Position numbers and translations under genes: made by a program
Notes under the pieces: model-generated
The model's input: only the letters and a program-made list of their open reading frames with translations
Told to the model about the DNA's origin: nothing
The model's database searches: none
From: Blasia pusilla
Lineage: Eukaryota
Assembly (NCBI GenBank): GCA_050084515.1
Contig: CM114271.1
Location: 6,262,001 to 6,326,000 of the forward strand
Direction: 5' to 3'
DNA: 64,000 nucleotides
Shown: positions 1 to 64,000 of the stretch, one piece after another
How positions within the stretch are numbered: the stretch's first letter is position 1
Layout: each line of letters opens with the position of its first letter

Positions 1-1857
1 GCAAATACCATGACATAGGATGACGAGACTGCGCATGACACATGCATTTCATGTCTCAAATATGACTTTCACCTCAAGAGACTACTGCGATAAGGACAAA
101 AGATTGGTCAATTCTTAGAGCTTTCTACCTTCACCGGATATGACCACCAAGGCTAGAATTGTGAGTTATACATTGGTCAGAAATCCTAAGCAGGCAGACT
201 GTGCTTTGGCAGTTTCATCACATTCTAATTACAGACATATTCAGCCCGACTTTTTTTGGAAGATGCAAGTAGACTCCATTCAATTCCAACAGAAGTATGC
301 TTTGGAGAAGGTCCAAGTAAAACCCATATATCACTCGACTCAAACTAACAAGAATGCCCACAATCTGTCACAAGTTCGTTGATTGCATAGTGAATGTAAG
401 GGACTAACAAATCCACTGACCTCCAAGTCTCCAGTGATGCAAACCAACAAATCTGAGGAATGTCACATGTCTCTACAGGACAGTACCAAAACATCATACT
501 CCTGTTGCAGAACACCTGATACATACTTTAGCCTCAATCAGTACAAACAAAAACAACTAGATCAAACGCTACTGCTCACTCAGTTAGCTTGAGTTCAAAG
601 ATAAAGCAAGGAAAAGACCGCACCACATCAAGTGCTTAATTTCCTGACTATACGCACTGTCAAAAAGTCTGGGTAAAACGAACAAGTGGCATATACCCAA
701 TATCAATAGAATTGGAATATTGAAAGGAGTAGCAGAGATCCACTCACCAACTTCCGAAGAGGTTGGCATGGACTCGATTTCCATATCAAGAGCAAGAGGA
801 AGCCATGGCAAATCTGACAACAAAACTCATCACTTTCGGAAGCAGAAAAGTTGTCGGTTGTGACACCGCTCAACACCTACTTCTGTCTGATCAAATCTGG
901 GGCCAATTCGGGGCACAGTTTGTGTGATACAATCCTTGATTCTATGAAATGCTTAGGAGGATCCCTCTGGAAGGGATCTCAACAAACTAGCCAAAGCATG
1001 CACAACTTCGCTCCATTGGCAATCAACTGCTATCCTCTAATGAGGAAAGATGAATCCTAAGCCATGAAGTAGACAGGGTTGGATGATCATCAATAACGTG
1101 ACTAGGGATCGAACCGCACTCCTCTCACCATCAAGGCAGCTCATCCAAAAATGAGTTCAAAATTGACTTGAGAACTTGTGTGGCTAGTCACTTAATTTCA
1201 TTCTGAACATTAAAGTTACCTCATACCATATATACAAATTACAGCACCAACCCGCAACTGGTAATTGATGACTTGCTACACGAAAGAAGGGTGGCACTAC
1301 ATCACAACTCTCAAGAGTTCTACAAACCCTCTCGCGCCAACTATAGATCGTTTCCATAGCCTAGCGATGGATGGATACCTGGCCTACAGAAGCCAATGTC
1401 TTACCACTGCATCCAACCATTTCACGTTTACTTCCAGCGTTGGTTACAGCAAATGGTTTCTCCTTCCGTAGGCCTCAGATGGATGCCATATTTATACAGT
1501 AGTTCCTACAAAGTGGAGTTGCTTCGGATGCAGACAGTCGATGGGGTCTACGTGTAGAACCTTTTTGAATCACAACTTCCGAATTCACCATGAGATAACA
1601 AGTCTTGCGTGAAGAAGTCTGCAAACTCCGGGAAGTAAAACAACCCAATCGTATCAAAAAACTTTCGACCCTGTCGTGTGTGACCAACGCTCAATCACTT
1701 CCATGGAGCCTGGCAGTGGAATTGGTAGGTCTACAAGAAACACGACTACACTTCCACAAGAAAACAGCTGAGCGACACCACAAAAGCTCCCGGGAAGGAT
1801 AGAGAGTCGTCTTCCGCAAGGAGGGCCTACGTTCCATCTGTAATACACTCGAGCAGT

Positions 1858-2895
1858 TTATTTAGATGAACTGCTGACAATGTTCAGAAGCTTATTTCGC
1901 CCCTCGACAATTTCATCAAAAAGGTCATTCACGTGCCAATCGATCGTCTCGACACCACTCTGGAACTTTTGAGATGTTTGCTTTAAGGTGGAAACAGTTT
2001 GCCTAAATTTTTCCATGTCTTCTGTCCTGAGATTTGGGCCCCTCATGCCCTGTTGAATCTGCAAACGGAGTTCTGCCAACGCGGTTTCCAAGACCTCCAC
2101 TTCATTTGAGAGCATAATCGTACATTTCCTAACATTCCGGGTCTTCATGATCTCCTCCGTAACGCGTTGGTGCAGTCGGACGAGAGAACAAGACCATGTA
2201 GATCTGACAGACACAACCTCAGCGATCAAGGAAGGGATCGGCCCCGCGAAGACCATGGCGGACAGAAGTAATCGACAAGTGTAAGAGCTCGTAATTTTCA
2301 TAGCGAACAAGACGCCCCAGAATCCATTCCACTTCACGAACTTATTCTCCACATGCTTATCGGTAAGGTTGACAGTCAGTTTCCCCTCCGCTTCAATTTT
2401 ACTCTCCATCAAAAGCTTGTGCTCGTTCTCGATCCTTAACATCTCCTGCTTGCAAGCAGTGAGGGCATGCACTCCACGAGCGCCCTGATGCCTGAGACTT
2501 CCGGCTGCATCCAAGGCTCTAACAACGAGCTCCACGAGCATCTGATACTGCTCCAGGCTGGACACCCCTACCTTCAAAACATTGCAGACATCTAGAAGCT
2601 TCACAGTCTCGTCCATGTATTCATTCAGCCACTCTTCCCCTTTGGCGGACACCGGAAGCCGCAACTTCTCTATCAAGATGAGTACTCCTGAGTGGGTGGA
2701 TCTGAGGAGATCAATTCCCATCTTCACAAAAGAGAACGACAAGACATCCGTTCCCACAGCTTTCTCCAAGTTGTCCAAGCCCTTGGTGAGAGAGGAGTAG
2801 AAGTTGGCAACATCCTCATTGCAATGATTAGGGAGCTTCCCCGCGCTGGGCAACAAAACATGATGCCTGAAGGGAAAAAGCTGCACCATTTTCAT
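1858..2895 (-). CDS. BPS1: BYPASS1-like (DUF793 / BPS1-ROH1 family) protein, intronless, ~345 aa
   Basis: Intact ORF with family motifs EWLNEYMDETVKLLDVCNVLK, NGFWGVLFAMK and C-terminal VNDLFDEIVEGRNKLL. The ORF track starts at a non-ATG codon (3048); the first in-frame ATG is at 2895 (MKMVQLFPF). Confidence 0.85.
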   Translation of the reverse strand: MKMVQLFPFRHHVLLPSAGKLPNHCNEDVANFYSSLTKGLDNLEKAVGTDVLSFSFVKMGIDLLRSTHSGVLILIEKLRLPVSAKGEEWLNEYMDETVKLLDVCNVLKVGVSSLEQYQMLVELVVRALDAAGSLRHQGARGVHALTACKQEMLRIENEHKLLMESKIEAEGKLTVNLTDKHVENKFVKWNGFWGVLFAMKITSSYTCRLLLSAMVFAGPIPSLIAEVVSVRSTWSCSLVRLHQRVTEEIMKTRNVRKCTIMLSNEVEVLETALAELRLQIQQGMRGPNLRTEDMEKFRQTVSTLKQTSQKFQSGVETIDWHVNDLFDEIVEGRNKLLNIVSSSSK

Positions 2896-3795
2896 TAATC
2901 TACGTAGGACGGCAGACTCCGTTGAAATCGAACGCACGGATAAGGCAACGGAAGACCACAAAAACGGGCCGCTGTTTCGGATGGATGAAACTCTAACGCG
3001 ACCAAACACCGAAACGACCCTCTCTCGTGACGATTTCACAATCAACAATCACTAGTCCCTTTCTCGCTCCCAGCAGCCGTCCTTTCCAGTCGACACTTTT
3101 CCGCAGAGCCACGCACGAGACCTGAACACGAACCGACTTCCCGCAATCAAGAAGCGAGAGAGTTTCCATTTCTCCGCATCGTAGGCGCAGGCTCTCAATA
3201 GGACCGACTCATCCTCTAATCAGATCGCCCTCCGCTCTTCGCTCCTCAGCCCGCCGACCTAGTCCTCGCCCTCTCCTCTCCTCGCGACGAATAACCGACT
3301 CCGATTTCGACGAACCCTTCTCTCCTTCATCATCTCTCACGCCCGTTGACCACTTACGCGATTCATGAAAGTCGACAGCATCTATCGAAGTTTCCTCACG
3401 GCCATCGCCAACACGACCCCGACCCTCTGGAGCTTGACTCTATCCTGACTACGAACTGGACTGATCTGCGGAGCGTGGCGAGCTCGGCCTCTGGAATGTG
3501 TGAATGAAAGCTGTTCTCCTCCGCGAGCGAAGCAGGTCGTCGAGACGTTTTCAAAGGCGGAGTCACGAGCCCCGAAGGTGAAACCGAAGCCCTAAGGACC
3601 AGTTTTTCGGCGATGATTCGCTGGTAAATGGATAATAGTTTATGGCATGTGGCCGAATGGCGAGACGCCAGCGCATCCGCGGGTTTGCGCTGGACTGGAT
3701 GTACTTCCGGCGAATGCGTCCAGGTGCCGGACGTGAACACGGAAATGAGGCTCGCCGCTCCCCCCGAAGCTCATGTGTGTGATTACGGCCCCTTC

Positions 3796-3830
3796 TTACA
3801 CGTGTCCTCCACGCGTATTTATTAATTGCT
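3796..3830 (-). promoter_or_regulatory. Possible BPS1 promoter elements: G-box/ABRE-like ACACGTGT and an AT-rich TATA-like tract
   Basis: acacgtgt at ~3798-3805 and tttattaat at ~3817-3826, upstream of a GC/GA-rich 5'UTR-like stretch (3050-3790). Confidence 0.25.
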
Positions 3831-3973
3831 TTCTCTCGCACTAGTTTGTATTCGGGACTAATTCCGATAAGTATTCTTTGATTGTTCTATGTATGTGCGG
3901 GCTGCGTTTCTTTTGGAGCGTCGCATGAATAGGGAGGTCCCAAAGTGACTAGGAGGGGAGCTCTAAGGACCCG

Positions 3974-4360
3974 GTCGCAATAGGTTCATTCCGACCTTCG
4001 TTATTTTCTTCTAGTCGGTTCTTGATGGATGTAATAAGGTCGCAGATGTTTGCGTCCTATGTTCTAATGGCGAGAATTTTGTTTGAGTCCCATAAATCTC
4101 ATCCGTCGGATCAACCAAGATCTGGAATCGTGGGGTTGGGTCCTGGCGACGTCCTGACGACCTCGGCCGCATGGGACCCGGTCCCATGAGGTCGGATTCT
4201 TGCGCGGTCGCAATAGGGTTGTTGCGACCTTCGTAAATCCCTTGGTTATTTTCTTCTAGCCGGTTCTTGATGGATGTAATAAAGTCACAGATATTTGCGC
4301 CCTATGTTCTAATGGCGCGAATTTTTTTTAAGTCCCATGAATCTCATCCGTCGGATCAAC
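3974..4360. repeat. Imperfect direct repeat, two ~150-bp copies
   Basis: gtcgcaatagg...ttcttctag(t/c)cggttcttgatggatgtaataa...atctcatccgtcggatcaacc at ~3974-4117 and ~4207-4360; palindrome catgggacc-c-ggtcccatg lies between them (~4170-4188). Confidence 0.8.
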
Positions 4361-7300
4361 CGACGGAAGAGATTCATCGTCGAAAAAACATGATAGCTAA
4401 CAAGACGTCCTCGAGCAATAGAGTTTGTCACCTTTAAGATTGGACCGGAGAGGATCAGTAGAGCATAGGTGGTGTCATATCATAGTTGGCCGACACGTAT
4501 AGTCTTATTCTATTGATGTTGTAGGAAATCATATAGTTGTTTGGGCATAACTTTGTTTTGAATGATTGACTGAGGTTATCCACAATTCCATCGCGGCGAG
4601 GTCCATTTCCAAAAATCCTTATCTTTTGTTATTTCAAGCGAGGTCATTTATTGACCACCCAATAACCTACCTACGCAAATTATTATTTTTTGCTACTTTG
4701 GGGGAAAAAGCTCTTTTCAAATCTTTCTGAAAATATGAAATGTGGGGAGATGGCCTAGCAATCAAGCCACATTTCCCTCCGCTATGACTGAATTACGACT
4801 CTCACATTCAAGCTCCTACCAAACCCTAAAAGAATGAGTGTATACTTGGCTCAACGTAAGAAATATGGCTATTGAGAGCAATCCCCCACCTTTTATAACC
4901 TTGGAAAGGGGCCAAAATAGCTCTTCTCTATACCTTTTTGCCTAAAAATAATTAGAAAACCATAACCCGCACACACATATTATTGAGGAACTGTTGACTT
5001 TATCAATAGTTCCTTTGGCTTAAAATACCAAGACATAAGGATAGTTGGAAATGAAAATCAAAACGAAATTTTAGCCAACCTCATGCGACCACTCATGACA
5101 AAGTTATAATTGAACAAGATGTGTAGTCGTGATGTATGTATGAGGGTTTCGTTTGGTATGTGTATGGATCTATCTATGTGTTGGGAAGATTGACGATGTT
5201 TGTTATGAGGATGTAAACAATGATGTATATTGTGTCACGATGTGTATGTATACAACATTGGGGAGGTCAAACGTCAATCGTAGTAGCTCAAGAATGACCT
5301 ATTGAGGAGAAGGGTAATTTGAGTGAGCAAGATATGTCTTGATTTGGGCTCATTTGGAGTTATTTTGAGGAACTTACAATTACTAGCAAGTTCCCTATTT
5401 TGAGGTTTGTTGACTTAATTTTTCAAGAAATGACCCTTGACCTACTATCATTACATTGGAAGGCACAAGTATTGAGGTTTTTTTGTTATCCATCATGTTA
5501 CGTTTTCATGGAGATGTTGTGCTTGCATCATGTTTAGAGGAAGTCAAAGAGGAGATGGTGGACTTGCCCTTGAAACTTATGCACAGAATCTTTACAAGTA
5601 GCAGGTTCAATGCATTATCCCAGCATCTCCAATGCTCTACCAATTACAACCTAGTAGTTATGGCTTGCTAATCCAACTTGTTGAATCATTACACACCCTA
5701 GCTTTGGAATGTATCCTGCCAACGTAGGAGAATAAGATGTGGTAGTCATCCACGTCATATATATCCGCTATCATAATAATTATGTAGAGCATGAATAACG
5801 CTAGACATATCCTAAGATCTATTTTGAATATTTCACTATGTATCACTTATCCCATACCTCTACATGCCCATCAGTAGGGATGGTACAAGGACATCCCCAT
5901 GGGGTTACATCGTACTTCAAGTAGTACTTTATTGAACAACATGTCAACTCCACGAAGATGTGTTTATCAAGCACATCATACTATCAGACATGCATACATC
6001 CTTACTTGTTCAGACTTGAGATCACGTTCCCTTGTTAGGGGATCGTGTTTTGTTTGCTCAACATTGGGGTTCAATTTTAATTTTCATCATTACACCATGA
6101 CAATGGCACTCAATGTAATGAAGGTGGCTTTAGAGGTGGGATGAGAAGCAAAAGGCATGGGTGTTGGAAACATCAATACATACAAATTAAGACGTTGCTT
6201 TGTGAATGTCTATTTTATGGAGGGAGTTTGCACCAACAAAAGACTCGCGGAAAGAGTGGGTTGATTGACGACTGTTGGTGGATGCACGATCTTTGCCTTA
6301 GAAGCCAAAGGGGCTTCATGCCTTCATGAGGGAGGATAGAAGGTATTTTGACATGCCTTTGTAAGTATCTTCTCACTCTGCCGCCTTAAGAATGGAATAT
6401 TAGTTAGCTCAAATTTTACAAAACTTGATTGACTATGTGGTTTCCTTCTTCAATTTACTAGGTGTAGGAAGTTTTCTACTTCTAAGATCATGGTTGATGC
6501 ATGTTGCATGAGGACGATAGACTTAAGAGGTGATCTTAGCCAATTAGAATATCTTAGTGTCCATAGTAAGTTCCTCAAACTCCATGGTTGCACAAAAACG
6601 GACAAGTTTGGATATGTCCACGGACATGGATTGCAAAAGATGGGGCCCATACATATAGTTCATGGTGGAATGCATGGCAAGGCGGTGCATGGCAATAAAG
6701 GAGAACGAAGTGGACGTGGGAGAATGAAGAAACAAGAAAGTACGGATCACGAAGGCAAGTGGGAGGATGAGAGAGAAGGGGAAGATAGGGCCCACATGGA
6801 CAAGTCCTCCGATAGGATAGACGAACGTCCATGTACATGGACATGTTCGTGGAGATGGACTTTTTCCATATACAACCTTGCCAAACTGTAGTACTCATGT
6901 AGTCTCTTCCATTTAGTTATTTTCAGTAAAGATACTAACTCCATATTGTAAGTATGATGCATCATGACATGAGGCATCCTCATAAACTTGAGGTGGAAGA
7001 GGAGCTGTGAAGGATATATGTATTGGTGTTGATAGACTCGGATCCATATACCCCCTCGAACCAACTTGTAAGAGGAGAAGGCCCTTTAGATAATGGCTCC
7101 TATAGCAAGGGCGAGGACGTGAAGGACAAGGAGATCTACCTTAAAAAGCATGTAGCCATTCTAAGGAAAAGTAAGAGATCCTCGTAAAATAGTCTAGCCA
7201 ATGGATACAGAAGGCTTATCCGTAGTCAACATTGCCATTATTGTTAGTGGACCAACAAGTGCAACCGTAGCGATGGTTGGGACATCTCCTTGTGTTGGAC

Positions 7301-8286
7301 CTTCTACAAGACTAATGCTTCCCCATATATAACTTATAAGGCACATTAGGTGCATCCCAATGACGTGGGTAGGATCTATAATAGTAGTGTCGATGCCATC
7401 GCACAAGAATTTTTGTATAATTTTTTTCCATGTATATAACGATTTCTTCTTTTTGCATCATTTGGCTCGTGTGATGAAAATGTCAAATGTATTTGATGGA
7501 AATATTCCCAAGCATAAGCTTAAAAATGGATTTTTAAAAAACAATTGTGAGTTGTTTGCAAGTTAGACTCACATTTGGCTTGCAATGCACTCGTAAATGT
7601 TGTGAAAAACTATGACTAGAGTGCAAATTTTGAGCCGCATTAGAGTTGTGTACGACTCAATTGTGAGTCATTAAAGTTTGAGCCGCATTAGAGATCGCAA
7701 GTCGAATTCTCAAATTTACTCATAATTTGGAAGTTCAACACTCGCAAAATTACGACTGAATTGCGGATTTGGGACTCACAAAGTTGTTGTGAACCCAATA
7801 GTGACTAGTCCATATGTAAACTATAATAGGCTTATTGCATTTATTCTACAAGAAAAATATTAACACTCAAGGATTTGTCCATCTTCTAGTAACTCTCTTT
7901 TAGATTCCAAAAATTTGTAATCCACATTACAATATCCAAAACATGCATTTGCTACAACCCGGAAGGGTAACCCTCAAATATTAATGTATTCTTTTTAATA
8001 TTGGCTCTTATTTGGTTGTAGATATTATAAAATTTTAATTAATGACGAGATATTTTGGATCCGGTGTTACACTTACAATTTTTGGAGTTGGAAATGAATT
8101 TAAAAGATTTGAGGAATGGAGGGTAATTTTATTCACAACCTCTACTAGTAGCCTATAATTTCCCATATTAGATTAGATGAAACGTATTTATATTCTTACC
8201 TAGGCTAACTCTATTCAAGTGTAGAGCTTATATAATTATATTATTACATTAAATACTATAAAAAGCGTTAGCTCTAGCTAAGACGC

Positions 8287-9552
8287 TGTCGTATAGTAAA
8301 ATCAACCAGTGTGTAAACTCCTTCGTCATTAAGTGTTAGATAGAGTTTCATTAGTATTAAGTAAATTGGCTTAGAAAAAAGAGATTCTTATGTTTAAACC
8401 TCTTTATGGTGCCTCTTTTATGCGGGCCCAACTTTAGGAAAAGGAGGTAATAAATAAAAGATGACTTTATAAAAGTAAAGTAGTTGCTTTAATGAAAAGC
8501 AAAAGTAGTCTTGGTTGGTGGCTAGGTTAGTTGGGTAATTTGGAAAATATCATGTGGGTAAAGAGGATATTTTGGAAGAGATAAGAGAAATCTACTTGTG
8601 TCAAAATGTGATTGGCTAAGCCTTGAGAGGAAGCCATGTGGCACAAGATAAGATAAGCTCTATTTCGTACTCTTGTGGATCCCTTGTGAGTATATAAAGA
8701 GGAGGGACCTTCAAGGGTTCATCACCTTCTATTCCACATCTTGAGTCTCTCGTGTCTCTCTTGAGTGTATGGCTTTGGGATTGCTTGCTCTTCCAATGAG
8801 AGTGGATCACCCCTCTTGGGGAGTAACTTGATCATGGTCTATTCTTGAGAGGTTTCTAGAGTGTGGTGTGTGTGTGGGGGGATGAGAGGTTTGTCACCGA
8901 GAGGAGTTTAGTCATACTAAAATAGCGGATGTTTTGGCTTGTTACTTTCCCAATGAGAGTGGATTACCCTCTTGGGAGAATAACTCGCCAAAACCCATTC
9001 TTGAGGAGAGTAGAGAATGTCATCAAGCATGGATAGGGATGGAGCACTTAGCCGTGCCCGACTTTCCTTTCCTCAATCCTTACCATGTCAAGGTACTCTT
9101 TGTAGATAGGCACTTTGGTTCACTCGCTATTTAGTTTATCACTTTGGGAGGCGTTCATGAACCAGGTCATGCAATCTCCAACTCCGGTGATTCTTCCTAT
9201 CGTCACATATGGAAGGACATGGGATTGTACTTTGTATGTCCTTATATAACGATCCATGGATGTCAATAGGCCTGGTCAAGTAGGGTTTAACACTAGTTGT
9301 GCTATCTTCCTCGTGTACAAACGTAAAATAGTTTATAGGGATTTTATAGTTAGGAATTTCGGGGTCCGATTTTACGAAGAAGTGATCGCCTCGGCACTTC
9401 TATTTGTGATACCTGTCGTGAGAGAATGGAGAGTGTACATCATAATTTTGTATTGAAAAAGGAGAACTTATTAGAGAGTTCACCTTGCATCGACCGCATC
9501 TACCGTAGCTAGAAGGCCCGCCCTTGCTCGAAGAAAGATTCTCGACACGACA
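8287..9552 (+). mobile_element. Solo LTR of an LTR retrotransposon
   Basis: Starts TGTCGT (8287) and ends ACGACA (9552), a perfect 6-bp inverted terminus. Flanked by ACGC on both sides (8283-8286, 9553-9556). TATATAAA at ~8692; internal repeat ccaatgagagtggat...ctcttggg (~8793 and ~8950). Confidence 0.7.
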
Positions 9553-12500
9553 ACGCTCCCCATGAACGCCACTTATGAAGCTTTTATTTTATTTTGTTAA
9601 GCCTAAATTTGAATAGAAAAAGGTCTAAGAAGTCCAAAAAAAAATTTGTAATGAAAATATTTCGAAGGAATTATGAATTTATTTCATGTTAAATTTATTT
9701 ATTTTGAAAATTTTGGAAAATAAATTAAAAATTATTCTAAAAATTGAAAGAAGATAATAAATAATAATGATAAATTATTATTCTTTAAAAAGATGAAAAT
9801 AATTTTGATTTTCAAGCTTTCATTGTGAAGGATTTCTAAAAAAATTTGGATCAAAATGAATGATTTAATTTAATTTTATTCAGAGATAAGGGTCGAAAAA
9901 TAATGACGAATTATTTCTTTCCAAATAAAAATAATAAAGCTGTTAATTCTTAAATTTTAAAACTTCATGATTATTCATATATTTAAGAGGAAATTTATCT
10001 TCATTATTTACTTATGAACTCTCTAATTTCAAAATTTGAACGGGTGCACAACGTAACACTTCATGATATTCTCCTGTTGTGAAATATTTTCATTTCTATT
10101 CATCCGATAGAGTGGATCGCATGGGCATAAATTTACAGATATTCATCATTGGATGAGAATTGGATTGCAGTTAAGTTGAAACTAGTAAGGTGCCCGTGCG
10201 ATGCACAGGTGCAAGAGGGAATACGAAAGATGCAAATAGGCATGAAGGAATAAATTTTCTGATCTGATTTTTAAATATTTATTTTATCCAAATATTTCTT
10301 TATATACTACATTTCGTATATAGTCACCTTCCTTATTTGAATGTTCATCGCTTCCAATTGTAATGTGGATAGAACTTCTCTTCCCTACTCTAGATAATGC
10401 TACATACAATTGGCCATGAGAAAATACTGGAGTAGGCAAGTAAATGCCCACCTTTTGCAAAGTTTGACCTTGGGACTTATTGATAGTCATAGCAAAAGCC
10501 GATTGAATAGGGAATTGAAACCTACGTAAATCAAATGGCAAACCTGAATCTGATGTAATCAATGGGATACGTGGAACAAAAATTCGATCTCCAATATTCT
10601 TCCATGTGATAATTTCAGCATCTATGCAATGTTGCATAAATCCACGAATCACCAATCTTGTCCCGTTTGCTTGTCCATATGCTCCATTCATGTTTCGTAA
10701 CAGCATGATTGGTGCCCCAATCTTCAAACACAATCAGTGCGGAAGTCCTGAAGGCAAGCATGTGTTCAAAAATTCAATTGGATATATATGAGTCATCCCC
10801 TCGTTTGGAATAGAGTCGACGTTGAGGTAAACTTGCTCCTGTACACAAAATATAATGAGTTTGTAAGAAAAGGTAATATTAATATCCAAACTTGTAATTG
10901 AATAACTCTTTTATAAAAGTTAAAGGGATTACCTCTCCTAGAAACCGCGACATTACGCTTGCATTTATGTCATCTACATCTTGATTTCTTAGAGTCAAAA
11001 TTTCCGTATCTCTCAAGAAATCAATGTCATTGAATTCAGATGGAAAATTTTGATATATCAAATCAATAAGATCACATATCTTAATTTCAGATGATAATTG
11101 TATAAAATTTTCTCCCAAATGTGGATGCAAAGGTACACAACCCTCTCCCACTTCTAATAACCAATCAGCAAAAGCTTGTTGTTCACTACGCAAGTGACCT
11201 TCCAACCTCTGAACTCGCATGTTTGTAGTCAACTTCATGACCTTTACATTAGACCAAAGAGATGACCTCTTTATGGTGGCTTGGATGATTTACGGCCGAT
11301 CCCCATGACGAACAACAGGCAATACTTGACGAAAATCACCATCAAATACCATAAGTTTTCCACCAAATGGTAATTTTCGGTGTTCATCAGAAACAACTCC
11401 CATAATATCTTGTAAAGTTTGATTTACAGCCTCAAATGCGTGACGATGAGCCATAGGAGCTTCATCCCATATAGTAAGCATTGCATCACGGATTAAGCGC
11501 GCTCCATCACTACTAACCGACAAACTAAAGTAAGAAAAGGGGAGTAAATTAGAACTTGTGCCACCAGAATTGGAGGAAATTAAAAATTTTGCATCACCAG
11601 AATTGGCACTTATTTGCAAGTAGAGCTCTCATGAAGATTGACGGGGATTTTGAATCGCGAATGTGCAGTACGTCCTCCGTCTTACAATAGAGAAGTTATT
11701 TTCTTGATCTTGTAAATAACAATGGACTTCCAACAATGCAATATTAACCATAACATCTTCAATGGGAAGATTAGGAATTCCAATTTTCTACAAAATAGGA
11801 TGATAACCCAAAATTTGTTAGACTGTTGAATGCTCAATAGAAGATACTATTAAGAATAAAAAAAATGATGCAAGGGTATTAATGAATTCTTACCAGACGC
11901 CGTTCATATAAGAGATCTTCTACCAAGAATTGACTCCAAAGTGTTGCAGGTTGAGTAGGCGTGTTGTACGCTAGAATAATTGTAAATAGGCGATGAAGTG
12001 AAGAACCTATACGAATTGTAAAAGCTTCTTCAAAGCAAGAGAACACTTCCCTATCATCCTCAAGAAATCCCAATTGGACAAAAGCCTCCTTGAATGTTGG
12101 ACATAATATCCCATTAACAGTTCTCAAACATTCATACGTAGTTGCTCCTCGAACATGATGGAGAAGTAATCTCAACCAATGACATTCTCCTTAACCTATG
12201 AGGAATTAAACTAAATGAGTTTATCCCAACATATAGATACACTGCTTTAGAGGTGGAATATAAAAGGAATTATATACAAAGAAGTTGTGAGCATTTACCT
12301 GGATGAGTAAGGTATAAGCGACCAATGGGATGGCCACAACCATTTTGTTTTTGTACCCTACGAATCCATCTCTTGTTACTCCAACGATAATAAGAAGGAA
12401 AATCTATGTATAGATATTTTCGAGCACTGGAGTCAGATAGATTTGTTGCAAACCATTGGGTCAATGTTGTCTCTCTTTTTAGTTGCAAAATATCTCCAAG

Positions 12501-12908
12501 AGCGTCAACATCATTGAAATAGACTAATTGTTGTTCTGGAAGATGGACTGCTAGTTGTACAATACTTGGAAGTTCAGCATGTAGACTAAACTTAAAGAGA
12601 CGCCAACATGCTTCCGAAGAAGATATATATCTGGAATAATGAGTATTCCAAGTATTTGAAATTTAGAAATAAAATATAATGCATCAGAGAAGTCAATCCA
12701 TAAAATCATACCTCGCATCAAGATATGACGTTGTCTTGTCAATAACTTTGATCACATTGGATGTATCCATATCCTTTGACAACTTAAATGACACGGCATC
12801 AGATACTTTATATTTGTATAAGTACTTGATAGCAGAAACACTACTTGTAATCTCCAAATTAATGGGACAATCAAATAGGGTGCATAACATCGGATTGTAA
12901 GGTACAAC

Positions 12909-13205
12909 CCAACGATTATCCAATGAATGTTCGCTCTTAATTATCGCCCTTCCATTCTCCAATCTACAAAAATACAAGAACAATTATAATTAATCATGAA
13001 TGAATGTATTAGAAGGAATCATGAATACATATGCCTTAAAAATAAAAGGGTCCTTACCAACGATTATCCAATGAATGTTCGCTCTTAATTATCGCCCTTC
13101 CATTCTCCAATCTACAAAAATACAAGAACAATTGTAATTAATCATGAATGAATGTATTAGAAGGAATCATGAATACATATGCCTTAAAAATAAAAGGGTC
13201 CTTAC
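12909..13205. repeat. 148-bp tandem duplication (intron + 54-nt exon) inside RepHel
   Basis: ccaacgattatccaatgaatg...aataaaagggtccttac starts at 12909 and again at 13057, nearly identical. Confidence 0.95.
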
Positions 13206-14892
13206 CTACGATCTATCGGATAACCATCTTCTGTTTCGGTAGTGTTGGCCGCAAAAGCTTTAGGATAGCCTTTTGTACATTTTTTTGTTTCCTTCTCCAT
13301 ACACGGAGCATTTGGATTTAATGGTCCACATGGACCGTGAACCATGCAATTAGCAACGGTAGAATATAACCTTGGATGGGTAGATTGATCAGGGATTTCA
13401 GCTGAAATGATACGATCATAATCAATTGTGGTACGTGGTTTATCCTCACGACCTAAAATAATAAGAACATGCACATGCTGTAATCCTATTTTTTGGAATT
13501 CCACCACATGGATGCATCCTACAACTCGGTCTAATATCTACTTCTTGATGATAAGTCGTAACAACTCCTTCTTTTTCTTCTAAAAAACCCGCACAACCAA
13601 ATCTGGTCGGTCTGCACGTGATTGGCCAGGTAATAGGGCTAAAGTAATCTCCTCCCACTTTGGATTGCATGTCATGGTTAAGAAGTAGTCAGACTTCCCA
13701 AAATGTCGTACAATTGCCATTGCATCCTGATACAATTGATGCATATGACGTGGCCCTCCAATAAAAGAAGAAGGTAATATAATCCGTTTCCCAAGCCTTC
13801 GGCTATCTGCATCTTGTCGATGCATGACATCCTTTACACCTTGATATAATTAAGCCCTCAACTCCTTCTGATTTAAGCGTACCCATGATAATCGTTGCAT
13901 TTCCACAATGGCATAGAGGTCAACCATATATTCTTGAGTAAGTCGACGAAGCCGCAATAAGCGATTGTCATCTTCTCCTCCAACCCGAGTTTGAAGTCGA
14001 AAACATGCAAATTGCAAGGCCGTAACACATTTTGTTCTTCTTTCCTCAACAATATCACCATAAACTCTGTCCTCATCCATGCAATCATCTGAAGGTTCAG
14101 GATGTCCCTCCTCTCCATGAATAATGTGGCCCAATCGTCGGGATTCCCTACAACCTTCAATTCGCCCAAAGGGTATTCCAGGATGCCAACCTGCTTCACC
14201 ATAGATAAATAACAAAACAAAGTGTAAGGGAATATATGCTTCATTGAAGTCGGATGTACGTTTGACTCCTCCTTTATGTAGTCGTACAATTATATCAAGA
14301 TGGTCAACGTGTTCACTTCCATCACCCGGCAAAATAGCAGCAACTTCAGACGCAATTGGTAAAGTGTCCAGTGCCACCAATTTGTTCGTTTACATGTACC
14401 CCGGTAGATGCAAGTTGAAATGCCGAATTATAAGCTCGAGCATGTGTAAGAAAATGAACGCTTCTAGGACCAACACCCTAAATCAAGGATTTTTGAAATG
14501 GAGGAGATGATCTCAAGAGAGATAAGTATATTCTTCCATGGCCACAACACATGCCATATGGTGAGTCACCAAACTTAGTACCTTTGACCACTTCACATTT
14601 CCAATGCAAAGCACGGCATGAGGGACATATCTCTGTCATAGAACCTAATGTATGACGACCGCTGGTACGATTCAAACTCCTTTGTAATCGCAACTTTCGA
14701 AAATCACTTTCTTGAAAATTTGGCCTCCTTGCAAGATTGAGTAATGTATTTAATCTTACAACTCTATCAAGGGTAGACGATGCACAAATTATAGAAGTGT
14801 TTGGTATAGTGGTACGTTGTGGAGATAACAAAACTCCATTAGGAGACATGGCATCTACTCTTGACCTTGATTCATCCCCGAGTTGGGAAAAA

Positions 14893-15036
14893 GTCGACGA
14901 ATTGTTGAAAACTTCATCTGGAACACGAATAGGAAGAGTGGTCGACGAATTGTCGACAACTTCATCTTGAACTTGAATAGGAAGAGCGGTCGACGAATTT
15001 TTGACAACTTCATCTTGAATTGGAATAGGAGGAGTG
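14893..15036 (-). repeat. Three 48-bp tandem coding repeats (16-aa unit ~PIxxQDEVVxNSSTxL) in the RepHel N-terminus
   Basis: gtcgacgaatt...acttcatct...gaataggaagag units start at 14893, 14941 and 14989, in frame in ORF 14478..15218. Confidence 0.9.
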
Positions 15037-16161
15037 GTAGGTAACTCAACTTGTGGTGGCCCAATCGTGGATGTATTCTGGATAACTTCATGAAATGCAT
15101 TGTCAACTAACTCGAGTCTTGGCGATATATAAATATAGTCCGTCGATTGTTCGCTCACTTCTTGATTTTCTTCTACTATTATTCCATCTTCATTGGAAGG
15201 CCTGAGAAAATATGTCAAAATATTGATAAGAATAAATACAAATCAAATATGGAGTAAATCAAGTAGTTATGAAGTGTATAGTTAGATATAGGTGTAATAC
15301 TCTCAAGCTGAACTTGACCATTAAGCCCTTTCCTTCTTTTTCTATACTCTCGATAGTAATTCCTCTTTTTTTCTTTGAGAGATTCCATTCTATCAACTCG
15401 AATAGCACGCTTTCATTTTTGGGCTTCGCCACGTAGAACCTTCAGAAAGTCACGTATATTGACAGGATTCAATGGGATTGGAAGTCTGGAACAACATATG
15501 AATGGTAAAAGCTTACAAAATTAAAGGAAAAAGTCAATATTTGGTGGGAAATTGGACATGCTAAATGAACGTCGATGTAGTAAACTTACGTTGGAGATGT
15601 TTCAGGTCGGAGTTCATCTTCGAGACGTGTTTGTTGTGCTAAGATTTCCTTGCGACGGACACGTCTTTTTTGTTGTGCATTCGCACGCATCAATTTTTGG
15701 AAGTCATGCAAATACGTAGGATTTGATGAAAGAGGAAGTCTGTGCAAAAATTGGGTTTAATGCATGAGAAAAATATATTGTCGAGAAAATGGTACGTAAG
15801 GCATCATCGTTGAAATGGAAATTACGTGCTTAAGTCCCTACCCTAAGCAAAGGTTCTTACATCGGGGAGGTATTCTTCGATACTTCAATATGTCTTCGGA
15901 ACTTTGTTTAAATTGGCATATTGTAATAATAATACCAAGTGGCCGTCTCTCCCTGTTTAGTGACGATCCGCCAACATTCATCATCAACATGACACACAAC
16001 GGAAGTATTGAGAATTGAAATAAAATGACCAAAAGAATAAAAAGAAAAGAGAAGAAAATAAAAGAGGAGAGAAGAGAAAGGAAATTAGTAAGGGCAATTT
16101 TTCATTTCCAATTTGATTTTCTTTAAAAATTATAAATTGAATGAAAAAAAAAAAGAGAATG

Positions 16162-16338
16162 AAATTTTATAAAATAAAATTTAGGGAAAGAAAAGAATTT
16201 AGGGAAGAAGAGTAAGGGGGAAGATTTATTTTAATAAAAATTGAATGAAAAACAAAGAGAAAATGAAATTTATGAAATAAAATTTAGGGAAAGAAAAGAA
16301 TTTAGGGAAGAAGAGTAAGGGGGAAGATTTATTTTAAT
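16162..16338. repeat. Direct repeat (~75-bp core x2) in the Helitron 5' region
   Basis: aataaaatttagggaaagaaaagaatttagggaagaagagtaagggggaagatttattttaat occurs twice. Confidence 0.85.
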
Positions 16339-18554
16339 TTTCTCAAAAATTGGAAAAAATTGGGAAAAAATTGGGAAAAAAGGTAAAAAAGGAGAAATTT
16401 ACATTATTTATTTTTTTAAAAGCAAATTCATTAAAAAAACCCAGGTTCGTTAGGCCAAACCTGGCCCTAACCTAACACTCCCAACCCTAGGCCTGAATCG
16501 AGACCCCGCACCCTAATGGCGCCGCCTTTGAATCCTAGGGTCAGATTTGAACCCTTCTCCCATCTAACGGCCAGGAAAAACAGGCCATTAGATGGTTAAT
16601 CTGACGGCTCACGGCCTGAGCTGTCAGATGCCTTCCCCCTCCACCCTTCCCCCTACCCAATTGTCCAACCCCCTCACTCCCACTCCCACTCCCCGTCGCT
16701 CGTGCTGCTTGCTCGTCTGTCCGTCCGCCCTCCTCTCCAATCCCTCAGGCGCCCGCTCTCCCAGTTCGTTATACTCATGCGCTTGAGCACGCCCCTCCGT
16801 ACGGCTCATGCGCGCTCAAGCACTCAAGGGCGCTTGAGCCCTTAGGTGCCCTCTCTCCCAGTCCGTGCTCTTCTCATGCGCTCCAGCGCACCCTCCTCCC
16901 GGATCGTGCGCACTCGAGCGCACGGATCCTTACGGTGCCTGCTCCATCGTCGCCTTTCAGACTCGATCTGCAATGTTGATTTTTACGGTCGATTTCTTTC
17001 CCTAAATTTTGGCTCTGAGGTTATCTTGCTAGGCTCTCTTGCTAGTTTTGACTATGGGGTATTTTTGACAATGGGGCTCTCGCGCCCTCAGGCGCCGCCT
17101 CTCCTAGTCCGTGCCGGGCTTGTACGTCTCGGTGCTTGAACATCTCCCCTGAGAATCGCCTTTCAAACTTGATGTGCATATTGAAGGTCAGTTTTGGTTG
17201 TGCATTTGGGCTCTTGGGGTTTTGTGACAGTCAAGCTCATCCCCCAACGGTTCTGCTCTTCGGTGTTCTTGATGGTCGAGTTCTTTCCCTAACTTTTCGG
17301 CTCTCAGGTTATCTTGCTAGGCTCTCTTGCTACTTGTTCGACTCTGGGTATTTTTGACAATCGGGATCTCTTGCTAGTTGTTTAACTCGGGTTCTTTTGA
17401 CATTCAGGCTCTCACAACCTTGCAGATCGGGTCTGGGGAATTTCTTCACGGTCGGGCTCTCACAACATTCAGTTTCGGGGTCGGTCTCGGGGATTCAGTT
17501 TGGCTACTGAGTCGCTTTTGATGGCTGGGCTCGTTTGATAGTTCACTCTTTCGGCATAGCGCATTGGGTCTCATTAGTTTTTTGACAGTTGGGCTACGGA
17601 TCGGTTTGGCTACTGTGTCTCTTTTGACAGCCAGGCTATTGGTCTTCGAAGCTATTTTCTCTCGGTTTTCTCGTTGGTTTGTTTGGAGATATACTTGCGC
17701 TATTACACATGTACACCTAGGACACATAGGGGAAAAATGGGTGCAGTTAGTACTCGACGTGAATACTAAAAGAGGGGTTGGCAGAGACATTCAAAAAACT
17801 CTCCAAGTCGCTTTCATTTCAAAGTAAGTACATGACTATTTATTCTACTCTACTCCTGATCGACATGCTCACCCTCTCCTAGATCCCAAATTCAGATATG
17901 GATCTGAATATTCACTACAACTTCTTTCCCCTTCTGCCCTTTATGTGGGGATTTCTTCGTGCATTGTGGATCATCCCTACGTGTGGTAGGCACACTGGGA
18001 GTTACCGGGGACCTTCCCTTTGATGGTGAGCTTTGCTGATTTCGGTTAGTGTGCGGGGTCATTCTCCACTTCTTAGCAGAGGCTCCCTCCTCGGTATGTT
18101 CCCTTTCTATGTTGGGCCTCCTTATGCGATAGGGAGGAGTCCCTTCCTCCTCTACAACGTCTATTCCCTCTCCTCCAACTGGCTTTGGATCGTACCCTTT
18201 GTCGGAATCCGTAGGGAGGACTGCAGCAGCATGGAGTCCTTTATTGCATACTCAAACCTTGGAGCATGCACGGGGATGATCGGCTCTCCCCAAGTAGGAC
18301 CATCACAGTGCAACTTGTTCCATTTGCTCAAGCGCATACAGTCCCCCTGACTTATTGGAGACCATTTTGTAATCTCCAATGCTTGGAGATCTGGTGACTT
18401 TACACTGTAATGTTTTTTTGAGCTCGTTACCTTGGACAAACTCTTTCCTCTCCCTTGTGTTGACTTTTTCGCTGTGATTCTTGTTGCCATCTCTAGGTAG
18501 TTTTCATTCTGCACCTTTGCTATTTCGAATGTTGCAGATGTCGGGAGCTGATCA

Positions 18555-19092
18555 GGGCAAACTGAGCCTGAATAGAACGCCTCTCTTCGGGAGCAAGCTA
18601 ACCAACATATGGTTAGCTTGCTATGTTCATCCGCAACTACATAGAACTCAGTATTTTAGTTCATAGAGCTCAAAGCAATGTAGACTCGTAAAGCAGAGAC
18701 ATGTCTTTATCTAGCAATAAATGAAGTTCAGCGTGTATGAATGACAGTAGAGCTCGGCGAATGAATTAGTTCACTTTACCAAGGTAGGGGACGTCAAGAA
18801 TGCGGGAGCTGATCTTGAAATCACATCAAGGGCCGCTTAATCGGGGCAAACTAAGCTTGAATAGAACGCCTCTCTTCGGGAGTACCTGTGAAATAGAATG
18901 TCCAAAAACCCAACATATGGTTAGCTTGGTATATTCATCCGCAACTACATAGAGCTCAGTAATTTAGTTTATAGAGCTCAAAGCAATGTAGACTCGTAAA
19001 GCAGAGACATGTCTTACTCTATCTAGCAATAAATGAAGTTCAGCGTGTATGAATGACAGTAGAGCTCGGTGAATGAATGAGTTCACTTTACC
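18555..19092. repeat. Direct repeat (~225-250 bp x2) near the Helitron 5' end
   Basis: gggcaaact..gaatagaacgcctctcttcgggag...ccaacatatggttagcttg...gttcactttacc at ~18555-18780 and ~18844-19092. Confidence 0.9.
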
Positions 19093-20803
19093 TCAACAAC
19101 CGTCGTGAGAAAAATGGGGACTGTAATTTGTAAGAGGGAATAAATAAGGGTCAAGTTTGAATCACTACCCTTGTACTCACAACTTCTCGAGAAATAAGAA
19201 GCCAATCTCATCGGACGACGCTGGTTTGAAGGATCCAAACCGTCAAGGACAAAAGGACAGAAATTTGACACAAAAGTCGCGGCCAAAAATGAAACCCTAA
19301 GTTCGTCGCACATGCTAGGTATGCTTCAGACGCGCCAAAATTCCACGTTCGTTAGAAAAACTATTACAGGAGGCTAGGGCGGCTATGAACAAAACCCTAA
19401 AACATACTACGTCAGACATAAGCACGGAACACCCTGGTTAGCTTGAAGTGCCACGTGGCAGTTGGAGAGGTGTTTACGCAGCGAGAAAGGACTCTCCCAT
19501 AATAGTATAGATGAAGATGTGTTCCAAGAGATGTTCAAGGTTATACTTTTCTTAATAGACAATTGCACTTGATATTTCATTGCCATGTTATAATATCATT
19601 CTTATCTAGTTTTTATTTTCCATATTAGTAAATGTATCCAAATCTCAAAATGGACTTTTCCAACTCCTTTCTCGAAAAATCCTTTTTTCGAGAAAGGAGA
19701 AAAAACCGCCTACTTTAATCTAAGCACGTGACTCCCACACACAATTCTCAGGAGAAGATTGCGGAATTTATAAAGAATAGATTACTTTTAGAAATCTAAA
19801 TATTGAATTTAACAAAGTAATCGTAAGGAGTCTTTGCGTCACACAAACATTTGCCGGTACTACTAATAAATGGCAACAAACAGGACAAACATGCAAAGTC
19901 GGTTTGGGGATTACGCGGGAATCGGTGGAATGAAGAAGGTTCGCAAGACGGCGTGAAGCCGCGGACACGTCGGCGTTGAAAAGCGCCGCCCACGAAGGGA
20001 AAGTGAAGGGGAGGTTCAGCAGTTGCATGTTGGGCGGGACCAGCTGCTGCTGGCTGGCTGGCTGGCTGGCCCAAAGTGCGCTGCTTTCGTACCTAAACTG
20101 GCGGCGGAGACCTGATCATGGTCCGGCCAAAAGTCCTGCTGCGCTGCGCCCGTGTGACAGGTGTTCGTTTCCCTTGCCTTGTCATCACTCGCAGTTTTGT
20201 CAATTAGTTAATATTCCTCGTATTCTCTTGCCATCGCTTTGGACGAGGTGACGTGGAACCGGAGACAACGTTTCCTGCAAACGCTGTCGGTGTACTTCTT
20301 ACACCGACTTCGGGAAAACTCGCACTCAAACGTAAGTACGGGTAATTAATAGCTTATTTAAATTATTTTTATAATAATTTGTTGTTGTTTTTTAGTTTCA
20401 TTTTAGATCAATTTTTAATGAATGATCACATTCATTTAGAAAGTTAGCAATTTTACTAATGGCAAGTGTCAAAGTGAAAGGAGGATGCAAAGTAAAGGGA
20501 AGGGTACTCTCCAATTATAATATTGATTTTTTTCACATGATAATTAACAAGCGAGAAAGTATTTTCTTTCTAAAGAATGGGAGATCAACTTATTTATCAA
20601 AGTAATTTAAAAAACATAGAATTAATACGTCAAATTAAGTCAAAAATCATTTAAATACAATGTTCGGATCACATACATAGATTATTTTTCGAACATTACT
20701 ATGTAATCCCTTGATTATAGTATGGATGTTAGTATGTTCCTATAAACTCTCAAGTTACATGCATTTTAACTCAATCGTGAAAATGGTGCCAACGTACTAA
20801 GTA

Positions 20804-20992
20804 CTAGTTATGACTCGTGAGGGGACCGTGCATTGCACGGTCCCCTCACGAGTCCTAACTAGCCCTAAACGCCCCGTTATGCTACCCTACCCGAATGCCC
20901 ATGTCTCGCGTCATACATTCTCGGTTCAAAAGACACGTCCTGATCTCTCCGATGTTGCCATTTGAAAATTACTCCTCTAATAATAGTATAGA
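20804..20992 (-). mobile_element. Non-autonomous mini-Helitron (189 bp) with an extended 3' hairpin
   Basis: A|CTAG at 20803-20807; taatagtataga|T at 20981-20993; core hairpin ccgtgca-t-tgcacgg. Confidence 0.8.
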
Positions 20993-22563
20993 TATGTTAG
21001 AGGTAGCGGTTTTAATCACACATTTCAAATGAAAATATTTTCAGTGCTTCAATTCCATAAGACCCCATATATTATTACTATCACAACCTTTGTCCCCATC
21101 TCGAGTGTGATAGGAAAACCTCTTTGATTTGTAGGTGACTCATGGGTGGGAATCTAACACTTATAAGAAGAGTCTCCTCATGATGGAATGTGTTCTTTCA
21201 AGACACATAGAAGTGACATGTGTCCATTTAAGAAAGAAAAGCATTAAAGGTCGTGAGGTAGATTATTAAATTAAGGGACGGGAGGGAGGGTCTTTAGATT
21301 ACTAATTTGAAACCTTTAAGAAATAGAAAATAAAATTATTTATTTTCAAAAAACCTCCTTCATTAAAAATACCTCTCTTAACAAAATTTAGGGTATTATA
21401 TTTTAAAAAGATTCATCCGAATGAATTTTTCATGAGTTTTCAATTCCCTTAAAATCTGAAAATATAAAAATTATAAAACTAAAAAAGATTCACGAGATCA
21501 AAATTGATGTTTTCATAACTTATCATGTGTTATTGTATTTTTTTAATGATTTCCTTTAATTTTATTTTCCTATTATTTTGAATATTTATATAAATTTCTT
21601 TCTAAAACCTTGAAAAATAAAATTTTCATTTCCATAATTCCTTAAATTTACGTTAAACAAAGTACATGCATCATACTAGTATCACTTACTAGGGATGGTT
21701 CACGGGGTGGTTAAGCAACGACATAAAATATAGGGGGGAAAAACATATTTTTCATTATTCGGAAGAGGAAAGGGAGGGAGAGGGGAAGGGTGGAATTAAT
21801 TTCAAAGGGAGGCGACAAAATGAAAGTTTGGAAATTTGTTGGCTCCCCATAAACTGACCCTAGTTGGTGCATCTATCATTGTTCATCGTTTGGTCCATTT
21901 TTTATATTAGCTTAAGAATACAAGAACTCCACGAAGTACATAATAATTAAATATCTCACTATTTATTTATTTATTAAAATGAAAAATAAAGGAAAAATAT
22001 AAGAACTTCTTGATGAATAATATTTTTTTCGTTTGGTTAAATGCATGGAATGATTGGAATCCACAGAATATTGTACATTCCTTAACATGTAACACAAACA
22101 ATAATATAGATATGAGTTGCAAAAGTAAACTTAAACAATAATCAAACAACATTAAAATATGGTTTTTCCCACAACGTATACCCAGGCTCACTAGCCCGCA
22201 GCGCCGCATCCAGTCTACAAACCCGTCGCCCATTTTGTAGCCCGCACATGCCCGCCTGAACCTTGCATCGGCCCGCGGTAGACCCATGGACAGCGGGCTG
22301 TGATCTTAGGGCGGGCCCGTGCCCTCCTCCCTGAATCTGAGTCCGCACTCCTTCTCGTGTCCCAAGTCCCTATGGGCCATTAGGGTACCGAAAAACCTAG
22401 GCGGGGGACCTGTGGGGCATGTCCGAACTTGGCTGGATATGTCTATCTCGTGGACGGACATGTCCGTTTCTATGCAACCATGAAGAATCCTCAAATTATT
22501 TTTAATTTCGAAAAAAATATGATGGCCATTTCTAAAAATAACTTTATGGTTCCCAACTATATG

Positions 22564-23565
22564 TGTCGCGACCCTCATGACCAAACAAGTGCCAAGCGGA
22601 ACATCGGAACATTAGCGGGCTCACGCTAAGATGGTTTGCGCGTTGGAGTTGTCTCAAAGAGGAGACAAGAGACGAGACGCGAGCGAGAAGTCGCGTTTCA
22701 GATGTGATGGTCGCAACTCAGAAACCTGGACCAAACGCGGAATGAGACTTGAAAGAAGTCGAGTCTAGGAAGTGGGTTGCCAAAGGAAAGATCCGGATTT
22801 GGAACGCCACTTGCGTTTGAGAGTTTCCGACTGTATTTATGGCCATAACTTTTAGCGCCAAGATGCGTTTGGAGCAAATAAGAGTGCGTTGGAAATCTTA
22901 TGAAGAGCCGGTTCAAACACACCAAAGATCGCTGCAAACGCATAAGCAGCGGCCGAGATACGACCCGAAAACGACTGTAAGTGGAGTCGGGTTGAGGGCC
23001 ACAATGAAGGGCCCGAACCTCTTTTCCCAAAGGGGAGGGGTTATTGGAGAACCCCAGAAGTACTAGTAAGGGGGAAGGTCTCCGAGAGTGCTTGGAACCC
23101 AAACCCCACTTTGGGCGCCGCGGGGCGGCTTAAGGGCATGGAACGGAACGCGAGTTTGGGCGTTGGGTTGGAAAACCTGCACCAAGTCCATTGAGGCGAT
23201 TTTAGACATCCCTCTTGGATTTCACGCCGCGACTCAATTACTTGGGTCTCGGTTCGGAACTCACACGAGGACCGTTGAACAGTTGGGATCGCTAGGCGTG
23301 CAAGTGCCGTTTCAGATCCCTGGACTAACCAGGAAGTCTGTTCCAAGTCTTGAAGGACTTGCCATGTGTTGGGAGCTAGGAACTAAGGAAGGTTGAGCTT
23401 GATGAGACGCCGAGTTTAGGACTCGGTGGGTTGGAACGCCGGTTGGCCAAACCCGACTAACGAGAGTGCGTGTTTGGGTGCGGATCGGCGATGAGTTCGT
23501 GACCTACTGAATGCACGCTTCCGCAACACTAAAGATTGACGTTCAAGGAGAGTAGGGGCGCGACA
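22564..23565 (+). repeat. 5' LTR of the chromovirus
   Basis: tgtcgcgaccctcatg...gtaggggcgcgaca; matches 28904-29903. Confidence 0.95.
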
Positions 23566-23567
23566 AG

Positions 23568-23579
23568 TGGTATCAGAGC
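23568..23579 (+). promoter_or_regulatory. Primer-binding site complementary to the 3' end of initiator tRNA-Met
   Basis: TGGTATCAGAGC 2 nt after the 5' LTR. Confidence 0.9.
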
Positions 23580-23711
23580 TTATCCTTGGTGAGCGAGAAC
23601 TTGGGGTCGTGGGATCAGCCGGACGGTTGGGAAATTTCAAGGTAGCGGCTAGACTCGGACGCTCGAGGAGGGACGCAAGAAACGAGGAGGAGATCTGAGT
23701 GAGTTGGCTTG

Positions 23712-26700
23712 GAGATGGCGATCGAGGGAGAACAACCCAAGAAGCGCCGAATCAAGCGACGTGAACCGAGAGAGGAACCAATGCGGGACCGTGAAGCTAT
23801 AGAGGAGTCGGAGACTCCCGAAGAGTTGAACGCCAGTCGTGAGGACGTCCCAGTGGCGACTCCTTCCGCGGGGCCAGTGGGCCCAAACTCGAGGGAAAGG
23901 GCGAGTCGAGCCAGGCGTTGGACTTGTTGAAGGTGTTGGTGGAGCAGATGTCCCGGCAAAGCAAGCGGATTTCGAGTTAGAGGCCACTCGAAACCCGAAA
24001 AGGGCAAAAGATCTGCAAGACGAACCCGCCCACGCCATTTCGGAGTGGGGCGCCATGAAAGTGAAGGATTTCCTTACGGAGGCGAATCAGGCCCCATGAG
24101 GCGCAGAAGGTCGCTGAGCAGACAAGGTGACGGTAGCCGTTACTTTCTTAAGGATCATGCTCTACAATGGTGGACCGCTCAACAAGAGGAATATCTGGGC
24201 GGTGAGTCACCTCGAGTTGGGAGGAGTTCAAGGAGTTGATTGGGATCGGTTCACTCCGGAGTACCAAGGGTTGCGTGACACGGTGGAATGCGTGCGGATG
24301 CGGCAGAGTGGTTCCTTAAGCGCGTATGTGAGGGAGTTTAGTGCGAAACTGACTTCTAGTCCGAAGATGGATGAGCACGCGAAGAAGGCTATCTTCATTA
24401 GTGGACTCAAGCCGAGCGCTGAGAAGGCCCTTTACCGAATGCCGGCGTTGCCAGAGACTGCGCGGACCTTCTGAAGCTAGCGGAGCGGATTGGGGACGAT
24501 GAGGTCCAAACCCAGAAACCCTTCGAGTCAAAAGTTTTTTCGAAGAAGTCGAAAAATAAGGAGGCGTTCAAAAGAGGCTGGAGTGGGGGGGCCAAAGACG
24601 AACCAGGAGAGTAAATGCGCGCAAAGAAAACGAGTGGAACTTCATGCGCGGCGAAAGGAGGACAACACTTTCGAAGATAGGGAACGGCAAGGTCGTATGC
24701 TACAATGATGGCGAACCGGGACACCTGTCGAAAGGGTGTTCGAAACCAAAGGTTAGTAATGGGAGTATGATTGCGTTTGTTGCTAAGCATATGTTGGCGG
24801 GCGATATGGAGACGTCCCTTCAAGTCACCAAGAGGACGTACAATTTGGTGTACCTAAGATCCAAGATTGCTGATCGCGATGTGTTGTTGCTCGTGGATAC
24901 TGGTGCCGCACTCCTTCCTAAGCCGAGAATCGTGAAGGAACTGGGCGCGTCTACCTCTAAGGCGGGAGCCCATTTGAGTGGGATTTGCGGGGAGGCAAGT
25001 CTCATCGGACTTGATTTGGTCTTGGGTTTGTGATGAGGATGCGGGGTATTCGAGTTGAAGGAGAATTTCCTTTGTATGCGAAATGGACGGCATTGACGGA
25101 GTTTTGGGGAATACATTCCTAGATGCGTATGAGGTGGAGTTAAGACGCCGACCATTGAGGTTGAGCGTCTTGCTAAAAGGCAAACGGTTACAGGTGCGGT
25201 TGGTCCGTGAGGTTCCAACAAAGATGGAGTTGGTAAACTCGATCACAAGGAGGAGCATGACTGAGTTGGAGGATGGATTTCTCTGCTTGATGAGACAAGT
25301 GGAGAAGGCTACAAGCGATATCTGCAGAGATCGATCTGTTGCTTCAAGGGGAGTCGAGAACCACTTCAGGAAGTGGTCAAGGAGTTTGAGTATGTCTTGA
25401 CAAATGCTTCCGACTGAATTGCCGCCGCATAGAGCCGTAGATCATAAGATAGAGATCATACCCGGTTCCCAACCGCCTTCAAAAGCACCATATAGGTTGA
25501 ATCAGGAGGAACTTCTTGAGTTGAAAAAGCAGTTAAGTGAGCTCTTGGAAAAGGGTTACATTAGGACTAGCAAGTCACCTTATGGAGCACTGTTCTCTTT
25601 GTAAAGAAGAAGGATGGAAAGATGAGGTGTGTGTTGATTACCGTGCATCGAACAAAGTGACGGTTCGAACAATTATCCTCTTCCAAGGATAGATGATCTC
25701 TTTGATAGGTCGGTAGCGAGATATTTCAGTAGGATTGACTTGAAGTCGAGGATATTACGGTCGGATTGCCGGCGAGATGTGGAGAAGCTGCGTGCGGGGC
25801 GAGATACTGGTTCCTTTGAGTTTGTAGTGATGCCTTTCGGTCTATGTAACGCGCCTCCGACGTTCACCACATTGATGAACTCCATTTTTCACAAGGAAAT
25901 GGATGAGTATGTTATCATCTATATCGATGATATACTTATCTATTCGAAGTCACTAGAGGAGCACGTTCGACATGTGAGAGCGGTCTTGTCTAAGCTAAGG
26001 GCAAATCAGCTGTATGCGAATGTAGAGAAGAGCAAATTTGGTTTGAGTAAGATCAAATTCTTGGGTCACGTGGTCAGTGCAGATGGCGTCAATCCAGACA
26101 TGGAAAAGGTAAAGGCTATTTCCGAGTGGGAACCCCCATCCACTGTAAAGGGGATGAGGAGGTTCATAGGTGCGGTGCAATTTTATCGTACTTATGTGAA
26201 AAACTTTTCGGGAATTGTGAGACCTCTCACGGATTGGACGGCAAAGTTTGCCAACACGACTTGGACCCAGGAAGTTAATGAGGCATTCAACCGAGTGAAG
26301 CAGATTCTATCGCAGGAACCAGTGTTAAAGCTGCCGGAGTTTGACAAACCGTTCGAAGTGCATACCGATGCTAGTGATTTGTGATTTTGAGGAATGTTGG
26401 TGCAAGAAGGGAGACCGGTGGCATATGAGAGCAAGAAGCTTAGCGACACTGAAAGGAGATGGCCTACTCACGAGAAAGAGTTGTTCGCGGTGGTACATTG
26501 CTTGAGGAAGTGGCGGCATTATCTAGGGCTCCACAGGACTCGAGTATTCACCGATAATATATCACTCAAGTATTTTGAGACCCAGGATCGAGTGACACCG
26601 AAACAACTGCGGTGGCATGATACCTTGGCGCTGATGGATGTAGAGTTGATCCACAAGCCAGGTAAAGATAATGTGATTCGGATCGTTAAGTCGCAAGGAG

Positions 26701-28209
26701 GAAGACATGCCATCGGCGACCACAGGTCTTGAGAGCAATGTTCCCTAAGGAAACTGATGGAGAGAAGGATTAAGTAAAGGATATATGAAGGATGCTCAAG
26801 CGGGGAATACCTGAGGAAGTTGAAGCGAGGGGGTGAGAAGGTGGCCAACATAAGTTTGAGGCACCTGATTTACTAAGGTTCAAGCAGTAGGATCTATGTA
26901 GGGCAAGCGAGAATGCGAACCAAGGTGTTAGCGGAATGTCACGACGGACCCTTGGTAGAACATAAAGGAGAGAAATCTCGCTAGCTGTTACAGTCGAAGC
27001 GGTTCTTTTGGCCCAACATGAAGGAGGATGTTGCTCAATATGTGAAGACTGTGTGACGCCTTAGCGAATAGAGTCTCTTATGATAAGAAACAAGGCTTCT
27101 TTGCATCCCTTGCCCGATCCCCGAAGGACCCTTGCAAAGTGTGAGTATGGATTTCATCACGAGTCTTCCGAATCAGGGGGGATACAATGCTATCTTGGTG
27201 ATTGTTGATCGGTTTAGCAAGTTGGCGAGATTCGTGCGGCGGTGGATTCCTGAACGGCGTATCTGACGGCGCAACTATTCCTTGATAGCTGGTGGCGTCG
27301 CATGGTTTGCCGAGGAGCATTGTTTCAGATCGGGATCAAAGTTTACCGATGCTTTACGGAAGCACTTGTTCGAAGGTTTAAGACCAAGCTGAGTTTGATC
27401 GGCTTTCCACCCACGACCGGATGGACAGATGAAAAGGTAAACTCTATCGTGAATCAAGACTTGAGGAATTATGTCGAGTCTTGATCAACGCGATTGGGTC
27501 GTGTGGTGAGCATGGCGGAATCTTGCTACAACTCGACCAAGCATTCTCGCAACAGGAGAATCTCCGTTTCTTCCGGCAAATGGACGAGAGCCAGAAGGGC
27601 CTCTTGATCTAGCCCTTCGAAGGGTACTACATTGGCACGACCACGACAAGCGGCGAAGAAAGTTTGTTGGTAGAGATGCGAGAACGAGAAGAGAGCGAGG
27701 CGAAGTCTTGCAAAGGCTCAAATGAGGTACGTTAAGCATGCTAACAAGAGTCGGCGCCAAGTACGATTCCAAGTTGGAGAACAAGTGTGGTTGAGTGTGA
27801 AGAATCTCACTCTTCCGAAAGAGTTGTATCGGTCGTCTGCCAAGTATCTTTGGACCGTATGTGATTGTGGCAAACCCGTTTGAGGATGTGTATACGTTGA
27901 AATTGCCCGGACGAGTTCAAGATTCACCCGACCTTTCATGTGTCATTATTGAAGAAATACCTTCAAGATAATGGACGTTTCGAGCGGAGACAGGTGGTGA
28001 GACCGCACTCGATCATCGTAAATGAGGAGCCGGAGTTCGAGGTGGAGACCATCTTACGTTCGAGGCGTCGGGCCAACAAGTATGAATACTTGGTAAAATG
28101 GAAGGGCTACCATGTGAAGGAGGCGACTTGGATTGCGGAGGCGGATTTGGAACACGCGCAAGAATTGTTGCGTGACTTCAAGCGAACACAAGCGAAGCAC
28201 ATACGTTAG
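23712..28209 (+). pseudogene. Chromovirus gag-pol (gag, Zn knuckle, protease, RT, RNase H, integrase, chromodomain), frameshifted as given
   Basis: [78 protein letters not shown]; chromodomain EFEVETILRSRRRANKYEYLVKWKGYHVKEATW. Confidence 0.93.
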
Positions 28210-28888
28210 TAAGAGGAGAAGCTAGAGACATGACTTGTAATCAGTGGAATCTTGGGCCGAAGGCCGTTGTAACTAGGATATGCTAGTGTTGCAATAAAGG
28301 AGTGTATGGATTTGGAGATTCGATACCAATGTTGATTGCAATTTGTATGTGGTAGTGCATGGCTATGAGTCGTTCATCATAGACTTAGAATGTACGACAA
28401 GAGGACAGACAAGGAGTATTTGAGGTGAGAGCTCGTATGTGGATAAGCACCTAGAACAGGACCTTGTGTTGGATTACACTTGGGCTCGCCCTAGCGTCGG
28501 CGGGGCAAATGAAGTCTGTCTTGGGGCTTGGGGTGATCTTACTTGTGGCCACATAAGTAAACTTAGTGACGCGCCTAAGTCGAATACGAGAGCGACCCAA
28601 TAGTAGTACGATTTGTGGACCAGGTAAACAGGTGTGATGTTTACGATGTGAATGAGTCGAAAGAGTCTAAGGTTGCACACTTAGTTAGCTTATTTGAAAG
28701 GTTAGTTCCTTGGAACTAGTCCAGGCTTATTGAAGATGAGAGGCTAATAATTCTAAGTGGGGCAAAGCGACAACTAGAGACTAAGAGGAATTGCGGGTTA
28801 GCCACGAGAACGCAATTCAATGTCAAGGGGTAGGCTGCCCAGGAGACTTGACATAATAAAAGTTTGCGTTGATGAGGGCATCAACCTC

Positions 28889-28903
28889 TAAAAGAGGGGT
28901 GAG
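28889..28903 (+). promoter_or_regulatory. Polypurine tract
   Basis: aaaagaggggtgag immediately before the TG of the 3' LTR. Confidence 0.75.
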
Positions 28904-29903
28904 TGTCGCGACCCTCATGACCAAACAAGTGCCAAGCGGAATATCGGAACATTAGCGGGCTCACGCTAAGATGGTTTGCGCGTTGGAGTTGTCTCAAAGA
29001 GGAGACAAGAGGCGAGGCGGCGAGAAGTCGCGTTTCAGATGTGATGGTCGCAACTCAGAAACCTGGACCAAACGCGGAATGAGACTTGAAAGAAGTCGAG
29101 TCTAGGAAGTGGGTTGCCAAAGGAAAGATCCGGATTTGGAACGCCACTTGCGTTTGAGAGTTTCCGACTGTATTTATGGCCATAACTTTTAGCGCCAAGA
29201 TGCGTTTGGAGCAAATAAGAGTGCGTTGGAAATCTTATGAAGAGCCGGTTCAAACACACCAAAGATCGCTGCAAACGCATAAGCAGCGGCCGAGATACGA
29301 CCCGAAAACGACTGTAAGTGGAGTCGGGTTGAGGGCCACAATGAAGGGCCCGAACCTCTTTTCCCAAAGGGGAGGGGTTATTGGAGAACCCCAGAAGTAC
29401 TAGTAAGGGGGAAGGTCTCCGAGAGTGCTTGGAACCCAAACCCCACTTTGGGCCGCCGCGGGGCGCTCAAGGGCATGGAACAGGAACGCGAGTTTGGGCG
29501 TTGGGTTGGAAAACCTGCACCAAGTCCATTGAGGCGATTTTAGACATCCCTCTTGGATTTCACGCCGCGACTCAATTACTTGGGTCTCGGTTCGGAACTC
29601 ACACGAGGACCGTTGAACAGTTGGGATCGCTAGGCGTGCAAGTGCCGTTTCAGATCCCTGGACTAACCAGGAAGTCTGTTCCAAGTCTTGAAGGACTTGC
29701 CATGTGTTGGGAGCTAGGAACTAAGGAAGGTTGAGCTTGATGAGACGCCGAGTTTAGGACTCGGTGGGTTGGAACGCCGGTTGGCCAAACCCGACTAACG
29801 AGAGTGCGTGTTTGGGTGCGGATCGGCGATGAGTTCGTGACCTACTGAACGCACGCTTCCGCAACACTAAAGATTGACGTTCAAGGAGAGTAGGGGCGGG
29901 ACA
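28904..29903 (+). repeat. 3' LTR of the chromovirus
   Basis: Copy of 22564-23565, followed by the TSD ATATG. Confidence 0.95.
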
Positions 29904-30819
29904 ATATGTGATGGCCAATCCCAATCTATTTTCCAAAAACTACATACATAAAAAATAATTTTGTAGAAGTGTATATGAAATTGGTGTAAATTTTCATGTG
30001 CATCCTCATTACTAACAAATGGCCATAGCGGTTATGCTAGCAGGGACCTTCAAATGCCTCTTTTTGCGGGCCAAGAGCCATACATTCAACTTTTCCAATT
30101 AGAAGTCTTTAAGAAAAACCCCAAAAGTGCACTTTCTTTGTAGAAGGATTTTTTTAATGCCCCCTACTAGAAGTGAGGAAAACAATATTACTCTCTCATG
30201 ATGGCTAATAGTTTTATTTCCATGGGAGCAAATTTGATGCAACAAAATGTTTAGGACTAAACTTGAGATATGTTGTTAGTCTCATATGGATTTAATGCTT
30301 TCCTTCTTGTGGAATTAATGGATTGGATTTAGTTTAATTCTATGTGCACTTGATATAGTCTTCCGTCTCAAGTGTACCGAGCGTAAGTGCAATCCGTGCT
30401 ATAGTGTAAGGAGCCCATGTCATCTTTTAAAAAATGGAATGAGAGTAGTTTGCAGATTTCTTGCAGTTTTTATAAGTGTTTCCAATTGTCCACAACACAA
30501 CAAAATCCTAAGTGCAAGCCATCTATGAGTGTTGTGTTCACCAATCTAATAGTGTATACACTTGGAATATGTACTTATTCAAAAGTGCATATAGAGAGAA
30601 TCGGAAACTACCGATAACTAAACATTAAGTTTTCTTAGTGTAATGCTTGTAGTTATCTATTTTGCGTGCGAATTGAGGGGGGTATGTATAGTCGATATGG
30701 GGGGGAGGGGGGATGTTGACCCATTATCAAAGAGAAAAGTGGTTGATGGGCATTCTTGAGGAGTGATTGCTGTAAAATTTTGTTGGGAAGGTATATTTTT
30801 GGAGGGGAGGAAATTCATC

Positions 30820-31960
30820 ATATTGACTCATAGGAAGAAGAGGGAATGGTGGCATTGCAAGCAAGGGAATCCTTCAAAGTTGAGATCTTAAGGCGTGGGT
30901 GGTTTCTTAGTATGGAGTTCAAGGACATGAAGCCACAATTTGTAGATTGTTGAGTCGTTCTTTAGCTTTTCTTTCTCATCATACATGAAATAATGTTAAG
31001 ATAAGGAGCAATGCTCCATGCCCACTAGTCAAGGAAGCTCTATATATTAAGTGGTTTCAAATTGTGCAGAAAGCTCACTTGACTATTTTTTATGATTTCA
31101 TCATTGAGAATAGGAAAGCAGTCCATGAGGTGTTGTTGAGTAGAGATGTCCTAACCTCAAATTTGAAGGATTGCAAATTCAGCATAGGATGGTTGACAAG
31201 GTTTAAGAAACAAAAAAATATTTGCTTGAGAGTTCTTGACGGGAAAGAGGTGTTAGTGTAGTTGATTGAGACATCCTAGGATATATTGAGTGCATTGAAG
31301 GAAATTTTTTCTATATATGAGCCATATGAAAATTTCAATTTAAATAAAATTTTTTTATTTAAAAAGCTATAACCATATACCAATCTAAGGGATCAAGTTG
31401 TGAAAGGACAAAATCCAAAGAAGGATAAGTTACAGATATTGGTGATTAAGTTTATGTGCAAACATGGATGAGTCATTGAATCTCCTACCAATTATCATCA
31501 ATAAATTCAATAACCCTAATTTACTCATAACTCGTAGGATCGAAAGACTACATAATTTGGGGATCTAGTGGTACCACAACAAGAAGGCTTCCAAGATTGT
31601 AATGTCTTCCAAGATTGGATATCTTGATTTGAGAACCATATGGCCGCAAGAAGCTCTAGTAGTTGACAATGCTCAAAGTATGTTTTACCCTTGGACCCCT
31701 AAAACATACTTTGAGATTACCAAAAATATCTTTTTACGAATACCATAACAAGGTTTCAACCGATGGAGCCAAGGTTAATTTAGAGCTTCAAGGTTCAATT
31801 CCAAAAATTGTTCATAAGGAAGGAATTGTCAAATTTTGAGTAGGGACAAAAATTCAATATAGATATCTACACAACAATCATCATGGTTGTTCAAGCATGG
31901 ATAGAAGGAATGACAAGACAAACCCATAAAGAATTTCTTAAAGCATTGCGGTTAGGATGT
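30820..31960 (+). mobile_element. Degenerate pogo/Tigger-like (Tc1/mariner superfamily) transposase relic
   Basis: Fragments: CENP-B-type HTH (EALYIKWF...FSIGWLTRFKKQKNI), KG..PKKDKL, CANMDES.NLLPIIINK, WYHNKKA, LVVDNA, RFQPME.RLI. Many stops and frameshifts; TIRs not identified. Confidence 0.7.
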
Positions 31961-32493
31961 GCACATTGATACTAGGAGTGGTTGTGTGCAAGAAGGTTTT
32001 GATCTAGAGGCACTACTAGAAGATCAAGACATCGTAAGTCATATTGAAGATCTCACATAATACATAGTAGAATGGGCAATGTACTATCCAATAGACCTTA
32101 TAGTAGAGGAGCATTTGGATGATGATTCAATGGAGAATGCTCCTACATTTTCCACAAACCCTAATTTGGGATATTTCCTTCGAGGATTGGTAGAACTAGA
32201 TGAATCCACAATTGAGGATGTTGATGACGTTAAAATTGAGGAGTAGAAAATCTAGATCAATTTGAGGATTTTCTAGAGGTGCAACATAAGAGTTATGGAC
32301 TGGATATGGCCCACTTTCAAGCCTTGCAAGTTTTTCTTTAACAACATGAGTATAATACTTCCACATTGATTTTTGATTCAGAAAAAATGAGGAAGGATTG
32401 CACTCGAGAGCACCTCATTTTTTTTTGTCTAAACCAAGAATGATTGAAACTTTGGGCAATAGGGAGTAATCAGGGAGGAAGGCATATGTGTTG

Positions 32494-32800
32494 CACAACA
32501 ACCATGCCCTCCAAAGTTGAGTGCAACTTAACTAACAAATGTTGAAATTGTTGATGCAATTCAACCAATCACATGCTTGTTTTAGGGTGAATTTGAACAT
32601 GTAGCATTTTTTGTTGTGCTTGATTCAATCCCAACTACTGTTGTGGAGGAAGATGTATCTATTACACAAAAACCATGCCCTTCAAAGCCAAGGGCAACTA
32701 AGCTAAAAAATGTTGAAATTGTTGATGCAATTGATCTAAACAGAAACTCGTTTGAGGGTAAGTTTGAATATGTAGCAATTTCTGTTGTGCCTCATTCAAT
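32494..32800. repeat. Imperfect direct repeat, ~135-bp copies ~171 bp apart
   Basis: aaccatgccct..aaag...aaatgttgaaattgttgatgcaatt...tttgaa.atgtagca.ttt.tgttgtgc occurs twice. Confidence 0.8.
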
Positions 32801-35800
32801 TATAGTAATAATGTTTCTTGTTCTCGATTTAATCTTACATCCAAAATATGACTTGGCTTCCAATTCAAATCCAATGAGAAGTGTGGATGGTCCTTAAAAA
32901 AAAGTGATGATCCAATGTAAGGGGGAGACATTTTTTTTATTAGTGTACAGAATCGTACACTTGCACATGAGCATCTTTTTCGCATAAGTGAGAGTTTAGG
33001 GTTTTGTGCACTTAGTCATGAGTGTTAATAGTGGGAAGGATTGAAGGTGGGAGGGATAATTTGGATAAAGCTTTCTACTTCAGCTTATCTTTTGTTTTTG
33101 ATTGTCAACCTTCATTGTTATTTTGGAGAAGAAAGGAGGTCTTAGAGGCCTTACGATATACGCACAATGACAAGACACAAACTTAAGGCAATTGATACTT
33201 CAATTAAGGTGTTGGATGATATGGTCAAGGGAGTTTTTTCTTGATTCTTTTTTGATGGCAAGGTCCAATGGGGGCAATACCAAAGTTTGCAAAGGTGATT
33301 CCAAGAGCATGGTAGTAAGTTACAAACCTCTATTGATGCCTCAACAACGGATATTTCTTCATGAAAGTGGTCCTCTATGCGAATGGGAATTGGGATTTTG
33401 AAGACAAGTAGTTCTATGTGTTAGGAAAGTTATCCTCCTCTTCTTGACAAAGTGAACTAGATAGTGAGATTACTTTGTAACAATCAAATGTTTGTCTTTT
33501 GAACAATTTCTATTAACATGGAGCCTTCTTGAAGAAGGCACGAGACAATTATTGCACTCTCTATTGCAAAGAAGTTTTTGCGCTCAGACTTTATGTTGCA
33601 CACTATTGTTTTTCTCAAGAAAATCAGAATTTGTCATAATTTTCATAAAGCATAATTCATGAATGATTCTATTGCCTCGAATAGATTCCTTCAGTCCAAT
33701 TCTTTACATTGAATGAATTCCTACCAATTATCTGGCTATGCTTGCGTAAATTTTGTTTAATTGCAAATTCATACAAAGAATGCAAACCCTTGCAATTACC
33801 GACAATTGCATTATTATGCCAATGGCTCTCAAACAAGCCGAAAATGCACATTGTATGTTTTGATAACCATATGACTAAGTTGGTGTGTACTAATTAGATA
33901 GTTAATTGCAAAGGGTGGTTTAGTATACGATGATGGTGTCGTCACATGGCCTTGCAATTAGAGGCAATAGATTGTATAATCCTTCTGTGTCAATATTGAT
34001 CCATGGCTCATGTTTTTTTTCCTCCCCAATTTTTTTAAAGAAGAAATTTTCCATCTCAATATTGTCTTTGTAAAAAATGAGCTTTTAGAGAAAAACTAAA
34101 ATAAAATCTTATTATACATTCCACCTTAAACAAACATGGGCTTTACACTTATTAGAAATTAGTCTGGATAGAAGTGGTTACGAGATTGGTTAGAGGAGAA
34201 ATTTTATTCTAGGAGTGCTTTCAAGCCACGTTCAACCAAAGGGAGATATGTGACGGCAACTCTACGTTGCTTTAAGTAGTGTAAACAAGGCAAATGACAC
34301 AAAATTTAGTGGAAAATTACAACTTAAGGCAAAAACTAGGTCAACAATATAGAAAAAATTGACAACTATCCCCATTGTTACTACCACTCAAATAAAGTCT
34401 AATTATAAATCTGAATTCCAAGATGCAACATAGAATCTAGCCCTAAGCCAACACTAGATTCAACAATTTCATAGGAATTTTTCCCTCTCTTCTATTTAAG
34501 CTCAGCTACATAATTGTCAACAAATTAAATATTTATCTTCTCCTATTATGCATAACTTCTAAGAGATCATTAAGAATGATGGCGTGGGCAATTAAGGGTG
34601 CGATTCCATGGGCCGAGTTCTTGGGGTCGCATGCAACCCAAAGAAGCTTACTCCCTTGTAACAACCGGCAGGTCTAGTTCCGTCAGGTCATTCCATAACT
34701 GGAAATGAGATTTTCAGTTACGGAAACTGCCTCACAGACGCACACAAGAAATCATCGACGGAACAACACGAGGATAGCCTTACCACCGATGGAAAAAAAC
34801 TGGAAGAACTGGTTTGTTTTGAAATATCAATCGGCCTTGGAAGGTCTCATAGGACGCGAGGACGCCGCGGCCTTCTTACGCCCAAAAATATTGGTTGCAA
34901 GAAATACGAGGATCCCCTGAAAAACCAAGGACGCCAATCATAATCTCCCGACTCTCGGTCATTTCAAAAAAATAATAGGATGTCGTTGATCGGACATAAC
35001 CCTTGGAGCCCGTGGCCATGGGATATATTGAACTCCAAGGGTTCTCCACTACTAAGGTACTAATATAAAGCGAGTGCAATGCACGAAAATGAAGGGACTA
35101 ATAATATTTCACACAAATTCAATATTTTTTTCTTGCTACCCTCATTTAAAAACCATTCCACATCCGCGAGTGTGGATGGTTACCACGATCGGGGGGACAA
35201 GCATCTTGGTGGAGGAGTGATGCCAATACTAGTCGAATCCAAACTTCAGTGGTGCGTGGAATCAAAAATTGCTTTCAGCCATAAATCTGGGTGGCGACAG
35301 CAGTTTCGTCTTCAACGAAACTTGGATCCCTAAATTTTGTCAAGAGGAGAAAGATCGCAGTTAGTAATGGTGAATCGTGTGGAAGGATCACAACTTGTAA
35401 TGTTCTTCCGCAATTGGATGACTGGTTCCGGTTATAAAACCACTTGGCAATGCATTTCTGAGAACTGTCAGCTTCCTGGGATGCGAAGCACGTTCAAGGA
35501 AGTTCACATGTCACGAGTTATCCTCCCATTGCTCACCACAATGCAACATGCTTCACATGATCCATGAGTTTTATGTATAATGCGGTGGACACGCCTACCA
35601 CGTGTTATTTTGCGGATGGTAAGAAAAGCGCACAGGCTTAGTGCTGAGCGATTATAGAATTACAAAATCGTGTTGTTCGATTCACGAAATGAAGGCTTGA
35701 ATAGATTAGCGTGTAAGTTGTGACTGTTCATGAAATGGTAGAGATATGTGACACGATCTACCATAAAGTTCTGAATCCATGAATCTTCTACCAGTTTTCT

Positions 35801-35896
35801 CCTCGTACAGGTTCCAAGACAAATTGGATTAATTTTCTCAGCCTGCTCGCTTGGATTGATGGTAATGATCTTACATTCTCAAGTGATTCTTTAGCG

Positions 35897-37766
35897 TCAC
35901 TTCGGCAGTAACTGTTGCGATTCTCGCGCTATGGTGGAGTAGATTTGAAGAGTGCAGTTACGGCACAACGTAGTAGTCTCTCGAATGTTGCAATTGGCCG
36001 TGAAGGGTTTGCAAAATGCTTCTAGTACATTCGATACTTGGTCTATATCAAGAGTGCTCGGAAGTGTTGCTGTCCATGGAATGATCATGGGTTGTTATTT
36101 TCTAACCTTTCTGAGCGCATGTACGAATGCAAAACACTGGTCTGGAAAGGCTGGCTCCTCGTAGCTTGCAAGCGACTCGATCAGGATACAGAAACAATCC
36201 GCAACGGATTTGCATATCCTTCTTTTTTAGAACCCTACTTTTCATGATTGTCTCGTATGAATTGTGAAAGTATTGGGACGTCGATCGGCCTTTACGAGAT
36301 CTCTCTCCCGCGGCTGAGTCCGAGATGGATCCATGCATATATTTCTCATAAGCCTCCTCGAAATCGATTCTTATCATTCCCAGCTGAATTTTGCAGGATG
36401 GTTATGCTCTGAGCTATTCTCTCAGCTCAATGTCAAATTGCAGTACGCGAGAATGAATGACATGAATTACTATCTTGAAATTAAAATACATGCAGAACCG
36501 GCACGGCACATTCCAGATCAATGTAGATAGGTGACAGTAAAGCGGCCAGCGTTGTAGATCCAAAGGTTCCACTCTAGCGACCACATACACATGGGGAAAC
36601 TTGGAAAGTACTCACTCTGAAGGCAGGGCCTTGGAAGAAGTTTCCCTTGTACTTGATCACGGCAGCCGCATTTGAAAACCTACAAAAGAAACGATACCTT
36701 TACTTGGAGTACAAGACGAAGAAGCACCGAAGACTCAAACTCGTTCTTCGAGTGGGGAATCTTGCTACGGATATGTAAAGTGCTACGACTTCCACGTTGA
36801 CGTTCAAAAGAACTACAGCAAGAGATCCAACGCGTCGGTTGAAACCAACACTAGACTACTAGCAGATGGACGAGAGGGATACTGTAGAGTTTCCAGTCAA
36901 TCTCTAGAATTCTCAATTGACGGGCCAGGTGGGGATCCAGCCAGCGTAAGTTTGGTGCTGAAATCGTGATATCCACGTTTAAGCCTTGCAGTCGCGGACA
37001 TGGACGCTCCCAAGAAGAATTTTCGACACCTGGACCATACATTCAACCAGCAAGTTCTTGCTATTTTCCGTTACCACTAGAGCCCTGGTCATCATCGAGG
37101 TTTAGAATAGATTGCCAAAGCGTACATGGAGAGTACAACCGTCAAAGCATGGGATCCGAGGGGTTGAATCGCAAAAACGAGGACACGAGGCGGCCTATTG
37201 AATCCGACGCACACTCATCAGCCTGATCTCGGACTTAGCGATCGGACGGTAAAATAATTCAGATGCGGATCATGAACACAAAACTGATATTCAAAGAGAG
37301 GGAAGGAAAGGAAAGGAAAGCAAAACTGAATTATGTATGGATAGTGTGTGCTAAGTCTCACAGCCCTAAGACTACGTAACATTGCCGTTGTTGAACGTCC
37401 GAAGTCATCTGCTCCATGATTGTGTGCATGACAATCATGGATTGTCATGCACACAGACTTTGACTAAAGACTCTGGAACATAGCAACAGGACGTGACCAT
37501 AATCGATTTTTGAATGGTGCACATGCAAGCTCCTTGGAATGTGATGCTTCAAGTTTCCTCCACTCAAAGATCGAGGTTCGACGATTTTTTTCCCTGGGTC
37601 TTGTAAGTTCCTGAAGCACTTCCCTCCAATCGCGACAGACAAACTTTGATACAATTGATTTCACTCTAGAAACGCGGACGGTGACAACAAATTTTCTCAT
37701 AAGCGTGTGTATAACATTATCTACTGACAGGTCATTTTCCGTTTTCCTCAACCCTACCTCAACCAT
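35897..37766 (-). pseudogene. Probable F-box/LRR-like gene, multi-exon, apparently disrupted
   Basis: N-terminal F-box-like NDLSVDNVIHTLM...SKFVCRDWREVL and LRR-like CPRLQGLNVDITISAPNLRWLD...LRILEI. A GT..AG intron-like segment lies at ~37225-37361; in-frame stops occur (e.g. 37464). Confidence 0.45.
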
Positions 37767-38058
37767 TTGTGCTGGTCCAAGAAAAAGTCGACCAATCTAT
37801 AGGTCTTGGTAAACGACCTAACACACAATGTCACAGTCCACTAGATGCTAGTACTCACGGCGTCCTCGACGTTTACATGGGGCAACTTTACAAGTACACA
37901 CTTCACAGCGAGCGAGATGGCACGCGATTTGAATCTGGCCCTTCTTGACTTCACGAATCTCGAGGTAGTAACTCGTGTCAGGATGTGCTCAATATTTTTC
38001 TGTGTGTGGAAGTGGAATGAAGCAGGAGAGGACTTGATTTATTCGACCTTAGGCATTC

Positions 38059-38154
38059 GTAGTCTAATTGCATCTTTCAATGGATTCTATTGAGGCTGCC
38101 TGCTTGAAGTATGGCAGCCTCAATAGAATCCATTGAAAGATGCAATTAGACTAC
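38059..38154. repeat. Perfect 42-bp inverted repeat with a 12-nt spacer (candidate hairpin RNA)
   Basis: gtagtctaattgcatctttcaatggattctattgaggctgcc (38059-38100) and its exact reverse complement (38113-38154). Confidence 0.95.
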
Positions 38155-38471
38155 TTAAGTGATGGGTTATTCCCGGGTTAAATCTCCATATTAGTAGAGG
38201 TCTGCCCAAAATTCCATCTTTTTCCATTGTCATCCCACTATGTCATTGCTAGATGGTGATTGTATGTATATTTCATAGGGTATCTCAATGGGGATCCCAT
38301 TTGTTGAACTTGCAAACCACTCGGTGTCACTTTGCAAGTTCCTGCTCACTAAACTAGTAGTGTCCCTAGTGTCGAACGACTTCGACACTAGCGCACTCCA
38401 AATTGGTTTCTTCCTAGGTGCAAGATTTGTTTCATCTTATAGTTATGCGCGTATGAAAGACATACAAGATA

Positions 38472-38473
<2 letters not shown>

Positions 38474-38511
<38 letters not shown>
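38474..38511. repeat. (TC)n microsatellite
   Basis: Seen directly. Confidence 0.95.
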
Positions 38512-38514
<3 letters not shown>

Positions 38515-40921
38515 ATGGATTGTTCATGTCCTAGGTAGGGGATACCACAACACTTGAGTTGAGACCACCGTAGTGTCAAGGGGAGAACTGAATTGGGGAT
38601 CTCTTTGAGAGGTTTTTATTCCATTTTGATTACACCACTTAGACATCTATCATTTGATGACCAAGAGAGAGGAAATAAGATAAGAGAGGATGAGACTAAG
38701 GGAAAGAGCCCTTTCTCCAACTCTCTTTTGAGGGATGAACTTAAGCAATATGGAAGGGAACGAAAAATTCCCTAACAATAGTTCTTGTAAGGCTATGTCT
38801 TACGTTATAGATGACCATGGCCATAACTTAGCTAGTATACTTATCCTGCAAGAACGTCTCAATGATATGTGTTATGAGCTAAAGGTGCTTTGCAAATATG
38901 ATGGCTTATCCAAAGGATGCCAAATTAGTTGCACATATGTTGCGTTTAGACTCCATGTGACCCAGAGGTTTCCAAAAGAAGCAGCTATGTGTTGACTTGG
39001 CCCACACATATGCTTAGGCCACACCTTATTTTCATACTACTCTCTTATTGGTGTAGATTTTTCACGAGAATATCCTACCTCTATGCATAACTTGCATAGC
39101 TTCTTAGCAATGCACTTTTTAGTTTTGTGCATGTGCATCTATTTTTGGACAAAAGAAATACATCGCTACGACTCTAATATACTATTTTTCTGCAAAGTAA
39201 CCCTTCTTGTTATGGAACTACATTGTCTTAGTGCATTTTAGTAGCTACACTTCTGCATGTCTATTGTCTTAAGGTTCAATAGTGTTCTAATGTGCTTTTC
39301 CTACACTGTTCCTTGCGATTTGTCTTTTACAAAACACTATTCTTACAATTTTTACGATATTGTTGGTGTTTCATTATTAGCCAATTAGGTTTTGGTGCTA
39401 AGGTCTTAGGAATAATCTCATTAGTTTTATGTTTTTTACAACTTGTTGTTATGTCCCAAGCAATAACATAGCCATTCCTTTTACTTTATGTCAATTTTTT
39501 GCCCTTTATGCAATATACTCAATTCTGCACTTGCAATGGATAATGTTGAATTTTCCTCCTTATGGATAATGTTGAATCATAAGGAGCCACTGCCTCTTAA
39601 TCTTTCATTGTCTCATTCATAATCTTAGAATTCCCCCATTTCTTTCCTTTTGTGTATTTGCTCTCATGCGCTCATTTTATTTTCCCCAACCACTTAAATG
39701 ATTGTTCAGGGATAACACTACATCTATGTTGGGAAACCTGAGGTCTCATAGAACATTCCCCTAAACTCTACTTACATTTGCCTCACTTGTAGCATCTGAT
39801 TTTCAAGGTACTTTTGTTGGATCGAGTGTTCTTTCTCAGCATTCATCTTCATGGCATATTTTATTACACCGACAAAGTAATTCTCTCCATACAAAAATCT
39901 ACAATTAATGATATACAATAATTTTGCTATTCCACGTGGTTGTCCGAGGACTATACATAGTTTTTCCATGGCTTAATTCAATGCAATCGAGAGAAGACCA
40001 CGATTGTCACACAATGTGTAGGCTCGACTCTACAACTTGCATGCATATGGATCATATCTCAACTGTGTAAGTGTCCCTTCTATGACTGAAAAATGCTAAG
40101 TGATAAGCAAGGGTTGTTTGGCTACCTTTGTTCATAGTCTCCATATCCAAGGCAAACATCTATTACTCTACACATGAACAAACCTATTACAGGCTCATGT
40201 TACATAACTATGCCCAAATTTTCACCTTTGCTATTCTTGGACTAGCCTCGTCATAGTATGCAAACTTATTATTACCTGCACCTTTTAGAAATCTGCCCTT
40301 GTCTTGGCAGGGAAGTGTATACAGGTTATGATCTTTACATTCATGGCGATCACAATTGAAAAATATGTCATACAAAAGCGATATGGAGTTAGTACTTACA
40401 ACTACAAGTTTCTTTATTTTGAATTTAGCTCTTTGTCCAGTCTTCTTTGAATTAAGACTTTTGCTTTCTTTCTATCATTGGCGCAATGGACTATCCAAAT
40501 ATGGCCTCATCTTGTGCGGTTCAAATATAGCTTGTGATTATTGACTAATCTTTGCTTCCAAAGTTTGTTAACCGCTAGTATGTCTTACACCATAGTGGGT
40601 AAGCTCATTAGCATTTGTGTCTATTGTGGAGGAAATTTTGTGTCAGATATAATAACGATAGTGTAATTGTGCCATCAAGAATCGAAGTGGTACCAAAAAC
40701 ATCATATTCACCTATGGGAGGCAAAGGCTTCTAGACAACTTACACTTGTAAGTTCTAGCAAATACAAAATCTTTCTATCGATCAGTTGAGTCTTAAGTTC
40801 CACTCAAATTTGGACATCATATTATGCTGGCAATGCATATTCTTAGGCACTCAATTGATATATATCTTTCCATGCATTATACTTTTTGTTGGACATCAGA
40901 CCAATGTCTCTTAACAACATT

Positions 40922-42519
40922 TGATGCTTCAATCTAACTTGCCCAAACCAATTTACAGAGGTGCGGAGTTGCAAAGAAAAAGATGCAGAGAAGAAAGTAG
41001 AAGCAATTCACATTGTAGTTGCTATGGTTCCTCACACATCTGGCCAAAGAAAGCGCATTGTCGCAAATTCGGTAAAATAAGGAGGTTTTAGTGAAGTATT
41101 TTACCATGATGTAGTGCCCACGTTTTTGAAATTTTGATAGAAAGAGCATTTTTGTAAATAGGTCTTCCTTGAGCGAGGACTAAAGACTCAATACCGGAAG
41201 TAAAGAGTCTTCCTTTACTGAAATTGTGTGAGAACATTGATTGACAGAACTCTGATGAGAGGACAAGAGATGTTAGAAAATTAAGTCTTGGAAGAGTGAG
41301 AATTGTGTAAAAGTAAGGAAAGATAGGAAAAGAAGTAAGAAGAGGAAGCGCGGGTACTTTGCAAGGAAGACCACAGGAAGAACAGTGTGAAAGATTGTCA
41401 ACAAAGATTGGAATTTTTTTTTTTGTAAATAAGACTGAAGGTAGTCTTTGTGCGAAGACTTGGTACAAAGAACGAAGACCCAAGAGCAAAGACTAAGAAC
41501 TCTAAGAAGGAAGAGGAAGAAGCAAAGGAAGTCAAAGAGTCTTCACAAAGTGGAAAGATGTATTAAGAATAGGAATAGAAAGATAGAGAATGCTTTGGAT
41601 TGAAAGAAAGTAGAAAGGAGGACTCTTTTCGGAGATAGAAGGATAAGGATTTTCGCGAAGATAGGATCGCAAAGATAAGACTACGAAGAATGTGAAAAGT
41701 GCTAAGATTGTGAAGACCAAATTGTCAGGGCAATTTTGGAAGCCGGAAATGTAGCGGCGCAACGATTCAAAAGGAAGCGGAACTGAATCGTCAGGGCAAC
41801 CAACCGTCTTGGGAAGATGGAGGGTTGGAGAATCTGAACCGAGGAGGTTAGGGTTAGCAGTTAGAAATCTAGAGTAGAATAGAAAGATCAATTAGGAATT
41901 GTGAAAGACTATTTAAAGAGCATATTAGTAGAAGAAGGGGTCATTCCCTAGTGTCCTAAATCTTCAAAATACTTATGATTGAGCGAATGAAGAGGGATCA
42001 TTCCCTTGTGTCTGGACTTTCCCAGTACTTGTGAGGGTTGTATGAATAGATTGTTGAGGTATGATCCAAGCTGAAGAGTCTTTTACTTTTTGAAGCTTGT
42101 AATAATTTATAATTCTTTCCACTCTTTGATGCAGAAGAAGAGTCTTCTCTCATGCTTTCTGATGTGTGGAATTGAATGTGGATCCTATTGGGTTGCAGTA
42201 GAGATGAGAGTTGAGTCTTGTGATTTCGAAATTACGGAAGATAATCAAGAAGTGCGTAGGAAAGCTGTTAGACAGTGAGTAACTTGCCATGACAGATTCA
42301 ATTATGAAAGTAGGGTGAGCGGCCATTCTTGAAGTCTCTTTGAGGTCTTCGTGGAGCTTTGTTATTGCAGATTCGAAAGAGTCTTCGTGTGCACTTCAGA
42401 AGAGTCTTTTCCGAGAGGGGAGAAACTCCTTTTATTCTTTTTGTACTTGTAAAGAAAATATAGTTGTAGTTAGTCGGTAAAATCAGTGAAGAAGGAGTTA
42501 TTCTTGTTATTTCTTATCA
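40922..42519 (+). mobile_element. Possible solo LTR; boundaries uncertain
   Basis: GA-rich block with repeated gaagagtctt motifs, TATA-like ctatttaaag (~41909), ending ...tatca at 42519. No matching TSD found. Confidence 0.35.
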
Positions 42520-44269
42520 AAACACTTTTTCTTTACTTAGGAAACAATGGTCAATTGCAAGTGGAAGAGAAGATGGCCAAGAACCAAACTCTGATTGAGG
42601 AGAAGTTGGAAAAAGATCAAAAACATCAGAATGAGGCATTTTCCATGCTTGTTGAAATGATCAACAAGCTATCAAAGAAGAAGGGGACGCAACCATCTTC
42701 ATCAAGAGACCACATTTGTGATCAAGGGGAGGGTAAGACATGATCACTTGCATGTTTTCGTATTGGATCGTTCAAGGTATTCTTGAATAGCTGATTAGAT
42801 TCTCCTATTTTGTATACAGTAGGCCGTGTTGGTGTTCAGGAAGAGAAGGTGAAAGTTTAGAGTTTAGTGGTGGTTCTCACAAAGAACCGTTGAGAGAGTC
42901 AAAAGAGCATGATCGACCAATGCGGAGTGGTAAGTCTTGAAGGTTGATGATAAGCTTTTTGCTGATTATAGAGAAAAAAATACATATCTGAATATGGTTG
43001 TACTAAATGCATGTTCTTGCTTAAGTGATAGTGAGGAAAACTTCTGAAGTGATGATATCTTCCCCATCAGAAAAAATTGGAGGTTCAACCCCAGCTGGTT
43101 TGTGTCTTTCCTTTTTTAATTACATCATGATTGTTATGATTTTCATGTAGACTAAACATTGCAATCCTAGTCTTTGACACCATTAGTTCAAGACTAACTC
43201 TCAAAATGTGCAGATTCCATCCTTGTGGAGCACTTATCACCGGAAAAAAAAAGACGTTTAGGAAGAGTACAAGGCGACACAATTCACACTGCAAGCAGCA
43301 AACATGACAACAATGTGAAATCAAGGAGCAATAAGAAACTCACAGGGAAGGTAAATTTACTTTCCTATTAAACTTTGAGGGTGCATTAGATTCATGATAA
43401 TATTTCTAGATATCCTAAACATTGATACTTTGATATTATAAATGATAGAGGATTATTTATATCAAGTGGGATGTGTGAAGTTATCAAGATTTATACCTAT
43501 GCAAGGTTGGACCACCACGAAGGTAAAAGCATGTGGTTATTGGATTCTATATTATAAGTTATTTTTGGAACTTATTGAGATTTGTGACTTGCTGTTCCAT
43601 CTTGTGTTTGCAACTTCAAGTGGGAGATGAAGTTCACATCACAAAACCGAAGCTTAGTAGGAAAATATTGGGAAACGGTGTAGTGAGGGGATTGAGTGGA
43701 CGTGAAAAATTTCATGGAAGTAATATTCCTCCGGGAATAGTGGGAGTGGAACTCAAGAGTGTCCATCTTGCCTTTTTTGGATCATAAGTTGTGGCAGCCA
43801 AATGAGCATGACTTGCCACCTCAATATACCTTGGGTGATGCTCTTGGGGGTTCAATTCTTTGGCCTGAAATGAATTTGAAGAATTAGTATTACCTGTTGA
43901 TATTTTATTTCACATGCAATTTTGACAGCGTACCAAAACTAGGAATAAGTCTACATGAAGTTATCTTTGCGATATACAATGGGTCATTTTGTAAATCATT
44001 TCTATGAATATATGCATACCCTTATATTTTTTATCTAGCTATGTTTCTTACTTCTTCCCAATGTTTGAGATTATATCATGTCCCAGCTTACTCTCTTTCA
44101 ATGTGAAACTTGTTAGTAGGAGTATAACTAGCTACTAAATAGAAGGTATTATTCGTTGGATTTTTATAGGGAAACGTTTTGTACATGGGGCATCATATCC
44201 TACTTGAATGAAAAACTTCAAGTATCTTCCCCAAATCTCCTGAAGATAATGAACATCAAGTAATATAAA

Positions 44270-44771
44270 ACTGTCATACATGATACTAAGTCTCAAGTCA
44301 TATCAAAGAAACTGAGTCATTTACATGAGTCATATATGTCAAGCTTATATCATTTTTTCAAATCAGACTGATCAATATGACTTAGTCATATTTTATGACA
44401 TAATCATCATAAGTTATTTCAGAAAAATCTGAGTCATCTATATGACTCATTCATATTTTATGACTTAAGAAGAAAATCATTCATACAAATCAAAAAGATC
44501 AATATGACTAATTATCATATCATATGCTGACATGGCAATCGAAATATATGACTACATTTTGTCATACGTGGCTTATGACGTGTCAATTAGTGTTAATAAT
44601 GACTAGCCGAAATAATGACTAGAGTTATCCGAAAATGACTCTTATCATGGTATGGTACATGACTAGGCTCTTATGACTCCATGAGTCATCAATCATTTTC
44701 AATCATTTATGCATATGTATGACTAACATAAGTCATATGAGCAATGATAAAAACCAATATTTGTTCTAGTG
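44270..44771 (+). mobile_element. CACTA-like transposon 3' terminus with a subterminal repeat array
   Basis: Dense ATGACT/AGTCAT motifs in both orientations, ending in ...atttgttcTAGTG (44767-44771). The matching 5' CACTA end was not found. Confidence 0.55.
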
Positions 44772-46646
44772 CCAACTTTTGCTATGACTATTAATAAGTC
44801 TCAACATCAAAATTTGCAAAATGTTGGAATTTACTTGCCTATTCCCGTATTTTCTCATGGTCAATCGTATGTAGTATTATCTAGAGAACGAAGAGAAATA
44901 AAATCCACCTTACCATAAGAAGCAATAAACATTCAAACAAAAAAATGACTACACAAGAAATGTGATGTACAAAGAAATATTTGATTGAAATAAACATTAA
45001 AAAAATTTCAAACCCACGTTTGTATATTATTACTTTATTTCATGTGTATTGTCCCCTAATGAGGGGGGGGCAATAATACATCCCATGAGTACTTACTGGT
45101 ATGCAATTAAAATAAAAACCTTTTACCTATAATTAAACATAGAATTCTACTTCACGTCAGACTCCATGGCCCGGCTCAGCATACCGCCGTCAAGATGCTT
45201 CCATGCATGCGCGTAGAGGCTACCATACATAATGTACCAACCATACCATGCTTCTCTCTGCATGATGGAGTCATGGATATCCATGGTGCGATATGTTTCA
45301 AGCCTGTTAATAATGGAACTTCGCGGGTCCGGACTCCACAGAGACGGCTACTGTTGACTCAAAGGTGCCCTCAAACACTCCAGCTGCCTTCTTCGTCGCC
45401 GGCAGGATTGGTGCAAACAAGGCCGTGGCGCTGCAGACACAAGACGGTTACAGCAGAATGTTGGTGTGGGACGCATTGGAGCGGCGTTATCCGAGAGCTC
45501 TTGACTTTCTGATCATGGGAGGTGATATGTGACTGACAACTTTCTTGACAGTATTTTCGTCACATATCCTATCCCGTGCGGGAACGAATTGTGGAATGTA
45601 ACACGGTCTATCTCCTTCTTCGTTAACGCTCTCATAGTATTGTTACGCCGTACATGACATTGTACGCAAGTGAACGTGTCTTCTCTCCATGTACATATCT
45701 CCGTTTCATCGAATCGGATTGATATGGAACTTGGAACTACAAATATTCGCCGTAAGATGAATATGGCCTTCGTGACATCATGAACTATTCTAATATTAGG
45801 AGCATTTGCAATGAACAACTAGGTTTTCATAATGACACTTCCATTTCAAATGAAGACTAACCTGGAGCTCTCCACGGTGAAGATGGTCTCCGGCTCCTTG
45901 GGGCAAGAGTTGCTGTTTGCATTGAATGAATGGCACCAGTTAGCAATCGTTACGATTGTTTGTGCTGTCGTAGATGAACGGGAGCTCAAAGGATTTTAGC
46001 ACTTTAAGATCGCTTTCTAACCGTACGAGATGTGATATATATATATATATAAATAAAATTTGAACACATTTCCCGAGATCATAACATTAGCGTATAAATA
46101 TTTCAGCCTATTTGACGTGCTTCCACAGCACAAACAATGTCCATTCCGACCTATCACCGATTTTTTAACTCACTTGACAGACATACGTAGATATGTATGA
46201 ATAGAACTGAAGTTAGCTCTATCAAGCATTCATCTCATCTACAACATCTAAACGTACATTATTGAATAACTAGTATTAGATATTCGAGACAACTTCAATA
46301 AACCTTGAGTATCGATACTGCTGACATTAACGAACGTGGACTCGTAATATGTGACGTCCGATTCGAGTCAATCTGTGTAGGATAATCTGTGACACTACGT
46401 ATTATCCAGAACTTGACCTACCCCCAGTTCTACCTCTCTTATTAACAATCTTAAATAAATGTTAGTCTAGAGTAGTTAACTGTCGACATCAAAAAGGGTG
46501 GACCTCAAAAAATGTCCGTATGAAATACATAAAATCCCCGGTGTTAACGCGAATGCTGTGTCTTGCTGAACTTGGATGACAAATCTAGAGTACAGACGCA
46601 GATTTGGATCCACAGATATCAAGTCTGATCTTGGAGGATGGGTCAC

Positions 46647-46698
46647 AGCCGGGAATTCTTGATCTCTGCGGCTACGCACAGATCAAGAATTCCCGGCT
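46647..46698. repeat. 52-nt hairpin (19-bp perfect stem, one mismatch, 4-bp stem, tetraloop)
   Basis: agccgggaattcttgatct-c-tgcg-gcta-cgca-c-agatcaagaattcccggct. Confidence 0.9.
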
Positions 46699-48681
46699 AT
46701 TCAGAATTTCTTGCTCTATATTGTGATCGATTGACTGCCTGAATAACATGATAGATTGATGTAAGTGATGAGAGAGTGAGACGCGTACGAGCGGGCTCGA
46801 GGAACAGTCGCAGAACTTTCCACGTGTAGTAAAGTCAGACCAGACGATTTATGGACGGATACAATACCAAGCATTTTATCCTATATAACTAAGCATGTTA
46901 TCCAAGATAGAAACACATAAGCGCGCACTCACTCGCATACACCACCATTGCTGGTCTTCCTGTCGCAGTCACAGCCAGTCGACATCCTGACGAGTTGAAC
47001 TGAACCAACGTGTGAGATAAAATTGACAAAGTTCACGATGCAGGAGCTTCAAATGCCAATCGGACTGCGAATGAATTGGGAATGGTACTCTTTTATACTA
47101 AATTCTCCCAGCACTTCCAGTTGTACATAAGTAAGCAGGATGGGGCTCACGGAGTATCAGGTGTGGCTCGCTTTGAACTTCTTCATAAGCGTGGGACCAG
47201 ATCAAGACTGGAGGGCGCAGACGTCGACGATCTCTCCTTCCCAGAAACTTGTCCGTGGGGGTGCCAAATAACGATTGATATCTGTCGGGCCGGCCAGCCG
47301 AAATTTTGGTGTCCCTGGCTATGGTGGGAAACCTCCCTCCATCACAAATTTCACTCAAGATACGCATCATGCACGTGCCAATGGCGTGGCGATGGGCCCA
47401 GAAGTGAGCAATCCCACCGGTATTCTTTCTTATCTCTTCGCGGCTTTCATTTCTTTTTCCTGGAGCTTGGATCGAGGTTTACGGCATCCTGAAGTACTGA
47501 CCCTTACAAGTGATGTCTGATTGTGCGTGCATGCATGCCTGCGGAGCTACAATGACACAAACAAACAAACAACTTCCGGACCACCGCACCCGCTTACCAT
47601 AGCTTGGGATCAATTATCTGTGCAGCTCTGTTACGTCGACCTGACCCAAATGACGCACTAAAGATGCCAAAGGCGGGCGGAGAGAGTCAATTGAAGTCAC
47701 CCCAAAGGTGATGCCCCGGGACTTTTGCTACATAGATCGATCATGAACCAATCGCCCCGGAAAGAATATCTCTTCACGAGTCTGAAGGTCGGGAGCTCTT
47801 CGTAGTATAGGTACCCGAGTATTTCAGAATATGGAATCGCAAAACCTATGGATAGGATCGATCGGCACCAACTCGAAGATCCACGCATCGACATGACAAG
47901 TCGGTAATTCGAACACCCCGAAGGCAGATAAACGCCAAAATCTCCCAGGTATCCATCCAATTCGCTCTTGAATCCCACTTAAATGTTTCAGAAAGCCTCT
48001 CCCGTTAGGGAGGGATATGGCGTTATAATTGAATCCTTGGAGAACAAGGGCTTGGGATTGCGTGGATAGAATCTATATTACCAATGCGAGCGAATCGAGG
48101 CATCGAGACGATTTCTCTGTAGTTGGATTATAGAACCACAGCATACACCCGCTGGAAGTATGCTGACAGTTTGAAGTTGGAGGTTGACCTTAAGGCGCCA
48201 GTTCGAAATGGTCTCGCCGTTCAAATTAAGACGAGAACTTGATGTCCGGCAGTCTCATTTAGGTTTTCTATAAGGACTTGATCACCGTCTCGGACATCCC
48301 TCCGGATACGACGGATGATCGGAAAGCCTAGTGGACTAAGCAAGCAAGCAGATTATTCTATATTGGTATGATGCTATTTGGATTTTCAAACTTTCCTTAG
48401 CATTTTTAATTCATTTTTCATGTACTTTTAAATAGGTTAGAATTAAAATTTATAATTTTAAAATCAGTTCAAAATAAATTCAAAATTTTAATTTTGGGTA
48501 ATTCAAATTATTGGTGATTGATTTTTTGTAAGTATGAAGATGTCTCATTCTGCTACTAAATCTCTAGTTCATGGAGTTACATTCTTGACAAGCGTCAAGA
48601 ATCTACCTCTATGAATTAGAGATTTAGCATCATAAAACGACGACTAGTGACCTAAAACAAGCCAACGTACATATATCATTA

Positions 48682-48872
48682 TCTATATTATTATTGGAGA
48701 GCACTTTCTTGATTTGCAAATACTTTTTTGTCTAACTGTCTAACATGTGGCAAGTGGGCAACAAAAAATGTTTCACATGTTACAAGCAGAATTTTCTTTT
48801 TGAATTTGTACGATAGCAAAAGTTCTTCGGACACTTTTTTATTTCTCATGCATCGCACGGGCACCTGACCAA
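48682..48872 (+). mobile_element. Degenerate mini-Helitron (~190 bp)
   Basis: 5' TCTATATTATTATTGGAGAG resembles the large Helitron's TCTATACTATTATGGGAGAG. 3' tgcatcgcacgggcacctgaccaa resembles tgcatcgcacgggcaccttactag; flanked by A and T. Confidence 0.65.
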
Positions 48873-49418
48873 TATATATAATGATTGTGCTATGCTTCGT
48901 TTGGCTTAGTTGCTCTTCATATATAGATTTATATATGCATAAACAAATATGGGAGGGCCCCTTTTGTGTGAATAGAGTAGCTTTCTGTATTTGACACAGC
49001 CGTCGAAGGAATGAACAAATGGAGTGGCAGATGGAGCATGTGCACTAGCTGGAAATATAACGATTGAGAGGGAGTTTTTAGGTTTATAATTCATCAAGAT
49101 GAAACCTCATGAAGTAGATGACATTCGCTCATAGTTGTGATATTACATGACATTTGGGAATGTAACTTTGAAACCGAAATGAGAGTGAGATTTAAAATAA
49201 TATTTGATAAACTAGCATGTAATTACATTTTTTTTCCATCTTCAACCCAAGGTTCCACATATTGAACATGGCATTCCCCCTTGTTAGTCTATGTATTTGT
49301 CATCTATTATTTTGCAACGGGATGAGAGGATTTTCATGTTAGAGATAGACTGATCCAGAAAGCAAGAAGGATGATTTCATATGGTATCTATCTTGTCTCC
49401 ATGAAGGCTTCATGCAGT

Positions 49419-49419
<1 letters not shown>

Positions 49420-49497
<78 letters not shown>
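49420..49497. repeat. (CT)n microsatellite
   Basis: Seen directly. Confidence 0.95.
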
Positions 49498-49498
<1 letters not shown>

Positions 49499-49759
49499 AA
49501 CTCTAGACCCCTCCCACTCTCCATGAAACCACTAGTTATGTTTTGGGAGGGGGTTGGGTCTAGAAGTCCTAGGTGATGAAGATGGATGAGAGTTTTTCCT
49601 AGGGGAATCATTACGATGGACGGGAAGAGAGTCGATTACCATGATTGCTAGTTCGGAAGGGGAATGTAGGGTTGATATTGGTGGGGATTGTCTCTTGAGT
49701 TTGATGAAATGGGTCATGTTCTCTTGTTGGTGAGTTATATGCATGCCTTGGTCCACATC

Positions 49760-51401
49760 AATCCCCCATGTGGGGACCCGCGGGTTTTCTAGTGGAGATA
49801 TGAAATGCTCTTGTTGTTTTGAATTCTTCACTTGTTCAAGAATTCATAACCATTTAGGAGCTAAGGATCCCAACTTTGATAAATTTGGATGGGTGGTTCC
49901 TCCATTCAGCCATAGATGCTTTCTGGTACTTCCCGCATCATCACCCTCTCCTGAGGCATGGGAGTGGTTGAGGATCCACCTAGGCAGCATCATAGATCTC
50001 TTCGAGACCCGTTTTCCGTGCACAAGGTTGTTCCATAGGATCCCCCATGCTATTCGGGATGACCTCCATCATGCTTTCCTCATCCCGCTAGCTAGGATCT
50101 CACTTGATCCTATGGACAAACCCTATTGGTATCTACTACTTCTCCTTCCAAGATGGTGTCTCGATTATACCCAGGGAGGGATTTAGGGAAGGCTGGCCAT
50201 AGAGAGGTTGTGGCCTGATTGAGCGTTTTCAAGGAGGTGATTAGAAGTCTATGCAGAGCCAGTTTCTGACGTATGCCACAGGTAGTAGTTCACTCCGTTT
50301 CCCATCGGATGATGTTGTAGCAGTTATGTTGCAACGATGTAGGACACTTGGATGAGCTTGTGACTACTTGCGAGCTCCTCATGCTCTTTTCCTGATGGAC
50401 ATGGCACCTCCATAACTTTTTACCATTGATGCCCTCCAGAGGCTACATCCTCATCCAACGGTTGACATTCTAGCTTTAGCACGTGACTTCCATCCTTGCA
50501 CACCTATATGCCTTGACCCAACCTTATTTACACGAGCACTCTGACGTTCTCCTAGGATTGTGGCCGGAGGATTGTCTGATCTGATATACAAAACCCTTCA
50601 TGATTTCTTTCCTCCCAAGGACTTTGCTAGTGGCTTTTCTGAGTTGGTGTAGGTTGCCTCTCACCTAACTCAGGGGGGAGTGCCAACATCAAGAGCTTAA
50701 GTATTAGGGGGGTTGAATTTTGGCATTGTGGAAGGAGGGTGGAAGGATTCATCCAATCGCCATAGATGAGGTGCTCTTGTGGTTAGCAAGTCGCACTATT
50801 GCTTTGCAATTCCGTGAGGCCCTCTAGTCACATGTGAGTCCACATCAGTTTGGAGTTGCCACACTAACCGACTATGAGACAGTAGCCTTAGGTTTGAGAG
50901 CTTGTTCTGATGTACATCTTGAGTGGGTGGTTCTCCAAGTAGATGTGGAGAACATCTTCAACTCAGTGTCATGGGAAGCTATCTTCACAAAGTTGAGGGA
51001 CGTAGGTGGCTCCATTGCGAGCCTCATTCCTTTGATGCACACTTTCTATGGGCCCCATCTGCCATATATTTCCACCATGGTCAATTCAACGAGGAGGTCA
51101 CAATTTTGGAGTATGCCACCAGAACTTGGAAGGGTGATTCCCTAGGTGGTACATTGTTTCTTTGGCTCATTACCAAGCGGTTCTTTGTATGATGGAGGCC
51201 TTTCCAAGTTTTATTTTCCCCTTTTTGGAATTCTACTCAATTTTTGGCGTTGAAGATCTAGTAGTCCTTGCATTTCAGCACTCTTTTGCAGAGTCAGCAT
51301 GTGTTGGCCTTGCGGTAAAGGTGGGAAAGTACAACGCTTAGTCTCCTTCAAGCCTTCCCGATGATGTTCACTTATCCGACGGGTTCATATCACCTATCAA
51401 G
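49760..51401 (+). mobile_element. Degenerate CRE-like (RLE-type) non-LTR retrotransposon, RT region, cut off at 51402 by an LTR
   Basis: Fragments WYLLLLLPRWCL, LALWKEGGRIHPIAIDEVLL, SPHQFGVAT..ETVALGLRA, WVVLQVDVENIFNSVS, TRTWKGDSLGGTLF (the G.RQGDPLG motif). Confidence 0.7.
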
Positions 51402-51723
51402 TGTCATGAACCAAATGTCAAAATAGCGCGGCTCTTGATCCCACGAGCACTCCCATGAGCCATGAAGCAAGGAACACGGTCCCCAACCTGCACCAAACAT
51501 CGAGCAACCAGCGAGCTCCCCCATGAAGCTCTCTCACCCTCTCATTCTCTCTTTGTAAAATAAGGTGAAATCTCTCTTACAATATCTCATATGTACACTC
51601 TCACATGTCTCTCTCAATATCAAACCAAAACCACTCTCCTAATGAGAGGCTTGGGTTACACTCACAAGGCAAGGGACCATAGCTCTGCCGCCTCGTGTTA
51701 AGAGGCTCAACAAAGAGAGAATG

Positions 51724-51810
<87 letters not shown>

Positions 51811-52127
51811 TGAGGTATGCCCCTCCCCTCTCCCAAGCTCTTTCCATGGTAACCTATGCTCCCAAGTCACCTCCCTGGCTCTTGACCTCATGTAGGAGGT
51901 CAAGGGCCTCTTCCTAAAATAGAAAGTTGACCATATACTCAAAATGGTACTGACCTTAAATAGTAAGTTCCTCAATATGGCTCCAAATGAGCCGAAACGA
52001 AGAGAAAACCTGATCTCTTAGGTTTCCTGGGGCCTCAATAAGTCATCCTCCACCTCTTGATCCTGTCCTCCACTACTTGCAAAGACGCTCTACTAGATCT
52101 CACCGATCTTTCCTAAAAGACGTGACA
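51402..52127 (-). repeat. LTR-like unit (TGTCATG...CGTGACA) containing an expanded (CT)n tract
   Basis: Inverted termini; 51580-51875 is clearly similar to 62915-63143 and, inverted, to 62255-62350. (CT)n at 51726-51808. Confidence 0.55.
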
Positions 52128-52175
52128 ACTGTCGTGCGCATACACATCGCTACACAACATACATCGCTATCAATG

Positions 52176-52396
<221 letters not shown>

Positions 52397-55199
52397 TATC
52401 TCTACCTACGATGACATACATCTCTCGGACGCAAGAAGAGCAAGAAGGCCGGGTGCTCATGTGGCCCCATCGTTAGTCGTCTTCTTATCATCTATGTCAC
52501 AGATATAAATCGGAATATAGAACTACCTACGCTATAAACATCTAGGACACATCCATCGTCCCTTAGGAACCCTAGTGATAGGCGGCATCAAACATGCCAT
52601 ATGCCATCCTCTCGAACATCCATCATAGACTAGCATAATGGCTCCACCGCGGGCAGAACCACACAACATACATCGCAAGCCTGTAACCATCACTCGCTTA
52701 ATCAGGCAACATCAAGAGCTTAAGTATTGGAGGGTGAAGTTTCCTCACTCGCTTTGTCAAGAAATGCAACCAACTCTATCCACTTGGAGAACTGCTCAAC
52801 CATCACCAACACATAACAACTATGGAGCTCCATCAAAGATAAAGGCCTTGCAAAATCCAACTTCATCTTTAACCTAAACCCATGATCAAAAGTGGATGCA
52901 ACTGTGGAGTTGGACCATTGAATGATGCTCGGACTTGATCACACATCATGCATCTGGCAACAAATTTTCGAACGTCAGTCTACATGCCTCGCCACCAATA
53001 CTGAATCTGGAGCAAGTTGTACGTTTGCTTCACTCCAAAATGACCCAACTCCTCGTGGGCATGACGCACCAAACGTGCTCTCTACAAAGGATAAGGCACT
53101 ACACGCACTCTACCATCCTCCCACACTTGCAACACATGTGTCCCCTCCCACCGAAACCATCTGTCTCGCTGTAGGATCCGATCCGGATCTCTAGCATCCA
53201 CTCTGCTCGCAACACTGCCAATACGCAAGTACTCCTAGACTATTCCATCATCGTGAATATCTCGGCCACATGTCGTCTCCTCACCGACCTCTAGATCTAA
53301 GGACTCTCCATCAGACCTCGCCACCGAAGTCTCAATAATTTGGCTCTCCATAGCCAAGAAGCCCAAATAGCCTGACGCATGCCATCCTGGCACCAACTTC
53401 TCATCACTCTTTCCATGCCATCGAGCTCCGATCGCATCTCGTAGACTCAAGCATGGGTTACAACTCAAACCATCTGCATCTAGGTTGAGCATCCCAGGTC
53501 TATGTACCACCTGGAAGTCATACTCCTGCAACAAAAGAGCCCACCTCGCAAGCTTCCCTATAAGCTTGTGGGACTCCATCAACCACTTAAGTGACTGATG
53601 ATCAGTAATGATGGTAAAGGGATTGCCGAATAGATAATATGTGAAATGTGCGACAGCCTACACTGCAGCCAAACACTCACCCTTATACGAGCTATACTTC
53701 GCCTCTACAGTGTTGTTTGAGTGACTTGCGTAAGCACCACAAACTCTCTACCATCATCGTCATGTTGGGTGAGCACGGCTCCAAGCCCCAACATGCTCCA
53801 ATCGACATGCAATTGGAAAGGACGCCCCGTGATCGGTCTCCTCAATATTGGCGCAGACGTCAATCTGTCCTTGAGCTGCTGAAATGCTCTCTCCTGCTCA
53901 TCCCCCCACTGCCACTCTTGATCCACCTTCGTCATTAAGGTTAGCGGCTTTGCAATCAAACTCAAACCCTTGACGTACCGTCAATAGAAGATCGCCAATC
54001 CCATGAATGCACAAACTCGACTTACATTTGTAGGGCGTGGAATGCGTGAAATACCCTCTATCTTCGTCTACTGCGCACAAAGGCCCCTTGGGTATATCGT
54101 ATAACTCAAGTACTCAATCAAGTAGTTGAAGAACTTGCACTTGCCTGGATGTAGCTTCAGCCCATGTTACTGCAATCATCGGAACGCCTCCTCTAGATGT
54201 CACTGATGCTCCTCAACCGTGGCGCTAAAGACTACGATGTCATCAATATAACACCTACCAAAATCCAGACCTGTCAAGATCCTATCCATAATACTCTGAA
54301 ACTCAATCGAGGCGTTCTTTAATCCAAATGGTAAGAACCGCCACTGATACAAATAATCCTTCCCCTGAGGATCGATGCCATCTTCTGCGTGTCCTCCAAT
54401 CTAATAGACGGCGGATGATATAAGGCTCAAAGATCTAACGAACTGAAGACCTTGCATATCCAATAGCATCAAAGATCTCCTCAGGGGTGGGCATGGCATA
54501 CTTATCGGACTTTGTCTGCACACATCCGCCTATCCGTCCAATTGCCATGCACATCCTTCTTGGCGGGCATGACAATGGCAGATGTATACTCTGCATGCGA
54601 CATCTCCACTAGTCGTGCTCCAACCAAGTCCTGGCTCCTACTCTGAATCAGAGCCCTCTCCATATCACTATACGTGTAGGGTCGTGGAAAGATCGGCATG
54701 TCACTAGACAACCCAATGCGGATCCCTGGACCCTTTAGCATACCCAAATCATTCATACTAAATGCAAAACAACTCTTATAACTCCTCTGGAACTGATGTA
54801 TCCAGCGCCGCTATTCGCGTGTCAACTTAGAGCCCATATCTGGTTCCTAAGTCTCCATCGTGACTATGGCAAGACTCTTCGGCGCGGGTGTAGGTGGTTG
54901 CTATGATACAACCCTGTCTCGGATAACCGAACTCGATTGCTCTCCTACAGCCAACTGCAAAATTGGATCTCCATGTGCAATACCCGACACCACGCTCGAT
55001 GTTGTGGCTACCATCTCCTGACGTACCTGCAAAACATCCCAAGAAGTCCAAAGGTGTCTCTCCTGATCACCCCTGGTCTGTCGATCTCCTCGGGTCTCGC
55101 CCCCAACCACTACCTCAATCGTCTTGATAGGCATGGGGCTCACCACCGCAACAGTTGTGATCTGTCGCATCCGCAAACGACGCTGCTCAACTACTCCTA

Positions 55200-56140
55200 A
55201 GCTGAAAATCCATGTCAAGCAATTCACGTCCATTGCCTCACCCAAGACATGACGTCGTGATAGCGATGGTACTGCCGTCACTCCTGTGGGGAATCGCATT
55301 GCTCGCTCTCGCTCATCGGCATTGGGTTCCACCAACCTTGGTACCTCGTCATCTCATACCAAGCTAGGTCCGGCCTCTTTGAATGCATAGGAAACGGGAA
55401 AACTCACAAATATGGGAAAGGCTCCCCGTGGCATGCCAATCCTCTTGACCACAGTTAACGGAAATAGATCATCGTGCCTCACTGCCTTTGATCGATTTGG
55501 ATCCATAATGGAATCCACCAACAAATTGGAGGGGCGCTCCACTCTTGCATACACCCTCCGTAAAACCTCATGTGGGACCAAGTTGGTCCACCAAAGATGC
55601 GGGCGGTGTGCGCTAGAACCTACACTCGCCGCATCCAACAATACTGTTGGGCCGATCCATGCGCGCACATGATGTGCACTCGTCACCACGCAGGACCTTG
55701 AATCGCCCAAAATCGGCACATTCTCCAGAAGAAATAGTGGCGAACCAGGCTAACGCTCTTGTAAATGTCGCAAGATTCGCATCATCTCCCCAAATAACCT
55801 TAACCAAGTGTCAATGACCCGCTACCTCGTCCGTCCAACACTCAATTGGCCCTAACACGGCCAACCAGCAATGACCAAGTCTATGGTCCCTACCCGGTCC
55901 GAGTCTTTCGCCCCCAACAATCAAATGTCCCTCGGTAGGAAACTATGGTCACCCTGGATGGCGGATGCAGACAACAAGTCGAGAAAACCGGGGTGTAACT
56001 GCGCCACATGGTGAAGTGAAGCACGCCTCGCAACATCATCAATCTCCAGATACAAGTATTGTTGCACGCGTACTCCAGCCTACAAAACAACAACTAAACC
56101 AGTGCTAATCCCGCCAAAGAGATCTAGCACGCGAATACCC
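55200..56140 (-). pseudogene. Retrotransposon-borne DNA (cytosine-5) methyltransferase domain, DNMT3-like, with premature stops
   Basis: One frame: motif I VLDLFGGISTG (56098-56130), II YLYLEID (56038-56058), III PRDI*LL, IV IDLVIAGWPC*G (55855-55884), VI FLLENV (55717-55734), VIII AHRPHLWWTNL (55579-55611), IX ERERAMRFPTG (55282-55314), X RRHVLGEAMDV (55225-55257). Confidence 0.9.
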
Positions 56141-57279
56141 TCCTCAAGAATGCACCACACAATCAGGATGGTGTCCAAAGGGGTCATAGTAGCACTCCTT
56201 GCTACCTCGGGTTCCTCTAACCCATCACGCTCTGGTGCAAACTTCTCGCTCCATGCGGTCTGCATATGCTCATAGGCTAAGTGGCGAAGCTCCTTAGTCC
56301 AGCTCCAAAGCGGCACCTCTCCTCCACGGAATGATACGGCTACCATGACACTCCTCTATATAGAAATGCTAGGAACGAAAGTGTCCTATGCGTGGATATG
56401 TCCTTCAATCAAATCACTAGGCCAAATGATGGTGCTCCTAAATGATGCCAAGGTCGCCATCTCTCCTAGTCGTCGCTCGATCACTCCATCCGTGAATCGA
56501 ACGGTAATAAACAAGGTCGTCCATCCCCGGACTGCCATCCTGGTCTGTAGGATGCTGACTCCTCCTAGTAGTTGAGGGAAAACCCCATCATGTACAATAC
56601 TCCTCCACCAACCAAGACGTCGTAGGACTCTACATCGGTGACTATCGCCTTGGCTCGCACTGCCGACTCATCTGTAGGATGTCCCGGGCGAATCCTCACC
56701 ACCACCTCTTATCGGGTGATATACTGTGTGGTACTTGCTCCACCCAAGGATGTATGTATCCAGAATGGACAACGATCCATATCGGCTCTCGTCAAGCCCA
56801 ATCCTCTAAATGACGCTTTCCCCAACATCAAGGGTTGCGCTCGTGAATCCAACAAGACGCATTGCGGACTAAAATCTCTACCTCTAGGAGTCACCAACTA
56901 GAAGACCTCTCCCCGGTTAACCAGCAACATGACACCAGGAGAAGCCATGGCATGCTCTATCGCGGGTCTAGCGGGCATCTCCGCCATCCTAGCACCCGCA
57001 CCCTGCCATGAATCTGTGGTGGATGGCCTGAGCATTCGCTCCAAGGGCAGGTCCATCACCTCCTCTACAATCACCTCAAAACGTGATGCACGAACTCCAA
57101 CTCCACGCTCACATAGTGTAACGGCCAACCGAAACACCTTGGCGGGAGTACCTCCCAATCGGAAGCAGAAAATAGCAGAGCACTGTACACCATGATGGCC
57201 GCCCCCAACATTGTACTCGAAACATGCCCCTCTTGAGCATCAGCAATAGGAGTTTTCGTACTTGTTTCTCCCATCTCCC

Positions 57280-58392
57280 TCAATAGCAGTTGTAGTCTTT
57301 TATTGCTTTGTCTGATTACCATGCACATTTTGCAAACTTCCACGCTGTAGGTCATGGCATTTATCAGGGTTTCAATTTTTGGTTTTCCTATCGCACCATT
57401 TTTCATCATTCCCCTTAGTTACATCTACGCTTCAATACAAACCGGCTGTTGCAACAAGCTCATTCTGCACACTACCATCAACTAGTATATTTCCGTCATT
57501 CAAAAACCGGCTCTTGAGGCCAGCTGCCTCTACGCACTACCATCGGACTCTATTTTTCCTTTGTTGCAAACTTTCAAATGCTCCAAAATTTTAAATTCCC
57601 GTCCCATATTGGTTACAGAAATATATGGAGCCAACTACATCCCTCTTTATTCACCCTACTCACCACAAATATATTTTGGATCTAAAGTAATATCCTACCT
57701 TACCTTAACTAAGTCTTAACTGCTGAACACTTTAAATTTGGATTATGCACTTTATGTTATTATGACTCCTTCTCCATCTCACATAAATATACCTGCCGCA
57801 TACTTGTTTCAGATCAAACTCCATTATATTTTATACACTTTAAATTTGGATTGCTTTCATTAAAACCCCTACAAGTATTTTTCTTCAAACGAAAATATTG
57901 TTTCTTTCTTCTTCTTTTTTCTATATTCTTACGTCTTCTACAACTATGTATCAATTACTTTCTTCTCCCCTTAAAAGTTTAGGAAAATGAGAAGACACAA
58001 AAAAGAGAAGAAAAACTAAAAAGGGTGGTGGTGGTGATCTCGAGGTTCGTCTCCCTCCACCTCCGGAAAGCCCTACAAGCTCTCCGAGCTAACTAGGCTA
58101 TGGTTGCGGGCTAACTGGCTCCGGTTGAGACTACACACGGCGACGCGGTTAGGGCTTTCTTCTTTGGACATCGCCTGCAATGATCGGGGAGATCCGGGGT
58201 TACAAGTAAGGCTAGCCGGTTAAATCTGAGAATTTCCGATTAATTTTAAAGCTGCCTACGAAAAACCGGTTGGATTTGAGGACGCTCTTTGTATTTCGTA
58301 TCTGAAAACCGGTTCATAAACCGGAATTTCCGTTTCCGATTTACCATTCCCGGTAATGTATCGGGTCCCACGGAAAAACTCCCCGAACCCTG
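57280..58392 (-). mobile_element. hAT-like DNA transposon end fragment
   Basis: Terminus CAGGGTTCG on the - strand (cgaaccctg, 58384-58392) with clustered AAACCGG/CCGGT subterminal motifs (58120-58360). The other end was not found; it abuts the truncated Gypsy-DNMT element. Confidence 0.4.
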
Positions 58393-59093
58393 ATCGCCTG
58401 TCCTCATTTGTTTCGCTTTTGCGAGATGACCTGTATGCGATGCGCTACCCGATCTAGCAGATTTCCACAGCAGCAGATGAAGTTTCTTGCGGAGCCAGCG
58501 AGTGCGTGCAGGAATGCGTGGCGTGCGCGAATTCTAGATCTAGCTATGGCAGCGATGGATGATTAGACTCCAAAATGTAGGTACCTGTGTACTCGTACAT
58601 TAGGAGCACGATTTGTAGGCCCGCGGATGGCGCATATTCCGTTCGAGGATCGATTCTCGAATCTCGAGGGTTCCAGAGCTGTCGGTGTGGCGTATTTTTC
58701 CGTTTTCGCGAGCCGATTCCTCACCGAACCGTCATAGTGGGAACATTCTCGGTATCGCATCGCATGCAGATTATCTCGGACCTGGGATTGCCCCGTGAAC
58801 AGGGCCCTCTCTCCTCCCCAACATGTCAGCCTCAACGCGTGCAATCGCTCCAAGTTCGGTCAACTGTCCAATCCGAGAGGAAATCGTCGCAGTGGGAACA
58901 TTCTCGTCCGCCTTTCTGTGCAGCGCGAAGGGGCTCCAATTTTGCACTGCTATCGTTCACGGGAGACACGCGGAGAAATTCTTCCAGAGATTCAAACGGC
59001 GACGCGTCCTGGCCGTGTACAGCAGCTAGCTAGCTTCCGTAGCTCATCACAGACGTCTCGACTAACAGTCGAAACTCGGACAGGAAAGGGAGA

Positions 59094-60177
59094 TTGCTTG
59101 TAGAGATTCCCTTCGAGTTGAGGCCAGAGCCGTTCTCCCCACTTTCTCCTCCTTAGTTACCTCCGGTCAGTCTCAGCTCCAATCTTCCTTGATGGAAGCC
59201 CACTTTAAGGCAGTTTTTAGAGGCACTATGTCTGACGGGAATATCCCCATGGAGGTTAGGGCCCGTATTCGCTCTTGCTCCGGAAAGGGGGAAGGCTCAA
59301 GGGTAGGGGCGCGCCCCCTTCTCCAGGCTTTCCGTATCGCACCACTTACCTATACCACAGCGATGCGGTTCCGCTTGGGCCTCCCCCAACCATCGGTGGT
59401 TGGTTGGACACACTGCGAGTGTCGCCGGAGCCTGGATCCACTTGGTGTGCATTTGGCACGCTGTCCAGTTGGGGGTGAGAGGATAGCCACTCACGATGCA
59501 GTGCGGGATATCATGTTCACTATTGCTCGAGAGCGTGGCTTCCATGTGCAGAGAGAGAGGCACTACTCCATGCAGGATTCCCTCATTCGTGCCGATCTCT
59601 ACATGACACGTGAGGTTGAGGTGGTTTTGGCGGACGTGGTAGTCACAGATCCTACGCGGGAGGCGGTCGAGCCCAAGTGGTGGCCCAGGCGAATGCTACA
59701 AGGAGCGGCGGCGGCGGCGGCGGCGAAGAAGACACATATCTCTGATCGACTACACGAGGGACACATCTTCATCCCCCGGCCATAGAGATGTATGGGGCTA
59801 TGGGGAGAGGTTCGACTTCGTTCTTACGGATCGCGCCCATCATCTCCACTCGAGAAATGGGTTGTCCTTAGCTCTGCGTCTCAGTATTGTAGGCGGCGAG
59901 TCTCCATAGCGTTGGCGTGCCAGGCTAATGGGATTTTGCGGCGGGCTCAGTGTGGGAGGCTGGCGCTAGAGGCCCACTTAGTAGTAGTCATAGCTCTCTT
60001 GTTGTTCTTGATATTGTCTCTGTTGTTGGTGAGTTTAGTCGTTAGGGGGAATGCCCCCTTCTTCCTTTTCTGGTCCTGTTGTGGCCTTCAGGTTTTGACT
60101 CTTTGAGTCCCCCTCTTTTGTACTTCCGATGGGTTTTCCATCACTCGTTTTTATCGAAGTGCATCTTCGTTTTCAGT
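59094..60177 (+). mobile_element. 5'-truncated CRE-like non-LTR retrotransposon (CCHC Zn knuckle + restriction-like endonuclease) with TSD
   Basis: ORF with MRFRLGLP, CEC..LDPLGVHLARC, HDAVRD, RADL..LADVVVTDP, FIP/AIEMYG. Flanked by gacaggaaagggaga (59079-59093) and gactggaaagggaga (60178-60192). Confidence 0.8.
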
Positions 60178-60818
60178 GACTGGAAAGGGAGAAAGGACGG
60201 GGGGGGAGAAGAAATTAAAGCCGCGATTGCTTTCAGAGGAAAGCATCAACATCGATGCACGCGCAGACGGTTTTTCCAAAGGTTAACCAGTTTTCCACTC
60301 CTATTTGATTTACTGGCACCATTTTTCCACATCTTTTCCTATTCCTTCCCCAACGCGTGTTATTCGGACATGTTTTCAAAGCATATTCTAAGTGTCCACT
60401 TTTAAGCTCGGGTTCTGTTTGCTACCGCGGTCACTTTCTTTTTCTTCTTCAAAGGCATTCCCGGCTTTTTTTTTTAGTTAGAAAGCCTTCTGCGGTGCTT
60501 TTTAGTCGGTAATGTTGAGTGCTCCTTCATTTTGCTAATTCTTCTCTTATTGGCATTTGGTAGTTTCGTCCAATAAGGTCCAATGAGATCATTTGGTTTT
60601 TTTAAAAGAATCATTTGAAATTGATTGAAAATGGCACTTGAAAAAAAGAATCATTTGAATTTGACTGAAAATGGCACCTAAAAATTGTGAAAATTATTTA
60701 TGGGAGGTAATATAAACCCGTGCGATGTACTAGTTTTTCTTTAAACCTCGGAAATCATTTGGACCTAAAATCCAAACCTTTTGGGCTAGAGGTTCTAACA
60801 ACCTCTTGTACAAGGGTG

Positions 60819-60973
60819 CTAGGCGATGCCCGTGTGATGCACGGATGAAATCGGCCCCATCCCCCTTAACTCCTGTTAAACCCGCCACATGTCAGCATGG
60901 GAAGGGTCTAAAATGCATGTGTCATATAGAGAAAGCCCCTGCCTGAAACCCCATGCTCTTTTAATAGTATAGA
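60819..60973 (-). mobile_element. Mini-Helitron (155 bp)
   Basis: CTAG at 60819-60822, hairpin ccgtgtgatgcacgg, 5' end taatagtataga|t at 60962-60974. Confidence 0.7.
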
Positions 60974-60974
60974 T

Positions 60975-61500
60975 TGCATTGCAATGAGTGCTTTTGTACC
61001 AAAGATTTCACTTGAGAGACATAACCAAATAATCCAAGCCTTCTACCATTTTCTTCTTCATGAACTTGATTTTTTTCCGCCATCAAATAACCCGAACCTT
61101 GGTGCCAAAGATTAAGAGATTTCCGTCCTTCCAACTTTGACAGGTAAGAGGAATCTTGCTCTTCTACCACAACAATTCCCCACACGATCACCGTGTGCCA
61201 TTACCTTAACATTCAATGTCTAAGGTTTTTCTTGTTGTATCCAACAAACTTTTGAAGTGAAAAAACAATCTCATGAGCAGAGTCTGTAATTTTTGCCGAT
61301 AACTCAAATGCTATAATGCATTGGTATTGGTGAAGAAGTTCAGATTTCCTTGTTTCTTGAAAATTGAGGATGTTGATTCCCTTTTATCAATATCTCCCTC
61401 ATTTGTACATGCAACATAGAGCTTTACTTCATCTTCGATGACATTTCCTATATCTTTGCATACCTTATTTTAGATCGATTGTTAGTAGTATGGTATGCCT
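60975..61500 (-). mobile_element. Possible Ty1/Copia relic (GAG-pre-integrase-like)
   Basis: LNLWHQGSGYL followed by KKKMVEGL resembles LWHxRLGH...MVxGL; very degenerate. Confidence 0.3.
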
Positions 61501-62199
61501 AGTCTTGTTCAACAGTTTGTAGCTAAATGCAATAGTCCCTAATAGAGTGGAAGGGTTATTTTATACTTTGACACCAAACTAACATCCTTGATCGATCATA
61601 GGGTTATGATAGCAATTGATCTTAAACTTTAAAAGACCTTTACCAAAAATCAAAATGCCATGTAGGTGACTGTTTGTCTTGGTGGAGGAATTTTTTTTGT
61701 TAGCAAGATCAAGCAAGGACCGAATTAAGAATTTCTTGATTGAATACCAAGTCACTTTGGCGCTTCAAGAAATTTGGGTGGTGATTATTGTAACATCTTA
61801 GTAAGCTGACATGTAGAGTTATCCTATGTCATTGGCATGGAAGGTCAATGGGTTATTCGGACATATCTTAGTCCCAAGATGGCGGATGAGATTTGAGCTA
61901 GGTCCATTGCATCGGAATTTTTATGTAGAATAATTCCCCTCTTTGAGTCGTTTTAGGCCAAGGGTATAAGAGAGAAATCGATGACTTTCTCGACCATCTT
62001 TCTTATGTTGAACCTTTTATCACATCTTTGAGCATGGATCGACATGTATCCATAAAGCACCTTCGAGGAGATCGAAAGATAGCCTCACGAGGTCCAAGAT
62101 AATCTGCTTAAGCCTCAATTACCTTGAGAGAGCGAGTTTCCCCTTCATTTTGGCTCATTTGGAGCTATATTGAGGAACTTTCTATTTCACATAAGTTCC

Positions 62200-63143
62200 T
62201 ATAATGATCATATTTGACTTTTCTTTGATCCCCTGTAGTAGGTCAAAAGCCAAGAAGAGAGGGAAGGAGATATACCCAAAGAGGGGATCGGAGCTTGAAA
62301 GCTCATTCTCTCTTCTTTGAACCTTTTGGCATGAGGCGGCGGAGCTATGATCCTCCTTCGTCGCAAACAAAAAAGTCTATAGTGCCCACGCTAGCAAGGA
62401 CCTAGGAAGCGAGTCATGATCATGAGTCCAAGAAGGGAAGATCGAGAGTTGCAAAAGCCGCAAGAAACCGCCACCAAGCCATTTTGATGGATAGTTAATC
62501 AAACACCAGTATGTGGGTCAGACACTACATTTGGGTTCAAGGCCAAAATCAAGATGTGGCTCGATTCCAAAAAATTATTTGCATTGTGAACCGTTTTGAC
62601 TTCGATTTTACATGAGAAAGATGGGTGTATGGTCTTGGTGTACATGTGTGAGTGCATTTGTGTGTGCATTTGTATGTGTGCGTGTGGATGTACCCATGTG
62701 TGTTGTGTAGATGTGAGCAGAAATATGGATTGTATAACAATGTGTATGCACGCAACATCATACAAAGATGTCGTGCGCATACACATCGTTGTCATCAAAC
62801 ACATACACAAACACGCACGATCCCATGTTTACTCATGGCATCCAAACAACGACACAAGAAGTACCAAAATATCTCTAATAAAATAAGATCCAATCTCTCT
62901 CACAACACCATAATTCTCATATGTGTGCACTCTCACATGTCTCTCTCAATGTCAAACCAAACCCACTCTCCTAATGAGAGGTTTGGGTTACACACACAAG
63001 GCAAGCAAGACCATAGCTCCGCCGGCTCATGCCAAGAGGTTCAACAAAGAGAGAATGAGCCCTCAAGCTCTCTCTCCTTGAGGTATATCCCTCCCCTCTC
63101 CCAAACTCTCTCCATGGTAACCTATGCTCCCAAGTCACCTCCC
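62200..63143. repeat. Two related LTR-like fragments arranged tail-to-tail
   Basis: The + copy ends caatgtgtatgcacgcaaca (62757). The - copy end tgtcgtgcgcatacacatcg begins at 62769 and is the same 20-mer as at 52130. Both share the internal block gctcattctctct..ttgaacct.ttggcatgag..ggcggagctatg. Confidence 0.6.
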
Positions 63144-64000
63144 AAGTGTGACTATTGTCATAGGTATGGTCATACATGCGCCACGTATTTCATTTTATAT
63201 CCTGAGTTAACGTCCGCACCGAGGGCCAAAGAGGGCACCAGAGCGAGTAGCCGGTCCAGGTGGTCCCGTTGGGGGACGAGGAGCTCGAGTTACTTGATAG
63301 GGTAGTGGAGCTGCCCGTGGAGGAGGTAGAGTCCCACCATCTAGACACGTTGAGGGAGATGTCAGACGTGAGGCTAGGATGGTTGCTCACATACAAGAGC
63401 TACAGGAGCAGATTGCCGTTGTGGCATTGAGGTTACCCAATGCTGGATCTGTGGCATCGACATCATATGGAGCAACCTGAGATACGGAGGATCGTGGTTG
63501 GATGTGCAAGGTTGCCCAGATGAAGGCATCCGCAGTTGTGATGCGTGGAGCAACCGTAGAGTTGGATCCAAAGCAAGGAGAAGCCATGAAACAGACCAGG
63601 CTTCCTCAGTCTTTCACGTTGTCCGAGGCGATGAGGACCCCATTGATGGGTCTTGATCAGAGTTCTTGGAGAGTTGGTGATGTTGTTGGTGTGTGGGCAC
63701 GGATCGCAATGGGAGAAGCGAGTGCAAAGACTCCTATTCCTCATGCTCATTAGGAGCATGTGCTGAGCACGTTGTTCGGGGCGGCCACCGTTGTGTACAG
63801 CGCTCCTTTACTTTCAGCTTTCGATGTTATGACGTAAGGAGATACATCCGCCGAGGTTTTTTGGCTGGCCGCTATGCTATGTGATCGTGGAGTTGGAGTT
63901 CCTGCATCACGTTCAGAGGTGATTGCAGAGGAGGTGATGGAGATGCCCTCGGAGGTGATGCTCGGGCCATCCACGTCAGATTCATGGCAGGCTGCGGCTG
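63144..64000 (+). mobile_element. Second member of the Gypsy-DNMT family (gag Zn knuckle to pre-protease region), runs off the window
   Basis: KCDYCHRYGHT Zn knuckle. 63705-64000 aligns by eye to the reverse complement of 56995-57275 (e.g. cgtggagttggagtt..tgcatcacgtt..gaggtgattg.agaggaggtgatgga; ggccatccac..cagattcatggcag). Confidence 0.8.

Follow-up and report, generated by a model that had tools for sequence, protein, structure and literature searches.

A decayed Ty3/Gypsy-type retrotransposon copy with a DNMT3-like cytosine methyltransferase domain in a probable liverwort genome

Retrotransposons that carry a DNA methyltransferase have been described from dinoflagellates and from one charophyte alga (PMC5890265). 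According to the text of that paper, the two dinoflagellate elements, SymbioDIRS-Dnmt3 and SymbioLINE-Dnmt of Symbiodinium, also bear C5 methyltransferases, and the SymbioDIRS enzymes are of the Dnmt3 type and methylate CG de novo in yeast; they belong, however, to the DIRS (tyrosine recombinase) and LINE classes, live in another host kingdom and represent an independent acquisition. The charophyte case is a Gypsy-Dnmt3 element of the streptophyte alga Klebsormidium nitens (de Mendoza 2018, PMC5890265). Its repeats are arranged A-coding-B-A-B (Fig. 4c legend of the same paper), the assay of its enzyme in yeast is given there as inconclusive and the Klebsormidium methylome as not unusual. Later papers, in the passages that deal with such elements, refer to 'streptophytes' in general.

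The window analysed here is a stretch of 64,000 nucleotides, whose minus strand holds at 51.6–57.3 kb a decayed, 5′-truncated copy of a Ty3/Gypsy-type element (copy 1). The original prediction had placed in it a methyltransferase lying between a protease and a reverse transcriptase, RNase H and integrase, and the peptide strings from which this was read were recovered by translating 56400–54800 of the minus strand in one frame. Our best explanation, to which we give a probability of about 85%, is that copy 1 is a decayed copy of the Gypsy-Dnmt3 kind, from a family whose intact members would encode gag, protease, a DNMT3-like C5 methyltransferase, an in-frame stop, reverse transcriptase (RT), RNase H, integrase and a PHD finger in that order, with the possible roles discussed below. 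The features of the window are as follows.

57144–57274, minus strand: last recognisable gag remnant, where the family similarity of copy 1 stops
56502–57143, minus strand: retropepsin-type protease region and linker to the methyltransferase, in a frame that differs from that of the methyltransferase
55171–56163, minus strand: predicted DNMT3-like C5 cytosine methyltransferase domain, motifs I–X in canonical order; a pseudogene with 6 in-frame stops and 0 frameshifts
54901–54903, minus strand: conserved in-frame stop, TAG followed by CAACCA, closing the frame of gag, protease and methyltransferase; the RT continues in the same frame
54095–54846, minus strand: RT, with changes of frame near 54.45–54.52 kb
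53520–53908, minus strand: RNase H of Gypsy type, with a change of frame at 53735
52729–53261, minus strand: integrase, comprising the H2C2 zinc domain and a portion of the DDE core; the frame changes near 52.86 kb
52538–52672, minus strand: PHD finger following the integrase, at the C-terminus of pol (PF00628, E = 2.4e-09, 37.5 bits; cut-off 24)
51556–52018, minus strand: terminal repeat segments at the 3′ end of copy 1, broken by a (CT)n run, with ends that are not sharply defined
62879–63143, no strand assigned: high-copy terminal-repeat segment of the same family, adjoining a rearrangement breakpoint
63147–64000, plus strand: gag part of a second, separate copy of the family (copy 2), in opposite orientation and running off the window

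The protease call rests on homology to relatives, since the Pfam search matched neither a protease nor a gag model in the window copies. The region 57143–56502 aligns by tblastn at 49.8% identity with residues 543–754 of the Marchantia protein P0158, and Asp_protease_2 is matched by the relatives P0036 and P0168. Downstream of the methyltransferase, Pfam located RVT_1 (54370–54095, E = 1.2e-17), the RNase H profiles RT_RNaseH_2 (E = 5.7e-15) and RT_RNaseH (E = 1.3e-20) and Integrase_H2C2 (53081–52926, E = 1.5e-15); RVT_1, RT_RNaseH and Integrase_H2C2 together span 54370–52926, so that the position proposed for the methyltransferase between protease and RT is borne out. The integrase parts of P0012 and P0036 also align here by tblastn, and a PHD finger lies at the equivalent place in the relatives P0012, P0023, P0029, L035 and L052. 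In the RT region the tblastn pieces of P0160 are spread over three frames. A single-base gap of copy 1 near 54451 is absent from most reads, and another, at 53734, is private to copy 1, with 503 of 705 DNA reads differing there. Similarity to the family ends at the gag remnant and copy 1 is therefore 5′-truncated; DNA read depth falls from ~1900 through ~100 to ~1 past 57108–57491, the gag-side end of the copy. With its in-frame stops, three frameshifts and missing 5′ end, copy 1 is dead, as the original prediction had said, and makes no enzyme itself.

Copy 2 was found with residues 334–589 of P0158 (tblastn), and the 289 bases shared by the two copies (56996–57274 of copy 1, 63997–63709 of copy 2) are 78.5% identical by blastn. 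No Pfam match was obtained in the three minus-strand frames of 57.4–63.3 kb. The repeat segments at 51556–52018 match 62879–63143 at 84–95% and, inverted, 62127–62187 at 85% (blastn); the depth bin 62868–63251 reaches ~3050 in DNA reads, 327 of which carry a joint 62187|63142 between opposite strands. A clean LTR pair for copy 1 was considered and rejected, the repeats at 51.6 and 62.9 kb being short and this joint marking a rearrangement. The neighbouring BPS1-like gene is 72% identical to its match in Marchantia and 69% to that in Calypogeia, with the next matches at 49% or less; a land plant, probably a liverwort, is thus the most likely host, in agreement with the earlier view.

For the domain searches, stops in the 56400–54800 translation were read as X. 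This frame runs on without a frameshift but is broken by 11 in-frame stops: six fall within the methyltransferase domain (56163–55171), and another (54903–54901) is the stop conserved in the family. Relatives carry Gln or Trp at the positions of four of the six domain stops, including the Gln that follows the catalytic Pro-Cys. The DNA methylase profile PF00145 matches the window copy significantly and in part, over motifs IV–VI only (E = 6.9e-05, 22.9 bits, just above the cut-off of 22), and matches intact relatives at 35–49 bits. When the PDB chains were searched with phmmer, the catalytic domains of DNMT3A scored best (E = 8e-11), followed by DNMT3C and DNMT3B, with DRM2 at only 0.025. The DNMT3A alignment is colinear from motif I to motif X, and FxGxG, PC, ENV, AHRxxxxWxNL and ERxxxFP follow one another in canonical, non-permuted order; the window copy itself reads LFGGISTG, GWPC and then a stop, and LLENVP. 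Among the relatives the catalytic Cys is kept in 100% of A-type rows (n = 77) and 89% of B-type rows (n = 19), while the ENV Glu is invariant in the two groups (100%; n = 77 and n = 19). Thus the canonical motif order and the catalytic PC and ENV named in the original prediction are all seen in this alignment.

A profile of the family scored 83 bits with DNMT3A, ~75 with DNMT3C and DNMT3B, 70.6 with tobacco DRM, 58 with AtDRM2, 44 with M.HhaI and 27 with DNMT2 among the PDB chains, and no DNMT1 or CMT chain was found at E ≤ 0.01. In the AF2 model the blocks of the domain have pLDDT values mostly of 71–94 (lowest block 45), and the best 50 rows of the Foldseek search are all DNMT3A or DNMT3B (best E = 4.7e-14, target-normalised TM up to 0.79). 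The animal enzymes DNMT3A and DNMT3B are therefore the best match in both sequence and fold, with the same motif order and with AHRxxxxWxNL and ERxxxFP in common, but the identity in structural alignments is only ~20–24%; the element has GWPCQ where DNMT3A has GSPCN, is embedded in a polyprotein and is not preceded by PWWP or ADD. No Pfam match to either of these domains was obtained upstream, where the protease sits instead, and in the text of PMC12344493 such companion domains are also absent from protist and algal DNMT3s and hence not universal. The plant DRM enzymes come second by profile. Their motifs are permuted, whereas those of the element are colinear with DNMT3A, and the DRM2 alignments join only the N-terminal half of the query to the C-terminal part of the DRM2 chain. 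The homology lies far beyond chance, because 1254 library proteins match at E ≤ 0.001 (106 at E ≤ 1e-30, the top 150 matches all being of element type) and Marchantia proteins match the domain at E = 1e-112 with 56% identity. We take the domain, from its sequence and modelled fold, to be a complete, non-permuted C5 methyltransferase that is DNMT3-like, its closeness to DNMT3 being ranked against solved structures only, and we regard this identity, together with its place in a Ty3/Gypsy element, as highly probable.

The same domain is carried by 14 gene models of Marchantia polymorpha (14 of the 18 matches of one protein search) and by proteins of Calypogeia, the moss Sphagnum and Closterium, as well as by 73 metagenome loci found in a scan with an alignment of closer relatives. 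Wherever both are seen in the branch of the window copy, the methyltransferase precedes the RT. Marchantia proteins P0160 and P0167 run from methyltransferase through RT to RNase H, and locus L011 has three ORFs in the same frame, namely a CCHC gag with protease, the methyltransferase, and RT with RNase H and integrase; family members thus keep the domain between protease and RT as in copy 1, and the Gypsy order of pol is intact in L011 and P0036. A second architecture, RT-RNaseH-DNMT-integrase-PHD, occurs in elements including some from Scenedesmus. One branch, with a support of 98 in FastTree (147 rows) and 95 in the quick IQ-TREE run (51 rows), separates 19 of 19 rows with the order PR-DNMT(-RT) from 77 of 77 with RT-DNMT-INT, and the window copy clusters with 11 Marchantia rows and P0156 at a support of 100 in both trees. 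These data indicate that the domain is not a one-off capture and point to a family found widely among liverworts, which also has relatives in Closterium and in a moss.

Among the related loci, L032 and L035 show split A-coding-B-A-B repeats in place of plain LTRs, and L002 agrees with this arrangement; the window copy has only short, rearranged repeat pieces. As far as KnitGypsy-Dnmt3 is described in the text of PMC5890265, it and the family here have in common a streptophyte Gypsy-type pol ORF, a non-rearranged Dnmt3-like domain with its key residues kept, repeats of the A-coding-B-A-B form, seen here in related loci, many copies and signs of purifying selection; the host is a charophyte alga in the one case and a land plant, probably a liverwort, in the other. 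That text mentions neither a PHD finger nor an in-frame stop and does not say where in the Klebsormidium element the domain lies, and a Klebsormidium protein was not among the named matches of the protein searches or of the clusters of 30 proteins. We suggest that the family belongs to the same kind as KnitGypsy-Dnmt3, a kinship by architecture and repeat structure and not by tree. The original prediction saw here a lineage of methyltransferase-bearing retrotransposons in a land plant; its architecture and, most probably, its host stand, but its novelty was overrated, the Gypsy-Dnmt3 kind being already known from Klebsormidium, and what is added is the extension to land plants. We found no paper in the open literature that names a liverwort or bryophyte Gypsy-DNMT3, although supplementary tables of PMC5890265 and PMC12344493 may list copies, and the accessible text of PMC6453930, PMC11982613, PMC9516144 and PMC8616336 has no mention of one.

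Reads of the source organism at least 85% alike, from DNA and from three RNA runs, were mapped to the window. The DNA depth is 650–2300 over 52.5–57.1 kb and 0–8, mostly near 1, in the low-copy bins (57.5–57.9, 58.6–59.0 and 60.2–62.1 kb), which puts the family reads several hundred-fold above the low-copy bins; copy numbers are rough, with a single-copy baseline of only ~1×. The RNA depth is 16–132 in the three runs, with a strand bias of at least 10:1 in the apparent sense direction, and this bias flips over the opposite copy 2 and over a plus-strand ORF. The family is therefore present in high copy and transcribed in the source organism.

At the boundary between the frame of gag, protease and methyltransferase and that of the RT, the window copy has TAG CAACCA, and L011 has exactly the same sequence at its ORF boundary. 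A stop followed by CAACCN occupies the same codon in 24 of 30 junctions in the loci, and 2 of the 30 have a Tyr codon there; in 23 of the 24 loci with the stop the sequence is CAACCC, so that the last base is not A, and 7 have TAA. Three proteins from Marchantia and the metagenomes, P0156, P0157 and P0158, terminate where the alignment places this stop. The type I readthrough motif known from tobamoviruses is given in the text of PMC5382211 as UAG CARYYA. The context of the window stop fits this motif, as does that of L011, each at an ORF boundary, although the viral setting is an RNA virus and ours a retrotransposon and most of the loci here have CAACCC and some TAA; readthrough is suggested by sequence context alone. 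In intact members, synthesis of RT, RNase H, integrase and PHD finger would depend entirely on readthrough of the leaky UAG, and the methyltransferase would be the C-terminal part of an abundant product of gag, protease and methyltransferase.

On our main reading, the intact enzyme would be catalytically active as a de novo cytosine-5 methyltransferase; carried along with the particle, it would methylate new cDNA or insertions of the element, and possibly nearby host DNA. Chromoviruses are Gypsy elements with a chromodomain after the integrase. There, too, a chromatin reader is fused to the integrase C-terminus; in the family here it is a PHD finger, and a DNA methyltransferase is present in addition. 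The PHD finger might read histone tails and so pick insertion sites, as chromodomains do in chromoviruses. We consider catalytic activity in intact copies somewhat more probable than its loss, while self-methylation as the selected role can be put forward only tentatively.

The alternative that survives best, although we think it unlikely, is that the methyltransferase is a carried-along remnant, captured once long ago, catalytically useless and retained only through its position within an ORF that has to remain open. The pairwise dN/dS of mostly dead metagenome copies is 0.53 for the methyltransferase (299 pairs), only moderately below 1 as a remnant might show, but it is 0.46 for the RT (152 pairs) and 0.66 for the protease region (318 pairs), so that in the same copies the methyltransferase appears constrained about as much as the RT and more than the protease region. 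Values of ~0.5 suggest weak constraint; the pairs are non-independent because many loci are near-copies, and pairs with the window copy fell outside the usable dS range and were left out. Stops are carried by 29 of 34 methyltransferase stretches and 5 of the 34 are stop-free. The DNA depth over the methyltransferase bins (655–946) is less than half that over the RT (1467–2293), which would also suit a remnant; it may reflect faster divergence or some copies without the domain, and no abundant joint skipping the methyltransferase was found among the 15 best-supported of 98 joints in the reads. Two further points would suit a remnant: the window copy has His in place of the second Arg of RxR in motif VIII, and the Klebsormidium assay was inconclusive (PMC5890265). 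Against it, the two architectures, though deeply diverged, and several lineages of plants and algae retain the catalytic Cys, ENV, the RxR arginines and the glycines that bind SAM. Moreover, a useless insert of 330 residues would be expected to be lost in some lineages, and in the FastTree set no typed row lacks the methyltransferase within its clade.

Less likely again is that the enzyme acts mainly on the host, either by de novo methylation in trans that shapes the liverwort methylome or through a copy domesticated as a host gene. The abundance and transcription of the family, the place of the methyltransferase in the abundant upstream product ahead of the stop and the many copies annotated as genes in Marchantia would all suit such a role, but parts of gag, protease or RT are present in those Marchantia models that were examined, which therefore look like element ORFs rather than domesticated genes, and the methylome of Klebsormidium is reported as not unusual (PMC5890265). 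Chance juxtaposition or an assembly artefact, with a host DNMT3 pseudogene inside an unrelated Gypsy element, might be suspected at a locus that is pieced together from broken repeats and has been rearranged at least once, but it is ruled out for practical purposes by the same order and junction sequences in Marchantia proteins and dozens of independent contigs and by the several hundred-fold read depth that continues unbroken from protease through methyltransferase to RT.

It is rare for a retrotransposon to encode the very class of enzyme by which its host silences it, and the Gypsy-Dnmt3 kind is now seen in land plants, at several hundred-fold depth and transcribed. In Marchantia polymorpha, a model that is genetically tractable, close relatives appear in the annotation as ordinary 'hypothetical proteins', and this opens experiments that are out of reach in Klebsormidium and Symbiodinium, on the methylated context, the marking of the element's own new copies, the protection or silencing of the element by such marks and the host methylome. 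The stop with its plant-virus-like context and the PHD finger are testable handles on protein ratios and chromatin choice. For annotation, counts of DNMTs in bryophyte genomes will be inflated by element copies. In its widest form, which we hold to be doubtful, the finding would mean that an ancient green-lineage retrotransposon carries both a 'writer' (DNMT3-like) and a 'reader' (PHD), makes the writer in Gag-like amounts in streptophytes, ahead of a leaky UAG of the tobamovirus type, is transcribed and perhaps mobile in liverworts including Marchantia, and has an enzyme with a measurable share in the de novo methylation of host DNA or new insertions. If true, element-encoded DNA methylation would be directly testable in a tractable land plant.

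One-frame minus-strand translation of window 56400–54800, with X placed at the 11 stops, gave a 533-residue peptide (P0001) in which the peptide strings of the original prediction were recovered. The Pfam C-5 methylase model matches this decayed Ty3/Gypsy copy (copy 1) at E 6.9e-05, in line with the C5-methyltransferase identity first proposed, scoring 22.9 bits for a cut-off of 22 and covering motifs IV–VI only. Against 1.84 billion representative proteins there were 1254 matches at E ≤ 0.001 and 106 at E ≤ 1e-30, and judged from these alignments the presence of a methyltransferase in the element is real and far above chance. When PDB chains were searched with the window domain, 33 matched at E ≤ 1, 29 of them DNMT3A, 3B or 3C (best E 8e-11) and the remaining four DRM2 (E 0.025). 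A family profile built from 16 element-type domains scored 83 bits with DNMT3A, ~75 with DNMT3C/3B, 70.6 with tobacco DRM, 58 with AtDRM2, 44 with M.HhaI and 27 with DNMT2; no DNMT1 or chromomethylase chain was listed at E ≤ 0.01. The AlphaFold2 model of the read-through peptide has a mean pLDDT of 65.2 (domain blocks mostly 71–94, lowest 45), and DNMT3A or DNMT3B chains alone were found by Foldseek among the best 50 PDB rows listed (best E 4.7e-14, target-normalised TM up to 0.79). By both sequence score and fold, the nearest solved structures are animal DNMT3A/3B. The domain is colinear with DNMT3A from the FxGxG loop through PC and ENV to AHRxxxxWxNL, as expected of the non-permuted order that had been claimed, and the ERxxxFP/motif X region aligned as a second, weak piece. 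On this alignment the predicted motif order is canonical, unlike the permuted order of DRM. No PWWP or ADD domain was found by Pfam in front of the methyltransferase (DNMT), that place being occupied by the protease.

Positions of copy 1 and of neighbouring family and repeat features in the window
57143–56502, minus: protease region, 49.8% identity to residues 543–754 of the Marchantia polymorpha protein P0158
56163–55171, minus: methyltransferase domain, from translation and alignment to relatives
54903–54901, minus: stop codon at the DNMT–RT boundary
54846–54095, minus: RT (RVT_1, E 1.2e-17)
53908–53520, minus: RNase H (E 5.7e-15 and 1.3e-20)
53261–52729, minus: integrase (Integrase_H2C2, E 1.5e-15)
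52672–52538, minus: PHD finger (PF00628, E 2.4e-09)
63147 to window end, plus: copy 2, gag part of a separate family copy
59028–60179, plus: another transcribed repeat, from read depth, within 57.4–62.9 kb

The methyltransferase thus lies where it had been placed, with the protease region 5′ and the RT, RNase H and integrase matches 3′ on the minus strand. The protease region is defined by its relative, no Pfam protease model having matched the window copy, and the PHD finger is an addition to the original prediction. At the 3′ end of copy 1, or close to it, are perfect dinucleotide microsatellites: (AC)108 at 52177–52393, (CT)41 at 51726–51808 and (CT)39 at 49420–49497.

The best library matches to the window domain were proteins of Calypogeia fissa (54%) and Marchantia (56%). 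A search for longer proteins gave 18 matches, comprising 14 Marchantia polymorpha gene models (46–57% identity), one from Sphagnum fallax (39%) and three unnamed. Two of the Marchantia proteins, P0160 and P0167, run DNMT, RT, RNase H as in the window, and two others, P0157 and P0158, carry ~900 residues of gag and protease ahead of the DNMT. Domain order was typed in 181 proteins with a DNMT match: the DNMT follows RT (order A, RT-RNaseH-DNMT-integrase-PHD) in 62 and probably in a further 20, precedes it as in the window (order B, PR-DNMT-RT) in 15 and probably in nine more, and stands by itself in 75. After 34 rows that were too short or near-identical had been dropped, an unrooted FastTree of the 147 kept was divided by one branch (support 98) into 42 rows, including all 19 B-type rows, and 105, including all 77 A-type rows. 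A quick unrooted IQ-TREE of 51 rows (41 B-side, 10 A-side) gave the same split at 95 and placed the window in a 13-member clade (support 100) whose other members are 11 Marchantia rows and P0156, a metagenome protein. Each domain placement therefore marks one side of the DNMT tree. Among other named rows, Closterium (three strains) falls on the B side and a Scenedesmus 'pol' on the A side. The domain is present in Marchantia, Calypogeia, Sphagnum and Closterium relatives, as befits the lineage originally suggested, and is therefore not a one-off capture.

A metagenome scan found 73 loci encoding relatives. One of these, L011, is near-intact, with three same-frame ORFs for gag (CCHC knuckle) and protease, DNMT (PF00145, E 7.6e-13) and RT-RNaseH-integrase, the last reaching the contig end. 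A second in-frame TAG (3192–3194) lies between protease and DNMT in this otherwise open element; it may be a private mutation, the Marchantia proteins reading straight through there. Of 34 DNMT stretches compared, a set that takes in the window's own, five are stop-free. Pairwise NG86 estimates (stops dropped, dS 0.05–1.5) gave median dN/dS of 0.53 (DNMT, 299 pairs), 0.46 (RT, 152 pairs) and 0.66 (protease region, 318 pairs); with mostly dead copies, many of them near-duplicates, these values are inflated and non-independent. The DNMT is constrained about as much as RT, which is supported by the kept catalytic columns: all 77 A-type rows and 89% of the 19 B-type rows retain the Cys, and every row of both types has the ENV Glu. 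Motif IV, usually Pro-Cys-Gln, is Glu-Cys-Gln in 55% of the 77 A-type rows (e.g. P0012, P0028, P0173), its Cys being invariant in that group.

P0156, P0157 and P0158 share one aligned end, ~100 residues past motif X, where the DNA has a stop codon in frame and then CAA CCN (TAG CAACCA in the window and L011, TAA CAACCC in the metagenome locus L002). Stop plus CAACCN is present in 24 of the 30 DNMT–RT junctions recognised in related loci (17 TAG, 7 TAA); two (L008 and L040) have a Tyr codon at the stop position and four have other sequence, identical in three of them because a single sequence recurs. Tyr is often the residue inserted when UAG is read through in plants. RT continues in the same frame past the conserved stop. 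Tobamoviruses have a type I readthrough signal, described as UAG then CARYYA (PMC5382211); TAG CAACCA fits it exactly, whereas CAACCC differs in the last base. The codon context suggests that gag-PR-DNMT would be the main product and that occasional readthrough of the stop would yield RT-RNaseH-integrase-PHD.

Two further loci, L032 and L035, have the repeat layout A–coding–B–A–B, where A is ~340 bp and B ~115 bp (L032: A 6560–6903 and 15318–15660, B 15206–15320 and 15660–15774; L035: A 1328–1664 and 11904–12240, B 11785–11900 and 12238–12353), and L002 agrees as far as its end. This layout is spelled out in the Fig. 1 legend of de Mendoza et al. (PMC5890265), and by its Fig. 4c legend their element has the same unusual arrangement.

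Raw reads sharing one species label, from a single DNA run and three RNA runs, were placed on 52500–64000 at 85% likeness. In the low-copy bins at 57.5–57.9, 58.6–59.0 and 60.2–62.1 kb, DNA depth (both directions summed) is 0–8 and for the most part close to 1, compared with 1467–2293 across RT-RNaseH-integrase, 655–946 in three bins wholly within the DNMT domain, ~1930 on the protease and ~3050 on the terminal-repeat bin. Counted in copy-equivalents, the family therefore numbers several hundred, most or many of them with the DNMT region. Faster divergence, or a share of copies without a DNMT, may explain why depth is lower there; among the best 15 of 98 joints, none that is abundant skips the DNMT. 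RNA depth on copy 1 is 16–132, the first mate on the plus strand being at least 10-fold over the other, and this bias flips on copy 2 and on the plus-strand repeat at 59–60 kb, so that under the usual stranded-library convention all three give sense transcripts. Most reads are <95% alike to the window and hence come from other copies. An RNA-only joint, 53700–54741, leaves out 1040 bases, has four additional letters at the junction and lacks canonical intron ends; it is present in all three RNA runs (5, 12 and 5 reads), absent from the DNA run, and could stem from a deletion derivative that is expressed from another genomic site.

Copy 1 itself is dead, as predicted, with six stops in the methyltransferase, frame changes in RT, RNase H and integrase, and a lost 5′ end. 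Four of the six stops replace Gln or Trp of relatives, including the residue after the catalytic Pro-Cys, and the three single-base gaps behind the frame changes are missing from most family reads. Likeness to the family stops near 57.27 kb, which leaves copy 1 without its 5′ end and without most of gag. Relative to the read majority, copy 1 has A/T replacing G/C at 231+224 sites and the reverse at 108+108 (~2×). Deamination of methylated cytosines is expected to leave such an excess, and the bias may be its trace. Copy 2 is 78.5% identical to copy 1 over their shared stretch. Between them, the minus frames of 57.4–62.9 kb gave no Pfam matches. The repeat at 59028–60179 (DNA depth ~280–410; RNA depth up to ~200, opposite mate direction) contains a 239-residue ORF (59066–59785) without a Pfam match and is probably an unrelated element inserted beside the truncated copy 1. 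A joint between opposite strands, 62187|63142, occurs in 327 DNA reads, which indicates that most genomic copies of the repeat are arranged differently and that the window locus is rearranged, having an inversion or similar event between oppositely oriented copies. With only short repeats at 51.6 and 62.9 kb in this rearranged locus, no clean LTR pair could be defined for copy 1.

Elsewhere in the window, a 395-residue BPS1/DUF241-type gene (1858–3048, minus; PF03087/PF05633 in its relatives) is a probable host gene, its protein matching Marchantia polymorpha at 72%, Calypogeia fissa at 69% and others at ≤49% (44% for a Ginkgo model). By this similarity, the likeliest source of the window is a liverwort other than those two species. 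A separate Gypsy element, lacking a DNMT, occupies 22563–29904 (RT ~25.4–26.7 kb, plus); its ~1 kb LTRs (22563–23566 and 28903–29904) are 98.9% identical, and the element seems far younger than copy 1. The ORF fragment 13850–14389 (minus) matches Helitron_like_N weakly (E 3.7e-05; 24.5 bits, under the cut-off of 28.9), and the adjoining ORF 14478–15242 has no Pfam match.

The identity of the domains, their order and conservation, and the family's abundance and transcription are observed. Beyond this, we propose that in intact members the abundant gag-PR-DNMT product ends in a de novo C5 methyltransferase that is active, which would put the enzyme where cDNA is made. Its substrate could be newly made element DNA or the DNA around insertions, and the PHD finger on the integrase might read histone tails for targeting. 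De novo CG methylation in yeast is reported for Symbiodinium DIRS enzymes, and for the Klebsormidium Gypsy enzyme no detectable activity, a result that its authors call inconclusive (PMC5890265). The domain might instead be an inert passenger without use to the element, or the enzyme might act mainly on the host. Chance juxtaposition of a methyltransferase and a Gypsy element is refuted by the same order in P0160, P0167 and L011, the recurring junctions and the high family read depth.

This kind of element is already known: a Gypsy element with a Dnmt3 domain was described in Klebsormidium (de Mendoza et al. 2018, PMC5890265), and a 2025 paper and a 2026 preprint place such elements 'in streptophytes'. 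No liverwort, moss or other land-plant example is named in the literature searched; supplements or subscription papers may contain one. The present family adds a land-plant host, including occurrence in the model plant Marchantia, as well as the PHD finger, the conserved context of the leaky stop and a correspondence between the domain's two placements and the DNMT tree.
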